Numbered from the stretch's first letter, positions 1-64,000 are shown. The stretch is DNA of 64,000 nt from Acidimicrobiales bacterium (GCA_049513455.1 JBEKWB010000015.1:4029-68028); one strand, 5' to 3'. The notes: a model not told the origin generated them from the sequence alone. Numbers and translations are program-made.

Positions 1-210
1 GTCGAGATCGCCCCCCGTGCAGTAGGCGTCGCCTGCGCCGGTAAGGATGGCAGAACGGATACTGTCATCGGCGTCGATCGCCTCCCAGGCGTCGGCGAGC
101 CGGACGAGCATGTCCAATGACAGAGCATTTCGCCGCGCCGGCCGGTTCATCGTGAGGACGACGGTGTCGCCTTGCCGGTCGTAGATCAGACTGGCTTCGT
201 TATCGCTCAT
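1..210 (-). CDS. enoyl-CoA hydratase/isomerase family protein, N-terminal part; the gene runs off the left edge
   Basis: Manual translation from ATG at 210-208: MSDNEASLIYDRQGDTVVLTMNRPARRNALSLDMLVRLADAWEAIDADDSIRSAILTGAGDAYCTGGDLD. This is the typical crotonase N-terminus (NRPxxxNAL ... TGAGxxFCxGGDL). Not in the ORF track because no stop lies in the window. Confidence 0.8.
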   Translation of the reverse strand, partial: MSDNEASLIYDRQGDTVVLTMNRPARRNALSLDMLVRLADAWEAIDADDSIRSAILTGAGDAYCTGGDLD

Positions 211-359
211 CGCTGCTCCTTGATGAAAGAACTAGGTGAAAAGGCCACACAAAGCAATGTATAGCCGGTCGGTTTGGCCAACGCCTGTCCGTGGTCGTCG
301 GCGGCCGAGCGGCCCGAGCATTGTGGTTCCTTCGATATTCCAACTAAAATGTTGGCCGA

Positions 360-1280
360 ATGGGCACGGAACAAGACGAGTTTTCTTTTCTGGTCGACTG
401 GGCTGAAGATGCCGGGCTGGCATGGGATTACAAACCACAAGTGGCGCGTCGACACGTTGATGTCGGCGGTCGAAAGATGAGCGCAATCGTATGGGGCGAT
501 TCGCCTGCGAAGATTGTCCTTCTCCACGGGGGCGCTCAGAACGCCCACACCTGGGACACGCTTGCCGTCGCGCTCCAAATGCCGCTTGTCGCGGTAGACC
601 TGCCCGGGCACGGACAGTCCGACTGGCGCAGCGATCATGAGTACGGCGTGCCGGCTATGGCTGACGATGTAGCTTCGGTGGTTCGACAGACTGCGCCCGA
701 GTCGTCCGTTCTCGTCGGCATCGGCCTCGGATGCCCGGTGGCGCTGCTCACGGCAGACCGCCTGTCACCTTTGGTCGAGCGCCTGGTCATGGTTGACTCG
801 GCCCCGGGTGCAGGTATGCCGAACGACAGGCGCGCGCCGTCCGAGGCGGGGGCCAATGTGGCGGCGTTCACTGCAGAGCGCCACTTCGCCAGCTTCGAAG
901 AGGCCCTCGAGCGGGCCGTTGCGTACAACCCGGGCCGGAGCGTCCGATCGCTGCGTCGCGGCGTGATCCACAATGCCAAGGAAATGCCGGATGGCTCCTG
1001 GGAGTGGCGATGGGATCCGAGGCAGCGCGACAACCGCGACTACGCCCCGGAGGCCCTCGAAAAGGCATTGGTCCGCTTCGCCGGCCCGGTCCTGCTGGTA
1101 CGGGGTGGACGATCGGACATCGTGAGCGACGAATTGGTCGCCGCATTCAAAGGACGGCATGCCTCGACCCGCCTGATAACGATCGAAGGAGCGGCCCACG
1201 CCGTCCAGGGGAGCCATCCCGTCGCGCTGGCTGAGGCGATTCGCTCATTTTGCGCAGAGGCAGAGTCCACGGAGTTTTGA
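360..1280 (+). CDS. alpha/beta-fold hydrolase
   Basis: 306-aa ORF with VLLHGGAQNAHTWD and VDLPGHGQSDW motifs and a C-terminal GAAHAVQGSHP. Divergent from the ECH gene at 1-210. Confidence 0.8.
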   Translation: MGTEQDEFSFLVDWAEDAGLAWDYKPQVARRHVDVGGRKMSAIVWGDSPAKIVLLHGGAQNAHTWDTLAVALQMPLVAVDLPGHGQSDWRSDHEYGVPAMADDVASVVRQTAPESSVLVGIGLGCPVALLTADRLSPLVERLVMVDSAPGAGMPNDRRAPSEAGANVAAFTAERHFASFEEALERAVAYNPGRSVRSLRRGVIHNAKEMPDGSWEWRWDPRQRDNRDYAPEALEKALVRFAGPVLLVRGGRSDIVSDELVAAFKGRHASTRLITIEGAAHAVQGSHPVALAEAIRSFCAEAESTEF

Positions 1281-1283
1281 TCT

Positions 1284-1795
1284 TCAGGCGAGACCTCGCT
1301 GCCGGCTGGCCTCGACCACCCGGGCGATCCCGACCATGTAGGCGGCGGTCCGTAGGTCGACTCTGCGTTCGGAGTGTGTCTCCCACATTGCTCGGAACGC
1401 CCGATCCATGAAGTCCAAGAGTTGTTCGTTGAACCGTTCCTCGGACCCACCGGAACTCGACCGGGCCACCTTCAGCTGGCCCTTGCCGTTGACGTCCTCT
1501 TGACAGAAGACGATCGGGGGTTGGTCGGCCCTCGCCTCCTTGAGCCGATACACCAGGAGCCGGACGTTGGGCGCCCCGCTCATGCCAGGAGCAAACAGCT
1601 CCCCACGGTCCACCGCCGCCACCAGCTCCGGAGTCAACTCTTGACCGGGGAAGAGTTCCAACTACCTTGTCATCCGGTGCTCGTCACATTGAAGGCGGTC
1701 CTCGGGTCGCAGTGCCAGATCCGATTGTTGGGGTCGGTCAGCAGAGCTTCAATCGTGCGGGGCGTTACGACCACCAGGACATGCTTCTGAACATC
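1284..1795 (-). pseudogene. remnant of a Glu/Leu/Phe/Val (RocG/GudB-type) glutamate dehydrogenase, C-terminal third only, frameshifted
   Basis: The ORF 1284-1661 ends SEERFNEQLLDFMDRAFRAMWETHSERRVDLRTAAYMVGIARVVEASRQRGLA, resembling the conserved GDH C-terminus (..VDMRLAAYMxGxRKxAEAxRFRGW). Upstream residues are colinear but degenerate. The preceding segment (..VLVVVTPRTIEALLTDPNNRI..FNVTSTG) is in another frame and ends in a stop at 1667-1669. The 5' two-thirds of a GDH gene is absent. Confidence 0.45.
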
Positions 1796-1900
1796 AAGAC
1801 TCTCCGCATGGTTCTGGGCACCCCGGCACGAGCGTCCGGAGTGGCGAGCATAACCTAAACATTGTCGTAATTCACCTAGACTCTGTAGGATCTCAATTCG

Positions 1901-2485
1901 ATGAGGGCGGCCCGACGAAGACTTGACCGTGCGGCGGTCGTGGAGGCGGCCGAGTTGCTTGTCGATCGTGACGGGGCGGCGCAGCTCACGATGACTGCCC
2001 TGGCCAGTGAGCTCGAGATCCGCGGCCCGTCGCTGTACTCGCACGTGGCGAGCCTCGAGGAGCTGCTGAGCCTGGTGCAGAACCGGGCGCTGGAAGAGCT
2101 CGGCTCGGGCCTTCAGCGCGCCGCGATGGGCCGATCAGGTCCGGACGGCGTCCGGGCGCTGGCGTCGGCACTGCGCACATTCGCCACAAGTCATCCGGGA
2201 CGGTACGACCTCGCCATGAGCAAGCCGATCGACCGACCTGCGATGCAGGTCGCCAGCCTGGCCGCAGGAGAGGCCTTCGTCGCCGTCATCGCGTCCGTCG
2301 GTGTGCAGATGTCCAACGAGCTTGCGTTCTCGTGTCTGGCCACACTGCACGGAGTCCTAACTTTGGATCGTGCCGGTCTGTATCCCCGGACCGAGGTGGA
2401 TGTCGATGCCGTCTACGCGCAAGCAACCGAACTCGTCCTGCACGTCATGGAGCAGGTTGCGAGCGTGCATATTCATGTCGACTGA
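1901..2485 (+). CDS. TetR/AcrR family transcriptional regulator
   Basis: 194-aa ORF. N-terminal HTH LTMTALASELEIRGPSLYSHVASLEELL. Sits directly upstream of, and co-directional with, the binding-protein/oxidoreductase pair. Confidence 0.9.
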   Translation: MRAARRRLDRAAVVEAAELLVDRDGAAQLTMTALASELEIRGPSLYSHVASLEELLSLVQNRALEELGSGLQRAAMGRSGPDGVRALASALRTFATSHPGRYDLAMSKPIDRPAMQVASLAAGEAFVAVIASVGVQMSNELAFSCLATLHGVLTLDRAGLYPRTEVDVDAVYAQATELVLHVMEQVASVHIHVD

Positions 2486-2529
2486 GACCGAACGTATCTA
2501 ACGTCCGCACGAGAACACGGAGGAACGAA

Positions 2530-3606
2530 ATGCCCGAACCCATAAAGATCGGCTGGCTCGGCGCAGCGCTCGATGGTCCCGATGGCGGCTACGACAAGAT
2601 CCACCGTTTGGCGTTCGACGAGGGGGTCGAATCAGGCCTACTCGATCGGCCGTACGAGTTCGTATTGCACGGCGAGAACGGCCTCCCGAACGGGTCTGCG
2701 AAAAACGCCACCGACGGCTTCAAATACCTCGTCGATGAAGGGTGCATCGGCATAGCGGGCGCCTACAGCTCCGACAACGCCATTACGGTGGCGCCGCTCG
2801 CGAACGACCTCCACGTACCCTTGATCTCCTGGGCCGGGACGGACCGCCTGCAAGGGGAATACTGCTTCAGGCTCGGAAACGGTGATTGCGGGGGCGACGC
2901 CGCGCTGGTCGTGTCCTGGTTGGTCAAGCAGGGCCACGCACGTATCGCCGTGCTGAGCGAGATAGCCCCCAACGGCGAGGAGTACTTCCGCTACTTCCGG
3001 ATGGAGTGCCGGCGGCGCGGCGTGAGTATCGCTGCCGTGGAATCGGTCAGCCAGAGTCCCGAGAACCTCGCCGAGAACCTCGACCATCTCCGTCAGGTCA
3101 ATGCCGATGCCCTCGTCTACATGGGATACGGGATGCTGGCGGCGAAGGGCCTCTTGCGCACGGCCTTGGATCAACTGGCATGGGATCCTCCCCGCATCAT
3201 GAGCACCGCATTCATGTGGTATCTGATGGGCTTCGAGAAGTTCGAAGGCTGGGTCGGCATCGACCAGTTCGACCCGGCGAACGCCCTGGCCCAGCAGTTC
3301 CACGATCACTTCGTCGCCCGCTACGGACAGTCCCCGCCCTTGTGGCCGAACGCCATCCCGGTTCTCGCCTTCGACACCGCCCGCGTGCTCGTCGAGGGCC
3401 TTTTCCGGGCCCCGATCCTGAGCGGACCAGGGCTCAAGGCCGGGCTCGAATCGATCCGGTTCTTGCCCAGTGCCACCGGGGGCTCCCACACCCACATCGC
3501 GTGCGCTCCCTATGAGCACGGCATGTTCCGCGGCGACTGGCTCCTCTATGGCCGCGTCCACAACGGGCAGCTCGAATTCGAGGGTCTGTTCGAGCCGTGG
3601 GAGTGA
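2530..3606 (+). CDS. type-1 periplasmic-binding-protein fold (LivJ/AmiC-like) protein without signal peptide, predicted cytoplasmic
   Basis: In-frame ATG at 2530 preceded by GGAGGA (2518-2523). The protein starts MPEPIKIGWLGAALDG.., directly at the first beta-strand of the PBP1 fold. Also has IGIAGAYSSDN and VPLISWAGTD motifs. The longer 424-aa ORF-track version overlaps the TetR gene and is Arg/Cys-rich junk. Confidence 0.8.
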   Translation: MPEPIKIGWLGAALDGPDGGYDKIHRLAFDEGVESGLLDRPYEFVLHGENGLPNGSAKNATDGFKYLVDEGCIGIAGAYSSDNAITVAPLANDLHVPLISWAGTDRLQGEYCFRLGNGDCGGDAALVVSWLVKQGHARIAVLSEIAPNGEEYFRYFRMECRRRGVSIAAVESVSQSPENLAENLDHLRQVNADALVYMGYGMLAAKGLLRTALDQLAWDPPRIMSTAFMWYLMGFEKFEGWVGIDQFDPANALAQQFHDHFVARYGQSPPLWPNAIPVLAFDTARVLVEGLFRAPILSGPGLKAGLESIRFLPSATGGSHTHIACAPYEHGMFRGDWLLYGRVHNGQLEFEGLFEPWE

Positions 3607-4616
3607 GCACACAGCGAGTCGTGCAATGGACGACAGGGAAGACTGGTCGAGCCGCCGTACGCGCCATAGTCGAGCATCCGAGGCTGACCCTCGTAGGGTG
3701 TTACGCCTGGTCAGCCGACAAGGTGGGTCGTGACGTCGGCGAGCTCTGCGGTATCGACAAAATCGGCGTGTCAGCCACGGACGACATCGACACGCTCCTC
3801 GCTCTCAAGCCTGACTGTGTTGTCTACACGCCGTATCGGCCCGATACCGACCATCTCACGCGGATCCTGGAGTCGGGTAGCAACGTCGTGACATCGATGT
3901 ACCAGCTCACTGGGCGCGGCTATGGCAATGACGCCTACGAGCGAATCGTCGCCGCAGCGGACCGTGGGTTCGCCTCGCTGTATGCGAGCGGTACCTACCC
4001 CGGATATGTCGGCACGGTCGCGCTCGCGCTCACGGCGGTGTCGTCGCGCATCGAGCGGATCACCATGCTCGAATCCGTGGACCTGCGCGGCTACGCGAAC
4101 GAGCCTATGTACCGGGCGATGGGCATCGACCGAGACCCGGCCGACCCCGAGGCCGCGAGATTGATTGCGGCAGCATGTGGATCGTTTCGTGATCAGGTGG
4201 CAGTGATGGCCCATGCTCTTGCGCTCGACCTCGACGAAATCCGCTTCCACGCTGACTTCGCCGTTGCCGATGCGGACACCGACTTCGGCTTCATGACCGT
4301 GGGCGCTGGTCGCGTTGCCGCAATCCGCGGCACCATCGCAGGCTGGGCCGGCGGCCGCCCCCGCATCGAATGCCGCTCAGTTTGGAAGCTCGGCGAGTAC
4401 ACGACTCCCGATTGGCCCGTCGAGCACGGCTATGTGATCGACATCGAGGGCACACCGTCGTTCCGGACCCGCATCGAGCCAGGCGAGCAGTGGAGCGGCT
4501 CGGTGAGCACGGCATTGCCGCTCGTCAACGCCATTCTCGGCGTCTGCGCGGCACCGCCGGGCATCGTCAACTACGGCGAACTCTCTCTTATCCGTGCTGC
4601 GCACGCTGTCCGCTGA
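3597..4616 (+). CDS. DapB-N-like NAD(P)-binding oxidoreductase (dihydrodipicolinate reductase N-domain / amine dehydrogenase-like family)
   Basis: 339-aa ORF. N-terminus RVVQWTTGKTGRAAVRAIVEHPRLTLVGCYAWSADKVGRDVGEL is a Rossmann-type motif. Overlaps the stop of the upstream gene (GTG 3597 or GTGA at 3603-3606). Paralog of 6907-7959. Confidence 0.7.
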   Translation: MGVSTQRVVQWTTGKTGRAAVRAIVEHPRLTLVGCYAWSADKVGRDVGELCGIDKIGVSATDDIDTLLALKPDCVVYTPYRPDTDHLTRILESGSNVVTSMYQLTGRGYGNDAYERIVAAADRGFASLYASGTYPGYVGTVALALTAVSSRIERITMLESVDLRGYANEPMYRAMGIDRDPADPEAARLIAAACGSFRDQVAVMAHALALDLDEIRFHADFAVADADTDFGFMTVGAGRVAAIRGTIAGWAGGRPRIECRSVWKLGEYTTPDWPVEHGYVIDIEGTPSFRTRIEPGEQWSGSVSTALPLVNAILGVCAAPPGIVNYGELSLIRAAHAVR

Positions 4617-4681
4617 CCACTAATCAAGGTTGCGGAGCTTCAGAGACCGCTTCGTAGCCCGAGCGTTTGAGTCGCTCGTGC

Positions 4682-4722
4682 GACCCGTGGAGATGCGTCC
4701 GACGGAAGCCACTCCACGGGTC
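4682..4722. repeat. perfect 11-bp inverted repeat (GACCCGTGGAG ... CTCCACGGGTC) with a 19-nt loop
   Basis: Read directly: arms at 4682-4692 and 4712-4722. Lies 65 nt downstream of the stop at 4616. No T-tract follows, so it is not a classic intrinsic terminator. Confidence 0.6.
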
Positions 4723-4823
4723 CGATGTCGCCAAATATCACGGACGTCCGCGCCTGCCGGGATTTGGGGAGCAGATCGGATACCAAGAAATAGCCACTGA
4801 CCAGTAACTTTCCGCCGAACGAG

Positions 4824-4853
4824 TGCGCCCCTCGGGAGTCGAACCCGAAACCT
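4824..4853 (-). other. 3' fragment of a tRNA gene (variable loop + T-arm + acceptor 3' strand), tRNA-Lys-like; not a complete tRNA
   Basis: The reverse complement reads AGGTT TCGGG TTCGACT CCCGA GGGGCGC A. No complementary 5' acceptor strand, D-arm or anticodon arm lies upstream. 32/33 identical to 10219-10251. Confidence 0.6.
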
Positions 4854-5047
4854 AGTGGTTGTTTTGCGGGTTGAAGTCGGTGTCTTCCGTACAGGTGCCG
4901 ACATGGGTAATGCCTACGTGTGGTAGGACCCGAATGCTCAACAGACCAATGGCAATGGGGACAGTCAGAGGAGGAGCCGGCCCTCGAAGAGGCGCGGCGG
5001 TTCGACAAGGTGGTCATCGACGCTCATCAGTATGATGTCGTCTACTT

Positions 5048-5638
5048 TCATGGTTCTCCTGCTTTGGCCGGTGGGGTGAGGACGCGCATGACAATCTCCA
5101 CGACTGTGTCCATCCGCTTCGCGTGGTCGGCGGCGAGAGGGACGAAGATCCGTGCGAGAAGCGTCCCGTGGAGGACGTCGAATATCTCGTCGACGTCGAG
5201 GCCGGGTTCGGCGCCGGCGGCTTCGATGATGGCGTAGAACTGAGGCCGGACCGAGAATTTGAGCCACTTGGTCGGGGGCGGCGGTTCGTGCTGGTACGCG
5301 GCGATGAGGCCGGGTATCGCGGCCCGGGCGGCGGGGGTGCCGAGGCTGCGGTGGAAGCCCTCGATCAGCCGGCTCAGGTCGGCACGCAGGTCGCCAGTCG
5401 CCTCGACGGCGATTTCGGTGAGGGTCGAGAAGGCGGCATCCTCGATGAGCGCGAGGCGGGTCGGCCAGCGCCTGTAGATGGACGGGGCGCTGGTGCCGGA
5501 GCGGCGGGCGATCTCCTGCACTGTCGCGGCGTTGAAGCCCTCCTCGGCAAGGATCTGCCGGGTCGCCTCCAGGACTGCCGGTTCGATCTTCGGATCGCGC
5601 GGCCGGCCCAGGGTCGCTGGTTCGATGGTGGTGCTCAT
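5048..5638 (-). CDS. TetR/AcrR family transcriptional regulator
   Basis: 196-aa ORF. HTH ATVQEIARRSGTSAPSIYRRWPTRLALI. Divergent from the P450 operon. Confidence 0.9.
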   Translation of the reverse strand: MSTTIEPATLGRPRDPKIEPAVLEATRQILAEEGFNAATVQEIARRSGTSAPSIYRRWPTRLALIEDAAFSTLTEIAVEATGDLRADLSRLIEGFHRSLGTPAARAAIPGLIAAYQHEPPPPTKWLKFSVRPQFYAIIEAAGAEPGLDVDEIFDVLHGTLLARIFVPLAADHAKRMDTVVEIVMRVLTPPAKAGEP

Positions 5639-5722
5639 GCGCTCCGTAGGGACTTGACAGCAGATACGTTTGGAAGTCTAACGTAAGAGTGTAGAACGAA
5701 ACTAGGGGTACGAAGGGGGAGC

Positions 5723-6919
5723 GTGGTGCGAGCGGAGTGTCCTGTGACGAAGCTCGACTTCGTCAACTTGGTCGCGGCCTTTGGTGGGATGGGTTCCAGT
5801 GAGCAGTCGCAGCCGGCGAATAGCGCGCTGCTTGAGCAGGGCGCGGTGCGAATCGGCGATGCGGTCATGATCAACACCCGGGCGCTCGTCGACGAGGTAT
5901 TGCGCAACCCGGGTTTGTACTCCTCGGAAGATCTAGTCGAGCAGGGAAACACCCTGCCGTTGATCCCGCTGAACATCGACCCGCCCGAGCACGTCGGCTA
6001 CCGGAAGCTGCTCGACCCGCTCTTTGCTCCGCGCCGGATTGACGCGCTGGAGGCCGACATCGCCGAGCGGGTGAACCACTTCATCGACGCGTTCATCGAT
6101 CGCGGCTCATGCAACTTCACCGCCGAGCTCGCCGAGCTGTTCCCCTCGTCGGTGTTCCTCGGGATGATGGGCCTCCCGTGGGAGGAGCTGGAGACGCTTG
6201 TCTCGATGCGGGACGGCCTGCTCCGGCCCGGCGACCACACCATGGCGCCGGAGGAACGGTCGGCGATCCAACGGGAAACCGCGACACGGGTCTACGCATA
6301 TTTCGACGCGATCCTCGAGGCGCGTGCCGCCGATCCGCGGGAGGACATCCTGTCGCACTTCGTCAGCCTCGAAGCTAACGGGGGCCGCCTGACGCGAGAC
6401 GAGGTGCTGTCGATTTGTTTCGTGCTGCTCACCGCCGGCCTCGACACCGTCACCGATTCGCTCACGTGCTTCTTCGCCTTCCTGGCGCAGAACCCCGAGC
6501 GTCGGCGACATATCGTCGAGGATCCCAACGTCATCCCAGGAGCGGTCGAGGAGCTCCTCCGCTGGGCGACCCCGGTGCCCTCGGTGGTGCGCTGGGTCCG
6601 GGAGGACACGAACCTCGGTGGCGAGACGATCGGTGCCGGGAACCACGTGATGGTCAACCTCGGTGCGGCGAACCTGGACCCGGCGCAGTTCGAGGCCCCG
6701 ATGGAGGTCCGCTTCGATCGGGAGGCGAATCGCCACCTCGCCTTCGGGGGTGGGGTGCACCGGTGCCTGGGCTCGCACCTGGCTCGCCGTGAGCTCCGAA
6801 TCGCGCTGCAGGAGTGGCACCGGCGCATCCCCGACTACACGCTTGCTCCCGACTACGAGGTCACGTACCTACCCCCGCTGCGGTACGTGCCGGACCTCCA
6901 GTTGACGTGGCCGGCCTGA
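5723..6919 (+). CDS. cytochrome P450
   Basis: 398-aa ORF. Heme-thiolate loop FGGGVHRCLGSHLARRE, EELLRW (ExxR), I-helix LLTAGLDT. RBS AGGGGGA at 5714-5720. No ferredoxin or ferredoxin reductase gene is adjacent. Confidence 0.92.
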   Translation: MVRAECPVTKLDFVNLVAAFGGMGSSEQSQPANSALLEQGAVRIGDAVMINTRALVDEVLRNPGLYSSEDLVEQGNTLPLIPLNIDPPEHVGYRKLLDPLFAPRRIDALEADIAERVNHFIDAFIDRGSCNFTAELAELFPSSVFLGMMGLPWEELETLVSMRDGLLRPGDHTMAPEERSAIQRETATRVYAYFDAILEARAADPREDILSHFVSLEANGGRLTRDEVLSICFVLLTAGLDTVTDSLTCFFAFLAQNPERRRHIVEDPNVIPGAVEELLRWATPVPSVVRWVREDTNLGGETIGAGNHVMVNLGAANLDPAQFEAPMEVRFDREANRHLAFGGGVHRCLGSHLARRELRIALQEWHRRIPDYTLAPDYEVTYLPPLRYVPDLQLTWPA

Positions 6920-7959
6920 CGCGGGTCGTCCAGTGGGCGACCGGCACGACTGGTCGCTTGGCCCTGCGCGCAGTGATCGACGCCCCCGACCTCGAACTGG
7001 TCGGCGTGCGGGTCTACGACCCCGCCAAGGTCGGGCTCGACGCCGGCGACCTCGTCGATCGGCCGGCGACCGGTGTCACCGCCACGGATGCAAAGCGGGC
7101 GATCCTCGACCTCGCCCCGGATGTCGTCCTCTACATGGGTCGGGTCGAGCAGGACCTGAAGGGCTGTTTTGCTGATGTGGTCGACCTGCTTGGTGCGGGC
7201 ATCGATGTCATCACGACCGGGAGCTCGTTCATCGACACCCGGGCCTTCGACCAGGCCCGGCACGGGGCGATCGCCGAGGCCTGTGAACGGGGCGGTGGCA
7301 CCTTCCTCGGTGTCGGTCTCTTCCCCGGCTTCTGGGGCGAAGTCATCGCACCGATACTCTCCCGCCTGGCCTTCACCTGCGATCGCATCTCTGTTCGGGA
7401 GACGCTGTCGTACGCCAGTTACCCGAGCGCCCAGCTGCTCTTCGACATCATGGGCTACGGCCACACGGCCGACTCGGACGTTCCGATGATGAGCGATCCA
7501 TCGCGGGCCGGCGGCGCCTTCAACGGCACGGCTACCGTTCTGGCTAAGGCACTCGGCCTCGAACTCGCCGGACTGGATCCCTACCGCGAGGTCGCCGTCA
7601 CCGAGCGCAAGCTGAACGTGGCCGCCGGCACGATTCCCGCCGGGACGGTCGGGGCCATGAAGCTCGGCGTGCGTGCCGACTGCGGCCCGGTGACCATCGA
7701 GGTCGAGCATGTGACCTGGATGGCACCCGACGTCGAGCCGACCTGGTCGGCCGGCGGGGAGGGCTACCACATCGAGTTCGGTGGGGCGCCGTCGCTGCGC
7801 TGCAGCCTCGAGCTCGGAATCCGCGGCGAGGACCACACCGAGATGGGCTGCCTGGCCACCGCGATGCACGCCGTTCACGCGATCCCCTCCGTGCGAGCAG
7901 CGAGCCCCGGTGTCCTCGACCTCGCCGACGTGACCACCTTCGTGGGGAGACTGACATGA
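6907..7959 (+). CDS. DapB-N-like NAD(P)-binding oxidoreductase, paralog of 3597-4616
   Basis: In-frame GTG at 6907 gives VAGLTRVVQWATGTTGRLALRAVIDAPDLELVGVRVYDPAKVGLDAGDL, colinear with the 3597 protein. Overlaps the P450 stop by 13 nt. The 381-aa ORF-track version would overlap the P450 by about 100 nt. Confidence 0.7.
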   Translation: MAGLTRVVQWATGTTGRLALRAVIDAPDLELVGVRVYDPAKVGLDAGDLVDRPATGVTATDAKRAILDLAPDVVLYMGRVEQDLKGCFADVVDLLGAGIDVITTGSSFIDTRAFDQARHGAIAEACERGGGTFLGVGLFPGFWGEVIAPILSRLAFTCDRISVRETLSYASYPSAQLLFDIMGYGHTADSDVPMMSDPSRAGGAFNGTATVLAKALGLELAGLDPYREVAVTERKLNVAAGTIPAGTVGAMKLGVRADCGPVTIEVEHVTWMAPDVEPTWSAGGEGYHIEFGGAPSLRCSLELGIRGEDHTEMGCLATAMHAVHAIPSVRAASPGVLDLADVTTFVGRLT

Positions 7960-9071
7960 GCAACGTGACGCCGGCCCGTATTGGTGTCCTGATCGACTAC
8001 CTCGATCCCAACGGCGGCTACGACGAGAACATCCTGCCTTCGCTCGGGCTCGTCGCCGACGAGTTCGCCGAGAAGGGCCTGCTCGAGCGCCCGGTCGAGT
8101 TCGTCGTCCGCGCCGTACAGGGCCTCCCGAACGGCACTTTCCGAGCCGTGCGTGACGCGTTCCACGAACTTCTCGACGAGGGCGCGCTCGTGATCTTCGG
8201 TCCGTGGGTCTCGGAGAACGGCGTCGCCCTACGGCCCTACGTCGAGGCGGCCGCCGAGGCGGCCTGCATCACGATGGGCGCCTCGGAGTCGATGCTCGGC
8301 GAATGGGTCTTCGGGCTCCCCTCCGGTTCGATGGAGGAAGAGCCCATCATCATGGCCACGGTCGCAGCGCTCGACGGCTGCCGATCCGTGGGCATCGCCT
8401 TCGAGGACTCCCTCATCGGCAACGAGTACCTCCGCACCACCCGGGTGGCTTGCAAGGACTGCGGGCTGCGCATCACCGCCGAGGTGCCGATCCCCCAAGT
8501 CGAGGCCGAGAAACAGGCGGCGATGCAGGTCCTCGCCGCCAACCGACCCGACGGCATCCTCCACGTGGGGTTCGGGCTCGGCATCCCCGGGATGAATGCA
8601 GCGCTCGAGGCGATCGGGTGGATGCCACCCCGCTACACCACTACCGCGTTCGAGTTCGCCGCCACCAACGACTGGTGGCGCGAGCAACTGGCCGGGTGGG
8701 TCGGCCTCGACCAATACGACGAGCGGAACCAGGTGGCCCGAAGGTTCCTCGACCGGTTCGAGGCCCGCCACGGCCGCCGGCCCGAGTACTTCTTCCCGCC
8801 CTACTGCTACGACGTAGGCAGGATGATGCTCCTCGCCATCGCCGGCGCGAAGCCACTCACCGGCGCCGGCGTCAAAGACGCCCTCGAGAAAATCAAGATG
8901 CTCCCGGCCGCCTCCGGCGCTCCGGGGACCCGACTGCGGTTCGGCCGCTACATCCGCCACGGGTGGATGGGTTCAGAGTTCCTCGTCGCCCGGCGCGTCC
9001 TTCCTGACGGCAGCCGCAGCGTCCTACACGCGACCATCGAGGGCCTCATCGATACACCGCCCGGCACGTGA
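7956..9071 (+). CDS. type-1 periplasmic-binding-protein fold (LivJ/AmiC-like) protein without signal peptide, predicted cytoplasmic
   Basis: 371-aa ORF starting MSNVTPARIGVLIDYLD (no hydrophobic leader). ATGA overlap with the upstream gene. Distant paralog of 2530-3606 (shared GLL-RP-EFV, GLPNG, GWVG-DQ-D blocks). Confidence 0.8.
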   Translation: MSNVTPARIGVLIDYLDPNGGYDENILPSLGLVADEFAEKGLLERPVEFVVRAVQGLPNGTFRAVRDAFHELLDEGALVIFGPWVSENGVALRPYVEAAAEAACITMGASESMLGEWVFGLPSGSMEEEPIIMATVAALDGCRSVGIAFEDSLIGNEYLRTTRVACKDCGLRITAEVPIPQVEAEKQAAMQVLAANRPDGILHVGFGLGIPGMNAALEAIGWMPPRYTTTAFEFAATNDWWREQLAGWVGLDQYDERNQVARRFLDRFEARHGRRPEYFFPPYCYDVGRMMLLAIAGAKPLTGAGVKDALEKIKMLPAASGAPGTRLRFGRYIRHGWMGSEFLVARRVLPDGSRSVLHATIEGLIDTPPGT

Positions 9072-9143
9072 CAGGGCACGGTCGATCGCCCGGTGTAGAT
9101 CGCGTTCAGTGAGGTCGAAACCAACAAAGGAGGAAAGACGATC

Positions 9144-10139
9144 ATGGTGCCCGAAAACATCGACTACGAGATGCACCTCGAAACCCCGACACTTGACCAC
9201 TACCGGTTGGAGTGGGCGCCTTCCCAGCACGTCCGGCTGGGCGGGATGTGGGCCCCAGGGATCGTGACTGACGCGTCAGGGCAGGACTACCTGGGTCTGC
9301 GCGGCTGGAGCGACTTTATCGGGGGCATGACCCATACGGTGTCGCCGTTCTGCGGCTTTCGCGCGCTTCGAAAGGACCTCTACGAGGACCCACCGCACCT
9401 GTACGCCGAATACTCGCACCACGACTGGTTCGAGCCCTTCCAGTACGACGATACCAACGGGCAACTGACGATGAGCTACGACAGCGGGCGCTTGCAACGA
9501 GACGTTGACGGCTTACACTGGTACGACGCTGACGGCCGCTGGGAGCTCCACGGCGAAACCATCAGCAAGATCTTCGTGCTCCACGTTCCTCGCCAGGACG
9601 GCATCGAGAACGAGGTCTACTACCGCCACGAGCTACTGAAGGCGCGTGGAACCGTCAGCGGCGCATCCGTCGAGGGTTACCTCCACCAGGACTACTGCTA
9701 CGGGCCACCCGGCTTCACCTACACCCAGCTGCCAATCGCCCGCCAGCTCGAAGGCTTATGGGTCTCCTGGATCCACGAATACACCGACGGTGAGGTGGGC
9801 GGCGGCTGTTTTTGGCAGGGCCGTGACAGCCCGAACTTCGGCCCGGGCTACCTCTTGCATGATGGCGAAACGACTGTGTACAGCGATGTAGCAGCCAAGT
9901 TGACCTTCAACGATGACGGTAAGCCCACGGCCATGCGTGTTGACGTCGGGGGCCAGTCGTTCGACTTCACCTTCGAATCGGTAGCGGGGCCACTCCATTT
10001 CATGGGCCGACTGGCCAGTAGCTCGTCGGGCAAAGAGGCCATTAGGAGCTGGTGCTGGATCGAGTACCCCAACGGCATGTTGTCACCGGAGATTCTCGAC
10101 ATGATGGGCCAGAAGTTCCACGTCGTGTGGGCGCGATAG
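9144..10139 (+). CDS. hypothetical protein, Trp/Tyr/His-rich, function unknown
   Basis: 331-aa ORF with a strong RBS AAAGGAGGA 6-14 nt upstream of ATG 9144. Coding-like GC3 bias. I recognise no family motif. Last gene of the P450 operon. Confidence 0.65.
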   Translation: MVPENIDYEMHLETPTLDHYRLEWAPSQHVRLGGMWAPGIVTDASGQDYLGLRGWSDFIGGMTHTVSPFCGFRALRKDLYEDPPHLYAEYSHHDWFEPFQYDDTNGQLTMSYDSGRLQRDVDGLHWYDADGRWELHGETISKIFVLHVPRQDGIENEVYYRHELLKARGTVSGASVEGYLHQDYCYGPPGFTYTQLPIARQLEGLWVSWIHEYTDGEVGGGCFWQGRDSPNFGPGYLLHDGETTVYSDVAAKLTFNDDGKPTAMRVDVGGQSFDFTFESVAGPLHFMGRLASSSSGKEAIRSWCWIEYPNGMLSPEILDMMGQKFHVVWAR

Positions 10140-10221
10140 AGCGGTTGGGAGGAGACTCTCGTGCACAGCAAAGCTGCCGACCTAAACAGGCGTAACGCCA
10201 AACGGGGTCCAGGCCTTCGAG

Positions 10222-10263
10222 TGCGCCCCTCGGGATTCGAACCCGAAACCTGCGGATTAAGAG
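10222..10263 (-). other. 3' half of a tRNA-Lys(CUU)-like gene (anticodon loop to discriminator); not a complete tRNA
   Basis: The reverse complement reads CTCTTAA TCCGC AGGTT TCGGG TTCGAAT CCCGA GGGGCGC A. The sequence 5' of the loop (TCCGA) cannot pair with TCCGC, and no D-arm or 5' acceptor strand is present. Confidence 0.6.
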
Positions 10264-10540
10264 TCGGAAGCAGGGGAGTCCGTGGAGTGCGTCCGAGTCT
10301 GTGACCTGCGGTTACGTCTAACGATAGTCCATTAGAATTGGCTGAATCCACCCTGTTTTCTTGAGATAGTGGGTTGGATTCTGGGGAGAAAATTGTGGGA
10401 TGACGCTCCGGGGTCGAGGGTTTCTCCCAGGTGGGAGCACTCGACCTCTTCGCAGCAACCTCTTGCGACGTCCAGGAATTAGGTGTATCCGGGTCGCGTT
10501 GGACAGGGTCTCTCCCGTGGGGGAGTGTCTCCGTTATCGG

Positions 10541-11248
10541 TCATGACCCGGTCGTCTTTCGAGGTACGCGCCTCGTGGGTCTCGACGAATGCGTATTCCC
10601 GGTCGGGCTCGCCAGGCGCCGTTCCAGGTCCGTGAAGGTTCTGATCAGCTCGGGTGCCTCGAAGGCACGATTTCTGCGTCCTACGTTGACCTGCGCCAGG
10701 ACGCCGGCTCCGACGAGTCGGGTGATCGCCTGGTTCGTCGCTTGAAACGTGCGCCCGATGAGTGCGGCAGCTCCATTGACGGTGACGATCGGCGCTCCTG
10801 GCAAGGAGCGGATCAACCGGTCGGTGGCAGATCCCGCACGCACCTGACCCAGCGCGGCTCGCCATTTTTCCTGCAGCCGGACGACCTGTTCCTCGAACTC
10901 GATTGCGTCATCTATCGCCCGACGTCCCGCCGTCGCGAAGAGACCCACCCACTTGTTCATTCCCTCCACCGCCGCCGGTGAGGACGGAGCTCCGATGTAG
11001 CGAGTAGCCGTGAGTGGGCTGATGCAGTCCTTGGACCACGTCGCGAGCAGGTCGGTCAGCAGGTCCTCGACGGCTTCGTGAGGCGGGGGAACGAACGCGG
11101 CAGAGCAGGGGTTGTAGCTGCTCCCACCGATCCAGATCTGTTCTCCTCTGAGCCGTCCTCCGTACTCGGCGGCGGTCAGGGAGTGACCGAACAGCGCCTG
11201 GACCGCTCGTCTTCCAACCGGCCCGCCGGAATCGACCGAACAGCCCGA
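10541..11248 (-). pseudogene. decayed Fic/DOC-family gene (core Fic motif missing, no start codon, upstream in-frame stop)
   Basis: Manual translation of the frame containing the 142-aa ORF extends upstream without a start: ..AVQALFGHSLTAAEYGGRLRGEQIWIGGSSYNPCSAAFVPPPHEAVEDLLTDLLATWSKD.., which resembles a Fic N-domain. It then jumps to the C-terminal winged-helix part (APIVTVNGAAALIGRTFQATNQAITRLVGAGVLAQVNVGRRNRAFEAPELI). No HPFxxGNGR block is present. TGA at 11249-11251 closes the frame upstream. Confidence 0.55.
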
Positions 11249-11510
11249 TCATCCCAGGCTGGGTAACCACGCCAGGGTGTCGAGGTCGGCGAGCTCCGTC
11301 ACTCCGCTTGGTCACGCATCTATCGACATTATCTTGACCATGGCTCAGAATGACGAACACGAAGCGGGTGCCCCAAACGGCTCGTTGTCGCCACCGCCCG
11401 GCAGCACCGACCTGGGGTATCGCCTGCGACGGGCCATTTCCAACCACGGGATTCATTGGCGCGCTAACTGATGGAGTGTTAGGAAATACGGGACGGCCAA
11501 GTACCCCGAG

Positions 11511-12548
11511 GTGACGAGGACTGTGGATCTGGATCCATCAAACGAACAGAGTCTCCTCATTGAGGCCTTCGACGCGCTGTACGCCAAGTGGGCGACTCCC
11601 GAACGGGTGCGCGGAGCGGAGCCAGTTGGCTTCGACGCCGATCTGTGGCAGCAGCTGCTGCAGATCGGTGCGCTCGGGATGGGTGTCCCAGTGGAGCAAG
11701 GCGGCATGGGCGCGTCGCTACTGGACCTGGAGCTCGTGGCGGAGCGTCACGGGCGCCATCTCGCCCCGGCGCCCATGCTCGAATCACAAGCCGCGGCCCG
11801 ATTGCTGGCCCGGTGCGAGGGTGCCGCCGCGTCAGACCTCCTCGCAACCATCATGGCCGGGGAGCAGATGGTGACTCTGGCGCTGCACCCCGTCCGGGCA
11901 GAATCGCTGACCATGGTGCCCGGCGGCTCCGTGGCCGATGTCGTCCTCGCCCTCGACGGTGACCGAGTGCTCGGCGTGCCGCTGGCAGGCAACCGGCGAT
12001 CGGTACCCAATTTGGGCAGCCTATCTCTGAGCGACGTTCTGGTGCCTGCCACGACTATGGAACTCGCCCGTGGCGCGGACGCTCGTACGGTCTACGCTTC
12101 CGCTGCCGACGAATGGATGGTGTTAATGGGGGGTGCACTCGCCGGATTAGCCCAGCGCGCGCTCGAAATCGGAGTGGATTACGTGAAGCAACGAGAGGCG
12201 TTCGGTGTGCCGATCGGCTCCTTCCAGGGGGTGGCTCATCCGCTGGCGGACTCGGCCACCGCCGTGGATGGGGCGTTGTTGTTGGCGCGTAAGGCGGCTT
12301 GGGCTGGTGAGGCCTCGCCCGATCGGAGCGCCGAGTTGGCGGCCATGTCCTTCGCTTTCGCGTCCGAAGCGGCACGCGATGCGAGTTACCGGAGCCTCCA
12401 CTTTCACGGTGGGTACGGATTCATGATGGAGTACGACGTCCAGCTCTACTTCCGGCGTGCCAAGGCATGGCCGGCGGTCTTGCGCGAGCCGCGGCGGACG
12501 TACGAGCTGGTAGCCAGTCGGCGGCGGGGGTGGGGGAATGGACTTTGA
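11511..12548 (+). CDS. acyl-CoA dehydrogenase family protein, short beta-type subunit candidate
   Basis: 345-aa ORF with the ACAD fold (GMGVPVEQGGMG, AFGVPIGSFQGVAHPLAD, FHGGYGF). The C-terminus (QLYFRRAKAWPAVL) lacks the (Y/I)xGGTxEIQ/EGT segment. 11-nt overlap with the next ACAD. Confidence 0.8.
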   Translation: MTRTVDLDPSNEQSLLIEAFDALYAKWATPERVRGAEPVGFDADLWQQLLQIGALGMGVPVEQGGMGASLLDLELVAERHGRHLAPAPMLESQAAARLLARCEGAAASDLLATIMAGEQMVTLALHPVRAESLTMVPGGSVADVVLALDGDRVLGVPLAGNRRSVPNLGSLSLSDVLVPATTMELARGADARTVYASAADEWMVLMGGALAGLAQRALEIGVDYVKQREAFGVPIGSFQGVAHPLADSATAVDGALLLARKAAWAGEASPDRSAELAAMSFAFASEAARDASYRSLHFHGGYGFMMEYDVQLYFRRAKAWPAVLREPRRTYELVASRRRGWGNGL

Positions 12549-13701
12549 GATCGAAGAGAGAGGCGAGGCACTGCGCCAGGAGGTGCGTAAGTTCCTCTCT
12601 GAGGCATTGACGCCCGACGTGAAGGAGAAGATTCGGCGCACGGGTACCCACCACGACGACGGGTTCCAGAAGGCTCTGGCTGCCCGCGGTTGGATGGCCC
12701 CGGGCTGGCCTGTCGAGCTGGGGGGCCAGGGGCAGGACCCGCTCGATCTGCTGGCTTTCAACGAGGAACTCGAGCTGGCAGGCGCGCCCATGTATGGCCC
12801 CCAGACCACGCTGATGGTAGCCAACGCAGTCGCCCAGTTCGGTACCGAGCAGCAGAAGGCAGACATAATCGAGCCATCGCTGCGCGGTGCGGTGGTATTC
12901 GTTCTCGGATTCAGCGAGCCCGGTTGCGGGTCCGATGTCGCGGCTGCCAAGACACGGGCCGAGCGCGAGGGTGACGAGTGGATCATCAATGGCGCCAAAA
13001 TGTTCACCACGAACGCGCACGTGGGTGACTGCGTGCTGTTGCTGGCCCGGACCGATCCGAACCGTCCCAAGCACCAGGGACTCACGATGTTCGTGGTCCC
13101 GCTGGACAGCCCGGGCATCGAGATCCGTCCGATCTACACGCTCTCAGGTGAGCGCACGAACCTGACCTTTTACACCGACGTGCGGGTGCCGGACTCGCTC
13201 CGGATCGGTGGGGTGAACGACGGCTGGCGGGTCCTCACCTTCAGCCTGGCCGAGGAACGCTCGGGAGCCTTCGGAGGAGAGTCGGAACGTCTTTTGCAGC
13301 GGATGGAGGCATGGGCGGAAACCGGTGACGCGGCGGGCCGGCCTCACCACGAGAGCCCTGATGTCCGAGAGCGCCTCGGACGGGCGGCAACCGAGAACGA
13401 AGTGATTAGGCTCCTGTCGTGGCGCAACGCGTGGATGAGTGCGCGCGGTCGGCTGCCCGGGGTCGAGGGCTCCATGGCCAAGCTCTTCTCGTCCGAGGCG
13501 ATCACACGCCAGGGTGCGGATCTGGTGGACATGCTCGGCCCCGACGGCATCAGGCTCCAGGGGGATCCGGATGCGCCGGCCGATGGTGAGGCCGAGTGGG
13601 CCCTGCGCTACGCGCTGGGCACGACGACCTACGGCGGGACGAGTGAGATACAACGTGGCATCATCGCTGAGCGTGGGCTTGGTCTGCCCCGGTCTCGCTA
13701 A
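12538..13701 (+). CDS. acyl-CoA dehydrogenase, alpha-type partner of 11511-12548
   Basis: 387-aa ORF with FSEPGCGSDVAAAKTRA, WIINGAKMFTTNAH and TYGGTSEIQRGIIAERGLGLPRS. Confidence 0.9.
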   Translation: MDFEIEERGEALRQEVRKFLSEALTPDVKEKIRRTGTHHDDGFQKALAARGWMAPGWPVELGGQGQDPLDLLAFNEELELAGAPMYGPQTTLMVANAVAQFGTEQQKADIIEPSLRGAVVFVLGFSEPGCGSDVAAAKTRAEREGDEWIINGAKMFTTNAHVGDCVLLLARTDPNRPKHQGLTMFVVPLDSPGIEIRPIYTLSGERTNLTFYTDVRVPDSLRIGGVNDGWRVLTFSLAEERSGAFGGESERLLQRMEAWAETGDAAGRPHHESPDVRERLGRAATENEVIRLLSWRNAWMSARGRLPGVEGSMAKLFSSEAITRQGADLVDMLGPDGIRLQGDPDAPADGEAEWALRYALGTTTYGGTSEIQRGIIAERGLGLPRSR

Positions 13702-13738
13702 CCATCAATGAGTCGCCCCTCGCTGACGCTGCGAAGGC

Positions 13739-14527
13739 TCAGCGCTCCGAACGTTGTGCGACCTGCCGAACCTTGAACCGCTCGACGGCTTCGGCATGCT
13801 CCGGAATCCGCATTGAGTGCAACTCAAGGCCAAGAGATGTCTCGAGGAGCTCGCCGGTGGCCCAGCGCTGGTAGCGGTTGATGATCATTTTGGTCGCTCG
13901 AACGGCGTACAACGGCCGGGCGGCGAGATCGCGCGCGCATGCATACGTATGCTCGGCCAGCTGTTCCGATGGGAAGGCCCCGTTTACCAAATGGGCTGCG
14001 GCAGCTTCGGCGCCGCTCACGAGATGACCGCGCAAGACGAAGTCCTTCGTGCGCATCGGTCCAGCGTTGAGCAGGAGCGGGATCATGGCGCCGTCCCCAG
14101 CCAATACGCCTAGGAGAACGTGGGTGTCGCCGATGGGAGCATCATCGGCCGCATAGACAATGTCACACGACATGGCCAGCGTTGCGCCCAACCCGACCGC
14201 GGCCCCATTGACCATGGCCAAGACAGGCTTCTCGGTCGCGAGCAGCACCTGGGTCAGGTGCCAATCCCTATGCAGGACACCGTCGACCGTCGGGCTTTCC
14301 CCCATGTTGCCCACGTCTCCGCCGGAGCAGAAGGCCCGTCCAGCTCCAGTGAGGACGATGCATCCTGTCGAAGGCTCGGCGTCGGCCTCGGCGAGAGTGG
14401 CAATGAGTTGCCTTGTCATTTCCGCACCGATGGCGTTGAGGCGATCAGGTTGATTCAGGGTAACCGTGCTGACGCCCTCTTGATGGTCCAGCAGCATGAG
14501 AGGTTCGGCCGACGCCTCAACCGTCAC
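13739..14527 (-). CDS. enoyl-CoA hydratase/isomerase (crotonase) family
   Basis: 262-aa ORF with VTLNQPDRLNA, LTGAGRAFCSGGD and MVNGAAVGLG. Confidence 0.9.
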   Translation of the reverse strand: MTVEASAEPLMLLDHQEGVSTVTLNQPDRLNAIGAEMTRQLIATLAEADAEPSTGCIVLTGAGRAFCSGGDVGNMGESPTVDGVLHRDWHLTQVLLATEKPVLAMVNGAAVGLGATLAMSCDIVYAADDAPIGDTHVLLGVLAGDGAMIPLLLNAGPMRTKDFVLRGHLVSGAEAAAAHLVNGAFPSEQLAEHTYACARDLAARPLYAVRATKMIINRYQRWATGELLETSLGLELHSMRIPEHAEAVERFKVRQVAQRSER

Positions 14528-14607
14528 GTCCTCTCCCGCCTTCCTTGCCGATCGTCGCCCCTGAGCGCGGCATAGCCATCACGCATTCACCCAGGTCATT
14601 ATGGAGT

Positions 14608-14621
14608 GTTGTCTGGGCACG
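14608..14621. promoter_or_regulatory. weak match (10/14) to the recurrent CTTGTCCGGACAAG palindrome
   Basis: GTTGTCTGGGCACG in the divergent ECH/ACAD intergenic region. Weakest site, listed for completeness. Confidence 0.2.
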
Positions 14622-14719
14622 CCAATCATGCCAGATTATGGCCCTCGGGCCTACACGAATGCGTGCAAGCTGAATTCACATAAGGCATCGGGCGGCAGAG
14701 GTGCCAGCAATTGGGAGGG

Positions 14720-15865
14720 ATGATGGATCTGAGATTTTCGCCCGAGCAGGAATCGTTCCGGTCCGAGGTGCGGCAGTGGATGGCAGCGCACGTACCGACC
14801 GAAGCCGAGCCGACCGACCGGGCGGCCCTCATCGAATATCAGCGGGCGTGGCAGGCGGAGTTGGCCAAGGAGTCGTTCGTCGCCGTGCACTTCCCCGTCG
14901 AATTCGGTGGACGCGGCATGGGGTGGACTGAGAGCTACGTGGTCCAGGAGGAGATGGCACTGGCCCGGGCGCCCGAGATCGTCAACCGGGTGGCGGTGAA
15001 CCTCGTCGGCCCCACTCTGATCGAACACGGGACCACAGCACAGCGAGAGCGTTTTCTGCGCCCGATCATTACCGCAGAGGACATTTGGTGCCAGCTCTTC
15101 AGCGAGCCAGGCGCCGGTTCGGACCTGGCCTCTTTGCAGACCACGGCGGTTCGCCAGGACGGCGGTTGGCGTGTCAACGGGCAAAAGGTATGGGCCAGCA
15201 ACGCCCAGTACGCTGACTACGGTGTGCTCTTGGCTCGAACGGGTGCGTCAGAGCGGGGCCGGCCGGAAATCGGCTACTTCCTGTTCGATATGCGTCAACC
15301 GGGCGTGGAGGTCCGCCCACTGCGGCAGATGACCGGTGACGCAGACTTCAATGAGGTGTTCCTCGACAACGCCTGGGTGGGCGACGACGCAGTCGTCGGT
15401 GATCCGGCCCAGGGTTGGGGTGTGATGAAAACCACCTTGGGGTACGAGCGCAGCACCTCGCCGCGCCAGCTCATCATCCATTCTGTACTGCTTGAAGAGC
15501 TTCTCGAGGAGGCTCGGCAGCGTGTGCAGACACCAGACATCCGTCAACGGCTGGCCCGTCTCTACGCTGAGCTCCGGATCTACCGCCTCCATCTCTACCG
15601 GACGCTGAGTGATCTCGAGGCCGGGAGGCCACCGGGCGCGGCCAGCTCGGTCATCAAGCTCTTCTGGAGCGAGATGGCACAGCGCATGCACGAGGTTTCC
15701 CTGGACATGCTGGGGCTCGTAGGGATCGCCTCAGCATCGAAGCGCAGCCGCAACTATGTCTACTATCGGGCGTGCACGATCTTCGCCGGCACGTCAGAGA
15801 TCCAACGCAACACCCTCGCCGAGCAGGCGCTCGGGCTCCCTCGCGAGCCACGCCCGGCGACGTGA
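14720..15865 (+). CDS. acyl-CoA dehydrogenase
   Basis: ATG at 14720 after GGGAGGG. MMDLRFSPEQESFR.., FSEPGAGSDLASLQTTA, WRVNGQKVWASNA, IFAGTSEIQRNTLAEQALGLPREP. The ORF track begins at TTG 14711. Confidence 0.9.
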   Translation: MMDLRFSPEQESFRSEVRQWMAAHVPTEAEPTDRAALIEYQRAWQAELAKESFVAVHFPVEFGGRGMGWTESYVVQEEMALARAPEIVNRVAVNLVGPTLIEHGTTAQRERFLRPIITAEDIWCQLFSEPGAGSDLASLQTTAVRQDGGWRVNGQKVWASNAQYADYGVLLARTGASERGRPEIGYFLFDMRQPGVEVRPLRQMTGDADFNEVFLDNAWVGDDAVVGDPAQGWGVMKTTLGYERSTSPRQLIIHSVLLEELLEEARQRVQTPDIRQRLARLYAELRIYRLHLYRTLSDLEAGRPPGAASSVIKLFWSEMAQRMHEVSLDMLGLVGIASASKRSRNYVYYRACTIFAGTSEIQRNTLAEQALGLPREPRPAT

Positions 15866-16041
15866 GCGGGGCAGGCCCTCCCGGCCTCCTCTCGTTGACA
15901 GGGCTTCGTAACTAACATAGATTCAGGAGCCGCGCGGGTCCGCGACGGGATAGAGGTAGGGCGTACCGGAGACCCGACTGCGGAGGTCGAGGATCGGAGC
16001 GGTGCGCCGAGCAGACCGGTTCGGGGGGATCTTTCTTCCCG

Positions 16042-17253
16042 ATGTTGAGGAAAGTGAAATCGACTATGGCTGTGGATCTCGGATACAAGATGTTCGATTC
16101 GGACAACCACCTCTACGAGGGGACCGACGCCTTTACCCGATACCTCGACCCACAGTATCGCGACGAGTTCAAGTGGGTCAGCGACGATCGGGGCCGTCGC
16201 TACATCATCCTGCACGGCAAATTCTGGCCATACATCGGCATTCCCACCTTTGACCCGGTCTCGATCCCCGGCAGTATGGAGCTGATGTACAAAGGCAAGC
16301 TGACCAAGCGCGAGCTGGGGGAGGCCGCTCCCGTCCTGATGGAGCCATTGCGCAACCGACCCGAGTACCAGAACCGCGAAGCGCGCATCGCCCGACTCGA
16401 CGAGCAGGGCATTGAGGCGTGCTGGATGTTCCCCACCATGGTCTCGGGGATTGAGGTGCAGACCAGTGATGATCTCGGGCTGACCTACGCCCTGACCAAT
16501 GCTTTGAACCACTGGCTTCTCGAGGAGTGGGGATTCCACCACCAAGAGCGCATGTTCGTCACCCCGGCGGTGTCGCTGGCCGACCCCGAGCAAGCCCAGC
16601 GCCAGCTGGAGTTCGCCATTGAGCACGGCGCCAAGGGCGTCATGATGCGCCCGGCGCCCGTGCCCACGGAAATGGGTCCCCGCTCGCCGGGCCGACCGAT
16701 GTTCGATCGATTCTGGGGCCGAGCGGCTGAGGCGGGTATGGCCATCTTGTGCCACGCCGGTGACACCGGCTACCAGCGCTATTCCGGGGACTGGACCGGA
16801 AATTACGAGATGCAACCCTACAAGACATCGGTACCGCAGACTGACTGGATCTACGTCGAAGGACGCGCTCCCTCCGACTTCATCCTGTCCCTGATCGCGC
16901 ACGGGGCGATCGATCGGCATCCGAACTTGCAGGTGGTATCCGTGGAAAGCGGGGGACACTGGGTTCCGGGTCTCATCAAGGCCATGAAGAAGTACTACAC
17001 GCACTACCCCGAGTCGTTCTTCGGCGATCCCATCGAGCAGTTCGACAACAACGTGTGGATCTCGCCGTTCTGGGAGGACGACATTGAGGAACTCGCGGCC
17101 GTGATGCCGGTCGAGCACATTCTGGCCGGGTCGGATTGGCCGCACCCCGAAGGCCTGGCTGATCCCACTGATTTTGTAAAGGGGCTGGACGCCTTCAACG
17201 AGGCTGATCAGCGCAAGATCATGCGGGAAAACGGGCTGAGCCTGGTGCGCTGA
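16042..17253 (+). CDS. amidohydrolase-2 (metal-dependent hydrolase/decarboxylase) family protein
   Basis: 403-aa ORF with KMFDSDNHLYE near the N-terminus and C-terminal LAGSDWPHPEG. An alternative start at ATG 16066 (MAVDLGYK) is equally plausible. Confidence 0.8.
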   Translation: MLRKVKSTMAVDLGYKMFDSDNHLYEGTDAFTRYLDPQYRDEFKWVSDDRGRRYIILHGKFWPYIGIPTFDPVSIPGSMELMYKGKLTKRELGEAAPVLMEPLRNRPEYQNREARIARLDEQGIEACWMFPTMVSGIEVQTSDDLGLTYALTNALNHWLLEEWGFHHQERMFVTPAVSLADPEQAQRQLEFAIEHGAKGVMMRPAPVPTEMGPRSPGRPMFDRFWGRAAEAGMAILCHAGDTGYQRYSGDWTGNYEMQPYKTSVPQTDWIYVEGRAPSDFILSLIAHGAIDRHPNLQVVSVESGGHWVPGLIKAMKKYYTHYPESFFGDPIEQFDNNVWISPFWEDDIEELAAVMPVEHILAGSDWPHPEGLADPTDFVKGLDAFNEADQRKIMRENGLSLVR

Positions 17254-17254
17254 A

Positions 17255-18832
17255 GTGCTCGAGCCAGCCCCAGGGCGCATGACGGTATGGGATCTCGTGG
17301 AGCAGCGGGCCGAGCGGACACCCGACCGCATCTTCATGATCGATGATCGTGGCCGCAGGGTGACGTTTGCTGAGTTTCACGCCTGGTCGGCGCGCGTGGC
17401 TGCCGGGTTGTCTGCCCTGCGGATCGGCGTGGACTCGGTGGTGGCCTGGCAGATCCCCACCTGGATCGAATCGCTCGTCCTCACGTCAGCACTGAGCCGT
17501 CTGGAGGCGGTGCAGGTGCCACTCCTTCCGATCTACCGCGAACGTGAGATGCGCTACATCTTCGACTCGACGCACGCCGAGTGGTACATCGCCCCCGCAG
17601 AGTGGCGCGGCCTGAGTTTTCGCGACCTCTTCGCAAGATCGGTCGACGAAGGAACGGCACTGCAGCGATTGTGGTTGGGTGAGGACCGAAGTCTGCCCGA
17701 GACGGATGCATCGTCGATCGCGCCTTGGCCGTCGGGCGTCAAGGACGGCAACGCGGTCAAATGGATTTACCACACCTCAGGGACCTCATCGGCGCCCAAG
17801 GGGGCCCGCCACACCGACGCCTCGGTCATGGCCTCGTCGTGGGGTTGGGTCTGTTCCGGACTCGTGCGCGCTGACGACGTCACTGCCCTGGTGTTCCCGG
17901 TGACCCACATCGGCGGGGCCAATCTGCTGCAGTCCTCACTTATCACCGGTTGCGCCATGGTGGTGGTGGAGCAGTTCGGTCCCGAGGCCATCGAGGTCCT
18001 CCGTCTCGGCGGGGTCACGCTACCCGGGGCCGGCCAGGTGTTCTTCCTGGCGTACCTCGAAGAGCAGAGGCGGCGCAACGACGGCCTTTTGTTTCCGCAG
18101 GCGCGAGCTTTTGCCACCGGCGGCGCGGCAAAGAGCCCTGAGCTCCACTACATCCTCAAGCGCGAAATGGGCGCCGGATTCCTGACGTCATACGGCATGA
18201 CGGAGTGCCCGCTGGCCGTCACCTGCCCGACAGACGCTCCGGACGAGAAGATCGCCCGCACCGAAGGTCGGCCCAACATCGGGATAGAGCTCAAGGTGGT
18301 TGATGACACCGGCGCTGAAGTGCCGGCCGGGACGGCCGGAGAGATCTGCGTGAAGGGAGAACAGCTATTCGTAGGCTACGTCGACGAGGCGCTCAACCAA
18401 GAGGCGTTCGACGACCAGGGGTACCTGCGCACCGGGGACTTGGGGATCCTCGACGAGGATGGGTATCTCGCCATTGTGGGCCGGATCAAGGACGTGATCA
18501 TTCGCAAGGGCGAGAACATCAGCGCTCGCGAGATCGAGGACTTGTTGTTCTTGCACCCAGAGGTCCGGGAGGTAGCGGTCATCGGCGTTCCGGATCCCGA
18601 GGTTGGGGAGCGGTGCTGCGCCGTGGTGGTTCCGGAGACTTCCGATGCCGCCATCGACTTCGATGGGCTTGCTTCTTTTTTGCGTTCAGAAGGGTTGATG
18701 GTGCAGAAGATCCCCGAGTTGTGGCAGCAGATCGCCGATCTCCCGCGTAATGGCCAGGGAAAAGTGCTCAAGGCCGACTTACGGACGCGCTACGCCAACC
18801 TGGTCAAGGCATGGGCAGTGCGCGGATCTTGA
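17255..18832 (+). CDS. AMP-dependent acyl-CoA synthetase/ligase
   Basis: 525-aa ORF with YHTSGTSSAPKGARH (AMP motif I), SYGMTEC, YLRTGDLG and IIRKGENIS. Possible alternative start ATG 17279. Confidence 0.9.
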   Translation: MLEPAPGRMTVWDLVEQRAERTPDRIFMIDDRGRRVTFAEFHAWSARVAAGLSALRIGVDSVVAWQIPTWIESLVLTSALSRLEAVQVPLLPIYREREMRYIFDSTHAEWYIAPAEWRGLSFRDLFARSVDEGTALQRLWLGEDRSLPETDASSIAPWPSGVKDGNAVKWIYHTSGTSSAPKGARHTDASVMASSWGWVCSGLVRADDVTALVFPVTHIGGANLLQSSLITGCAMVVVEQFGPEAIEVLRLGGVTLPGAGQVFFLAYLEEQRRRNDGLLFPQARAFATGGAAKSPELHYILKREMGAGFLTSYGMTECPLAVTCPTDAPDEKIARTEGRPNIGIELKVVDDTGAEVPAGTAGEICVKGEQLFVGYVDEALNQEAFDDQGYLRTGDLGILDEDGYLAIVGRIKDVIIRKGENISAREIEDLLFLHPEVREVAVIGVPDPEVGERCCAVVVPETSDAAIDFDGLASFLRSEGLMVQKIPELWQQIADLPRNGQGKVLKADLRTRYANLVKAWAVRGS

Positions 18833-19871
18833 CCAATTGCTTCCCCAGGTTCTTGCCTTCGAACACGCGCCGCAATCCGGCGGGGGCTTGCTCGAGACCG
18901 TCGAGCACGTCGACGGCATGGGCCAGATCGCCGTCGGCCAGCCATTGCTGCAGCTTTGACAGAGCAAGCGGGAATTGCGACCGGTAGTCACCGACCACGA
19001 ACCCCTCAATTCGACCCCGCTTGATTGCCAGCTTCGCGATGTACTTCGGCCCAGGGGGGAGGTTGTCGTCGCCGGTGTAGCCGCTCGAGATGTCCCCGCT
19101 CTGCACGATGCGACCGTGCTGAGCGAGGTTCTCGAGAGCAGCGTCAAGGATCTCGCCGCCCACATTGTCGAAGAAAACATCGATGCCTCCCGGGGCGAGG
19201 TCAGCCAGTCGCGCCGCGACATTTTCGTTCTTGTAGTCGATGGTGAAGTCGAGCTTGGCCTCCTCCTTCAACCAGGCGCATTTTTCGGGACCCCCAGCGA
19301 TACCGATGACGGTTGCCCCGCAAATCCGGGCGATCTGCGCGGCCACGGACCCGGTGGCCCCGGCGGCGGCCGACACAGCAACCACCTCCCCGGGCTTTGG
19401 GGCGCCGATCTCGGTCATCCCGAAGTACGCCGTCAGCGCGGTCAGTCCGAGGACGCTGAGGGCGTCCACGGGTGACACACCTTTAGGGATTTTTCCGAAG
19501 CCGGCGGGGCGCGTACCGTCACTCACGGCGAAGTCCTGCCAACCGAACCACCCTTCGACGAGATCGCCCGGCGCATACTGATCGTGGCGGGACTCGACGA
19601 CCACGCCGGCCGCCGGTCCCCAGACGGCAGCACCGAGTGGAATCGAGCCGCCATAGGCTCCGCTCTCGTTCAGAAATGCCCTTTGAGCTGGATCAATGGA
19701 CAGAATAACATTCTGGACCAAGAAGGTACCGGGTGTCAGCGCCGGTACCGGTGCCGTGCGGAGCTCGAAGTTGCTGTCCTCGACCATACCTGCGGGTCGT
19801 GAAATGAGCACGATCTGTCGGTTGACGGAATCCACGCCGACCTCCCCCTCTTTGGCTCCGTGTTGCGTCAT
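18804..19871 (-). CDS. NADP-dependent oxidoreductase, MDR superfamily (enone/alkenal reductase-like, YncB/PTGR type)
   Basis: 355-aa ORF with VSAAAGATGSVAAQIARICGATVIGIAGGPEKC and FEGKNLGKQLVK at the C-terminus. The 3' end overlaps the convergent ligase gene by 29 nt. Confidence 0.85.
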   Translation of the reverse strand: MTQHGAKEGEVGVDSVNRQIVLISRPAGMVEDSNFELRTAPVPALTPGTFLVQNVILSIDPAQRAFLNESGAYGGSIPLGAAVWGPAAGVVVESRHDQYAPGDLVEGWFGWQDFAVSDGTRPAGFGKIPKGVSPVDALSVLGLTALTAYFGMTEIGAPKPGEVVAVSAAAGATGSVAAQIARICGATVIGIAGGPEKCAWLKEEAKLDFTIDYKNENVAARLADLAPGGIDVFFDNVGGEILDAALENLAQHGRIVQSGDISSGYTGDDNLPPGPKYIAKLAIKRGRIEGFVVGDYRSQFPLALSKLQQWLADGDLAHAVDVLDGLEQAPAGLRRVFEGKNLGKQLVKIRALPMP

Positions 19872-21004
19872 GACTTCTGGGGCTCTCGGGGCAGACCGAG
19901 CGCAGCCTCACCAAGGATGTTCCGCTGGATCTCCGAGGTCCCGCCGGCGATGGAGCTCTGGCGGTACCAAAGAGTCGGCGTCCAGTCTTCGGCGTCCCCT
20001 GCGATCGCCCGCACCCCCTTGAGGGCCATGGCCGTATTGTGCAGGCGTTGGGCATAGTTGGCAAAGAAGAGCTTTGTGAGCGAAGCCTCGGGACCCAGCT
20101 CTGCTCCACTCGCCAGCTTGGACAGGGTTCTCAGATTGAGCAGGCCAAAGATCCTGTCTTGAATCACGCACTGGACGAGCTGATCGCGGACCTCGGGGCG
20201 CGAAGTCTCCAGTCCCTCCTTACGAGCGTGCTCGAGCATTCGCTCAAGATGTTGGCTCAGAACGATCTGCTCCTTCATCGGATACGACAGACCACGTTCA
20301 TTCGAGAGCGTGGTCTGGAGTACGTGCCACCCTCGGCCGACCGGGCCGATGACCCGGCCGATGGGGATGCAGACGTCCTTCAGGAAGACCTCGCAGAACT
20401 CGGAGTCCCCGGTGAGCTGGCGGAGGGGCCGAACCTCGACGCCGGGAGCCGACATGTCGCAGATGAGGCACGCGGTTCCGCCGGATCCCTCGGCATCGTC
20501 GAGGCGCACGAACAAAAGACCGAACTGCGCCTCCGCCGCGTTACTCGACCAGACCTTCTGCCCGCTGACGACCCAGTGGTCCCCCTTGCGGCGCGCCCTG
20601 GTCGAGATCGATCGGAGGTCTGACCCGGCGTTCGGCTCGCTGAGCATCTGACACCAGATCTCGTCACCCGCGAGCATTAGGGGTAGGTACCGCCCCTTCT
20701 GTTCCGGGCTTCCGTGGGCCAGAATCGTCGTCCCGATCATGTTGACGCCAACCCGCCCTGCTATCTGGGGCACTTGGTGACGACCCATCTCCTCCACGTA
20801 GAGGGCGAACTCGGTGATCGAGCAGCCGCGTCCCCCGAACTCCACCGGCCAATGAGGGGCGACCCAGTTATGGCGGTGCAAGGTGCGCTGCCATTCGAGC
20901 TGTGCGGTAAAGGACTGCGCGGGCGAGGGTGGGTGCTGCGCAGTCAAGAAGGACCGTAACTCGTCACGAAAGGCCAGTTCAGACGGAGTGAAGGTGAAGT
21001 CCAT
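19868..21004 (-). CDS. acyl-CoA dehydrogenase
   Basis: 378-aa ORF with LSEPNAGSDLRSISTRA, WVVSGQKVWSSNA and IAGGTSEIQRNILGEAALGLPREP. ATGA overlap with the downstream gene. Confidence 0.9.
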   Translation of the reverse strand: MDFTFTPSELAFRDELRSFLTAQHPPSPAQSFTAQLEWQRTLHRHNWVAPHWPVEFGGRGCSITEFALYVEEMGRHQVPQIAGRVGVNMIGTTILAHGSPEQKGRYLPLMLAGDEIWCQMLSEPNAGSDLRSISTRARRKGDHWVVSGQKVWSSNAAEAQFGLLFVRLDDAEGSGGTACLICDMSAPGVEVRPLRQLTGDSEFCEVFLKDVCIPIGRVIGPVGRGWHVLQTTLSNERGLSYPMKEQIVLSQHLERMLEHARKEGLETSRPEVRDQLVQCVIQDRIFGLLNLRTLSKLASGAELGPEASLTKLFFANYAQRLHNTAMALKGVRAIAGDAEDWTPTLWYRQSSIAGGTSEIQRNILGEAALGLPREPQKS

Positions 21005-21035
21005 GATGCCGGTTCAACCCCTCGGCGGAGCGGGT

Positions 21036-21818
21036 TCAGAGCTCCGGGAGCGAGTACCCGGCACGATCGGCGTCCCCAATGGCCGCCAGCGCTTCGAGAG
21101 CGAGTCCATATCCCTGATTGGCGACGATCATCTGCCGGATGGTGTGCTTCAGCGCCACCTTGGTGTAGCGCAGCACGAGTGGCGACTGTGTTGTCAGTTG
21201 GCGCGCCAGTTCCCAGGCCCGGGGGAGGAGGGCATCCGGTTCGAGTACTTCGTTCACCATGCCGATGGCAAGTGCCTCCTCGGCGGAGATCACCTGTCCC
21301 GTGAGCATGAAATAGCTCGCACGAACGGTGCCCATGACGAGGGGAAGCACAAGTTGCATGCCGTCGCCGGGAACGAGTCCGTTGACGAAATGGCCGGAGT
21401 CCTGAAACGAAGCACGAGTCGAAGCCAAGACGATGTCGCAGAGCAAGGGGGTCTCGCAGTGCCGTAGCGCAGGTCCGTTGATGGCGCTGATGATCGGGGC
21501 TTCCAGCGACAGGAGATTGTTGAGGAGTTTCCGGACGTTGAAGTGCCCACTGTCCCATCCGGCGGGCGTGCCTCCGGGGAACGTCTCGGGCGAGCCCTTG
21601 GGACCGTTGAACTCCTCCCCGGTGCCGGTGAGGATGACCACCTGGTTTTCCTTGTCCCGGCCCACCATCTCGAGGGCGTCCTGCAGCTCATCGACCGGCA
21701 GGGCGCCCCAGCGGAGGCTCCCTCCGTCGGTGTGCAGGGTCATCTGCAGAACGTTGTCCCGGCGCTCGAAGCGGACCGTCTCATAGCGGCCTTCGTAGTC
21801 AGCGATGTGGGTCTTCAT
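21036..21818 (-). CDS. enoyl-CoA hydratase/isomerase family protein
   Basis: In-frame ATG at 21818 (MKTHIADYEGRYETVRFERRDNVLQMTL..) makes an ATGA overlap with the stop of 21815-22609. Has ILTGTGEEF and AINGPAL. The 307-aa ORF-track version is an upstream extension. Confidence 0.8.
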   Translation of the reverse strand: MKTHIADYEGRYETVRFERRDNVLQMTLHTDGGSLRWGALPVDELQDALEMVGRDKENQVVILTGTGEEFNGPKGSPETFPGGTPAGWDSGHFNVRKLLNNLLSLEAPIISAINGPALRHCETPLLCDIVLASTRASFQDSGHFVNGLVPGDGMQLVLPLVMGTVRASYFMLTGQVISAEEALAIGMVNEVLEPDALLPRAWELARQLTTQSPLVLRYTKVALKHTIRQMIVANQGYGLALEALAAIGDADRAGYSLPEL

Positions 21819-22609
21819 CCAGGCTCCCCTGTTTTCGCGGGAGCTGCGCTGGAGTCTTCTCGGTTTTTCCATTTCTCGACGGCTTCGCGATATTCCGGAA
21901 GCCCGCGCGAGATCTCCTCGTACGCTAAGGCCACATCGAGGACCTGGCCCGCCATCCATCGTACATAGCGGTTCACCACCATTTTCGTGGCCCGAACGGC
22001 ATAGGTGGGTTGCGCTGCCAGCTCCTCGGCCAGCGCATACGTCGTAGACGAGAGCTCCGTCGCGGGCACCGAGCGGTTGATCATGCCCATTTCGGCGGCT
22101 TCTCTGCCGGACACTTTCCGGCCCGTCATGAGCAGCTCCTTCGCCCGGTGCGGTCCGACGACGAGTGGAAGCACGACGGCCACTCCGTCGCCGGCCGCCG
22201 CCCCGAGCTGTACGTGCGGGTCTCCCAACACGGCGTCATCGGCCGCGATGACGGCATCACACAGAAGGGCGATGGTGAGGCCCAAGCCCATGGCCGGCCC
22301 GTTGACCATGGCCACCATCGGCTTCTCGATCTCCAGCATCCGGTAGACCAAATGCCATCCCCGGCGATTCACCCGGTGGTCGGGGGCAGAACCGAACGAC
22401 TTGATATCCCCGCCTGCGGTGAACGCCCGACCCGCTCCGGTGATGACCATGGCTCGGGTACTCGGATCACGGTCGACTTCGACGAGTACGTCCATGAACT
22501 CCAAGAGTGCGGCAGGATCGAGGGCGTTCAGCCGGTCGGGTCGGTTGAACGTGATCGTCGCGACGTCGCGGGCCTGCCCGACGACGATCGCTTCCGGGCG
22601 GCTCTGCAT
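21815..22609 (-). CDS. enoyl-CoA hydratase/isomerase (crotonase) family, paralog of 13739-14527
   Basis: 264-aa ORF with ITFNRPDRLNAL, ITGAGRAFTAGGD and MVNGPAMGLG. Confidence 0.9.
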   Translation of the reverse strand: MQSRPEAIVVGQARDVATITFNRPDRLNALDPAALLEFMDVLVEVDRDPSTRAMVITGAGRAFTAGGDIKSFGSAPDHRVNRRGWHLVYRMLEIEKPMVAMVNGPAMGLGLTIALLCDAVIAADDAVLGDPHVQLGAAAGDGVAVVLPLVVGPHRAKELLMTGRKVSGREAAEMGMINRSVPATELSSTTYALAEELAAQPTYAVRATKMVVNRYVRWMAGQVLDVALAYEEISRGLPEYREAVEKWKNREDSSAAPAKTGEPG

Positions 22610-22718
22610 CAGCCAATACTAAAACAGAGTCAGGTAATTTGCGCAACAAGAAAACGGCGTCCACCAGATCCTGTCGCCGGTGCACAACCGAGCTGGGACT
22701 TCTCGCTGGGCGCGACCG

Positions 22719-23441
22719 TTATTGGTGTCGAATCACCATGGTGTAGAGGATGTCGGCGACACTGGCCTTCAGCGTCTCTATGTCAAGGCCCCAAGCCTCA
22801 TAGAGCCAGCGCCGCGAACTCACGTGCACCAGCGCGGCGGAGAGGCCGGCCGCCATAGCGCGTGGATCGACATCACTCGGTTGATGGCCTAGCGCCTTCT
22901 GGGAGGCGATGACGAAGCTCAGGGCCAGAACCGACTCGTTCAGGGTGTCGGAACGAATGCGGGCGAACCGCGTGTCGTGCTCGTCAATGGCGAGCTCGAC
23001 GACCCGCAGGACAGCCTCATTTCGTTCCCAAAACTCCACGAATCCGTCCACCACCCGCCTGGCGACCGCTTTGCCGTCGTTCTGCCAGTCGCCTGCCATG
23101 AGCTCGGTCAGATGGCGTGATTCCTCGACCATCCCATCGGCGAGGGCGAGAAGGGCGTCTTCGATTCCGGTGAAGTATTGGTAGAACGCGGCCGGCGTGA
23201 CGCCGACGCTCTCGGCAATGTCGACCACCTTCACATCGCGGAAGGACCGTTCCTGCAACTGCTTACGGAGGGCCTCGAGCATGCGCCGGCGGGTCTCGCG
23301 CCCTCGAACCCGGCGCGAGCTGTCCGGGACCTTGGACCGCCAGGCTGCCGGTTCTCCCTGGGTCTTCTTGCTCCGGCCACTGCGGACACCCGGAGGTGTC
23401 ACGCGTCCGGGAACAGGGCGAACGACGAGTACATGCGCCAA
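22719..23441 (-). CDS. TetR/AcrR family transcriptional regulator (N-terminal start uncertain)
   Basis: HTH VKVVDIAESVGVTPAAFYQYFTGIEDALLAL. There is a long basic N-terminal extension and the true start may lie downstream of 23441. Divergent from the ligase gene at 23589. Confidence 0.85.
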   Translation of the reverse strand: MAHVLVVRPVPGRVTPPGVRSGRSKKTQGEPAAWRSKVPDSSRRVRGRETRRRMLEALRKQLQERSFRDVKVVDIAESVGVTPAAFYQYFTGIEDALLALADGMVEESRHLTELMAGDWQNDGKAVARRVVDGFVEFWERNEAVLRVVELAIDEHDTRFARIRSDTLNESVLALSFVIASQKALGHQPSDVDPRAMAAGLSAALVHVSSRRWLYEAWGLDIETLKASVADILYTMVIRHQ

Positions 23442-23547
23442 AAGTTACCAGTTCGGACCGGATGGCCAGCGCAGCCGGTCGGGCTCGACGATGCGAGGTT
23501 ACGCTCATTAAGCTAAATAGGGGCCCGGTGCCCGTCGGGCCTGCGAG

Positions 23548-23572
23548 GGAACGGTTCCGGCTTTCCCGTTCC
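23548..23572. promoter_or_regulatory. 7-bp inverted repeat GGAACGG-N11-CCGTTCC just upstream of the RBS of the ligase gene
   Basis: Read directly. Preceded by a second GC hairpin GGCCCG-N8-CGGGCC at 23522-23541. Lies in the TetR/ligase divergent region, so it is a candidate local TetR operator or 5'-UTR structure. Confidence 0.3.
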
Positions 23573-23588
23573 GAAGGAGACCGGTTCT

Positions 23589-25226
23589 ATGGATGAGTCC
23601 ACTCAGTCGACGGGCGGCCGTTTCACGACTCGGATCGATCCGACGTGGGCGGCATGGTGGCGCCACATCGGCGCGTGGCGCGACGAACTCCTCGGAACCG
23701 TGTTCTCCGCGTACTGCAGAGATCACCGCACGCAGACCTTTGTCATCGACGGAGCGGTCAGGTTGACGTTCGGCCAGTTCGACAACGTGGTCAGCCGCCT
23801 TGCGTCAGGGCTCGGCGACCTAGGGATCGGCCTCGGTGACACCATTGCGTTCCAGTTGCCGAGCTGGTGGGAGGCCATTGCCATAAGCCACGCCGCCTTC
23901 CGATTGGGCGCCGTGGTTGCTCCGATCGGTCCGAACCTGCGGGCGCACGAGCTCCGCTACATCCTGGATGCCGCAACGCCGAAGGCGCTTTTTGTGCCGC
24001 ATCTCTTCCGGGGCGTCGATTGGAACGAGATCTTGCGCGACCTGGCCTTCTCGCCCGCACAGATCGTCGGAGTGCGGGGCTCGATCGGGAGCACGACGTT
24101 GGAATCCCTCATCTCGCGTGAAAGCGGTTTCGAAGAGTCTCGCTCCATCCGGCCCGTGGACCCGGCCCTGCTCTTGTTCACCTCGGGCAGCACGTCGGCA
24201 CCGAAGGGCGTCCTGCACGGCCACAACGACTTGCTGGCTGAGGCGCGCAGCCTGCGAGCCACGCACGACGTCGGAGCCGATGACGTGATGCTCATGCCCT
24301 ACCCGGTCACGCATATCGGCGGATTCGCATATGGGGTGCTCCTGCCGTTCGTCTCCTCCATGCGGGTCGTCCTGATGGACATCTGGGATGCTGGGGACGC
24401 GGTCCGGCTGATCGAACGTGAACAGGTGACTTTTCTCTCCGCGGTGCCCGGGGTGATCGACTCCATCGTGGCCGAGCCCGGGTTCGGACCGCAGGTCGCA
24501 CGCTCTGTCCGCTTGATCGCCATGGGCGGGACCAGGGTCACGGAGGAGAGCGTGCTCGATGCAGCCAGGGCCTTCGACTCCGTGTGCAAACGGGGCTACG
24601 GGCTCACCGAGATGCCGACGTTTACCAGTACCCCGGCTGACGCCGACGCCCGACGGTGGGCCACGAGCGACGGGACGCCTACAGGTCCCTCGGCCATAAG
24701 AATCGTCGACGACGAAGGCCGGGAGTTGCCGAACGGGATCTCAGGCGAGATTTTGGCCCAGGGACCCGAGTTGTTCCTGGGCTACCTCGATCCCTCGTTG
24801 AACGAGGAGGCGTTCACCCAAGACGGGTGGTTCAGGACCGGGGACCTCGGCGTCCTGGACGAGCGCGGCGCCGTCCACATTGACGGGCGCAAGAAGGACA
24901 TCATCATAAGGAACGGCGAGAACATCTCGGCGGCAGAAGTAGAAGAGCTCCTCTTGGCGCATCCGGCGGTGGTCGACGTCGCGGTGGTGGGAATTCGCGA
25001 TCCGGAGGTGGGGGAGCGGGCGTGCGCTGTCGTCGTCCCCGCTGCGTCGGGTTTTGCAATGGAGCAGATGGTCGAGATCCTGCGCACGTCAGGTTTGGCC
25101 AAATTCAAGTTCCCGGAGCGACTCGAACTCCGGGCTGTGCTCCCCATGACGGCGAACGGGAAGATACGCAAAGATGTGCTTCGCGACGAGCTCGAGACTC
25201 AGGAGGCACAGCGCCGGCGCCCATAA
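23589..25226 (+). CDS. AMP-dependent acyl-CoA synthetase/ligase
   Basis: 545-aa ORF with FTSGSTSAPKGVLH, GYGLTEM, WFRTGDLG and IIRNGENIS. RBS GAAGGAG at 23573-23579. Confidence 0.9.
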   Translation: MDESTQSTGGRFTTRIDPTWAAWWRHIGAWRDELLGTVFSAYCRDHRTQTFVIDGAVRLTFGQFDNVVSRLASGLGDLGIGLGDTIAFQLPSWWEAIAISHAAFRLGAVVAPIGPNLRAHELRYILDAATPKALFVPHLFRGVDWNEILRDLAFSPAQIVGVRGSIGSTTLESLISRESGFEESRSIRPVDPALLLFTSGSTSAPKGVLHGHNDLLAEARSLRATHDVGADDVMLMPYPVTHIGGFAYGVLLPFVSSMRVVLMDIWDAGDAVRLIEREQVTFLSAVPGVIDSIVAEPGFGPQVARSVRLIAMGGTRVTEESVLDAARAFDSVCKRGYGLTEMPTFTSTPADADARRWATSDGTPTGPSAIRIVDDEGRELPNGISGEILAQGPELFLGYLDPSLNEEAFTQDGWFRTGDLGVLDERGAVHIDGRKKDIIIRNGENISAAEVEELLLAHPAVVDVAVVGIRDPEVGERACAVVVPAASGFAMEQMVEILRTSGLAKFKFPERLELRAVLPMTANGKIRKDVLRDELETQEAQRRRP

Positions 25227-25266
25227 GTGAATTTATGTAAGTTACGGAGACGATGAAGGGGGTTAC

Positions 25267-26082
25267 ATGACTTCGACGGACGACAGCCCGATCCCGGATT
25301 ATCGGGGCAGGATCACGCTGCAGGGGAGGCCGTTCCTCGTCTTGGGGGCGGGCCAGGGTATAGGGCGGCAGACGTGCCATGCCCTTTCACAGGCCGGAGC
25401 TCGGCTCGTATGCGTCGACCGCGACGAGACCTTGGCCAAGGAGATCGCCGCCGAGGTCGATGGTGTGCCCGTCGTAGGCGACATCACCTCGCGCCAAGAC
25501 GTGGAGCGAGCGGTGGACACGACGGTGCGCGAACTGGGCAGCCTCTATGGCGTCGTCGATATCGTCGGCGTGTCGCACTTCGACAATCTCGTGGACATCA
25601 CCGATGAGGTGTGGGACAGCACTTTTTCCATCGTTTTGCGTCACGCCTTTCTGACCGCGCAGATCGCCGGGCGCCGCATGGCCGAAGCCGGAGCGGGAGT
25701 CATCGTGTTCGTGGCGTCCATCAGCGGGCTGACGAGCGCCCCGCAGCACGCGGCTTACGGTGCCGCCAAGGCCGGGCTGATGTCACTGGTCCGAACCGCC
25801 GCAGTCGAGCTCGGCCCGTCAGGTGTGAGGGTGAACGCCGTCGCGCCCGGCGGGGTCTTCACGCCGCGCTGGGGACCGCGATTCACCCCCGAGATCAGAA
25901 AAAAGACGGAGGCCGTGATCCCCTTGCGAAGGATGGCCGTACCGGACGATATCGCCAACGCGCTCCTGTTCTTTTCCAGTGACCTCTCGTCGTACATCAC
26001 CGGTCAGGTGTTGACCGTTGACGGAGGTGGCCACATCGGCTTCCCCTATGGTTCCCAAGAACAACATCTCGGATCGGAATGA
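25267..26082 (+). CDS. SDR family oxidoreductase
   Basis: 271-aa ORF with VLGAGQGIGRQ (Gly-rich loop), YGAAKAG (YxxxK) and VNAVAPG. Confidence 0.9.
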   Translation: MTSTDDSPIPDYRGRITLQGRPFLVLGAGQGIGRQTCHALSQAGARLVCVDRDETLAKEIAAEVDGVPVVGDITSRQDVERAVDTTVRELGSLYGVVDIVGVSHFDNLVDITDEVWDSTFSIVLRHAFLTAQIAGRRMAEAGAGVIVFVASISGLTSAPQHAAYGAAKAGLMSLVRTAAVELGPSGVRVNAVAPGGVFTPRWGPRFTPEIRKKTEAVIPLRRMAVPDDIANALLFFSSDLSSYITGQVLTVDGGGHIGFPYGSQEQHLGSE

Positions 26083-26100
26083 CGGTGAGGAGTCAAAGCC

Positions 26101-26982
26101 ATGCCTAATTCAATCGACCATGTGAGCCACGTCGTGTTCTGCGTGCGGCCGGAGCAGATGGACGAGGTCCGGCAATTCTGGAGTGCGCTCGACGTCGAGC
26201 TGGAGGAGTTCGTCCGTGAGGATTACGGACTGCGAATCCTCTACGGATGGAATACCGGAGTGGAGATCATCACATCGGTTGGCACCACCGGCGGGTTTGT
26301 CGAGGCGGTCTCGACGCACCTCGCGACGCACGGACCTGGTATCTATTCCGTGGTCTACGGAGTGGCCAGCCTGGCCAAGGCGGCAGAGCAGGTGCGGGCA
26401 GCGGGCGCCGACGTCGATATCTTTCCCGAATCGATGAACGGGAACGAGCCGTGGTTTCACCGCTACGAGTACCTGAGGGAGGGGTTGGTTCTGGGCCAGG
26501 ACACGCTCCGGCTCTCATTGGTCGAGAAGCGGCACGCCGATCACTCGGAGAATGAGTCTGGAGCCTTGAGCCACGTGATCTACACCCTCGACCCGAAGAG
26601 CCTCGCGCCGGCTCGGGCATTTTTGAAGTCGGCTCTCAATGTCGAATTCGAGGACGTCGACACCAAAAACCCCAACCTTGAGGTGTTGTACTCGCAAGAC
26701 GCCGGGCTCGAACTGCTCGGTCCCGCACCCGGTTCGGAAGGGTTCCTAGCCGACGGGCTGCGCCAGCAGGGCGAGGGTCCCTTGCTGGTTGCGTTCAAGG
26801 TGCCTGACATCGAGGTGGCGGCCGGCAAGGCCGAGGCCCACACGGGCGTGGGCCCGACCGCCTGCATCAGCTACACGGGGCTCCCCGGTTGGAGCGACAA
26901 GTACAAGGTACTCGAGGAGGTCATTTTGGAGCCGGTCTGCGGCCTACGGGTCGCCCTGGCACAGATCGACCTCGTTGAGTAG
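26101..26982 (+). CDS. putative VOC (glyoxalase/dioxygenase-fold) family protein
   Basis: 293-aa ORF. N-terminal IDHVSHVVFCV.. and an internal LSHVIYTL.. suggest two VOC-like modules. The coding call is solid; the family assignment is by eye only. Confidence 0.5.
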   Translation: MPNSIDHVSHVVFCVRPEQMDEVRQFWSALDVELEEFVREDYGLRILYGWNTGVEIITSVGTTGGFVEAVSTHLATHGPGIYSVVYGVASLAKAAEQVRAAGADVDIFPESMNGNEPWFHRYEYLREGLVLGQDTLRLSLVEKRHADHSENESGALSHVIYTLDPKSLAPARAFLKSALNVEFEDVDTKNPNLEVLYSQDAGLELLGPAPGSEGFLADGLRQQGEGPLLVAFKVPDIEVAAGKAEAHTGVGPTACISYTGLPGWSDKYKVLEEVILEPVCGLRVALAQIDLVE

Positions 26983-26997
26983 CGCTCGACCCACCGA

Positions 26998-28245
26998 CTA
27001 GATCACGCCGTCAGCCTGGAGATCCTCGAATTCGGCGTCACTCAGGCCCACCATCTCACACCAGACTTCTCGATTGTGCTGTCCGAGGAGGGGAGCGCCC
27101 GACGGCACTGTTCCCGCGCCGTCAATGCGGGGGAACGGCGCCTGCTGCAGGTGCGGGCCCGCGATGGGGTCATCGACGGTCACGAAATCCCCCCGCTCCT
27201 TCATATGCGGATCAGTCAGAATCTCGCTGGCGTCGTAGGCTGTGGCGACCGGTACCCCCTTCGCAATACAGATGCGCTCGATTTCCGCGGCCGTCAGCGT
27301 GCTGGTCCAGGCGGCCACGATGTCGTTTATGCGGTCAGACCGGGCCGCCCTGAGCGCAAGCGTTGCCCACTCGGGGCTCGATGCCAGTTCTGGCTGGCCC
27401 ATGGCATCGCAGAGGCGCCGGAAGTTCGCGTCCGAACCAGCGACGATGCAGATATACCGGCCGTCGGCGGTCGGGTAATTGTCGACGGGTGCCGATGTGT
27501 CGAGCCGATTCCCCTGGCGTTGGCGCGTCCGCCCGAGTACGTCCTGTCCAGCCAGAGTCCACTCGAGGACCCGGAGGACCGCTGCGTAGAGGGGAGCGTC
27601 GATAACTGCACCATGACCGGGCGTCGAGTGCTCGGTGCCGGCGTCCCTGCGGTAGAGGGCGGCGAGCACCGCCTGAGCGGCGAAGACGCCGGTGAGATAG
27701 TCAGAGATCGTGATGCCGGGTCGCACGGGGGGGTGCTCGGGGAAGCCCGTAATGTTGAGGAGGCCGCCATAGGCGATACCCATCCGATCGAGCCCGGGAC
27801 GAGTCGAGTAGGGGCCATCCTGTCCGAAGACACTGATACGGGCCCAGACAAGGCGTGGGTCGCACTCAGCCGGGCCGATGTCCCATGCCTCCATCGTGCC
27901 GGGTCGGAAATTCTCACAGACAACATCGGCCGACGCCACGAGACGGCGGAACAGATCCTGTCCCTTCGCCTTGCGCAAATTGAGCGTGATGCTGCGGCGC
28001 CCTCGACCCTCGACGGCCCACCACAAGGAATAGGCGGATCCATCATCCGCCGTGACGAACGGACCGACCGTCCGCATGAAGTCACCGACGTTCGGGTCTT
28101 CGATCTTGATGACATCCGCCCCCATCTCACCCAGCAGGCCGGCGCAGAAGGGGGCGCTGATCCGCGTGCCGGCATCGATGACGCGGATGCCGGCCAGCGG
28201 AGCACTTTCAGGCACGTCCGTACTCCCTTCGCACCGGGACTCCAA
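26998..28245 (-). CDS. family III CoA-transferase (CaiB/BaiF/Frc type)
   Basis: 415-aa ORF with PLAGIRVIDAGTRISAPFCAGLLGEMGADVIKIEDP, the signature N-terminus of this family. Confidence 0.9.
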   Translation of the reverse strand: MESRCEGSTDVPESAPLAGIRVIDAGTRISAPFCAGLLGEMGADVIKIEDPNVGDFMRTVGPFVTADDGSAYSLWWAVEGRGRRSITLNLRKAKGQDLFRRLVASADVVCENFRPGTMEAWDIGPAECDPRLVWARISVFGQDGPYSTRPGLDRMGIAYGGLLNITGFPEHPPVRPGITISDYLTGVFAAQAVLAALYRRDAGTEHSTPGHGAVIDAPLYAAVLRVLEWTLAGQDVLGRTRQRQGNRLDTSAPVDNYPTADGRYICIVAGSDANFRRLCDAMGQPELASSPEWATLALRAARSDRINDIVAAWTSTLTAAEIERICIAKGVPVATAYDASEILTDPHMKERGDFVTVDDPIAGPHLQQAPFPRIDGAGTVPSGAPLLGQHNREVWCEMVGLSDAEFEDLQADGVI

Positions 28246-28263
28246 CCCTCTTCCGCAAGGCGG

Positions 28264-29649
28264 TTACAAGGAGTTCAGCTGCGCCACCTGCGCTGCGGAC
28301 AGCGGGACGACGTTCTTGGGGTTGCAGTTCCAGATGGACTGCGTGGGATCGGTGAGCTTCTTGTCGTAGACGATCCCCTTGGTCGTCAACTGGAGCATGG
28401 CGAAACACGGGGAAGGTTGTGGGTTCTCGTTGGAGAGCGTCAACTTGGCGATGGGTGCCTCTATGCCCCCGGCGTCCCAGCTCTTTGTGTCGGCGGCGTG
28501 GGTCAGCACGCAGCTCACCGTGAGGTTGCTGGCGCCGCAGGCCGAGGCCGCCTTGGCCCACAGCAGCCACGCCTCGGCCGATTCCTCGTCGTCGAAGTCG
28601 ATGGTGTCGCCCTTGGAGTATTTGTGCATGGTGGTGACCAGCTCTTCGGTCGAGGGGTTCTGCGAGGCCTGCGCGACGGGCCACCACTGCGTCTCGACGT
28701 AAACGGGGGGCAGGCTGGGGTTGGCCGCCACGGCCTGCTGCGTCTGGGTGTTGTCGAACTGGACTCCCAGCAAAACGAAGGCGGGGTGATACCCGGCAGT
28801 GGCCATCGCCTGGGCGAAGGGGGTGAAGTTACCGCTGTCGGCGGGCCACAGGGCCTGGACCCCCTTTTGCTGGTACTGCTCGACGTAGGGCGCCCAGTTC
28901 TCCACCGAAGTCGGGGGCTCGGGGAAGTCCACGACCTTCCAACCCTGTGCCTCGGCGCCGAACTCGTACTTTGTTTCGGACTGGAGGATGGAGGGGGAGT
29001 CTTCCGCACCCATGCCGGCTTCCTTGACCGCTTTCGGGTAGGCCTTGGCCAAAGCCCCGAACCATCCCGAGGAAATGGAGTCCACGTTGAGCCCGGTCGG
29101 GTCGACCTGGTCGGTGGCAAGATCGGAGGCGTTCGAGACGACGTAGCCGCTGAGATTTCCCAGCCCGCACTTCTCACGGATGGGCACGGACGGCTGGTCG
29201 AGGGCCATGCCACCACCGACGGCCATGAAGTCGCTCTGGCAGGCCGCCGTCGCTTGCTGCGCCGCGTTGAACAGCGCGGCGTCGCGGTTGTCGATCACGA
29301 TTTTGCGGCCGTTGATGCCCCCCGCCGCGTTGCACCAGTCCGCGAACGCGGTGGCCTGCTGGACGAATTCGATCTCGAGTCCGGGGACAATGGTGTTGGA
29401 GGCGTCGTTGAACACGGCGATGTTGATGGTCTTGTCGCCCACACCGCGCACCGAGGAGGCGCCGCCCGGACCCGGTTCGCAAATTTTGCCGACCCCGGGC
29501 CACACGCCGCTCGAACTCGACGCCGAGGTCGCCGCCGCAGCGGTCGTCGACGAGGCTGCGACATAGGTCCCGGCGATCATCATGGTCGCCAGGGCCAGCG
29601 GCAGTAGGGACTTTCGAAGCTGGATCAGCCCTTTGCAGAACATCCTCAT
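28264..29649 (-). CDS. secreted solute-binding protein, Leu/Ile/Val-type (PBP1) fold, 8 conserved Cys
   Basis: ATG at 29649 (MRMFCKGLIQLRKSLLPLALATMMIAGTYVAASS..) after AAGGGGGG, with a signal-like hydrophobic leader. About 78% identical to 41524-42927. The ORF-track 516-aa version is an upstream extension. Confidence 0.85.
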   Translation of the reverse strand: MRMFCKGLIQLRKSLLPLALATMMIAGTYVAASSTTAAAATSASSSSGVWPGVGKICEPGPGGASSVRGVGDKTINIAVFNDASNTIVPGLEIEFVQQATAFADWCNAAGGINGRKIVIDNRDAALFNAAQQATAACQSDFMAVGGGMALDQPSVPIREKCGLGNLSGYVVSNASDLATDQVDPTGLNVDSISSGWFGALAKAYPKAVKEAGMGAEDSPSILQSETKYEFGAEAQGWKVVDFPEPPTSVENWAPYVEQYQQKGVQALWPADSGNFTPFAQAMATAGYHPAFVLLGVQFDNTQTQQAVAANPSLPPVYVETQWWPVAQASQNPSTEELVTTMHKYSKGDTIDFDDEESAEAWLLWAKAASACGASNLTVSCVLTHAADTKSWDAGGIEAPIAKLTLSNENPQPSPCFAMLQLTTKGIVYDKKLTDPTQSIWNCNPKNVVPLSAAQVAQLNSL

Positions 29650-29720
29650 ACCCCCCTTTGTGATCGGATCGGTAACCCGGCCTGAGATCGGCTGCAGCAT
29701 CGTAGCTGACCGCGCCGCTA

Positions 29721-29734
29721 CTTGTCCGTACAGC
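29721..29734. promoter_or_regulatory. site of the recurrent palindrome: CTTGTCCGTACAGC (11/14 to CTTGTCCGGACAAG)
   Basis: About 72 nt upstream of the SBP start. Contains the exact 10-mer TGTCCGTACA, also present at 39225-39234 and 39315-39324 and as its reverse complement at 34330-34339. Confidence 0.5.
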
Positions 29735-29814
29735 GGAACCTCGTCCCTGTTGCCTTCCCGTGCTCGCGCGCTCGTGCGGTCGTGGGATCGGTCGATGGTT
29801 CGCTCCTCAGTCAC

Positions 29815-30828
29815 TCATGCCGCCGACGGCGAGAGACCGGCCATAGCCTCACCGAGGTCGACACCGGTCGGGATGACCGCGAGGAGGGCCGGGATCGTGA
29901 CGCCGTTTTCCATGTAAGGCCTTATCTTGGCGCGGCAGTCGGCGTACGAGCCGTGGACGACCAGGTCGTCGACCACCTCGTCGGGGATGGCGGCCAGCGC
30001 CCCCTTGCGATCGCCGGCGGCCCAGGCGTCCCACATGGGCTGGAGCGCCGGACCCCGCCCGAGCCAGCGGTGGAACTCGGCGTAGGCGGGGACGTTCAAG
30101 TAGGTGGTGATCAGCCGGCGGCCCACCGTCCGGGCCAGCTCGGCGTCGTCGGAGGGCACCACGAAGATCCGGGCGACGACTTCGTGTCCCGACCCGCCCG
30201 CCTTCTCGACCTCGGCCACCGACTGGCGGACGTCTTCGGCACTGAGCCAGTTGAGGATCACGCCGTCGGCCTCCTTGCCCGCGAGGTGGAGCATTCCTGG
30301 TCGGAGAGCGGCCAGGTAGATGTCGGGTTGCTGTTCGGGCACGCGCGCAAGGCGGAAGCCGGTGACCGAGAACCCCTCGTAGGTCCCCGTCACTTTCTCC
30401 CCGGTGAGCGCCTGGCGCAAGAACCGCAGGGTGTCGCGCACCCGGCGGTAAGGATTCTCGAAGACGAGGCCGTTCCAGTTGGCCACTATGACTTCGGAGG
30501 AGGTACCGAGCCCGAAGGCGAACCGTCCCGGTGCGGCATCGGCGAGAGAGGCGACGCTCTGGGCCAGCAGGGCCGGACCACGCGTGTACGCGGGGGTGAT
30601 GGCGACACCGAGTTGCAGCGAGGGCTCCCAGGCGGCGGCGAGGGCCAGGGGCGTGAAGCCGTCGGCGCCGTCGACTTCCGCCGACCACAGGTCGGTGTAA
30701 CCCAGCTGGCGAAGGCGGGCGAACCATTCCTTGTGCGCGTGGAGCGGGATGTCGTCGAACGGGATCGTGATGCCGTAACGAGATCCCTTGGTCCAAGAGC
30801 CTGCGCTCGTCCCGGTGTTCTCGTTCAT
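29815..30828 (-). CDS. LLM-class (luciferase-like) F420/flavin-dependent oxidoreductase
   Basis: 337-aa ORF with GYTDLWSAEVDGADGFTPLA and RFAFGLGTSS, typical of the LLM family. Confidence 0.85.
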   Translation of the reverse strand: MNENTGTSAGSWTKGSRYGITIPFDDIPLHAHKEWFARLRQLGYTDLWSAEVDGADGFTPLALAAAWEPSLQLGVAITPAYTRGPALLAQSVASLADAAPGRFAFGLGTSSEVIVANWNGLVFENPYRRVRDTLRFLRQALTGEKVTGTYEGFSVTGFRLARVPEQQPDIYLAALRPGMLHLAGKEADGVILNWLSAEDVRQSVAEVEKAGGSGHEVVARIFVVPSDDAELARTVGRRLITTYLNVPAYAEFHRWLGRGPALQPMWDAWAAGDRKGALAAIPDEVVDDLVVHGSYADCRAKIRPYMENGVTIPALLAVIPTGVDLGEAMAGLSPSAA

Positions 30829-30886
30829 ACCTCGAACCTCGTCTGGTCGGTCATTGCGGCACCTGTCAGCATGTCGTTTCTCCCTC

Positions 30887-31702
30887 CTAGGACCCGTGGA
30901 CGGCGCTCAGGTCGTCGCCGGCCATCGATCCGCCATCCACCACGAACTCCTGGGCGGTGCAGTAGGAGGAGTCGTCCGAGGCCAGGAACAGGGCCATGCG
31001 GGCGATCTCCATGGGCCGGGCCATCCGGGCGATCGGTTGTCCCGCACATAACAGGTCGGCCGCTGCGGCGGCGGGATAGGAGTCGACCTCGCCGCGGGCC
31101 GGGGGTACGTCGTACTCATGCCCCACCATGCCTCCCAGGGGAGTTATGACCGAACCCGGATGCAACGAATTGACCCGCACCCCGCGCGGTCCGAGCTCGA
31201 TGGCGGCCGATTTGGTCAGGCCCCGTACGCCCCACTTGGAAGCGACATAGCCTCCGATCATCGACATGCCCTTCATTCCACCGGTGGAGGAGACGTTGAC
31301 GATCGATCCCCGGCCTGCGTCGGCCATGGCCCGGCCGATGATCTTCATGCCGAGGAACGGCCCGACCAGGTTGATGGCGAGCACCCGTTCGAAATCGGCC
31401 AGTTCCATGTCGATGATGGGTGCCACGTGCAGGATGCCTGCGTTGTTGATCAGTACATCGGGGACGCCGAAAGCGGAGACCGTTTCGTCGAGGAGATGTC
31501 GCCAGGCCGATTCGTCGCGGACATCGGTGTGCACGAAACGACCCGACGGGCCCAAGGAGTCGGCAACCTCCTGCCCCTCTGCGTCGAGAAGGTCGGCAAT
31601 CACCACCCGAGCGCCTTCGTCGGCGAGCAACTTTGCTTCTGCCTTGCCCATGCCGCGGGCTGCCCCGGTGACAATGGCGACCCGTCCGTCCACTCGACCC
31701 AC
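30887..31702 (-). CDS. SDR family oxidoreductase (3-alpha/20-beta-hydroxysteroid dehydrogenase-like)
   Basis: In-frame GTG at 31702 after GGAGGGGG. VGRVDGRVAIVTGAARGMGKAEAKLLADEGARVVIADL, YVASKWG. The ORF-track 317-aa version is an upstream extension. Confidence 0.9.
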   Translation of the reverse strand: MGRVDGRVAIVTGAARGMGKAEAKLLADEGARVVIADLLDAEGQEVADSLGPSGRFVHTDVRDESAWRHLLDETVSAFGVPDVLINNAGILHVAPIIDMELADFERVLAINLVGPFLGMKIIGRAMADAGRGSIVNVSSTGGMKGMSMIGGYVASKWGVRGLTKSAAIELGPRGVRVNSLHPGSVITPLGGMVGHEYDVPPARGEVDSYPAAAAADLLCAGQPIARMARPMEIARMALFLASDDSSYCTAQEFVVDGGSMAGDDLSAVHGS

Positions 31703-31869
31703 GTCTGCCCCCTCCGACCTTACGCCCGGGTGGGCTCTCGCCACCCGAAGCAATATGAATGGATGTTTACCGAATGAATATCTACCACGACGTCGACGAC
31801 GCTTCAATGTCTCCGTTCCGGGTGCGTCCGTCATCACCACTCAGGGGCTCGTACCCCGAAGTGGGGGTG

Positions 31870-33084
31870 TCACGCGACGATGCCGCCGTCGACGAGCGCC
31901 TCCCAGCCCTCGTTGGTCACGCCGAGGAGTGATTGGAGGATGTCGCGGGTGTCGTGACCGAAGTCCGGTGCCGGTCCGATAGGTCGCTCACCGACACCGT
32001 CGACCGCAATCCGCCATGGCAGCTTCGGAAGGATCGCCGGGCCGAGCTCGGTGTGGGTCACCTCCCCCAAGAAGTCGTCGGCGACCAGCTGCTGATCGGC
32101 CAGCAGGTCCTCGGCCGTGCGCACCGGCGCGGCCGCCACGCCGACCCCTTGCAGCGCCGAGGCCAGTTCGCCCGCATCGTGCCCGGGCGTCACGCTCGCG
32201 ATCGCCTCGTCGAGTGCCGTCCGGTTCTGCCACCGCAGCTCGAGCGACGCAAACCGTGGATCGTCGGCCAGTCCAGCCAGCTCGAGCACATCGAGCAGCG
32301 CCAGCCACTGCTCGTCGTCGAATGTCGCAACTGCCACCCAGCGATCGTTCCCGGCGCAGGGGTAGCAACCGTGCGGCGCCGCGCCGGGCTCATCATTGGC
32401 CCGCCGGGGCACGGCTTCGTCGTACAGCGCGGCATGAATTACCGGCTCGGGAGCGACTGCGATCATCGCCTCCAACATGGCGGTGTCGATGAATTCACCG
32501 TGACCGGTCTCTTCGCGTCGGTGCAGTGCTCCAAGGATGGACAGCACCGCGACCTGACCCCCGATGACGTCGGCATAGGTTCCGAAGAGCTGCTCCGGTG
32601 GCCCGTCGCGATATCCCGTCGCCGCGCTCAAGCCGCTGAAGGCATGGATGTTGGGGCCCAGCGCCTGAAAGGCTGCGAAATCACCCACGTACCCATAACC
32701 GGTGATCACCGCCATGACGATCCTCGGGTTGATCGCGCTCAGCGCCGCGTAGTCGAGGCCGAACTGTTCGAGCACGCCGGGGCGAAAATTGGCGACGACC
32801 ACGTCGCTGGCGGCGACCAGGTCGCGGCACAACTGCTGGCCCTCGGGCGTGGCGATGTCGAGGCAGCAGCTTCGTTTCATCAGGTTCGTGGCGGCGAAGA
32901 CCGCGCTGTTGTTCAACGTGGGTTCGAGGTTCGCCTTCAATTGCGACAGGCGGAAGGCGTCCGGCCGTGCCGGCGACTCGATCTTGATGACCTCGGCCCC
33001 CAGGCTGCCGAGCCACATGGTGCAGTGAGGTCCCGAGACGAAGTGGGTGAAATCGATGACCCGCACACCCTCGAGTGGTAACAC
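31870..33084 (-). CDS. family III CoA-transferase
   Basis: In-frame GTG at 33084 after GAGGAG. VLPLEGVRVIDFTHFVSGPHCTMWLGSLGAEVIKIESP. The start lies 13 nt downstream of the stop of the preceding transferase gene. Confidence 0.85.
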   Translation of the reverse strand: MLPLEGVRVIDFTHFVSGPHCTMWLGSLGAEVIKIESPARPDAFRLSQLKANLEPTLNNSAVFAATNLMKRSCCLDIATPEGQQLCRDLVAASDVVVANFRPGVLEQFGLDYAALSAINPRIVMAVITGYGYVGDFAAFQALGPNIHAFSGLSAATGYRDGPPEQLFGTYADVIGGQVAVLSILGALHRREETGHGEFIDTAMLEAMIAVAPEPVIHAALYDEAVPRRANDEPGAAPHGCYPCAGNDRWVAVATFDDEQWLALLDVLELAGLADDPRFASLELRWQNRTALDEAIASVTPGHDAGELASALQGVGVAAAPVRTAEDLLADQQLVADDFLGEVTHTELGPAILPKLPWRIAVDGVGERPIGPAPDFGHDTRDILQSLLGVTNEGWEALVDGGIVA

Positions 33085-33097
33085 GGACCCCAGCTCC

Positions 33098-34237
33098 TCA
33101 GTTCGACTCGGCCGGCCGCGCCGGGTACGCACGGCGGCTCGGCAACCCGGGCATGGAAGTCGTCCTCCCGTCCACCTGCACCGGTTGCCAAAATCCCCGG
33201 GCCCCGAGGACGCCCACCGCCAGCACGTCGCCACCCTCGTTCACCGGTGCGCACGGGATCCGCCAGCCTTGGCACAGGTAGAGCAGATGTTCCTTTTCGA
33301 ACTCGGCCGCCCACTCCTCCAGCCGCGGCACGATCTTGACCCAATTGCGATACCGCAGCGCCGGTGTGGCCAGGTCCTGGTCCTCCATCCATTCCGGATG
33401 GTCGAGCAGTCCCTTCAGCGAGTCCCACTGCTGCACGCCTCCCCACGCGAGGTTGAAATAGCCGTCCTTGCACTTGAGGTTGCGATGGTCGACCATGCCG
33501 CCGGCCCCCCGGCCGAACGCGAGATCGCGCCCCATGCCGCCGCCGTAGTAGGCGAAGGTGCCGAGACTCTGCCGGTAACTGTTGACCAGGGCTTCGTGGC
33601 AGCTCACGTCGACGGTGACGACGGCAGACGCCGGGTGACGGTCGCGCGCCAAGACGGCGGCACACACGTTGATGGCAGCGACGAGACCACCCACGAAGGA
33701 TCCCTGGTGGCTGCCCAGCCGCAGCGGCGCCATCGTGCGGGGATCAGCCACCAACCCCGGCACGGCATGGCCGGGACCGGCTCCATGGAAGAGGGTGAGA
33801 TCCGAGGCCAGGTCGTCGCGCCGCGGGCCGCCGCGGCCGTGCGGCGTGACCGATGCCACAATCGGAACCGGGTGATCGCCGACTGAGGTGACATCGATTC
33901 CGGCGGTGGCCAGCAACGGCTCGCGGAAGTCTTCTACCACCACGTCGACGCCGGATACCAACTCCGCCAGCGCGGCGCGACCGGCGGGCCCCGACAGGTC
34001 GATGGGCCGCCTCTCTTTTGCGCGGCCCAGGTAGTCGCGGTAGATCTCGGAGTCACTCAGCCGTGCGTCGAGAAACGCCGATGCCGCGCCATCAGGTCCA
34101 TCCACGATCTCCACGCGTACGACGTCGGCCCCCATCCGCTCCAGAGTGGCGGCGCAGAACGCGGCGCTCAGCGACTGCGAACAGTCGAGCACCTTTACCC
34201 CCACGAGGGAACCGTCGGTCGCGGGCACAGTCGCCAT
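33098..34237 (-). CDS. family III CoA-transferase
   Basis: In-frame ATG at 34237. MATVPATDGSLVGVKVLDCSQSLSAAFCAATLERMGADVVRVE. Confidence 0.85.
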   Translation of the reverse strand: MATVPATDGSLVGVKVLDCSQSLSAAFCAATLERMGADVVRVEIVDGPDGAASAFLDARLSDSEIYRDYLGRAKERRPIDLSGPAGRAALAELVSGVDVVVEDFREPLLATAGIDVTSVGDHPVPIVASVTPHGRGGPRRDDLASDLTLFHGAGPGHAVPGLVADPRTMAPLRLGSHQGSFVGGLVAAINVCAAVLARDRHPASAVVTVDVSCHEALVNSYRQSLGTFAYYGGGMGRDLAFGRGAGGMVDHRNLKCKDGYFNLAWGGVQQWDSLKGLLDHPEWMEDQDLATPALRYRNWVKIVPRLEEWAAEFEKEHLLYLCQGWRIPCAPVNEGGDVLAVGVLGARGFWQPVQVDGRTTSMPGLPSRRAYPARPAESN

Positions 34238-34327
34238 TGCGGCACGACACTGCCACGGCGCACCTCGTGTCCGCAATCGACGACGCGCGTTCTTGCGCCT
34301 GGCCGGCCTGCCCTCCTATGGTGCAGT

Positions 34328-34341
34328 CTTGTACGGACAAC
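34328..34341. promoter_or_regulatory. site of the recurrent palindrome: CTTGTACGGACAAC (12/14)
   Basis: In the divergent region between the CoA-transferase operon (minus) and the VOC-like/SDR/SDR operon (plus). Confidence 0.55.
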
Positions 34342-34395
34342 TGTGAGCCGGTCGGATGGACGGCTCGACCCGCGGAGCGCACGCAGGGGGTGCAG

Positions 34396-35418
34396 ATGGC
34401 GAAATGGTTCGATCGATACTACGGCCCCGACCTCGTGGTCGGCGGGCCGGAGTCCGCCCAACGGACCCTGGAGGAGAAGCTCGGCATTCCCGCAGGCCAG
34501 AGCATGCGGATGACCATACATGGCGTCGGTTTGACGGTGGCGTACCTGGCCGTGAACGAGGACGAGTCGCTCAGCTCCTCGTGCATTCAGCTGATGGGGA
34601 TCAAGCCGCTGGCGCACGACGAACCGCAGGGCGAAATCGGCCGCGACGTACGCAACATGCTGCTCGCCTACATCACGGCGCAGCGAATGGATCGCCCCAT
34701 CGTCACCCACGTGCAGGCGCTGTCGGCTCCGACCGAGGACGACATCGGCGCGATCACCGAAATGCTCAAGTCGCGCGGCGTCCCTCACCTGTGCCGCATG
34801 AAGAATGTCTACATCGGGCTCGTCCAGGAGGACAATGGCCGGATCCACTATGACCCGAGCGCCGATGCCGGCACATACCTCGAATGGGCGCCGACCGTGC
34901 AGACCGACTTTCCCGGCTTCGTCCTGCCCACGTACTTGCCGGAGAACCCAGAGGTGGCGGAGGTGGCGCCGGGATCCATGGTCGGGGTCATCGCCCGGAC
35001 CCAGATCGTACACAGCGCCCAGGCGGTGATCGATCGATTCCAGTGGATGCTCGACTGGCCCGAGGACGGTGACATCGAGTACGTCAAGGGTGACGGGCAG
35101 CGATCCATCGTGATCAAGCCGATCAACGGGCTTAGCGCGGTCTGGGAGTTTGTGGAGCCGACCCGTCCCGACAGCCGGGCCGGCCAGGTTCTCGAGCGCT
35201 ACGGCGAAGGTCCGTGGACGATCCGCATCGGAGTGCACGGGCTGGACGCCAAGCTCGGCGACCTCGAGTCGCGCGGGACACGGTGGAGCGAAATCGGCGA
35301 GGGGCCCAAGGGGGCACGTCGGGTGGCGGTCAACCGTTGGGACCTCCGCGGCATCCCGATCGAACTCGAGGAGGTGCCAGTCGTCTACCGGGGCATCAGC
35401 CAGGGACGGACGGCCTGA
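34396..35418 (+). CDS. hypothetical protein, possibly VOC/glyoxalase-fold in the C-terminal part
   Basis: In-frame ATG at 34396 (MAKWFDRYYGPDLVVGG..). The C-terminal WEFVEPTRPDSRAGQVLERYGEGPWTIRIGV resembles glyoxalase-like domains. The ORF-track 466-aa version extends upstream into the divergent promoter. Confidence 0.5.
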   Translation: MAKWFDRYYGPDLVVGGPESAQRTLEEKLGIPAGQSMRMTIHGVGLTVAYLAVNEDESLSSSCIQLMGIKPLAHDEPQGEIGRDVRNMLLAYITAQRMDRPIVTHVQALSAPTEDDIGAITEMLKSRGVPHLCRMKNVYIGLVQEDNGRIHYDPSADAGTYLEWAPTVQTDFPGFVLPTYLPENPEVAEVAPGSMVGVIARTQIVHSAQAVIDRFQWMLDWPEDGDIEYVKGDGQRSIVIKPINGLSAVWEFVEPTRPDSRAGQVLERYGEGPWTIRIGVHGLDAKLGDLESRGTRWSEIGEGPKGARRVAVNRWDLRGIPIELEEVPVVYRGISQGRTA

Positions 35419-35420
35419 CC

Positions 35421-36206
35421 ATGGCGGGTGATCCCTTCGACCTCACCGGCCGGCGCGCGCTGGTGACCGGGGCCGCGAGCGGCATCGGTCGTCAGACCGC
35501 AATCCGCTTCGCGGGTGCTGGTGCCGAGGTGGTCTGTGTCGACGTCGACGGGGCCGGCGCCCAGGTGACGGCACAAATGATCGAGTCGGCCGGAGGCCGG
35601 GCGACTGCGGTCGCACTCGACGTATCCGACCGGAACCGAGTCTTCGAGGTGATCGCTGGCGCCCCCCCGCTGCACATCCTGTGCAACGTGGCCGGGATTC
35701 TCCGGCACGCCGTCGCCGCCGAGTTGACCGAGACCGACCTCGACGGAGTCCTGGCCATAAACCTCAAGGGGACGTTGTTCTGTGCCCAGGCCGCCTACGA
35801 AGGGATGCGGAAGACCGGCAACGCCAGTGTGATCAATCTCGCGTCGGCGGCGATCGATGTCATCGCGCCGGGCCTCGGCGCCTATGCGATGTCGAAGGCC
35901 GCCATCACCCAGTTGACGCGGACGCTGGCCACCGAGTGGGCCCCTGACGGTATCCGGGTCAACGCGGTCGCCCCGGGCTTTGTCGACACCGCCATGACCA
36001 CGCACTCCTACCGCGATGCAAGTGGTCGGATCGACGAGGCGGGCCGGGCGGACTATCTCGCCAAAATGCGCGACTTCACGCCGCTCGGCATCGCCGCCGA
36101 GGCTGACGACATCGCAACGACGATCTGGTTCCTGGCGGCGGATGCCAGCCGCTACATGACCGGGCAGATCCTGCGCCCCAATGGCGGTATCGCCATGCCC
36201 TGGTGA
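35421..36206 (+). CDS. SDR family oxidoreductase
   Basis: In-frame ATG at 35421. MAGDPFDLTGRRALVTGAASGIGRQTA, YAMSKAA, VNAVAPG. Confidence 0.9.
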   Translation: MAGDPFDLTGRRALVTGAASGIGRQTAIRFAGAGAEVVCVDVDGAGAQVTAQMIESAGGRATAVALDVSDRNRVFEVIAGAPPLHILCNVAGILRHAVAAELTETDLDGVLAINLKGTLFCAQAAYEGMRKTGNASVINLASAAIDVIAPGLGAYAMSKAAITQLTRTLATEWAPDGIRVNAVAPGFVDTAMTTHSYRDASGRIDEAGRADYLAKMRDFTPLGIAAEADDIATTIWFLAADASRYMTGQILRPNGGIAMPW

Positions 36207-36251
36207 CCACCGTAGTGCCGTCGTGATACAGGCCCCGAACAGGGAGAATCG

Positions 36252-37025
36252 ATGAACGGATTGCAGGGCAAGGTCGGCCTCGTCGTCGGGGGGGCCAGCG
36301 GGGTCGGTCGGGCGACCTCTATTCGGTTGGCCGAGGAGGGCGCCAAGGTCGTTGTCGGCGACATCAACGAGCCCGGAGCGGAGGCCGTGGCCAACGAGAT
36401 CCGGGCCGCCGGCGGGGACGCCGAGTCGTGCCGGGTCGACCTGCGCCGGGAGGACGACGTCAAAGCGCTCGTTGCCTTTACGATCGAGAAATTCGGCCGG
36501 GTCGATCTTCTGCACAACGTCGCTTACAACCCGGTGCATGTCACCACGAAGGATTTCGACATCACCACCACGGAGCTCGACGACTACGACGAGATGCACG
36601 CGGTGACCCTGCGCGGCTACGTCCTCACCTGTCGCGAGGTCATCCCGCACATGGTGGCACAGGGTGGCGGCGCCATCGTCAACACCTCCTCGCTCGCCGC
36701 CCTCCGCTCCCTACCGACCGGCTTGCGGTTCTCGTACTCGATTGCGAAGAGCGGTCTCGGTCCGCTGTCGCAGCACATCGCCGTTCGCTACGGCAAGCAG
36801 GGTGTGCGCGCCAACACGGCCGCTCTCGGCATGGTCGTCTCGGAGAGCTTCAAGGCGACAATGAGCCCGGACCGGGTCCAGACGTCCGCCGACTCGGTCC
36901 TCGTGCCCAATCCGGGAGTGCCCGAGGACATCGCGGCGGCGATCGTGTTCCTCTTGTCCGACGATGCCCGCTATATCACTGGACAGACGATCAATATCGA
37001 CGGCGGTTCATCGGCCCGGCTCTGA
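36252..37025 (+). CDS. SDR family oxidoreductase, paralog of 48219-48992
   Basis: 257-aa ORF. MNGLQGKVGLVVGGASGVGRATSIRLAEEGAKVVVGDIN, YSIAKSG. Confidence 0.9.
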   Translation: MNGLQGKVGLVVGGASGVGRATSIRLAEEGAKVVVGDINEPGAEAVANEIRAAGGDAESCRVDLRREDDVKALVAFTIEKFGRVDLLHNVAYNPVHVTTKDFDITTTELDDYDEMHAVTLRGYVLTCREVIPHMVAQGGGAIVNTSSLAALRSLPTGLRFSYSIAKSGLGPLSQHIAVRYGKQGVRANTAALGMVVSESFKATMSPDRVQTSADSVLVPNPGVPEDIAAAIVFLLSDDARYITGQTINIDGGSSARL

Positions 37026-37036
37026 TCCGGCTTGCC

Positions 37037-38182
37037 TCACTGCGGCCGGGCTCGTGGCAACCCCAGCCGGCGCTCGGCAATTATCTCGCGCATGACCTCG
37101 CTCACGCCGCCACCGATGAGGCGGACGGGGGAGTCGCGCAGGCAGTAGTTGAACCAGCCCCCTGACACCGTTCCCTCCTCCTCGAAGGGGATCACGGCGG
37201 CGGGGCCCACCATGGAGAAGAAGTCGGCTGCGGCCCGCGCATACGCTTCAGTTTCGAACAGCTTCGAACCCGGTCCCCAGCCCGGGTTCTTCTCTACGCC
37301 CGTGGCCGTCGCCCAGGCCGAGCGCTGGGCCAGCAGCGTGGCGACTTCGAGGTCGATGGCGGCCCGGGCGAGCCGCTCGCGGACGATCGGGTCATCGACC
37401 ATCCGGTCGCCGTCGGGCGCCTCCGACCGTTCGGCCCAGAGGATGGCTTGGCGCACCAGTTCGTGCAGGTCGGTGCTCCCTTCGCCCGCCTGTTCGCGTG
37501 AGAGCGCAACTTTCATCACGTCCCAACCACCGTCGACCTCGCCGATGCGGGCCGAGTCCGGTACGTGGACCTCGCGGTACAGGGTCATGTTCGTGTGGTG
37601 ATAGGCCAGCGTGTGCAGCGGGCGCACCTCCACGCCGGGGGCATCGATCGGTACGAGGAACACCGTGAGGCCCTTGTGCTTGGGGGCGTCGGTGTTCGTG
37701 CGGGTGAGCAGGAAGACGTGCGTCGCATGCTGGGCGTTGCTGGTGTAGATCTTCTCCCCGTTGATCACCCAGTGGTCGCCCTGGCGGACGGCACGAGTGC
37801 GGGCCGCGGCGAGGTCCGAGCCTGCGTCCGGCTCGGTGAGTCCGAGGGCGATCAGGTAGTCGCCCTCGCGCATCCGGGGCGCCACCTCGGCTTTTTGTTG
37901 CTCCGTCCCGATCTGCTCCAGGGTCTCGGCGATCATCCGGGTGGGTGCGTGGGTGGTGAGTTCGATGCCTGCCTGTGCAGCCTCCTGGAAGAACGCGCTG
38001 GTCTCGTAGGCGTCCCGGTCGGCCAGATGCTCGCGCTGCCAGCGCAGGACGGCTCGAAAGAACTCCTTGTCGTGCGGACGTTCGAAGCGGCGGCTCCGCA
38101 ACTCGTCGGGGTAGGCCTCGGCAAAGAAGGCCCGCACCTTGTCCCGGAAGTCGTCCGCCTGGGGCGGAACCGAGAACTCCAT
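37037..38182 (-). CDS. acyl-CoA dehydrogenase, alpha-type partner of 38182-39189
   Basis: 381-aa ORF with LTEPDAGSDLAAARTRA, WVINGEKIYTSNA and IGGGVSEVMREIIAERRLGLPRA. The start ATG shares one base with the upstream stop (TGATG). Confidence 0.9.
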   Translation of the reverse strand: MEFSVPPQADDFRDKVRAFFAEAYPDELRSRRFERPHDKEFFRAVLRWQREHLADRDAYETSAFFQEAAQAGIELTTHAPTRMIAETLEQIGTEQQKAEVAPRMREGDYLIALGLTEPDAGSDLAAARTRAVRQGDHWVINGEKIYTSNAQHATHVFLLTRTNTDAPKHKGLTVFLVPIDAPGVEVRPLHTLAYHHTNMTLYREVHVPDSARIGEVDGGWDVMKVALSREQAGEGSTDLHELVRQAILWAERSEAPDGDRMVDDPIVRERLARAAIDLEVATLLAQRSAWATATGVEKNPGWGPGSKLFETEAYARAAADFFSMVGPAAVIPFEEEGTVSGGWFNYCLRDSPVRLIGGGVSEVMREIIAERRLGLPRARPQ

Positions 38183-39189
38183 CAGCTGCTCCTCCGCTCA
38201 CCGAACATCCTCGTCGACAACGTTGCGAGCTCGGAGCGGGGGTCGCCGAGAGCCAGCGGCCAGGCGGCGGCACGCCGGAAGTACAGCTGGATGTCGTGCT
38301 CGAGCGTGTAGCCGATCCCGCCGTGAAAATGGAGGCACTCCGCGGTGACCCGCTGGGCCAGGCTCGTCGCGTACGAGTACGCCATTGAGGTGAGGCGCCC
38401 CGCGGCGTCATCGTCGCTGTCGATGGCCCAGGCCGCCTTGTGGACCAGAAAGCGGGCGCCGTCCAGGTCGTTGATCGAGTCGGCGAGGCGATGGGCCACG
38501 GTCTGGAACCAGCCGATCGGCACGCCGAAGGCCTTGCGCTCCTTCACGTAGGCCACCGTCATGCGGTGCGCTTCGCCGGCCAGCCCGACCAATGCCGCCG
38601 AGAGAAGAACCTTCCAGTCGTCGACGGCCAGCTCGAACACCGGGTGGGCTGGCGCGCCGGCGACCAGAACGGTCCGCCGGGTTCCCGGGTTTCTGGTGGC
38701 AATTGGGCTCGAGCCCAAGTTGCTGAGAAATCCCTCACCCGGTACGCCGGCGAGGTCGGTGAGCACCAGCGTGTCATTGATGAGGGCGACGGCGCCGTCG
38801 GCCACCGCACCCGCGCCGAGGAGGCGCAGCGATCCATCGCGTTCTGCTGGTCGCAAGGCGATCGTCACGATCCCCGACTCGGGGAGGTCGATACCCGCCC
38901 GGTCAAGCGCGCGGGCAGCCGTCACCGCTTCGAGCAACGGCACCGGAGCGAGTCGCCGTCCGTATTCCTCGGCCACGACGATCAGCTGGCTCATCGTCGC
39001 CGGGGCACCGTCGGTCGCCCCGCTCGACGCCATGTCCGGTATGCCGAGGTCACCGAGGCGTCGCCAGAGCTCGGAACTGAAACCGACCGGCTCGGCGGCG
39101 CGCACCGCGGCCGACGTGGCGTGGTCGTCGAAAAGACGGCCGACGGCCGCCTGCAACTCGCTCTGGTCGTCCGTGAGTGAAAAGTCCAT
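38182..39189 (-). CDS. acyl-CoA dehydrogenase family protein, short beta-type subunit candidate
   Basis: In-frame ATG at 39189 (MDFSLTDDQSELQAAVGRLFDDH..), 335 aa. Has AFGVPIGWFQTVAHRLAD and FHGGIGY. The C-terminus (QLYFRRAAAWPLAL) lacks the GGTxEIQ segment. Colinear with 11511-12548. Confidence 0.8.
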   Translation of the reverse strand: MDFSLTDDQSELQAAVGRLFDDHATSAAVRAAEPVGFSSELWRRLGDLGIPDMASSGATDGAPATMSQLIVVAEEYGRRLAPVPLLEAVTAARALDRAGIDLPESGIVTIALRPAERDGSLRLLGAGAVADGAVALINDTLVLTDLAGVPGEGFLSNLGSSPIATRNPGTRRTVLVAGAPAHPVFELAVDDWKVLLSAALVGLAGEAHRMTVAYVKERKAFGVPIGWFQTVAHRLADSINDLDGARFLVHKAAWAIDSDDDAAGRLTSMAYSYATSLAQRVTAECLHFHGGIGYTLEHDIQLYFRRAAAWPLALGDPRSELATLSTRMFGERRSS

Positions 39190-39222
39190 CGCCGCTCTTA
39201 TTTCGGACTTGTCCTCGCGTGA

Positions 39223-39236
39223 GTTGTCCGTACAGA
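39223..39236. promoter_or_regulatory. site of the recurrent palindrome: GTTGTCCGTACAGA (10/14, exact TGTCCGTACA core)
   Basis: In the ACAD-pair/APH-pair divergent region. An extra half-site CTTGTCC lies at 39208-39214. Confidence 0.45.
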
Positions 39237-39312
39237 TCGTGAAACTTATGCACTGTGCGCGCGCGGCGCAAGGACGCTGGGCTCCCTTGCCCATCCAGAT
39301 GGCCGAAACTAT

Positions 39313-39326
39313 GGTGTCCGTACAAC
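39313..39326. promoter_or_regulatory. site of the recurrent palindrome: GGTGTCCGTACAAC (10/14, exact TGTCCGTACA core)
   Basis: Second site in the same divergent region, 27 nt upstream of the preferred APH start codon. Confidence 0.45.
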
Positions 39327-39352
39327 TGATCTCCACGCGCAGACGAGGGACC

Positions 39353-40405
39353 ATGCCGATCGACGAACTCGCCCCTGCCCCCAACGATCTCAGTGAGGTG
39401 TTATCGCCGGCCTGGCTCAGCCGAGCGCTGCAGGGAGCCTTTCCCGGCGTGATCGTGGGTAACATCGAGGTAGTAGAGAGCCTCGAATCTACGGCGCGCA
39501 AGGTCCGCTTCACCGTCCGCTACACGGATACCGGCGGGCAGGACGCGCCGACGGCCTTCTGCGTCAAAGGATATTTCAACCCCGAGTACGTGCAGTTCGG
39601 TTCTACCGGTATCCACGAGGTCCACTTCTACGACCGCCTGGCGGGGCGCGTTCCCATCCAAGTGCCCACGGCGCGCTACACCGGCATTGATCCCGAGTCG
39701 CGGCACGGACTCGTCCTCATGGACGACATCGTGGCGAGGGGAGGGGAGTTCTTCGACCAGCTCGGCTGGTACGACTCCACCACGGTGCGGACGTCCGTGA
39801 CGGAGCTGGCCGGCCTGCACGCACGATTCTGGGAGGACATGCTGGCGGACGAGGAGTGGCTGGCGCCGAAAATCCGCAGGTTCCCGGGCTACATCAGCGA
39901 CGAAGTCCTGGACGACCTGCTCCGCGGCCCCCGGGCCGAGGGCCTCCCGGATTCGATGCGTGACGCGGCGCGGCTAAAGGCAGGGATGTTCGCTCTGGCG
40001 GATCGCTATGCGGGCAAGCCGCGTACGCTCTTGCACGCCGACCTCCACCTGGGCAACCTCTATCGTTCGGCTGACGGCCGCATCGGTTTCATCGACTGGC
40101 AGAACTACGAGTTCGGGCACTGGTCCATGGACGTGGCCTACCATCTCGGCACCGCTCTGCGGCCGTCCGTGCGGGCCGAGAGCGAGCGGAGCCTGCTGGA
40201 GTACTACCTGGAGCAGCTGGCCGAGCGGGGAGGTCCGGTGCTGGCGCGCCACGAGGCGTGGGAGGACTACCGGGCCGCCCTTCTCTACGGATACTTCCTG
40301 TGGGGGATGACCCGCCGCGTCGAACCACATATCACGGAGCAGCTGACCCAACGCCTCGGTCGGGCAGTCCTCGACCACGACAGCCTCGAGGTCCTGGGTG
40401 TCTGA
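39353..40405 (+). CDS. phosphotransferase (APH/choline-kinase-like) family protein
   Basis: In-frame ATG at 39353 (MPIDELAPAPNDLSEVLSPAWL..). Catalytic loop LLHADLHLGNL and IGFIDWQN. An alternative ATG at 39299 is possible. The 614-aa ORF-track version is antisense to the ACAD gene. Confidence 0.8.
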   Translation: MPIDELAPAPNDLSEVLSPAWLSRALQGAFPGVIVGNIEVVESLESTARKVRFTVRYTDTGGQDAPTAFCVKGYFNPEYVQFGSTGIHEVHFYDRLAGRVPIQVPTARYTGIDPESRHGLVLMDDIVARGGEFFDQLGWYDSTTVRTSVTELAGLHARFWEDMLADEEWLAPKIRRFPGYISDEVLDDLLRGPRAEGLPDSMRDAARLKAGMFALADRYAGKPRTLLHADLHLGNLYRSADGRIGFIDWQNYEFGHWSMDVAYHLGTALRPSVRAESERSLLEYYLEQLAERGGPVLARHEAWEDYRAALLYGYFLWGMTRRVEPHITEQLTQRLGRAVLDHDSLEVLGV

Positions 40406-41513
40406 CAGCCCCGGCGCTCCCGACTTCTCGCCACGCGCGTCTCCCCGGTTCGTCAAAGGACCACGCGATCCCGAAGAGACCCGCGTCGCCATCGAGCGGT
40501 GGTTGCGGGGTCGCCTACAGATGCCGGTTCAGGTCTCCGGCCTCGACATCCCCACCGGCGCCGGGGTGTCGAACGAGACCTTTTTGTTCCGGGCGCGCCG
40601 GGACGTGGACGGCCGCCCGATGGAGAGCGAGTACGTCCTGCGCCTCCACCCCTCGCCTGATTACCAGGTCTTCTTCGACCCGGAGTTCCGCATGCAGTTC
40701 GACCTGCTTAGTCGCCTCCGGGAGGTCAGTGACGTCCGGGTGCCCGAGGTGCATTGGTTCGAGGACGATCCTGCGACCTTCGGCCGGCCCTTCTTCGTGA
40801 TGGAGCGCAAGTACGGGCGGGTCCCGGTGAGCATCCCGCTCTACAACCGTGAGGGCTTCCTGGTCGACGCAACACCCGCCCAGCGACGGCGGGCCTGGGA
40901 AGGTGCAATCGGACAGATGGCGGCCATCCACTCCGTGCCCGTGACAGAAGTCGAGTTCCTCGACCGTCCGCAGTGGGGGGCAACCCCACTGGAGCAGCAA
41001 TTGACCTACTGGCAGAAGGCCGCCGAGTGGGGACTGGAGGACCACTACCTCTCCCAGCTCGACGAGATGATCGCCTGGCTACGGGCGAACCAGCCGGAAG
41101 CGATCGAACGCGGACTCTCATGGGGGGACGCGCGTCTCGGTAATTTGATGTTCGACGAGAGTTTCGATGTCGCAGCCGTGCTGGACTGGGAGCAGGCGTC
41201 ACTCATAGGGCCCACTGCCGACCTCGCCTGGTGGTTGTTCTTCGACGAGATGTTCAGCACCGGGCAGGGTGTCCCGCGGCTCGCCGGGATGGGCGACCGC
41301 GACGAGACGCTCGAATTGTGGAGTTCGTTGTCAGGCCGCATCCCCCACGACCTGCACTGGCACGAGGTCTTCGTCGGCTACAAAATGGCGAACCTGGCCA
41401 TACGTACGACCGTTGTGCTGGCGTCCGCTCGCGGCGCCGCGCCGGTCACGACGCTCAACATCGTCAATGGTGCCCTCGGGCGCCTGGACCTTCAGCCGGT
41501 CGAGAGTCTCTGA
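40398..41513 (+). CDS. phosphotransferase (APH-like) family protein
   Basis: 371-aa ORF with LSWGDARLGNLMF and VAAVLDWEQASL. 8-nt overlap with the upstream APH gene. Confidence 0.85.
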   Translation: MSDSPGAPDFSPRASPRFVKGPRDPEETRVAIERWLRGRLQMPVQVSGLDIPTGAGVSNETFLFRARRDVDGRPMESEYVLRLHPSPDYQVFFDPEFRMQFDLLSRLREVSDVRVPEVHWFEDDPATFGRPFFVMERKYGRVPVSIPLYNREGFLVDATPAQRRRAWEGAIGQMAAIHSVPVTEVEFLDRPQWGATPLEQQLTYWQKAAEWGLEDHYLSQLDEMIAWLRANQPEAIERGLSWGDARLGNLMFDESFDVAAVLDWEQASLIGPTADLAWWLFFDEMFSTGQGVPRLAGMGDRDETLELWSSLSGRIPHDLHWHEVFVGYKMANLAIRTTVVLASARGAAPVTTLNIVNGALGRLDLQPVESL

Positions 41514-41523
41514 AATCCCCTGC

Positions 41524-42927
41524 TCACAGCGAGTTTATCTGCGCCTGTTGCGCTGCGGTCAGTTGGACGAGACCCTTGGGATTGCAGTTCCAGATGGACT
41601 GGGTGGGCCGGGTGAGCGCCTTGTCGTAGACGATCCCCTTGGCTTCCACCCTGAGCATGGCGAAACATGGAGAGGGCTGGGGGTCCTCGTTGGACAGCGT
41701 CAATCGTGCAATGGGCGCCTGAATGCCTCCGGCGTCCCAGTTCTTCGTGGCTGTGGCGTGGCTCAGGACGCAGGTCACCGTGAGGCTGCTGCCGCAGGCC
41801 GAAGCCGATTTGGCCCACAGGAGCCACCCCAGTGCCCCGACCTCATTATCGAAGTCGATGGTGTCGCCCTTGGCGTATTTGTGCATGATGGTGACGAGCT
41901 CCTCCGTCGAGGGATTCTGCGCAGCCATCGTGAGTGGCCAAAACCCCGTATAGATGTAGACCGGGGGCAGGCTGGGGTTCGCAGCCACGGCTTGCTGCGT
42001 CTCAGAGTCGGCGAATTGGGGCCCCAATATGACGAAGGCGGGGTGGTACCCGGCCGTGGTCATCGCCTGGGCGAAGGGAGGGAAGTTGGAGGCGTCGGCC
42101 GGCCAGAGCGCCTGGACCCCCTTTTGCTGGTAGTCCTCGACGTAAGGTGCCCAGTTCTCGACCGAGACCGGGGGCTCGAGGAAGTCGACCACCTTCCAAC
42201 CCTCAGCCTCCGCTCCGAACTCGTCCTTCGTCTCCTCCTGGAGGACCGACGGGGTGTCGGCGCCACCCATGCCGGCCAACGTGACCGCCTTCGGGTAGGC
42301 CCGGGCCAACGCAGCGAACCACCCTGCGGTAACCGAGTTCGTGTTGGTGCCCCCTGGGTCGACCTGGTCGGAGGCAAGAATCGATGCATTCGAGACGACA
42401 TAGCCGGTGATCTGTCCCAGCCCGCACTTCTCACGGATCGGGACGGCTGACTCGTCGAGGGCCATGCCGCCGCCGACCGCCATGAAGTCGCTCTGGCAGG
42501 CCGCCGTTGCCTCTTGCGCCGCGTTGAACAGCGCCGCGTCGCGGTTGTCGATCACGATCTTACGCCCGTTGATGCCCCCCGCGGCGTTGCACCAGTCTGC
42601 GAACGCAGTGGCCTGCTGGACGAACTCCACCTCGAGTCCCGGTTGGATGGTGTTCGCGGCGTCGTTGAACACGGCGATGTTGACGGTCTTATCGCCCACA
42701 CCGCGCACCGAGGATGCACCGCCGGGTCCCGGTTCGCATATTTTGCCGACCCCGGGCCAGACGCCGTTCGAGGCGGCGCTCGACGCCAAAGTCCGGCTGG
42801 CCGACGTCGCCGCGCCAGCGGTGGTGGACGCCACGGCCACGAACGTCGCAGTGGCGGTGATGGTGGCCATGGCTATCTGCAGCACCGACCTTCGAAGTTT
42901 GCGTAACCCAGTGCAGGACAATTTCAC
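41524..42927 (-). CDS. secreted solute-binding protein, Leu/Ile/Val-type (PBP1) fold, 8 conserved Cys; paralog of 28264-29649
   Basis: 467-aa ORF. GTG start after AAAGGGGAGGG. Hydrophobic leader IAMATITATATFVAVAS. Long identical blocks with the other copy (GVWPGVGKICEPGPGGASSVRGVGDKT, FVQQATAFADWCNAAGGINGRKIVIDNRDAALFNAAQ). Confidence 0.85.
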   Translation of the reverse strand: MKLSCTGLRKLRRSVLQIAMATITATATFVAVASTTAGAATSASRTLASSAASNGVWPGVGKICEPGPGGASSVRGVGDKTVNIAVFNDAANTIQPGLEVEFVQQATAFADWCNAAGGINGRKIVIDNRDAALFNAAQEATAACQSDFMAVGGGMALDESAVPIREKCGLGQITGYVVSNASILASDQVDPGGTNTNSVTAGWFAALARAYPKAVTLAGMGGADTPSVLQEETKDEFGAEAEGWKVVDFLEPPVSVENWAPYVEDYQQKGVQALWPADASNFPPFAQAMTTAGYHPAFVILGPQFADSETQQAVAANPSLPPVYIYTGFWPLTMAAQNPSTEELVTIMHKYAKGDTIDFDNEVGALGWLLWAKSASACGSSLTVTCVLSHATATKNWDAGGIQAPIARLTLSNEDPQPSPCFAMLRVEAKGIVYDKALTRPTQSIWNCNPKGLVQLTAAQQAQINSL

Positions 42928-42971
42928 ACCCTCCCCTTTGAATCGGATCGCTCACCTATGGCCGGTCGGCC

Positions 42972-43889
42972 TCAGAATCCCATCTCTGACCACTGCCGCT
43001 GGATCTCGTTCAGTGCCTCTCGCACGCTGCTCTTGTTGCGTTCGCGCATGAAATTGAACTCGTCATCGCGCCAGACGACGTTGGTGAACAAGGGATGGGC
43101 GATGCTCGTCCAGGTGTCATAGGCCGTGATGCCGAGTAGCTCATAGAAGAGCTGCATGGAGCGGCGGCCCAGCATCAGGTTGTCTGTGGAGTGCCACGCC
43201 ACCATGCGCGCATAGCGGAGTGCTTCGTCCATCAGCTGCTCGGGAGGGACCACCGAGTCGACGACTCCCCATTGTTCGAGCTGGTCGGCCGTGAAAAGCC
43301 GGCCGGTCAGCAGCATCGACCGCGCCCGGTTGGGGCCCAGCTTCAGTGCGAGGAGCGGCCACCCCGGTGAGAAACCGGCAAATCCGATCCTCGACTCCGG
43401 CTCCCCGAAACGGGCCCCGGCGCCCGCGACGATCAGGTCGGATGAAATGGCGAAGTGAAAGCCCGCGGCGACACAGGGCCCGTTCACCGCGGCGATGACC
43501 GTCTTGTCACACTTGAGAAGGTTCGGCGCACCGAACGACGCCATACGCATCCGTCGCGACTGCGGCAACCTCTCGCCCGGTTTGAGTCCGGCGTCCTCGA
43601 CGGGCGTCCGTCGCAGGTCCACCCCGGCGCAGAACGAGTCGCCGGCACCGGTCAGGACGATCACCTTGATGTCGTCATCGTCCTCGGCTCGCTCGACCTT
43701 GCGCCGCAGCTCTAAGAAACTGTCGGGCGCCAGCATCGCGTTGCGCCGCTCCGGGCGGTTCAGCGTGATCACCGCGATGTGGGAATCGACTTTCTCGTAC
43801 AGCACGAGGTCGTCGATCTGTTCTGCAGTGAGGTTGGTGAGGCCGGCGTCCTGCGGCCGTCCGGGCGAATCCGGCTTGCTCTCCGTCAC
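42972..43889 (-). CDS. enoyl-CoA hydratase/isomerase family protein
   Basis: Preferred start is GTG 43889, after GGGGGA with a 6-nt spacer. Has ITLNRPERRNAM, LTGAGDSFCAGVD and AVNGPCVAAG. The ORF-track start at 43979 would place a palindrome site (43946-43959) inside the gene. Confidence 0.8.
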   Translation of the reverse strand: MTESKPDSPGRPQDAGLTNLTAEQIDDLVLYEKVDSHIAVITLNRPERRNAMLAPDSFLELRRKVERAEDDDDIKVIVLTGAGDSFCAGVDLRRTPVEDAGLKPGERLPQSRRMRMASFGAPNLLKCDKTVIAAVNGPCVAAGFHFAISSDLIVAGAGARFGEPESRIGFAGFSPGWPLLALKLGPNRARSMLLTGRLFTADQLEQWGVVDSVVPPEQLMDEALRYARMVAWHSTDNLMLGRRSMQLFYELLGITAYDTWTSIAHPLFTNVVWRDDEFNFMRERNKSSVREALNEIQRQWSEMGF

Positions 43890-43945
43890 GGTAGGTCCCC
43901 CATCGTCGGGCGAGGGTCTCGGCGAGCCGAGCGGATCGCCGTCAA

Positions 43946-43959
43946 TCTGTCCGGACAAT
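43946..43959. promoter_or_regulatory. site of the recurrent palindrome: TCTGTCCGGACAAT (11/14)
   Basis: Shares the 13-mer TGTCCGGACAATA with the site at 56709-56722. Lies between the ECH/SBP operon (minus) and the ADP-forming ligase (plus). Confidence 0.5.
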
Positions 43960-44085
43960 AACACGCCGGCATCGCCCAAAGTCCATGCGTCGCTTCATCA
44001 TCCTTGCGCTGAGCAGCGAGCTGTCGTGCCACGCGCAGGGTGGTGATGACCGCGCGGTCTGCCGGCCCAGTCGTCAAGCGACTTT

Positions 44086-44098
44086 GCGTCCGGACGTC
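44086..44098. promoter_or_regulatory. variant palindrome GCGTCCGGACGTC (core GTCCGGAC)
   Basis: 40 nt upstream of GTG 44138. Shares only the central 8-mer with the main motif. Confidence 0.3.
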
Positions 44099-44137
44099 CT
44101 GCTGACTCTAGAATACTAGGGAAAAGGGGAGGAAGCA

Positions 44138-46264
44138 GTGGCTTTGGACAGCGACCTGACGCACGTACTCGGTCGGGGGCTTGCCCCCCGTGCAGTGGCG
44201 CTCTACGGAGCCAGTGCACGTCGACCCAACAGTCAGGCGTTCCGCATCGCAAAAAAGTTGCTCACGAACGGCCATGCCGGCCGGCTGGTCCTGGTAAACC
44301 CCAATTCACAAGAAGTGCATGGCGTGGCCACCGTCGCCAAGGCAGGATTGAGCGAGCTCGCCTCCGAACTCGATCTCGCGATCATCGCGGTCCCGCGCGA
44401 ATCGGTCGTCGACGCACTGGACGACGCCGCGGACGCCGGCATCGGCCTGGCGATCGTGACCACCGCTCAATTTGCGGAGTCCGACGCCCGTGGCGTCGAG
44501 TTGCAGGAGGAGCTCGTGGCGCGAGCCCGCCAGCGGAATGTGCGCCTCATCGGTCCGAACTGCATGGGCGTCATCAACTACAGCGATGGCCTCATCGCGG
44601 CCGGGCGTGAAATTTACGCGCCACCAGGACATATTTCCGTCGTGGCCCAGAGCGGCTTCCTTTCCATGCGGATCATGGACTACATCGCGGAGACTGGCCA
44701 GGGCGTCGACCTGTGGGTGACCATCGGGAACAGCGCAGACCTGGCCCCGACCGACCTGATCGAGTACCTCGGCGCGCGCGCTCAGACGTCGGTCATTGTG
44801 GTCTATCTCGAGAATGTCCCTGATCCGCCGCGGCTCGCCGCGGCGATCGCCGGTGCCCGGGCCGCCGGAACCGACGTGGTGCTGGTGAAGTCGGGGCGCA
44901 CCGAGGTCGGCAGCCAGCTGGCGGCCTCGCACACCGGGGCCCTGGCGTCGCCGGACGTGTTCGTTGACGTCCTGGCCGAGGACGCCGACTGCATCCGGGT
45001 GGAGACCGTACGGGAGGCCGCGCAGGTCGCCAGCCTGATCGCCGCCTTCGGCGAGCGACCGACGGGGCCGTTTCTCGTCACGAGCGGCTCAGGGGGCGAC
45101 TGCGTCCTGGCGGGCGACGCGTGTGCACAGCGTGAGATCCCTTTAGCGCGGCTCTCGGCCACGACGCTCGAGCGGCTCCACGAGATCGTGCCCGAGGCCG
45201 GGAACGGCAACCCCCTCGACATCAGCCCTTTCCCCTTCGACGGGACCGGCCGCCAGGTCGCCGCGCTGGCCGCTCTCGCTGAGGCGCCCGAAGTCGGTTG
45301 CGTCGTCCTGATGGACGGCTGGGGCTGGGATTCGCACGAGGCACCGGAGGGACGGGTCATCGTGCTCGATCCCCTGATCAGGCCGGGGCGCGGGCTACCG
45401 GTGCCGGTCATCGTCGACTCCCGCATGGAGGAATGGCAGCGCACGGCACTCGTGGCGGCCGGACTCGCAGTGACCTCAGACGGGGAGACCATCTGGCGCT
45501 CGCTCGGGCACATCGTCCGCCAGGCACGCTGCGCCGGAGCCTTGGCTGAACCTGACACGCCGGCGGGTGCCTACGGTGAGGAGCATCTCGCGACCACACC
45601 GGAGCGTCTGCCGGAGCGCACGGCGTTTTCACGCCTGCGGGCCGCCGGCGTCCCGATGGTCGCCACCGAGGTGGTCACCACTCCCGAGGAGCTGCTCGAG
45701 ACCTGCCGCAGGCTGGGTTATCCCGTCGTCCTCAAAGGTCTGGTGCCCGGAGTCGTGCACAAGGCCGACCAGCAGCTCGTCCATACCGTCATGTCCGGGG
45801 ATGGGGAAGCACTCGACGCCTGGAAGCGATTGGCCGAGGTGATCGACGAGCGTGGTGGCGAGGTCGTCGTGCAACCGATGCTGACGAACTCGCTCGCCGA
45901 ACTCATCGTCGCGACCCTTGACGATCCGGCCTACGGCCTCCACGTCATGGTGGGAGACGGCGGCAAGTGGGTCGATTTCGACTCCGACGTGGCCTGGGCC
46001 AAGGCGCCTATCACGGCGAGCGGCGCACAGCGGTTGATCCGGCGAACCAATATCGGGCGCGGGCTGGCGAAGAAGCATCCCGAGGTGCTCGCCGAAACGG
46101 CCCTGCCTGCCGTGATCGCGGCGATAAGCGACGTCGCAGCCGAATGGATCGGATCGGTCACCGAGATCGAAATAAACCCACTCATTGTGCGGGGCGACCG
46201 AATCGAGGCGGTCGATGCCGTCGTCACCCTTCGTCCGGATGCTGAGCCTGCGTCGGGCCACTGA
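44138..46264 (+). CDS. ADP-forming acyl-CoA synthetase (acetate--CoA ligase family: CoA-binding + ligase-CoA + ATP-grasp domains)
   Basis: 708-aa ORF. GTG start after GGGGAGGAAG. N-terminal VALYGASARRPNSQAF.., IGPNCMGVINY, GNSADL. The C-terminal half is ATP-grasp-like (GYPVVLKG). Confidence 0.85.
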   Translation: MALDSDLTHVLGRGLAPRAVALYGASARRPNSQAFRIAKKLLTNGHAGRLVLVNPNSQEVHGVATVAKAGLSELASELDLAIIAVPRESVVDALDDAADAGIGLAIVTTAQFAESDARGVELQEELVARARQRNVRLIGPNCMGVINYSDGLIAAGREIYAPPGHISVVAQSGFLSMRIMDYIAETGQGVDLWVTIGNSADLAPTDLIEYLGARAQTSVIVVYLENVPDPPRLAAAIAGARAAGTDVVLVKSGRTEVGSQLAASHTGALASPDVFVDVLAEDADCIRVETVREAAQVASLIAAFGERPTGPFLVTSGSGGDCVLAGDACAQREIPLARLSATTLERLHEIVPEAGNGNPLDISPFPFDGTGRQVAALAALAEAPEVGCVVLMDGWGWDSHEAPEGRVIVLDPLIRPGRGLPVPVIVDSRMEEWQRTALVAAGLAVTSDGETIWRSLGHIVRQARCAGALAEPDTPAGAYGEEHLATTPERLPERTAFSRLRAAGVPMVATEVVTTPEELLETCRRLGYPVVLKGLVPGVVHKADQQLVHTVMSGDGEALDAWKRLAEVIDERGGEVVVQPMLTNSLAELIVATLDDPAYGLHVMVGDGGKWVDFDSDVAWAKAPITASGAQRLIRRTNIGRGLAKKHPEVLAETALPAVIAAISDVAAEWIGSVTEIEINPLIVRGDRIEAVDAVVTLRPDAEPASGH

Positions 46265-47138
46265 GCAGGGTTGCCATGTTGGCGTCGAGCTGATCGAGCG
46301 TCCAGCGCTGGGACTGCGTGATTTCGCCCGCAATGGCCCACGGGCTGAACACCCCGATCTGGCCGCCCCTTACGAGGAAGACCCGTCCGGACACGTCGCA
46401 CTCCTCGGTGCTCAACCAGGCCACCAAGGGACTGACGTTGGCAGGGTCCCACTCGTCGAAGGCGTCGGGATTCGCCGGAGCGGCGATGCGCTCTTCCAGA
46501 CCGGGAGTTGAGAGTGTCAGGCGGGTGCGGGCGACCGGTGCGATGGCATTGACCCGGACGTCGTAGCGGGCGAGCTCCTTGGCGGCGATCTCGGTGAAGG
46601 TGGCCAGCCCGGACTTGGCGGCGCCGTAGTTGGTCTGACCAGGGTTGGAGAAGAGTCCCGACGTCGACGTGGTGTTGATGACCGATCCGTGGACCGGGTT
46701 ACCCGCCTTGGCCTGCTCGCGCCAGTAAGCCGCGGCGAACCGGGTCGGCACGAAGTGGCCCTTCAGGTGGACGCGCATGACGGAGTCCCAATCGCCCTCG
46801 GTCATGTTGACCAGCACCCGGTCCCGGAGGATGCCGGCGTTGTTGACCAGAATGTGGAGGCCACCGAACGTCTCGAGCGCCGTCGCGATCAGGTGCTGGC
46901 CGCCTTCCCAGTCGGCGACATCGTCACCATTGGCGACGGCGGTCCCCCCGCGCTCGTGAATCTCCGCGGCGACCAGCTCAGCTGCGGTGCGGTCAGACCC
47001 CTCACCGTCGGGTGCCCCGCCGAGGTCGTTGATCACCACCTTGGCCCCCTCTGACGCCAGAAGCAGGGCATGCTCACGCCCTAGGCCTCGACCGGCGCCC
47101 GTGACGACGGCCACCCGCCCATCCAATCTTCCCACCAC
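46224..47138 (-). CDS. SDR, MFE-2/Hsd4A-like (R)-3-hydroxyacyl-CoA dehydrogenase type
   Basis: 304-aa ORF. RVAVVTGAGRGLGREHALLLASEGAKVVINDLGG..., LVNNAGILRD, YGAAKSG. The 3' end overlaps the convergent ligase gene by 41 nt. Confidence 0.85.
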   Translation of the reverse strand: MVGRLDGRVAVVTGAGRGLGREHALLLASEGAKVVINDLGGAPDGEGSDRTAAELVAAEIHERGGTAVANGDDVADWEGGQHLIATALETFGGLHILVNNAGILRDRVLVNMTEGDWDSVMRVHLKGHFVPTRFAAAYWREQAKAGNPVHGSVINTTSTSGLFSNPGQTNYGAAKSGLATFTEIAAKELARYDVRVNAIAPVARTRLTLSTPGLEERIAAPANPDAFDEWDPANVSPLVAWLSTEECDVSGRVFLVRGGQIGVFSPWAIAGEITQSQRWTLDQLDANMATLLSGPTQAQHPDEG

Positions 47139-47186
47139 AGTCCCTCCGGCCGGTACGCCTGGTGCGCCGTGTCAGCCGGGCGCGGC

Positions 47187-47204
47187 GTAGAAAAACTAGA
47201 AAAA
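47187..47204. repeat. tandem 9-bp direct repeat GTAGAAAAA CTAGAAAAA inside an AT-rich promoter island (47187-47234)
   Basis: Read directly. Followed by TTATGAATAGCCATTGATTATCATAGCGAA and then ATG 47235. This is the most AT-rich stretch in the window. Confidence 0.6.
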
Positions 47205-47234
47205 TTATGAATAGCCATTGATTATCATAGCGAA

Positions 47235-48005
47235 ATGAACACAATCCAGGTCAATCGGCATGACGGTGTGGTGGAGGTGATGCTCGACCGGCCGGAGAAG
47301 AAGAACGCCATGAACGGGGAGATGATCGAGGAGCTCCGGGTACTTTTTGCGGAGCTCGCGGCGGCGGCCAGCGACGACCGGGTGATCGTGATCTCTGGCT
47401 CGGGAGGGGCGTTCTGCTCGGGGGCCGATCTCACCGGGCGCACCCCCGGCGTTCCTCCACTGGTCGGCATGAGGAATGTCGGTCAGGCCTGCCTGGCCCT
47501 GCGCTCGCTGCCGCAGCCCACTATCGCCAAGGTGGTCGGCCCCGCGCTGGGCGCCGGGCTCAACCTGGCTCTGTCCTGCGACTTCGTGGTGGCATCGGAC
47601 ACGGCGCGACTCTGCGAGATCTTCGTGAAAAGAGGCCTCACTGTCGATTTCGGCGGATCCTGGTTGCTGCCACGGTTGGTGGGGGAGCGTAAGGCCAAGG
47701 AGCTCGTGTTCTTCGGCGAGTTCGTCGACGGGGCGGCGGCGGTGGAGATGGGCTTGATCAATCGCGTCGTTCCCGTCGATGAGATCGACGCCTTCGTGGC
47801 GACGTGGGCAACGCAGTTGGCCCACGGCCCTGCGCTCGCTCTGGCGGCATGCAAGCGCCTGCTGGACCAGTCGTATTCGGTGAGCTTGTCCGAGGCGGTG
47901 GAAGCCGAGGCCCGTGCGCAGGTGGCGAGCTTTGAAAGTGCCGACGCCGCCGAGGCCCTGACGGCCTTCATGGAGAAGCGGCCTCCCGTGTTCCGGGGCC
48001 ATTGA
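47235..48005 (+). CDS. enoyl-CoA hydratase/isomerase (crotonase) family
   Basis: 256-aa ORF with MLDRPEKKNAM, ISGSGGAFCSGADL and KVVGPALGAG. No RBS is visible. A -10-like TATCAT ends 6 nt before the ATG, so the transcript may be leaderless. Confidence 0.9.
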   Translation: MNTIQVNRHDGVVEVMLDRPEKKNAMNGEMIEELRVLFAELAAAASDDRVIVISGSGGAFCSGADLTGRTPGVPPLVGMRNVGQACLALRSLPQPTIAKVVGPALGAGLNLALSCDFVVASDTARLCEIFVKRGLTVDFGGSWLLPRLVGERKAKELVFFGEFVDGAAAVEMGLINRVVPVDEIDAFVATWATQLAHGPALALAACKRLLDQSYSVSLSEAVEAEARAQVASFESADAAEALTAFMEKRPPVFRGH

Positions 48006-48073
48006 CCTGAGGGGTCAGATCCATCATGGCGTCGGGGTCGATCGTGACCGGGAGAGCGCGAAAGTAAGTTGCC

Positions 48074-48087
48074 CTTGCGCGGACAAG
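48074..48087. promoter_or_regulatory. site of the recurrent palindrome: CTTGCGCGGACAAG (12/14)
   Basis: The 17-mer CTTGCGCGGACAAGTAG is 16/17 identical to 61529-61545. Upstream of the SDR/ACAD/cyclase/LLM/TetR operon. Confidence 0.55.
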
Positions 48088-48218
48088 TAGTTAGTGTTGG
48101 CAACCTGGTCACTGAACGTTGATCGCTACTGTCGCTGATCACCGAACTACGGGGAGTTGCTCATGGCGGACGAGCTGTCGCTCGAGTTGGTGGCCAACGG
48201 GGGGAACGGATTGAGGAC

Positions 48219-48992
48219 GTGAACGGCTTGCGCGGGAAGGTTGCCATTGTCATCGGGGGGGCCAGCGGGGTCGGCAAAGCCACCGCGCTGCGACTCGGTG
48301 AGGAGGGCGCCCTGGTGGTGGTGGGCGATATCAACGAAGGCGGTGCCACCACCGTCGCCGAGAGCATCTCGACAGCCGGTGGGACGGCGCAGGCCCGCAG
48401 GGCGGACATCAGTGACGAGGACCAGGTCAATGATCTGGTGGACTTTGCCCACCGTACCTTTGGCCGGGTCGACCTCCTGCATAACGTCGCGGCGGACCTG
48501 GGGGACACATTGTTGGCCGACACCGATGCGGAGACGGTACCTCTCGACGTTTTCGACCGGACGATCGATGTCAATCTCCGCGGCTACTTGCTGTCGATCC
48601 GGGCCGTGCTCCCGCTCATGGTCGAGGCGGGCGCGGGCTCCATTGTCAACACGTCATCGTTGGCGGCCGACCGCGCCCTCGCCACGGGCGCTCGTGTGTC
48701 GTACTCGATCTCCAAGAGCGGAGTCCACGCCCTGACCCGGCACGTGGCTATCCGCTACGGGCGGCAGGGGATCCGGTGTAACACGGCGTGCCTGGGCCTC
48801 GTCTTGTCCGAGGCGCTCCGGGCCACGGTACCGCCAGAGAGGATCGCCCGTTACGTGGAGCAGGTACCGAACACCAATCCCGGTGAGCCCGCTGCCATCG
48901 CTGCCGCGGTGGCGTTCCTCCTCTCGGATGACGCCCGTTACATCAACGGCCAGACGATCAACATCGACGGAGGGTCTTCGGTAAAGCAGTAA
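48219..48992 (+). CDS. SDR family oxidoreductase, paralog of 36252-37025
   Basis: 257-aa ORF. MNGLRGKVAIVIGGASGVGKATALRLGEEGALVVVGDIN, YSISKSG. Confidence 0.9.
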   Translation: MNGLRGKVAIVIGGASGVGKATALRLGEEGALVVVGDINEGGATTVAESISTAGGTAQARRADISDEDQVNDLVDFAHRTFGRVDLLHNVAADLGDTLLADTDAETVPLDVFDRTIDVNLRGYLLSIRAVLPLMVEAGAGSIVNTSSLAADRALATGARVSYSISKSGVHALTRHVAIRYGRQGIRCNTACLGLVLSEALRATVPPERIARYVEQVPNTNPGEPAAIAAAVAFLLSDDARYINGQTINIDGGSSVKQ

Positions 48993-49037
48993 ACGTTCCA
49001 CTACGCTCCGATCTCACCATGCACGAAAGGTCATTCA

Positions 49038-50246
49038 ATGGATTTCGAACTTTCAGCTGAACAGCAGGACCTCGTCACGCGGGCTGGTGCCGCCGGCGCA
49101 GAATGGCAGGCGTTCGCCGAGGAGTGGGACCGGAGCAATTACGCTCCGATCGGCGAGGTGACCAAGCGAATGGGCGAACTCGGCTTCCTCGGGATAACCA
49201 TTCCGAAGGAGTTCGGGGGCCAGGGCCGCACCAACGTCGAGTACACCCTCGCCGTCGAGGAGATCACCCGACGTGCCACGACGTGGATCGCGGCCGAGCC
49301 CCTCTTCAGGACGTCGGCGGCCGGACCGACCATCTGCCTGATGTCGAAGAACCACGTGGCCAAGGAGAAATTCCTGCCGCGCATCGTCACCGGAGAGCTC
49401 GGTTGCACCATCGGCATCACCGAGCCGGCGCACGGATCCGACATGACCTCCCTGGAGACGACCGCCGAACGGCGCGGCAAGGAGTTCGTCCTTAACGGGG
49501 AGAAGCATCTCATCACCGGGGAGAAGCATCTCATCACGGGCGCCGTCGAGGACTCTTTGTATGCGACGTTCGTCCGCTTCGACGGGATCCCGGGTGCCAA
49601 AGGCGTCGGTGCGGTGATGGTCGAGAAGGGGACACCGGGTTTCGAGATGGAGCGGGGACCCGAGTTTGTGGGGTCGCGTGGAATTCCCCATGGGAACTTG
49701 CGGTTCACCGACTGTCACGTGCCGGAGGATAATTTCCTTTTCGGACCCGGCGAGTTCGCCGATCTGATGAAGGCCTTCAACATGGAGCGCTTGCACAACG
49801 CGGCGTCATCGATCGGATCCTCCGAAGCCGTCTTCGATGCCACGTTGGAGTACGTGCAGACACGGAGACAGTTCGACCGGGACATCATCGAATTCCAGGC
49901 GATCCAGCATGAGGTGGCCGACATGTGGACGAAGATCGAGGCGGCCCGGTGGTTGGTCTATCGCGCCGCGGCGACGTCCATCGATGGCAATTTCCCACGA
50001 CCGATGGACGTCACCCTGGCCAAGTACTACTCCAACCAGGTGATGTTCGATGTCACGAGCAGTGGCGTCCTGCTGCACGGGGGGATCGGTACGACGCTCG
50101 GATGCGCCATGCAACGCATTCATCGTGACTGCCTGGTGTACCGAATTGCTGGCGGCTCGCCCCACATCACCCGCAACACCATTGCGAGCCAGTTGATGCC
50201 AAATCGCCGCTTCAGTCAGCGCCCGGAAAAGGCCACGGCCGGATGA
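49038..50246 (+). CDS. acyl-CoA dehydrogenase (carries an in-frame 7-aa tandem duplication)
   Basis: 402-aa ORF with ITEPAHGSDMTSLETTA, FQAIQHEVADM and LHGGIGT. GEKHLIT-GEKHLIT is encoded by the 21-bp repeat at 49497-49538. Confidence 0.9.
   Translation: MDFELSAEQQDLVTRAGAAGAEWQAFAEEWDRSNYAPIGEVTKRMGELGFLGITIPKEFGGQGRTNVEYTLAVEEITRRATTWIAAEPLFRTSAAGPTICLMSKNHVAKEKFLPRIVTGELGCTIGITEPAHGSDMTSLETTAERRGKEFVLNGEKHLITGEKHLITGAVEDSLYATFVRFDGIPGAKGVGAVMVEKGTPGFEMERGPEFVGSRGIPHGNLRFTDCHVPEDNFLFGPGEFADLMKAFNMERLHNAASSIGSSEAVFDATLEYVQTRRQFDRDIIEFQAIQHEVADMWTKIEAARWLVYRAAATSIDGNFPRPMDVTLAKYYSNQVMFDVTSSGVLLHGGIGTTLGCAMQRIHRDCLVYRIAGGSPHITRNTIASQLMPNRRFSQRPEKATAG
49497..49538 (+). repeat. 21-bp tandem duplication (2 copies, 20/21 identical) within the ACAD coding sequence
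   Basis: GGGGAGAAGCATCTCATCACC GGGGAGAAGCATCTCATCACG, read directly. In frame. Confidence 0.9.
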
Positions 50247-50279
50247 ACGCCGGGATGCGGCGCACCAAGGGAGGCGATC

Positions 50280-51176
50280 GTGGCTGAAGACGCGCACAGC
50301 AACTGGGGCCGTTGGGGGGAGGACGACGAACGGGGCGCCCTGAATCTGGTGACTCCCGATCGCACCATGGATGGAGTCAGGGCCTGTCGCACGGGAAAGG
50401 TCTATAGCTTGGCTTACCCGCTGCAACGTGAGGGGGTGCCGATCGTCCCGTACCGGGGGGCGCCGCAGCGGCTGTCGCTTATGAACCAAGCGGACCCGGG
50501 CCAGTTCGCGGCCTGGGGTGGCGGGCCGGAGATGGGCGCCAATGAGGACGTCCTGGTGGTGCCGTCCCACTCTGTTACGCACATGGACGCCCTCTGCCAC
50601 GTCTATGACGAGGGCCTGATCTACAACGGCTTCCCCGCCGACTCGTTCCGGACCTACGACGGTGCGGGCAAGTGCGGCATTGACAAGGTGGGCGCGGTGG
50701 CCGCCCGCTCGGTGCTCCTCGATCTCCCGGGGTATCTCGGCGTGCCGTGGCTCGAGCCCGGCCACACGATCACCGGTGCCGAGCTCGAAGCCTGTGCCCA
50801 GCACGAGGATGTCGCCATTCACCCCGGTGATGTGTTGCTGATCCGAACCGGCTACATGACCTACTGGTTCAGTCAGAGCGGCGAAGCGCCGGGCTTTGCG
50901 CAACCCGGTGTCGGGCTCGATGCGGTCGACTACATTCGCGACCACGATGTGGCGATCGTAGGCGCGGACAATTCCGCGGTCGAGGTCGTCCCCTTCGACT
51001 CCCATTACATGAGCGGACATCTGACGCTTCTGGTTCAGCTGGGGATACATCTGTTGGAGCATGTCCGCCTGGACGAATTGGCGTCTGACGCCGTCTACGA
51101 GGGGCTCTTCATGGTAGGACCGCTCAACGTGACCGGCGCCTCCGGCAGTCCGGTTAATCCGGTAGTTATCGGCTAA
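50280..51176 (+). CDS. cyclase-family protein (kynurenine formamidase-like metal hydrolase)
   Basis: 298-aa ORF with NWGRWGEDDERGALN and HSVTHMDALCH (an HxGTHxDxPxH-like motif). Confidence 0.8.
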   Translation: MAEDAHSNWGRWGEDDERGALNLVTPDRTMDGVRACRTGKVYSLAYPLQREGVPIVPYRGAPQRLSLMNQADPGQFAAWGGGPEMGANEDVLVVPSHSVTHMDALCHVYDEGLIYNGFPADSFRTYDGAGKCGIDKVGAVAARSVLLDLPGYLGVPWLEPGHTITGAELEACAQHEDVAIHPGDVLLIRTGYMTYWFSQSGEAPGFAQPGVGLDAVDYIRDHDVAIVGADNSAVEVVPFDSHYMSGHLTLLVQLGIHLLEHVRLDELASDAVYEGLFMVGPLNVTGASGSPVNPVVIG

Positions 51177-51221
51177 GCCCGCGGAGGAGACGCTTCCGTG
51201 CAGTGAGAAAGGACGAATAGA

Positions 51222-52343
51222 GTGGAGTTCGGCATATTCATTCAGGGCTACGTGCCTGAGTTCCGGCGCGGTGATCCCGACGCCGAGCATCACGCCCTAC
51301 TCAACGACCTCGAGCTTGCCATTGCGGCCGATGCCGCCGGCTTCAAGTACGTCTGGGTCTCCGAGCACCACTTCCTCGACGAGTACTCCCACCTGTCGGC
51401 CAATGACGTGGTGCTTGGTTATCTGGCCCATGCGACGGAGCGGATCCACATCGGCTCGGGAATCTTCAACCCTCTGCCACAGGTGAATCACCCGGCGAAG
51501 GTGGCCGAGCGGGTGGCCATGCTGGACCACCTGTCCGACGGACGCTTCGAGTTCGGAACTGGCCGGGGTGCGGGAAGCCACGAGATCCTGGGCTTCCTCC
51601 CCGGCGTCGAGGACCTCAACGTGACCAAGGAGATCTGGGAGGAGACCATCGGGGAGTTCCCCAAAATGTGGTTGCAGGATACGTACGAGGGGTTCTCCGG
51701 GAAGTACTGGCAGCTTCCGCCCCGCAAGGTCCTCCCGAAGCCCTGGAAGAAGCCGCACCCTCCGATGTGGTACGCCGCGGGCAACCCACCCAGCTACGCC
51801 ATGGCGGCCCGGAAGGGGCTCGGGGTGCTCGGCTTCTCGGTCGGCTCCTACGCCGATCTGGAAAAGGTGCTGGCCTCGTACAAGTCCGAGATCGTGAACG
51901 CCGAGCCGATCGGTGCCTACGTCAACGACAACATCATGGTGGCCTCCGGATTCTTCGTGGCCGAAGACACCGAGAAGGCCGTTGAGAGAGCGGTCAACGC
52001 CCGGCTGAACTACATGCAGAGCCTCGTGTTCCGGTACCACGACACCTTCCCTGCGCCCGCCGGCATTCCCCTATGGCCGGACGTGATCCCGGACTTCACC
52101 GCCGACCAGGTGAAGGAGATGGCCAAGGGCGGGATGATCTGCGGTAACCCCGATGAAGCGCTCGCCCAATGTCGCGAGTGGGAGTCGACCGGCGCCGATC
52201 AACTCGCTTTCGGGATGGGGACCGCTTCACACGAGGAGAACCTTGAGATGATCCGCCTCATGGGCGAGTACGTGATCCCGAAAATCGACACCGATCCGGT
52301 GCACCGGAGCTCCCGTTTCCGCGATGCTGCGGCCGCCTCGTAA
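51222..52343 (+). CDS. LLM-class (luciferase-like) flavin/F420-dependent oxidoreductase
   Basis: 373-aa ORF. MEFGIFIQGYVP.., FKYVWVSEHHFLDEYSHLS, RFEFGTGRGAG. Confidence 0.85.
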   Translation: MEFGIFIQGYVPEFRRGDPDAEHHALLNDLELAIAADAAGFKYVWVSEHHFLDEYSHLSANDVVLGYLAHATERIHIGSGIFNPLPQVNHPAKVAERVAMLDHLSDGRFEFGTGRGAGSHEILGFLPGVEDLNVTKEIWEETIGEFPKMWLQDTYEGFSGKYWQLPPRKVLPKPWKKPHPPMWYAAGNPPSYAMAARKGLGVLGFSVGSYADLEKVLASYKSEIVNAEPIGAYVNDNIMVASGFFVAEDTEKAVERAVNARLNYMQSLVFRYHDTFPAPAGIPLWPDVIPDFTADQVKEMAKGGMICGNPDEALAQCREWESTGADQLAFGMGTASHEENLEMIRLMGEYVIPKIDTDPVHRSSRFRDAAAAS

Positions 52344-52386
52344 GCGGCAACTGCACGCCTGATATCGGGAGTCCCACCCGCCCGTC

Positions 52387-53148
52387 ATGCCCAGCCCCGT
52401 TGCATCTCGCCGGGACGTAGAGAATCTCCAGGTCATCCGGGAGTCCCTGCCGGGTGCCGCCAAACGGCAGGTTCCGCAGCGATCGTCTTCGAGCTCGCGG
52501 GATTCACTCAGGGAAGTGGCGCTCCGCCTCTTCGACGAACGCGGGTTCAAGGCGGTCACCGTGCGGGACATCATGGAAGTCCAGGGCCTGACTGCGGGCG
52601 CCATGTACAACCATTTCCGGTCGAAGGAACTCGTGCTCGTCTCGCTCATCACCGACTCGGTGGGGGGGTTGGAGGGCTATCTGAGGGTGGCGTTCTCCGT
52701 GAGCGAGCCCGATGACCGCCCGGCCCGGCTGGCGGCTCTGGTCTATGCGCATGCCCGATATCAGTGTGAATTTGCCCCGCTGGCCCGCGTCTCGTCGAAT
52801 GAGTTCGTGCACCTTCCCGCCAAGGCCAAACGTGAGTTGGCGACGCGTCTGCTGCGAATCCGGGCCCACCAAGTGGGTGTGACCACCGAGGGCATCGCAC
52901 GCGGAGAGTTCGACATCGACAGTCCGGAGATCGCAGTCATGGAATTTCAAGGAATGGCGGCGAAAATGTCCGAGTGGTACGACATCAAAGGACCGTTCGA
53001 TCCGGCGCGGATGTCCCGATATCACGCCAAAATTGTCCTACGGATGGTGGGCGGGAAGACGTCCGACGCCGTTTTCGACGCGCTCGACGTCGCCTTCCGA
53101 CCTATTCGTCTGCGCACGGTCGCGACCGTGGTGGAAGCTGCGTCGTGA
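52387..53148 (+). CDS. TetR/AcrR family transcriptional regulator
   Basis: 253-aa ORF. HTH VTVRDIMEVQGLTAGAMYNHFRSKELVL. Last gene of the 48.2-53.1 kb operon. Confidence 0.85.
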   Translation: MPSPVASRRDVENLQVIRESLPGAAKRQVPQRSSSSSRDSLREVALRLFDERGFKAVTVRDIMEVQGLTAGAMYNHFRSKELVLVSLITDSVGGLEGYLRVAFSVSEPDDRPARLAALVYAHARYQCEFAPLARVSSNEFVHLPAKAKRELATRLLRIRAHQVGVTTEGIARGEFDIDSPEIAVMEFQGMAAKMSEWYDIKGPFDPARMSRYHAKIVLRMVGGKTSDAVFDALDVAFRPIRLRTVATVVEAAS

Positions 53149-53159
53149 CACGACGTCCG

Positions 53160-53903
53160 TCAGGTGTTCCCCCGACGGCCGAACGCGTCGGTGTCGAATG
53201 ACCCGCTTTCTGCCATGGATCCGAACTCGAGATGCACCAGTCCCTGCTGCAGAATGTGCAGGTTGACCGCTCGCTTGGTGTCCCGCAGTGCTTCGGGTGG
53301 CTGGGCGGCGAGCGTGGCGGCGATTTCGAGCGCTCTCGGCAGCAACGACTCCTCCGACACGATGTCGGAGGCCAGGTCCACCCGCTGGGCCGTCTCGGCA
53401 TCTATCCGTCGACCCATATAGAGGACTTGACGGGCGAGGGGAAGCCCGACGAGGTGGGGAAGCAGCAGCGCACCGCCATCTCCGGCGACGATACCGCTGG
53501 AGACGTGGGGATCAGCCAGATAAGAAGTCGGACTCATGACGAGAACGTCGGCGGCGAGAGCGATGGTGCACCCCACCCCGACGGCCGGTCCGTTGATCGC
53601 CGCCACCAGTGGGAGCTCGCACCGCAGCATGTTCAGGAGCAGGTTGCGGGCCTCGGCCATGCGGCGGCGTCGGTAGGCGCGGTCGTTGCGCAATCGGTCC
53701 CAGCCACCCCGGTCGCCACCGCTGCAGAAGGTAGTCCCCGCGCCGGTGATGACGACCGCTCTGACTGTCTCGTCGTCCGCCAGGTCCTGCCAGACGGTGG
53801 TCAGTTTGAGATGCATGGCGGCATCCAGGGCGTTGGCCTTGTCGGGGCGGTTGATGGTGAGCAGCGTGACGCCCCCATCCACTGCTGCAACATCGATGCT
53901 CAT
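53160..53903 (-). CDS. enoyl-CoA hydratase/isomerase (crotonase) family
   Basis: 247-aa ORF with LTINRPDKANAL, ITGAGTTFCSGGD and AINGPAVGVG. Confidence 0.9.
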   Translation of the reverse strand: MSIDVAAVDGGVTLLTINRPDKANALDAAMHLKLTTVWQDLADDETVRAVVITGAGTTFCSGGDRGGWDRLRNDRAYRRRRMAEARNLLLNMLRCELPLVAAINGPAVGVGCTIALAADVLVMSPTSYLADPHVSSGIVAGDGGALLLPHLVGLPLARQVLYMGRRIDAETAQRVDLASDIVSEESLLPRALEIAATLAAQPPEALRDTKRAVNLHILQQGLVHLEFGSMAESGSFDTDAFGRRGNT

Positions 53904-54937
53904 GTGTCCTCAAGGGTAGCTGTTCGTCCACCCGAGCGGATGGCGTCGACCACCGGTTGCCACGTCGAGGGATCGCTCTCGTAGGGGATGTAGAGGCTGG
54001 TGCGCTGCACGAGGCCTTCGAATCGCTCCGCCAACGCCGGGGCGATCTCAGCGGGTTCCGCCACGATGGCAAAGCCGTTCAGCACGTCGTCATCGATCAA
54101 CTCGCCCATCTCGTCCCAGCGGTCTTGGCGAGCCAGCGCATTGAGGTCGCTTTGCAGCTCCCCCCATCCGTGGACCTCCAGGACCGGGCGGTAGGCCGGG
54201 GTGGACGCATAGAACGCAATCTGCTGTTTCGTCTCGCGTAGGGCGATATCGAATGCTTCGGCGGTGGCGCCGGTGACGATGAAGGACGGGCCGGAGATCT
54301 CGAACCCCTCCATGCCCTTGCCGATGCCCGCTCTTCCCCGCAAAAGTGCAGGAATGGTGACCTCGCGCAGGTAGCGCTCCGTGGTGAAGGCATGGCAGAT
54401 GAACCCGTCGGCGACCTCTCCGGCCACCTCCGTCATGCGCGGCCCCACTCCGGCCACCATCACTTTGGGGGGTCCGAACGGGTTCGGGTCGGGCGCAAAG
54501 AACGGCGTCATCAGCGTGTGGTGATAGAACTCCCCTTCGAAGTCCAGCGGCACGCCTTCGTTCCAGCTTCTCCATATGGCACGGAGGGCGAGAACGAACT
54601 CTCGCATACGTGGTGCCGGGTGCGACCATGGCATCGAGAAGCGATGGAGGATGTGGGACCTCACCTGTGTGCCGAGGCCGAGTACGAGTCGACCTCCCGA
54701 GAGGGCCTGCAGGTCGTTGGCGCTGATGGCCACGGTCATGGGACTGCGGGCGAAGGCCACGACAATCGACGTCCCGACTTCAGCGGTCGTGGTCGTCTGG
54801 GCGGAGAGGAGGACGGACAAGAACGGGTCGTGGGTCGTTTCCGAAATCCAGATCCCTGAGTACCCGGCCTCCTCATAGCGGCGCGCCGCCTCCCCCGCCT
54901 GCTGTTGCGGGACGGTCAGGCGGACGTCGAGCTTCAT
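53900..54937 (-). CDS. LLM-class F420/flavin-dependent oxidoreductase
   Basis: 345-aa ORF with AGYSGIWISETTHDPF and RLVLGLGTQV. Overlaps both neighbours by 4 nt. Confidence 0.85.
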   Translation of the reverse strand: MKLDVRLTVPQQQAGEAARRYEEAGYSGIWISETTHDPFLSVLLSAQTTTTAEVGTSIVVAFARSPMTVAISANDLQALSGGRLVLGLGTQVRSHILHRFSMPWSHPAPRMREFVLALRAIWRSWNEGVPLDFEGEFYHHTLMTPFFAPDPNPFGPPKVMVAGVGPRMTEVAGEVADGFICHAFTTERYLREVTIPALLRGRAGIGKGMEGFEISGPSFIVTGATAEAFDIALRETKQQIAFYASTPAYRPVLEVHGWGELQSDLNALARQDRWDEMGELIDDDVLNGFAIVAEPAEIAPALAERFEGLVQRTSLYIPYESDPSTWQPVVDAIRSGGRTATLEDT

Positions 54938-55494
54938 GAATCCTCGAGGCCGGGAGCCGACGGAGCAACCGCAGCCGCGCCAGGGGACCTGATGGGTGTC
55001 GTCGGTTCCGGGAAGTAGGGGATCGCATCGGCCTCGGACCTCCAGACCATGAAGGTGCGCTCGAAGTCGAGCACCTCCTCGCCCCGCTGATTGATCCCAC
55101 GGGTGGCGCAGGTGACGATTCCTGCCTTTGGTCGGGAGGCGGAAGACCGAACCCCTGTGATGATGCTCTCGCCGTAAAGCGTGTCGCCGACGAACACCGG
55201 CGCGGTCAAGCGGATCTCTTTCCAGCCCAGGTTGGCGATAGCGTTCTGGCTGATGTCGGCCACGGAGAGCCCCAGTACGAGGGCGACGGTCAATCCCGAG
55301 TTGACGAGCTCCTGGCCATGTTCGGACTTCTTGGCGTAGTCGGCGTTGAAGTGCAGCTGGTTGGTGTTCATGGTGAGGAGGGAGAACCAGCGATTGTCGG
55401 CCTCGCCGATCGTCCGTCCCAGCTGGTGCCGGTAGACCTGACCCAAGGCAAAGTCCTCATAGAAATTGCCCTTCTGCATGAGAAATTCAGGCAC
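54934..55494 (-). CDS. MaoC-like (R)-specific enoyl-CoA hydratase, hotdog fold
   Basis: 186-aa ORF with NQLHFNADYAKKSEHGQELVNS, VFVGDTLYGESIITGVRSS and GIVTCATRGINQRGEEVLDFERT. Confidence 0.85.
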   Translation of the reverse strand: MPEFLMQKGNFYEDFALGQVYRHQLGRTIGEADNRWFSLLTMNTNQLHFNADYAKKSEHGQELVNSGLTVALVLGLSVADISQNAIANLGWKEIRLTAPVFVGDTLYGESIITGVRSSASRPKAGIVTCATRGINQRGEEVLDFERTFMVWRSEADAIPYFPEPTTPIRSPGAAAVAPSAPGLEDS

Positions 55495-55502
55495 GGTTCG
55501 CG

Positions 55503-56657
55503 TCAGCCCTCGGCTAGGAGTGCGCGGGCGATAATTATGCGCTGGATCTCGTTGGTGCCTTCGCCGATGCAGAGCAGGGGAGCGTCACGGTAGTAGCGCT
55601 CGATGTGCCCCTCGGTGGAGTAGCCGTAGGCGCCATGGATGCGCATGGCATCGGTGGCGTTGTCCAGGGCTGCCTCGGTGGCCACCAACTTGGCCATCCC
55701 CGCCTCCAGGTCGCAGCGCTGGCCGGCATCGAATGCCTCTGCCGCTTTCTGGACGAGAAGCCGGGAGGAGGCGGTGCGGCAGGCCATGTCGGCGAGCTTC
55801 AACTGGATCGCCTGGTGCTGACCGATGGGCTTTCCCATGGTGTGACGAGTGCGGCTGTACTGGAGCGAGGCGTCCAGGGCAGCCGTGGACAGGCCTACAC
55901 CCCGGGCGGCCACGTTGATCCGGCCCAGTTCGAGGGCGCCCACGGTCTGATGAAAGCCCTGGCCCGGCACTGTCCCGATGAGCCGGTTCGCCGGGACCTC
56001 CATGTCGTCGAAGTGCAACTCGACGGTGTCGACGCCTTTGTAGCCGATCTTGCCCAGCTGTCGGGACACCTCGTAGCCGTCGGAGCGCAGGACAATGAGC
56101 AGGGACATCCCGGCGTGCCGGGGTTGCGCCTGAGGATCCGTTTTCACCAGAAGCGCCAGACAGTTCCCCTTGCCACCGTTGGTGATCCACAGTTTCGTCC
56201 CCGACACCACATAGCGGTCCCCATCTCGTACGGCCACGGTGCGGATGGCCTGCAGATCGCTGCCGCAATCCGGTTCGGTCAGGCCGAGCCCTCCCCGCAA
56301 TTCACCGGAAGCGAAACGGGGGAGCCACTCCTGGCGTTGTTCCTCGGTCCCGTAGCGGCGCACCAACTCGGCCATCATGAGGTGGGAGTTGATGACCCCG
56401 GTGAGAGACATCCAGACCTTGGAGATTGTCTCGACTATGCGCGAATAGGCCAGGGCGGAAAGCCCCAAGCCCCCGTACGCCTCGGGAATGGTGGCACCGA
56501 AGAGTCCGAATTCCTGCATCTGTTCGACCATGGCCGTCGGATACTTGTCAGCGTGCTCGAACTCGAGTACCTCAGGCAGGACGTCTTGCTCGAGCCACTT
56601 CTCAATGACGCGGACGAACTCGTCGAGTTCACCTTCGTGTTGCATCGGATCCTCCAT
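55503..56657 (-). CDS. acyl-CoA dehydrogenase (canonical short/branched-chain type with catalytic Glu)
   Basis: 384-aa ORF with LTEPDCGSDLQAIRTVA, YVVSGTKLWITNG and IGEGTNEIQRIIIARALL. Confidence 0.95.
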   Translation of the reverse strand: MEDPMQHEGELDEFVRVIEKWLEQDVLPEVLEFEHADKYPTAMVEQMQEFGLFGATIPEAYGGLGLSALAYSRIVETISKVWMSLTGVINSHLMMAELVRRYGTEEQRQEWLPRFASGELRGGLGLTEPDCGSDLQAIRTVAVRDGDRYVVSGTKLWITNGGKGNCLALLVKTDPQAQPRHAGMSLLIVLRSDGYEVSRQLGKIGYKGVDTVELHFDDMEVPANRLIGTVPGQGFHQTVGALELGRINVAARGVGLSTAALDASLQYSRTRHTMGKPIGQHQAIQLKLADMACRTASSRLLVQKAAEAFDAGQRCDLEAGMAKLVATEAALDNATDAMRIHGAYGYSTEGHIERYYRDAPLLCIGEGTNEIQRIIIARALLAEG

Positions 56658-56708
56658 CGGGTCAGTGCGCCGGAAAGCCCAGAGCTGTCGTGACTTGCGC
56701 CCCTCCAG

Positions 56709-56722
56709 CTTGTCCGGACAAT
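56709..56722. promoter_or_regulatory. best site of the recurrent palindrome: CTTGTCCGGACAAT (13/14)
   Basis: In the divergent region between ACAD 55503-56657 (minus operon) and ACAD 56798 (plus operon). Confidence 0.6.
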
Positions 56723-56797
56723 ATACGCCATGGAACGGGCCTCACGTTCGAACGGAATCTCTCGTCGCGCCGGCGGATGTAAGGAGTTCTCCCGCCT

Positions 56798-58036
56798 GTG
56801 AAAGCCGAATTCGACAGGATCAGCGATGCGGAGATCAGGTCCACGGTGACCATATGGGCCCGAGCGACGTGGGATCCGACAATGACCCTGGGGGAGTGGT
56901 GGAGGCAGCTGGCGGATGCCGGATGGGCGGTTCCGAGCTGGCCGGTCGAGTGGCTGGGGAAAGGGTGGACGCGGGCGCAGGCGGTAGTGGCGCACGCCGC
57001 GCTCGCGGAGGCAGGGGTGCCCGGTCCCCCCGCCGGACTCGGCGTCATGCTGGCGGGTCCCACCCTCCTCCGCCACGGTGACGACGCGCAAAAGCAGCGA
57101 TTTCTTCCCGGGATCGCCGACGGGAGCGAAAACTGGTGTCAGCTGTTCAGCGAGCCGGGAGCGGGATCGGATCTGGCCGGTGTCCAGACCCGGGCGGTCC
57201 GACAGGACGCCCGGTGGGTAGTGACCGGTCAGAAGGTGTGGACCTCGAACGGCCAGCTGGCCGATCGGGGCATGCTGCTGGCCCGGACCAACGAGAGCGC
57301 TCCCAAGCATCGGAACCTCACCTGGTTCGCGCTGGACATGGCACAATCCGCCGTGGAGGTGCGCCCGCTCCGGGAGATGACGGGAAGATCTCTGTTCACT
57401 GAAGTGTTTCTCGATGGCGCCAGCGCGACCGACGACGAGATCGTCGGTGGTCTCGACGGGGGTTGGCCTGTGGCCAGGACCACATTGATGAACGAGCGCA
57501 TGGGTCTCGGAGGCGGGGGAGGAGCGGTCGGTGGTGTCCCTGGCCGGCGGGGGGGCATGCTCGAGACCCAGGCGGTCGCTGCGCTCGCTGCAGGGGGACG
57601 GAGCCGCCAGAGCTCGGGCACCGCATTGGCCATGCGCGGTCGGGCTTTTGCGGAACTGGCCGAGTTGGCGCAAAAGACCGGGCGCCACCGCGATCGGGTC
57701 GTGCGGGACCGTCTGAGCGATCTCTACATTGTCGAACGCGTGGCGCAGATGACCGGTCAGCGAGCCCGGGCCCAACGGGGGAGCGTCGCCGACGGAGGCG
57801 CGGAATCGAGTGGTTCCATCGGAAAACTACTGGGGAGCCGGGCCACGGCCCGGGCCCGCGATCTGGGTCTGGCTATGCTCGGGCCCCTCGGGATGCTCTG
57901 GGCCCAGGACCGATCACTGGCCGGCGCGCTCGTTGAGCTCTGTCTCTTCAGTCCGGCCGTGTCGATCTACGGGGGGACGGATCAGATCCAACGGAACATT
58001 CTGGCCGAGCGGGTACTGGGTCTGCCCAGGGAGTGA
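56798..58036 (+). CDS. acyl-CoA dehydrogenase
   Basis: 412-aa ORF (GTG start) with FSEPGAGSDLAGVQTRA, WVVTGQKVWTSNG and IYGGTDQIQRNILAERVLGLPRE. Contains a Gly-rich insertion (GLGGGGGAVGGVPGRRGG). Confidence 0.9.
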   Translation: MKAEFDRISDAEIRSTVTIWARATWDPTMTLGEWWRQLADAGWAVPSWPVEWLGKGWTRAQAVVAHAALAEAGVPGPPAGLGVMLAGPTLLRHGDDAQKQRFLPGIADGSENWCQLFSEPGAGSDLAGVQTRAVRQDARWVVTGQKVWTSNGQLADRGMLLARTNESAPKHRNLTWFALDMAQSAVEVRPLREMTGRSLFTEVFLDGASATDDEIVGGLDGGWPVARTTLMNERMGLGGGGGAVGGVPGRRGGMLETQAVAALAAGGRSRQSSGTALAMRGRAFAELAELAQKTGRHRDRVVRDRLSDLYIVERVAQMTGQRARAQRGSVADGGAESSGSIGKLLGSRATARARDLGLAMLGPLGMLWAQDRSLAGALVELCLFSPAVSIYGGTDQIQRNILAERVLGLPRE

Positions 58037-59289
58037 ACGGGTCAGCTACCCGCCCTACACACGAGAGGTCAAAGAGTGTGAGTGACGAAAACGAATTCGA
58101 CGACATCACCGAGGGTGTTCGGGCGTTCTTGCGCTCTGAGGTGGTGCCCCGCCAGGTACGGCTAGCGGAGTCCGGCCACTCCGAGTACGGGCCGAACGGA
58201 AGGTTCAGCGACGAAGTGTTGCAGGCCTTCTCCGAAGTGCGCATGGCTTCTGCCGAGGCCGGTTTCTACTGCATCCTGGCGCCCGAAGCCGTCGGTGGGG
58301 CGGGCCTGGGGTTCGAGGCGCTCTATCGGGTGTGGGAGACGGTCTTCGACTTCTGTGGTGCCAATTACTGGCTCGGACACCAGGCGATCAGCCATTGGTC
58401 ACGCGGGCCGAGCCACCTCTATCTCCACGTCGACGAAGGGTTCCGGGAAGAGGTGCTTCCGGAGCTGTGCAGCGGGCGTCGAACGACATGCTTTGCCATG
58501 TCGGAGCCGGACGCCGGTTCCGACGTCTGGAACATGCGCACGACGGCCACCAAGGTCGAGGGGGGATGGATCCTCAACGGCACCAAGCAGTGGTCGACCA
58601 ACGCTCCCTACGCCGGCTGGGCCATCACGTTCGCCGTGACGGATCGAGAAGCATTCAATGCCCACAGGCGCGGGTTGACCGGATTCGTCGTGGACCTGAA
58701 CAGCGAGGGCGTCCTGGTGGAGAGCGTCATTCCCATGTTCGGGCACAGCGGAGGGGACGAAGGGATCGTCAGCTTCTCGGATGCCTTCGTGGCCGACCGC
58801 CAAGTAATCGGCGAGCCGGGTGATGGACTGGTCCACGCCATGTCCGGCGTCTCCTCGGGTCGCCTCTACAACAGCGGGCGGGCGGTGGGGCTGGCCCGCT
58901 GGGCCGTGGCGCGTGCGCTCTCCTACGCCGAAGAGCGCCGGACGTTCGGCTCGCCCCTGATTGAGAACCAGGCCATCGCCTTCCCGCTGGCCGATGCCGC
59001 CATGGATATCCATGCCGCCCATCTGATGGGCCTCGAAACTGCGCGGCGCCTGGATCGGGGGACGTGCACCCGAGCCGAGGTGTCCATGACCAAGACCTAC
59101 TCCACGGAGATGGCGGTTCGAGCCATCGATCACGCCATGCAGGTCCACGGGGCGATGGGCTTCACCAACGAGATGTACCTGGCGCAGGCGTGGCAGCAGA
59201 TGCGCCGCACGTGCGTGGCCGATGGCTCTTCTGAAATGATGCGGATACAGATCGTGAAGGCCCTCCGCCGGGACGGAGTGCAGTTCTAG
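58033..59289 (+). CDS. acyl-CoA dehydrogenase
   Basis: 418-aa ORF. GTGA overlap with the upstream ACAD; an alternative GTG near 58075-58080 (VSDENEFDD) is possible. Has MSEPDAGSDVWNMRTTA, WILNGTKQWSTNA and VHGAMGF. Confidence 0.85.
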   Translation: MNGSATRPTHERSKSVSDENEFDDITEGVRAFLRSEVVPRQVRLAESGHSEYGPNGRFSDEVLQAFSEVRMASAEAGFYCILAPEAVGGAGLGFEALYRVWETVFDFCGANYWLGHQAISHWSRGPSHLYLHVDEGFREEVLPELCSGRRTTCFAMSEPDAGSDVWNMRTTATKVEGGWILNGTKQWSTNAPYAGWAITFAVTDREAFNAHRRGLTGFVVDLNSEGVLVESVIPMFGHSGGDEGIVSFSDAFVADRQVIGEPGDGLVHAMSGVSSGRLYNSGRAVGLARWAVARALSYAEERRTFGSPLIENQAIAFPLADAAMDIHAAHLMGLETARRLDRGTCTRAEVSMTKTYSTEMAVRAIDHAMQVHGAMGFTNEMYLAQAWQQMRRTCVADGSSEMMRIQIVKALRRDGVQF

Positions 59290-59302
59290 TCCGTGAGCTG
59301 CC

Positions 59303-60202
59303 TCAGCGGAGGGCGTTGCGCAGCGCGCGAAAGTCGTCGGCCATCGACGTCGCCGGGACGGCGTCGGTGGGATCCTCAATCTGCTCATGATGGTCGCGGA
59401 CATCCTCGGGATCGAGCACACCGTCGCGCTTCGTCCATCCCGCGGTCATGCCGACGAAGAATCGAGCGACCCGACCGCCTCCGACGCTGTACAGGTAGCC
59501 GGTCGTGGTGCACTCCTCATGGGTCAACCACGCCACGACCGCGGAGACCTGGGTCGGGTCAACTGAGTCGATCAGCTTGCCGAGCACATTCTCGGTCATT
59601 CTCGTCCTGGCGATGGGAGCGATGGCGTTCGAGGTGATGTTGTGCTTGGACCCCTCGATGGCCAGTGTGTTGGAGAAACCGACCAGGCCGGCCTTGGCGG
59701 CGGCATAGTTGCTCTGACCGAAATTGCCGAACACACCGGCGGCGGACGACGTGAAGACCACCCTTCCGAACTGCTGCTCTCGCATGTGGCGCCATGCCGG
59801 CAGGGTCACATTGAATGCACCCCTCAGGTGGACGTCGATCACGGCCCCGAACGTGTCGCCATCGCTGTTGTGGAACGCCCGATCCCGCAGGATCCCCGCG
59901 GTGTTGACCAGAATGTCGATCCGGCCGAAGTTGTCGATCGCCGTTTGCACGATGGCCCGGCCACCCTCCGGTGTCGCCACGCTGTCGAGGTTGGGTACGG
60001 CCGATCCTCCCGAAGCGGTGATCTCCTCCACCACTTGTTGCGCCGGTCCGTCGCTGGTGCCGTCGCCCTCGACGGACCCGCCGATATCGTTCACGACCAC
60101 GCTGGCACCGCGCCGCGCCAGCAGGAGAGCATGCTGGCGGCCCAGGCCACCTCCGGCTCCGGTCACTACTGCTACCCGGCCATCGAAGCGAAGTTGACTC
60201 AT
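59303..60202 (-). CDS. SDR, MFE-2/Hsd4A-like (R)-3-hydroxyacyl-CoA dehydrogenase type; paralog of 46224-47138
   Basis: 299-aa ORF. RVAVVTGAGGGLGRQHALLLARRGASVVVNDIGG.., LVNTAGILRD, YAAAKAG. Confidence 0.85.
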   Translation of the reverse strand: MSQLRFDGRVAVVTGAGGGLGRQHALLLARRGASVVVNDIGGSVEGDGTSDGPAQQVVEEITASGGSAVPNLDSVATPEGGRAIVQTAIDNFGRIDILVNTAGILRDRAFHNSDGDTFGAVIDVHLRGAFNVTLPAWRHMREQQFGRVVFTSSAAGVFGNFGQSNYAAAKAGLVGFSNTLAIEGSKHNITSNAIAPIARTRMTENVLGKLIDSVDPTQVSAVVAWLTHEECTTTGYLYSVGGGRVARFFVGMTAGWTKRDGVLDPEDVRDHHEQIEDPTDAVPATSMADDFRALRNALR

Positions 60203-60240
60203 ATGCTCAAACTACTCGCGGATACGGGCGCAGCCCAAAA

Positions 60241-60254
60241 CCTGTCCGGACTAG
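60241..60254. promoter_or_regulatory. site of the recurrent palindrome: CCTGTCCGGACTAG (12/14)
   Basis: In the 56-nt gap between SDR start 60202 and the first possible start (GTG 60259) of the racemase-like gene. Confidence 0.5.
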
Positions 60255-60258
60255 ATTT

Positions 60259-61518
60259 GTGCACGACGCCGAGATCATCGAGCGAGCGACGACGGCGCCA
60301 GCCGGCGCCGGATCGACGCCAGAACGAGGGGAGCCCCGCCGCGTGACGCACGTCCAACCAGTTCCACCCGGAGTGGCGGCCGAGACGCCGTCACCGCCGT
60401 CGGGGCCGCTTTGCGGTCTGCGGGTGATCGAGCTGGCTGGAATTGGTCCGTCTCCCTTCTGCGGAATGGTCCTCTCGGACATGGGCGCCGATGTTGTCCG
60501 TGTAGACCGGATCGAGAGCCGGGAGGGCGGGGATGACGCCCCACCGGCCTTGTGGGATCGCGGACGCCGATCAGTGGCATTGGACCTGAAAGACCCCGGC
60601 GACATCGAGACGCTGCTGCGCCTGGTCGACACGGCGGACGCGCTGATCGAAGGGTATCGACCGGGGGTGGTGGAGCGTCTGGGTATCGGCCCGGACATAT
60701 GCCTGGCGCGTAATCGGCGTCTCGTCTACGGGCGGGTGACCGGTTGGGGCCGCGAGGGTCCGCTGGCCCAGACGCCCGGTCACGACTTGAACTTCATCGC
60801 ACTCTCCGGCGTTCTCAACGCGATAGGCCATCACGAGGGGCGCCCGGTCCCGCCCCTCAATCTCGTCGGTGATTTCGGCGGAGGGGGGATGCTCCTGGCC
60901 CTGGGTGTGTGTGCCGCGTTGGTCCACGCCGCCCGCTCGGGCATCGGCCAGGTGGTCGATGCGGCGATGATCGACGGTTCCGCCCAGTTGATGACATCGA
61001 TCTTCGGCCTGCGCGCCCAGGGCAGGTGGAACGACGAGCGGGGCTCGAACCTCATTGATTCGGGTGCCCCGTTCTACGACGTGTACGAAACGTCAGATGG
61101 CGCGTACGTGTCAATCGCGGCGTTGGAAAGAAGATTCTTCGCCGATCTCGTCACGCGCCTGGGTCTCGCCGACGACCCGGTCATGGGGAACAGGATGGAT
61201 CCGGCTTCATGGCCTGCCATGCGACAGCGGTTCGTCGACACGTTCAAGACCAGGACCCAAGCCGCCTGGTGCGCCCTTCTCGAGGGTACCGACTGTTGCT
61301 TCGCTCCGGTGCTGAGCATGCACGACGCACCGGAGCATCCCCAGAATGCCCTGCGAAGGACCTTTGTCGATCACGATGGTGTCATCCAGCCTGCTCCGGC
61401 GCCCCGCTTCAGCGTGACGCCGGGCGGCATCTCAAGGCCCGCACCCCGCCGGGGTCAACACACCGAGGAAGTCCTGGCGGAGTGGGGGGTCGCCCCTCAC
61501 CCGGAGCGGGGAGAGTAA
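60259..61518 (+). CDS. family III CoA-transferase, alpha-methylacyl-CoA racemase-like (start uncertain)
   Basis: GPLCGLRVIELAGIGPSPFCGMVLSDMGADVVRVDRI closely resembles the racemase (Mcr/AMACR) N-terminus. About 50 non-conserved residues precede it, so the true start may be a downstream GTG (for example about 60343). Confidence 0.8.
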   Translation: MHDAEIIERATTAPAGAGSTPERGEPRRVTHVQPVPPGVAAETPSPPSGPLCGLRVIELAGIGPSPFCGMVLSDMGADVVRVDRIESREGGDDAPPALWDRGRRSVALDLKDPGDIETLLRLVDTADALIEGYRPGVVERLGIGPDICLARNRRLVYGRVTGWGREGPLAQTPGHDLNFIALSGVLNAIGHHEGRPVPPLNLVGDFGGGGMLLALGVCAALVHAARSGIGQVVDAAMIDGSAQLMTSIFGLRAQGRWNDERGSNLIDSGAPFYDVYETSDGAYVSIAALERRFFADLVTRLGLADDPVMGNRMDPASWPAMRQRFVDTFKTRTQAAWCALLEGTDCCFAPVLSMHDAPEHPQNALRRTFVDHDGVIQPAPAPRFSVTPGGISRPAPRRGQHTEEVLAEWGVAPHPERGE

Positions 61519-61528
61519 CGACGTGAGA

Positions 61529-61542
61529 CTTGCACGGACAAG
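61529..61542. promoter_or_regulatory. site of the recurrent palindrome: CTTGCACGGACAAG (12/14), overlapping a -35-like TTGCAC
   Basis: TTGCAC (61530-61535), a 17-nt spacer, then TATCTT (61553-61558). About 100 nt upstream of the thiolase start. Confidence 0.55.
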
Positions 61543-61646
61543 TAGGCGGTCCTATCTTGACGCTGGGCTCGCCCGCAGTCAGTCGGGACCATGGGGTCCT
61601 TCCGACAGAGCGACTCGCCCGAACTGTGCGATCAAGAGGAGGTCGA

Positions 61647-62873
61647 ATGCCCGAAGCGTGGATCATCGAGGGTACCCGGACGCCGCGCGGGAAGGGAAAG
61701 GAGACGGGGGGGCTCCACGAGATCCACCCCCAGGAGCTGTTGGCGCAGGTGCTGCAGTCTCTGGTTGCACGCACCGGAATCGACCCGGCCGAAGTGGATG
61801 ATGTCGTCATCGGGAACAACGAGAACAACGGTGACCACGGCTCGTGCATCGGGCGGATGGCGGTGCTCGCGGCCGGGTGGCCCAACGTAACCCCCGGGGT
61901 GACGTTGAATCGGTTCTGCGGATCCGGCCAGCAGGCAGTGAACTTCGCGGCCATGGGGGTGATGTCGGGACAACAGGACCTGGTGGTGGGCGGCGGCGTG
62001 GAGTCGATGTCGCGATGGGTGCGACAAGGCCGGCTCGACTTCTCGGCGGGGAACGAGGCACTCTTGGAATTGCACCCTCTTGTTCCACAGGGGGTGTCCG
62101 CCGACCTGATCGCCACCTTGGAGAAATTCAGTCGGGCTGATCTGGACGAGTTCGCCGTGCGCAGCCAGGACCGGGCCGAGCAGGCCCAGAAGAACGGCCA
62201 CTTCGACCGGAGCATTATCCCTGTCCACGCCGCCGATGGCTCTGTGGCCCTCGACCGTGACGAGCATCCTCGTGCGGGGACGACCGTCGAATCATTGGCC
62301 GCGTTGCCACCCTCTTTCGAGCGGCAGGGTCGACGGGTTCCCGAAGGCGGAGGCAGCACGTTCGACGAGAAATGCGCTACCGTCTACCCCGAGGTGGGGG
62401 AGGTGCAACACCTTCACCACGCGGGGAACTCCTCTGGCATTGTTGATGGCGCCGGTGCACTCCTGCTCGCCAGTGATGAGTACGCCCGAGCTCACGGCCT
62501 TCGTCCGCGCGCCCGGATCGTCGCCACCGCTGTGGCGGGGGCGGAACCAGTGATCATGTTGACCGCCCCCGGCCCCGCCGCGGCGCGGTGCTTGGCCAAG
62601 GCGGAGATGAGTGTGGCGGATATCGACTTGTGGGAGATCAACGAGGCGTTCGCCGCCATCCCGCTCAAGGCCATCCGCGACCTCGACATCGACCCTGACC
62701 GGGTCAACGTCAACGGGGGTGCGATCGCCCTAGGCCACCCCATCGGTGCCACGGGGGCGATGCTCATCGGGACCGTCCTCGACGAACTCGAGCGGCAGGA
62801 CAAGTCAACGGGGTTGGTAGTCATGTGTACCGGCGGTGGAATGGGCACGGCCACCATCATCGAGCGCATCTGA
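61647..62873 (+). CDS. acetyl-CoA C-acyltransferase (thiolase)
   Basis: In-frame ATG at 61647 after AGAGGAGG. MPEAWIIEGTRTPRGKGK.., NRFCGSGQQA (active-site Cys), NGGAIALGHPIGATG, MCTGGGMG. Confidence 0.9.
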   Translation: MPEAWIIEGTRTPRGKGKETGGLHEIHPQELLAQVLQSLVARTGIDPAEVDDVVIGNNENNGDHGSCIGRMAVLAAGWPNVTPGVTLNRFCGSGQQAVNFAAMGVMSGQQDLVVGGGVESMSRWVRQGRLDFSAGNEALLELHPLVPQGVSADLIATLEKFSRADLDEFAVRSQDRAEQAQKNGHFDRSIIPVHAADGSVALDRDEHPRAGTTVESLAALPPSFERQGRRVPEGGGSTFDEKCATVYPEVGEVQHLHHAGNSSGIVDGAGALLLASDEYARAHGLRPRARIVATAVAGAEPVIMLTAPGPAAARCLAKAEMSVADIDLWEINEAFAAIPLKAIRDLDIDPDRVNVNGGAIALGHPIGATGAMLIGTVLDELERQDKSTGLVVMCTGGGMGTATIIERI

Positions 62874-62928
62874 GCGCCCTCGGCATTTCGCTTTCCGTCA
62901 TGCATCGTCCTGAGGGGGGACTAGCTCC

Positions 62929-64000
62929 GTGTCCGAGTGGGTGATTGCCGACGTGTGGGAACGCGTCGCAGCACTGCAGCCGGAGGCCGACTGCCTCATT
63001 CAGGGAACCCGCCGCGTGTCGTGGGGGCAATTCGACCAGCGGGCTGACGGTGTCGCCGATTTCCTCCTTCGCCGCGGTCTCGGGCATCAGGCGAAGGTCG
63101 CCCAGTATCTCTACAGCTGTCCCGAGTACATCGAGAGCGTCTTCGCCTGCTTCAAGGCGGCGTTGGTTCCGGTGAACACCAACTTTCGCTATCGGGCCGA
63201 TGAACTCGTGGCGCTGTGGCTCGACGCCGACATCGAGGCCGTCGTCTTCGACGTGAGTTTCACCGATCGTATCGAGGAAGTCCGTCACCGGCTCCCGGAC
63301 GTGCGTTGCTGGCTCTGCGTGTCCGATGGGACCGGTGCCGCGCCGTCGTGGGCCACCCCCTTCGAGGAGGCGACGCGCACCGATGCGCCACATCGGCGGA
63401 CCGTCCCCCCCTGGGGGCGGAGCCCCGACGATCTCGTGCTCCTCTACACCGGAGGCACGACCGGACAGCCGAAAGGGGTCATGTGGCGACAAGATGACGT
63501 CTTTGGCATGCAGAACGAAGTGGGGGGCGTGCGCTATCGCGCTGAGGCAGGGATCGAAGGGGTGGAGCAGGCTCTGGCGGGCCGTCGCCACCCACCTCCC
63601 CGGCTGGTTCCCTGCGCCCCCCTGGTCCATGGCACGGGAGGATTCTCCGCGTACGCTGTCCTCAGCGACGGCGGTGCGGTCGTCCTGTTGGAAGGGCGGT
63701 CATTCTCAGCCGGCGAACTGTTGGACACTGTCCAACGCGAGCGAGTGACCCAACTGGCCATTGTCGGCGATGCCTTCAGCCGCCCCATCGTCTCCGAACT
63801 CGATGCCCACCCGGGGCGGTGGGACCTCTCGTCGCTGTGGCTCATCGTTTCGTCGGGCATGATCTGGAGCCACCAGAGCAAGGCCGACCTGCTGCGCCAC
63901 CTGCCACACCTTCTTTGTGTCGATTCGCTCGGTTCCTCCGAAGCGATCGGGATCGGGATGTCCCGGACCTCCAGCGGTGCGGCATCCGGGGGCGAGAGAT
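62929..64000 (+). CDS. AMP-dependent acyl-CoA synthetase (FadD17/FadD19-like), 5' part; the gene runs off the right edge
   Basis: Manual translation from GTG 62929, after GAGGGGGGA with an 8-nt spacer: VSEWVIADVWERVAALQPEADCLIQGTRRVSWGQF..LLYTGGTTGQPKGVMWRQDDVF..SSGMIW.. The frame stays open to 64000. Absent from the ORF track because there is no stop. Confidence 0.85.
   Translation, partial: MSEWVIADVWERVAALQPEADCLIQGTRRVSWGQFDQRADGVADFLLRRGLGHQAKVAQYLYSCPEYIESVFACFKAALVPVNTNFRYRADELVALWLDADIEAVVFDVSFTDRIEEVRHRLPDVRCWLCVSDGTGAAPSWATPFEEATRTDAPHRRTVPPWGRSPDDLVLLYTGGTTGQPKGVMWRQDDVFGMQNEVGGVRYRAEAGIEGVEQALAGRRHPPPRLVPCAPLVHGTGGFSAYAVLSDGGAVVLLEGRSFSAGELLDTVQRERVTQLAIVGDAFSRPIVSELDAHPGRWDLSSLWLIVSSGMIWSHQSKADLLRHLPHLLCVDSLGSSEAIGIGMSRTSSGAASGGER

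Follow-up and report, generated by a model that had tools for sequence, protein, structure and literature searches.

A widespread pair of co-encoded APH-fold kinases in an acyl-CoA catabolic island of an Acidimicrobiales bacterium

Described systems of kinase-assisted elimination

[quoted passage not shown] It is a monomeric enzyme, active alone and encoded alone, without a partner of the type called K1 below, and acts on the free steroid, not on a CoA ester, in an anaerobic Mo-enzyme pathway (PMC8449060). LvaA and the kinase domains of ACAD10/11 phosphorylate 4-hydroxyacyl-CoA for elimination; those of ACAD11 form dimers through the alpha-C helix, and the phosphate-eliminating ACADs are defined by a catalytic Asp at the MCAD-E376 position, an HCMR motif and R626 (PMC12440821). 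Both in LvaA/LvaB/LvaC of Pseudomonas putida and in ACAD10/ACAD11, an APH-like kinase stands beside ACAD-family, SDR and CoA-activating enzymes, as it does in the locus described here (PMC12440821, PMC11342911). The present arrangement differs from the 25-HSK, Lva and ACAD10/11 systems by having two co-encoded kinases, unfused to an ACAD, where ACAD10 and ACAD11 have one and lva has one plus the small LvaB.

Further comparisons bear on the locus. The chains of ChsE4-ChsE5 (FadE26-FadE27) of M. tuberculosis and of Tcur3483-Tcur3481 of Thermomonospora curvata match, respectively, the alpha and beta subunits of its ACAD pair. For Rv3168 of M. tuberculosis (PDB 3ats), annotated as a putative aminoglycoside phosphotransferase, no physiological substrate is established; a literature search gave nothing decisive, and the protein is not known to be paired. 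The founding activity of the EcKL family (PF02958/PF07914) is phosphorylation of a steroid side-chain hydroxyl. In insects the family is tied to steroid-hormone and xenobiotic metabolism (PMC10859841). No characterised bacterial EcKL member was found in the literature searched.

Layout of the locus and relationships of the two kinases

The window, the whole stretch of 64,000 nucleotides analysed from the MAG of an uncultured actinobacterium of the Acidimicrobiales, is by Pfam annotation a dense acyl-CoA catabolic island with at least ten ACAD genes in 64 kb. Four genes reported by a first-pass annotation were confirmed at the positions it had given. K1 (39353..40405, plus strand) encodes a 350-residue kinase of the EcKL/APH fold, and K2 (40398..41513, plus strand, GTG start) a 371-residue APH-fold kinase of the 25-HSK/Rv3168 branch. 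The K1 stop and the K2 start overlap by 8 nt (GTGTCTGA), and both catalytic loops are intact, as had been proposed, with HADLHLGN and IDWQ in K1 and GDARLGN and LDWE in K2. On the minus strand lie ACAD-beta (38182..39189, 335 residues, without the middle domain) and ACAD-alpha (37037..38182, 381 residues, ChsE4-like), the alpha start overlapping the beta stop by 1 nt (TGATG) with GGAGG 8 nt upstream. An alternative K1 start at 39287 was also proposed by the gene caller. The start at 39353 is supported because the K1 homologs are all ~350 residues long and align from MPIDE, and because a copy of the operator-like palindrome falls between the two candidate positions and is conserved upstream of K1 orthologs.

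ACAD-beta and K1 diverge from a 163-bp intergenic region (39190..39352) in which TGTCCGTACA occurs at 39225 and 39315, within the operator-like imperfect palindromes AGTTGTCCGTACAGAT (39222..39237, the copy nearer ACAD-beta, conserved in the related locus L086) and TGGTGTCCGTACAACT (39312..39327, with its end 26 nt before the K1 start). In L086, L087 and L007 this second copy is conserved as well, 30-40 nt ahead of K1. The perfect palindrome TGTCCGGACA (43948..43957), upstream of a hydratase gene, is of the same operator family, and another operator copy at 34330 lies by family III CoA-transferase genes. Allowing at most one mismatch, the 10-mer was found nine times in the whole window against 1.98 expected, a count reached in 0 of 100 shuffles, and every palindrome copy is found either at the 5' end of a gene or between divergent genes. 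The co-regulation context suggested earlier is borne out, in that CoA-thioester catabolism genes share this one predicted operator. As for the shared divergent promoter with two palindromes, both copies are present; a search of the 163 bp for a sigma-70-type promoter consensus found none, so the shared promoter is deduced from the gene geometry.

K1 matches the Pfam APH (7.9e-12) and EcKL (2.3e-10) families, the latter limited to the catalytic core (residues 212-291). All K1 homologs likewise match EcKL, often with DUF1679 too, and the catalytic residues K72, E89, H228-x-D230, N235 and D248 are kept across the family. The AF2 model of K1 has a pLDDT of 94.6, and the structure matches are to the generic choline-kinase/APH fold only. 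No match to K1 was found among PDB sequences, and resistance-kinase and homoserine-kinase models gave marginal matches only. K1 has no characterised relative, and no kinship with the ACAD10/11 kinases was found beyond the common fold.

K2 (Pfam APH, 5.2e-28) finds its best PDB sequence match in 25-HSK (E = 2e-36, 31% identity over 303 residues, 129 bits), and Rv3168 scores 127 bits (31% identity over 304 residues). The ACAD11 kinase domain (E = 1.3e-10, 26% identity over 209 residues) and 3dxp (E = 2.8e-12) both score 44-49 bits. K2 and 25-HSK have in common an Arg replacing the N-lobe Lys and the loop WGDAR.GN...LDWE (WGDARLGN...LDWE in K2). In a neighbour-joining tree (100 bootstraps) of sequences other than LvaA, the paired K2 proteins form a clade of their own (100/100) that is sister to {25-HSK, Rv3168} (99/100), and together these adjoin {ACAD11, 3dxp, 9o56}. 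As judged from these comparisons, K2 is nearer to 25-HSK and Rv3168 than to ACAD11, and belongs to a putative branch of lipid-hydroxyl kinases that includes the ACAD10/11 N-domain; the kinship with 25-HSK appears to be one of family, not of orthology. In contrast to 25-HSK, K2 is always paired with K1 and set amid CoA-thioester enzymes. At the single position examined, that of the CoA-contacting R176 of ACAD11, K2 has Gln and 25-HSK has Arg; the position is not diagnostic since 25-HSK does not use CoA esters. Set against the ACAD10/11 N-domains, K2 is homologous but placed in the neighbouring branch, and K1 shares no more than the fold.

A function as aminoglycoside, macrolide or homoserine kinases was rejected: macrolide phosphotransferases, the sole antibiotic-resistance kinases among the PDB sequence matches of K2, score 19 bits against the 129 bits of 25-HSK, and the NCBIfam APH(3') model gives 19.7 bits, far below its cutoff of 205. 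Neither kinase groups with the aminoglycoside or homoserine type, an outcome named beforehand as one that would tell against the original proposal.

The ACAD pair and the conserved unit

ACAD-alpha has the Pfam N, M and C domains and ACAD-beta N and C only. By phmmer, alpha matches 6wy8_B (2.1e-53) and 4x28_A (2.2e-50), and beta matches 6wy8_A (Tcur3481, 6.9e-27) and 4x28_D (1.9e-19), all chains of heterotetramers, in keeping with the heteromeric appearance noted earlier; an IpdE2 match of beta in NCBIfam is below cutoff. The pair is predicted to be of the heteromeric, ChsE4-ChsE5-like type, a likeness that is family-level only, by phmmer E-values, with NCBIfam equivalog cutoffs unmet. The two pairs have in common a beta subunit without the middle domain and, in alpha, the position of a Glu and a GGG motif. 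The Glu of LSRE in alpha aligns with LNHE of ChsE4 (4x28_A) and of 6wy8_B, and we take it to be the catalytic Glu on helix G, at the ChsE4 E247 position. IGGGVSEV of alpha aligns with FGGGTNEV, placing GGG, and no Glu, at the MCAD-E376 position. No equivalent of the catalytic Asp, HCMR or R626 was found in the alpha alignment, no in-frame HCMR or DGPDEVH occurs within the 64-kb window, and no ACAD10/11/LvaC-type ACAD, combining Asp, HCMR and R626, is encoded there. The pair looks like an ordinary dehydrogenase, to judge by these residues, and not like the phosphate-eliminating partner it had been suggested to be. Two other ACADs were considered as ACAD11/LvaC-type enzymes and rejected: the one at 48993 has Gly at the MCAD-E376 position, and the one at 57937 has the Asp but is without HCMR and not ACAD11-like.

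An adjacent K2 is present for 21 of the 22 K1 homologs (at least 42% identity), and the pairing spans Actinomycetota, Acidobacteriota, Deltaproteobacteria, Burkholderiales and sphingomonads. Both gene orders occur, differing between clades, and overlap is usual (8 nt in the window, L005 and L086; 4 nt in L004). In an alignment of the window with 28 further pairs (29 sequences), the catalytic residues of both kinases are intact, with the catalytic Asp, Asn and metal-binding Asp retained by both partners in every pair. The K1 and K2 distance matrices correlate with r = 0.88, and none of 2000 Mantel permutations was as high. No K1-K2 fusion was found among the 150 best representatives, and pairs of two K1-type kinases occur too (L024, L025 and L051). 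The kinase/ACAD layout is the same in L086 and 13 similar contigs, and orthologs of the ACAD pair adjoin the kinases only where K1 is at least 83% identical. Relatives with 63-68% K1 identity have different neighbours, and no locus of the 40-45% identity clade has an ACAD beside the kinases. In L005, L007 and L087 the ACAD-pair ortholog is absent from this place. It is the two kinases together that are conserved as a unit, and not a kinase with an ACAD; the partnership proposed by the first-pass annotation is confined to close relatives. The K1/K2 pair is widespread, conserved and uncharacterised.

Recurrent neighbours of the pair are SDRs, family III CoA-transferases and hydratases, with P450s in the other clade. 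Throughout the relatives of the K1-then-K2 clade (5/5 close-clade loci), an ortholog of the SDR gene at 36252..37025 (plus strand), 53-91% identical, adjoins the pair. The two family III CoA-transferase genes of the window (31870-33234 and 33098-34276, together 31870..34276, minus strand) have counterparts beside kinase pairs in other phyla and in both clades. A crotonase-type enoyl-CoA hydratase (42972..43979, minus strand; best NCBIfam match EchA19, below cutoff), which probably starts at about 43889, comes immediately after K2 in L086 and L087. Orthologs of an SDR (48123-48992) and an IVD-type ACAD (48993-50246; together 48123..50246, plus strand), 55-61% identical, adjoin the pair in L005 and L007. 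A CoA ligase, CoA-transferases and SDRs flank the kinase and ACAD genes. Such adjacency carries little weight, given how closely these islands are packed with SDR, hydratase and ACAD genes. Neighbours in the 40-45% clade are a P450, an F420H2-reductase-like protein and an aldehyde dehydrogenase, as well as TetR and an MFS transporter. An aerobic metabolism is suggested by P450s and luciferase-like oxygenases, and Pfam annotation found no DMSO-reductase-type genes in the window that could stand for the Mo-dependent steroid C25/C26 dehydrogenases associated with 25-HSK. The steroid-ring genes KshA, KstD and Hsa are absent from the window, which leaves room for a substrate other than a sterol.

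Possible roles of the kinase pair

The reading we favour, tentatively and at somewhat less than an even chance, is that both kinases work as one module for hydroxyl activation while a bulky, CoA-activated lipid is being degraded, with the ChsE4-ChsE5-type ACAD as a co-regulated dehydrogenase and a different eliminator. K1 and K2, predicted to be translationally coupled, co-inherited and catalytically competent small-molecule kinases, would form part of a regulon under repressor control that serves to degrade this lipid, possibly a carboxylate of alicyclic, isoprenoid or steroid-side-chain-like structure. The SDR conserved next to the pair would probably form or interconvert a hydroxyl on a pathway intermediate; ATP-dependent phosphorylation would make this hydroxyl a leaving group, and loss of the phosphate would leave an alkene or enoyl compound able to return to beta-oxidation, by analogy with 25-HSK/25-PSL, LvaAB/LvaC and ACAD10/11. 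K1 and K2 may form a heterodimer via the alpha-C interface of choline-kinase-like and ACAD11 kinase domains, or each may act on different hydroxyls or stereoisomers of one scaffold. The divergent ACAD would dehydrogenate the same scaffold without eliminating phosphate; that step might instead fall to the hydratase at 42972 or the ACAD at 48993, or proceed non-enzymatically or through a lyase. The P450, F420H2-reductase-like and aldehyde dehydrogenase context of the 40-45% clade could equally suit a non-eliminative role. A bolder version, which we consider unlikely, has K1/K2 as a heterodimeric kinase with two active sites, a widespread aerobic counterpart of the ATP-dependent dehydration by 25-HSK/25-PSL. 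Its substrates would be alicyclic, isoprenoid or sterol-side-chain intermediates activated with CoA, and a phospho-lyase would be encoded in the same regulon. If true, that phospho-lyase could also give a lead to the 25-phosphosteroid lyase still missing from anaerobic sterol degradation.

It is improbable that the kinases phosphorylate 3-/4-hydroxyacyl-CoA and that the alpha/beta ACAD beside them then removes the phosphate, yielding enoyl-CoA, as a split, heteromeric LvaA/LvaC or ACAD10/11. The divergence of the two operons over 163 bp with two operator copies, the same layout in L086 and its 13 similar contigs, the relation of K2 to the ACAD11 kinase domain (E = 1e-10) and 3dxp, and flanking genes comparable to LvaD/LvaE of the lva operon are consistent with such a scheme. 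However, GGG replaces the catalytic Asp in ACAD-alpha, HCMR and R626 are missing and the ChsE4 Glu is aligned (PMC12440821); the best structural relatives, 4x28 and 6wy8, are true dehydrogenases; the orthologous ACAD no longer adjoins the kinases at 63-68% K1 identity, nor does it at 40-45%; and K2 lies nearer to 25-HSK/Rv3168 than to ACAD11. The kinases might instead serve detoxification, trapping or signalling of a hydroxylated xenobiotic, antibiotic or lipid, and be in the island through shared regulation only. This role is the one proposed for insect EcKLs, the family matched by K1 (PMC10859841), and for same-fold resistance kinases; the fold is common to aminoglycoside and macrolide kinases, and the P450, TetR and MFS transporter of the 40-45% clade resemble detoxification cassettes. 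We nevertheless think it rather doubtful, given that the pair is set in CoA-thioester catabolic operons and bears the island's operator, that genes for CoA-transferase, SDR, hydratase and ACAD are repeatedly found beside it in several phyla, and that similarity to resistance kinases is marginal.

The presence of two distinct intact kinases, always co-encoded and in either order, could suggest sequential double phosphorylation, in which one kinase forms the ester and the other a diphosphate as a better leaving group, as in isoprenoid chemistry; P450s and a ChsE4/5-like ACAD would fit isoprenoid-like substrates. This is very improbable: we know of no APH/ELK-fold phosphate-ester kinase of this kind, and the sequences hold nothing specific to diphosphate formation. 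The 25-HSK monophosphate is, moreover, already of very high group-transfer potential (PMC8449060). Hardly probable either is an obligate heterodimer with one working active site, in which the other paralog would be a substrate/CoA-binding or scaffold subunit, comparable to the alpha/beta ACAD. Translational coupling and co-inheritance would suit it, as would the K1-type/K1-type pairs and the alpha-C helix dimerisation of choline-kinase-like and ACAD11 kinase domains (PMC12440821). Yet 25-HSK, a relative of K2, works as a monomer, and the catalytic and metal-binding residues, whose loss would be expected in a structural subunit, are kept in both partners.

Two kinase families at one locus

The kinase genes K1 (39353-40405, + strand, 350 aa; Pfam APH and EcKL) and K2 (40398-41513, + strand, 371 aa; Pfam APH) lie divergent from the acyl-CoA dehydrogenase (ACAD) genes ACAD-alpha (37037-38182, - strand, 381 aa) and ACAD-beta (38182-39189, - strand, 335 aa), in a window with a G+C content of ~65%. 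A protein identical to K1 (100%) is assigned by NCBI to an Acidimicrobiales MAG. All four genes were found where the first-pass annotation had placed them, and the kinase motifs it had quoted are present: HADLHLGN and IDWQ in K1 (residues H228, D230, N235 and D248), and GDARLGN and LDWE in K2 (D244, N249 and D263). K1 and K2 share 8 nt, the GTG start codon of K2 lying within the final K1 codons. An alternative K1 start proposed by the gene caller (39287) was rejected in favour of 39353, because homologs are all ~350 aa and align from their first residues, and because a conserved operator copy falls between both candidate starts.

A PDB sequence search with K2 returned eight matches. [quoted passage not shown] These are followed by 9o56, deposited as an aminoglycoside phosphotransferase (E 2.3e-15, 59.5 bits), 3dxp, deposited as 'putative acyl-CoA dehydrogenase' (E 2.8e-12, 49.4 bits; 26% over 269 aa), ACAD11 (8v3v, E 1.3e-10, 44 bits; 8v3u, E 1.6e-09, 40.3 bits; 26% over 209 aa) and the macrolide kinases 5ih0 and 5igu (E about 0.004, 19 bits). 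In a neighbour-joining tree (298 columns, 100 bootstraps), K2 sequences paired with K1 are monophyletic (100/100) and sister to {25-HSK, Rv3168} (99/100), with this group adjoining {ACAD11, 3dxp, 9o56}. Hence, K2 does not cluster with true aminoglycoside or homoserine kinases, the outcome that the first-pass annotation had named as speaking against its proposal, nor does it fall within the ACAD10/11 clade proper. At the level of sequence, K2 is a member of a lipid-hydroxyl kinase branch. The ACAD11 CoA-contact residue R176 was considered as a predictor of CoA-ester use and found not to be diagnostic, as 25-HSK, a user of free steroid, also has Arg there.

For K1, the PDB sequence search gave no match at E < 0.01, and NCBIfam matches are marginal only. 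A fold search with the K1 AF2 model (pLDDT 94.6) recovered only the generic choline-kinase/APH/MTR-kinase fold, with TM about 0.5-0.6 and 13-16% identity. The family is moderately sized: clustering at 50% identity leaves 212 clusters for E <= 1e-30 and 4180 for E <= 1e-3. Residues K72, E89, H228, D230, N235 and D248 are invariant, indicating that K1 is an active kinase. No characterised bacterial EcKL, including any EcKL-type catabolic kinase, was found in the literature, and a Novosphingobium homolog (P0060) has no encoding contig on record.

The kinase pair across genomes

A K1 profile (11-sequence alignment) was used to scan one genome per GTDB species, yielding 80 loci at which partner genes were sought by tblastn with the four window proteins. 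An adjacent K2 is present in 21 of the 22 loci with K1 at least 42% identical, the exception being locus L088. Where K1 identity drops under about 38% (Rhodococcus, Mycobacterium, Williamsia), the K1 homolog stands alone. The pair occurs in Acidimicrobiia, many Nocardia species, Frankia, other Actinomycetota, Acidobacteriota, a deltaproteobacterial MAG, a Burkholderiales MAG and several sphingomonads. Gene order is K1-then-K2 in the clade of the window and mostly K2-then-K1 elsewhere, with K1 and K2 divergent or convergent in some sphingomonads; the overlap is 4-8 nt at loci with genes called. Frameshifts interrupt K2 in L087 (11158-12188) and L007 (11059-12131), both MAG contigs, which may reflect assembly error or pseudogenisation.

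The catalytic loops of both kinases are kept across all 29 aligned sequences (the window and 28 pairs), and the K2 loop WGD(A/S)R.GN...DWE is nearly invariant. Pairwise distances for K1 and for K2 give matrices that correlate with r = 0.88, a value reached by 0 of 2000 Mantel permutations, which shows that the two are co-inherited as a unit but is not evidence of physical interaction. No K1-K2 fusion was found among the 150 best representatives, the sole 632-aa match (P0312) being without a K2 domain. What is conserved is thus the pair of kinases, and no paired kinases of this kind were found in the literature.

The ACADs and the catabolic island

ACAD-alpha contains N, middle and C ACAD domains while ACAD-beta is without the middle domain (Pfam); the two share 1 nt (TGATG), and a GGAGG lies upstream. 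The best solved relatives are Tcur3483 (6wy8_B, 2.1e-53) and ChsE4 (4x28_A, 2.2e-50) for ACAD-alpha, and Tcur3481 (6wy8_A, 6.9e-27) and ChsE5 (4x28_D, 1.9e-19) for ACAD-beta. The Glu of the ACAD-alpha LSRE motif aligns with that of LNHE in ChsE4 and Tcur3483, which we take to be the ChsE4 catalytic base, E247, and the canonical MCAD-E376 position is occupied by GGG, as in both relatives. These matches bear out the earlier description of a heteromeric-looking pair, and by sequence the two subunits resemble a true dehydrogenase acting on a bulky acyl-CoA. When sterol side chains undergo beta-oxidation, ChsE4-ChsE5 dehydrogenates (25S)-3-oxocholest-4-en-26-oyl-CoA in cycle one (PMC8204306).

Three features distinguish phosphate-eliminating ACADs: Asp as the catalytic residue at the E376-equivalent position, an HCMR motif and, further upstream, a phosphate-binding Arg (PMC12440821). 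ACAD-alpha has none of the three and so does not resemble an ACAD10/11/LvaC-type eliminase; the kinase-ACAD elimination route proposed for the alpha/beta pair is not supported. Two further ACADs do not match this type. At the E376 position, the ACAD at 48993-50246 (+) carries Gly; it has an IVD-type Glu and is butyryl/isovaleryl-CoA dehydrogenase-like, and among NCBIfam models it scores best with 3-sulfinopropanoyl-CoA desulfinase (237 bits versus a cutoff of 600). The ACAD at 57937-59289 (+), which is preceded by the operator copy at 56711, does have Asp rather than Glu at the MCAD-E376 position (VADGSSEMMR), but is without HCMR and scores 186 bits against ordinary ACADs versus 93 bits against ACAD11 (PDB). 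A six-frame motif search of the window found neither HCMR nor DGPDEVH in frame. Examination of all 10 ACAD genes and the motif search thus revealed no enzyme of the LvaC/ACAD10/11 type in the window.

As a whole, the window forms a single large island of acyl-CoA catabolism. Encoded in it are at least 10 ACADs, at least six crotonase-type hydratases, many SDRs, five family III CoA-transferases, three AMP-forming ligases, one ADP-forming acyl-CoA synthetase, one thiolase, four luciferase-like monooxygenases, one P450, one Amidohydro_2 protein, four Peripla_BP_6 solute-binding proteins and three TetR regulators (5048-5677, -; 22719-23444, -; 52363-53148, +). A second alpha/beta-type ACAD pair (11472-13701) consists of a gene without a middle domain (11472-12548, +), whose product ends in ...WPAVLREPRR as does the beta subunit at 38182-39189, and a full-length gene (12514-13701, +). 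One Peripla_BP_6 gene (41524-42927, -) lies between K2 and a hydratase gene and is missing from that position in the related locus L086; its ORF and those of the other three (2011-3606, 7548-9071 and 28264-29814) have long N-terminal extensions. A conserved ORF of ~340 aa (about 34400-35418, +; counterpart at 5034-6056 in L086), located between a CoA-transferase operon and SDR genes and divergent from the operator at 34330, has no Pfam or NCBIfam match.

The sequence TGTCCGTACA occurs twice in the 163-bp divergent region, at 39225 (in the context AGTTGTCCGTACAGAT) and 39315 (in TGGTGTCCGTACAACT), confirming the two palindrome copies reported between the kinase and ACAD genes. Allowing at most one mismatch, the operator 10-mer occurs 9 times in the window versus 1.98 expected, with 0 of 100 shuffles reaching 9. 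Each of the sites, at 29723, 34330, 39225, 39315, 43948, 56711 and 61531, falls either at the 5' end of a gene or between divergent genes; the consensus is (A/C)(G/C)T-TGTCCG(T/G)ACA-A. The palindrome marks at least 6 promoter regions over 32 kb and is conserved in related contigs, including upstream of hydratase orthologs. L086 (K1 83% identical) keeps both copies at the same places, while in L087 (68%) and L007 (63%) a single copy lies 30-40 nt upstream of K1; there, the gene upstream of K1 is a co-directional CoA-transferase and not the ACAD pair, yet the operator is kept. The kinase operon therefore owns a conserved operator that is part of a regulon across much of the window, and the distribution of sites implies a single regulon. 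A scan of the divergent region (39190-39352) found no sigma-70 consensus promoter, which is uninformative for the phylum of the host.

Only L086-type contigs (one displayed, with 13 similar places besides) have orthologs of the ACAD pair, 91% and 84% identical, in divergent orientation to the kinases. At loci with K1 63-68% identical (L087, L005, L007), nearby alpha/beta ACADs are ~30% paralogs, or the ortholog lies 9 kb off. A specific kinase-ACAD partnership is thus unsupported; with an ACAD gene roughly every 6 kb, proximity alone means little. Directly downstream of K2 at these three loci is an SDR of the type encoded at 36252 and 48123 (53-61% identity). L087 also has an ortholog of the hydratase at 42972 (80%), and L005 and L007 have an ortholog of the ACAD at 48993 beside the kinases (55-61%). 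The family III CoA-transferase directly upstream of K1 in L087 and L007 is 28-29% identical to that of the window, and hence represents a recurring family rather than an ortholog.

For the clade with K1 40-45% identical, flanking ORFs from 21 representative loci were clustered, revealing SDRs (16 loci), P450 (9), one cluster of CoA-transferase III (8, with further copies elsewhere), aldehyde dehydrogenase (7), Amidohydro_2 (5) and an F420H2-quinone-reductase-like protein (5). ChsH2-like and thiolase-like genes lie nearby in L004. Such neighbourhoods suggest that hydrophobic carboxylates, possibly alicyclic, isoprenoid or steroid-like, are catabolised oxidatively via CoA thioesters, and do not single out any ACAD as the partner of the kinases. 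In this clade, a cassette of F420H2-quinone-reductase-like (PF04075) and P450 genes precedes the kinases (L004, 5211-9050; L008, 6322-11017; L088, 6258-9047, with K1 and without K2), near aldehyde dehydrogenase, Amidohydro_2, SDR and CoA ligase or transferase genes. Among the loci with K1 63-68% identical, L005 encodes a KstD-like flavoprotein (6262-7947, -) divergent from K1, scoring 744 bits (cutoff 789) with the 3-ketosteroid-delta-1-dehydrogenase model PRK12844; Rieske oxygenase, P450 and molybdo-hydroxylase genes are found upstream.

A possible role for the kinase pair

Lipid-hydroxyl-activating kinases have reportedly been recognised only recently (LvaA in 2017, 25-HSK in 2020-21 and ACAD10/11 in 2024-25), and to our knowledge the eliminating lyase of the steroid case is not yet known. 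An APH-fold kinase activating a lipid hydroxyl in catabolism has precedent; what is new is a conserved module of an EcKL-like and a 25-HSK-like kinase. By analogy with 25-HSK, LvaA and ACAD10/11, we tentatively favour a model in which the pair would phosphorylate the hydroxyl of a pathway intermediate, allowing subsequent phosphate elimination. The conserved SDR would be a plausible source of that hydroxyl, as is LvaD in the lva pathway. By motif, the kinases share operator control with CoA-thioester enzymes. A detoxifying or trapping role, in which phosphorylation is not followed by elimination, appears unlikely. The first-pass model, with the alpha/beta ACAD as the eliminating partner, is improbable: a ChsE4/5-type dehydrogenase, as judged from its alignments, does neighbour the kinases, but it has none of the eliminase hallmarks.

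The need for two kinases can be considered in several ways. ACAD11 kinase domains and choline kinases form dimers via the alpha-C helix (PMC12440821), making a K1-K2 heterodimer plausible by analogy. 25-HSK is a monomer, active alone, with free steroid as substrate (PMC8449060), so two separate activities are possible, e.g. on two hydroxyls or two stereoisomers; in contrast to 25-HSK, K2 sits beside K1, among CoA-thioester enzymes. K1 and K2 are translationally coupled and co-inherited, but a division into one catalytic and one structural subunit is very improbable, both proteins having intact catalytic residues. Sequential diphosphorylation is the least probable of these readings.

If the favoured model holds, a two-kinase module in Actinomycetota (Nocardia, Frankia, Acidimicrobiia), Acidobacteriota, proteobacterial MAGs and sphingomonads would broaden hydroxyl-activation chemistry, and given the P450, CoA-transferase, SDR and beta-oxidation neighbours, this chemistry would reach the aerobic breakdown of recalcitrant lipids. 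Because the pair is present in cultured strains of Nocardia and Sphingomonas, the system is tractable: these strains would permit a hunt for substrate and lyase, and might aid in finding the phospho-lyase. The literature neither confirmed phosphotransferases in the side-chain cluster of Chol11 nor yielded kinases in sphingomonad bile-salt clusters. Database annotation of the kinases reads only 'aminoglycoside phosphotransferase family' or 'phosphotransferase family', and the pair serves as a caution against the former label. Pairs of two K1-type (EcKL-like) genes were also observed (L024, 8787-11017; L025, 8842-11023; L051, 10001-12535), and hence paired paralogous kinases may be a wider theme in the EcKL-like family.
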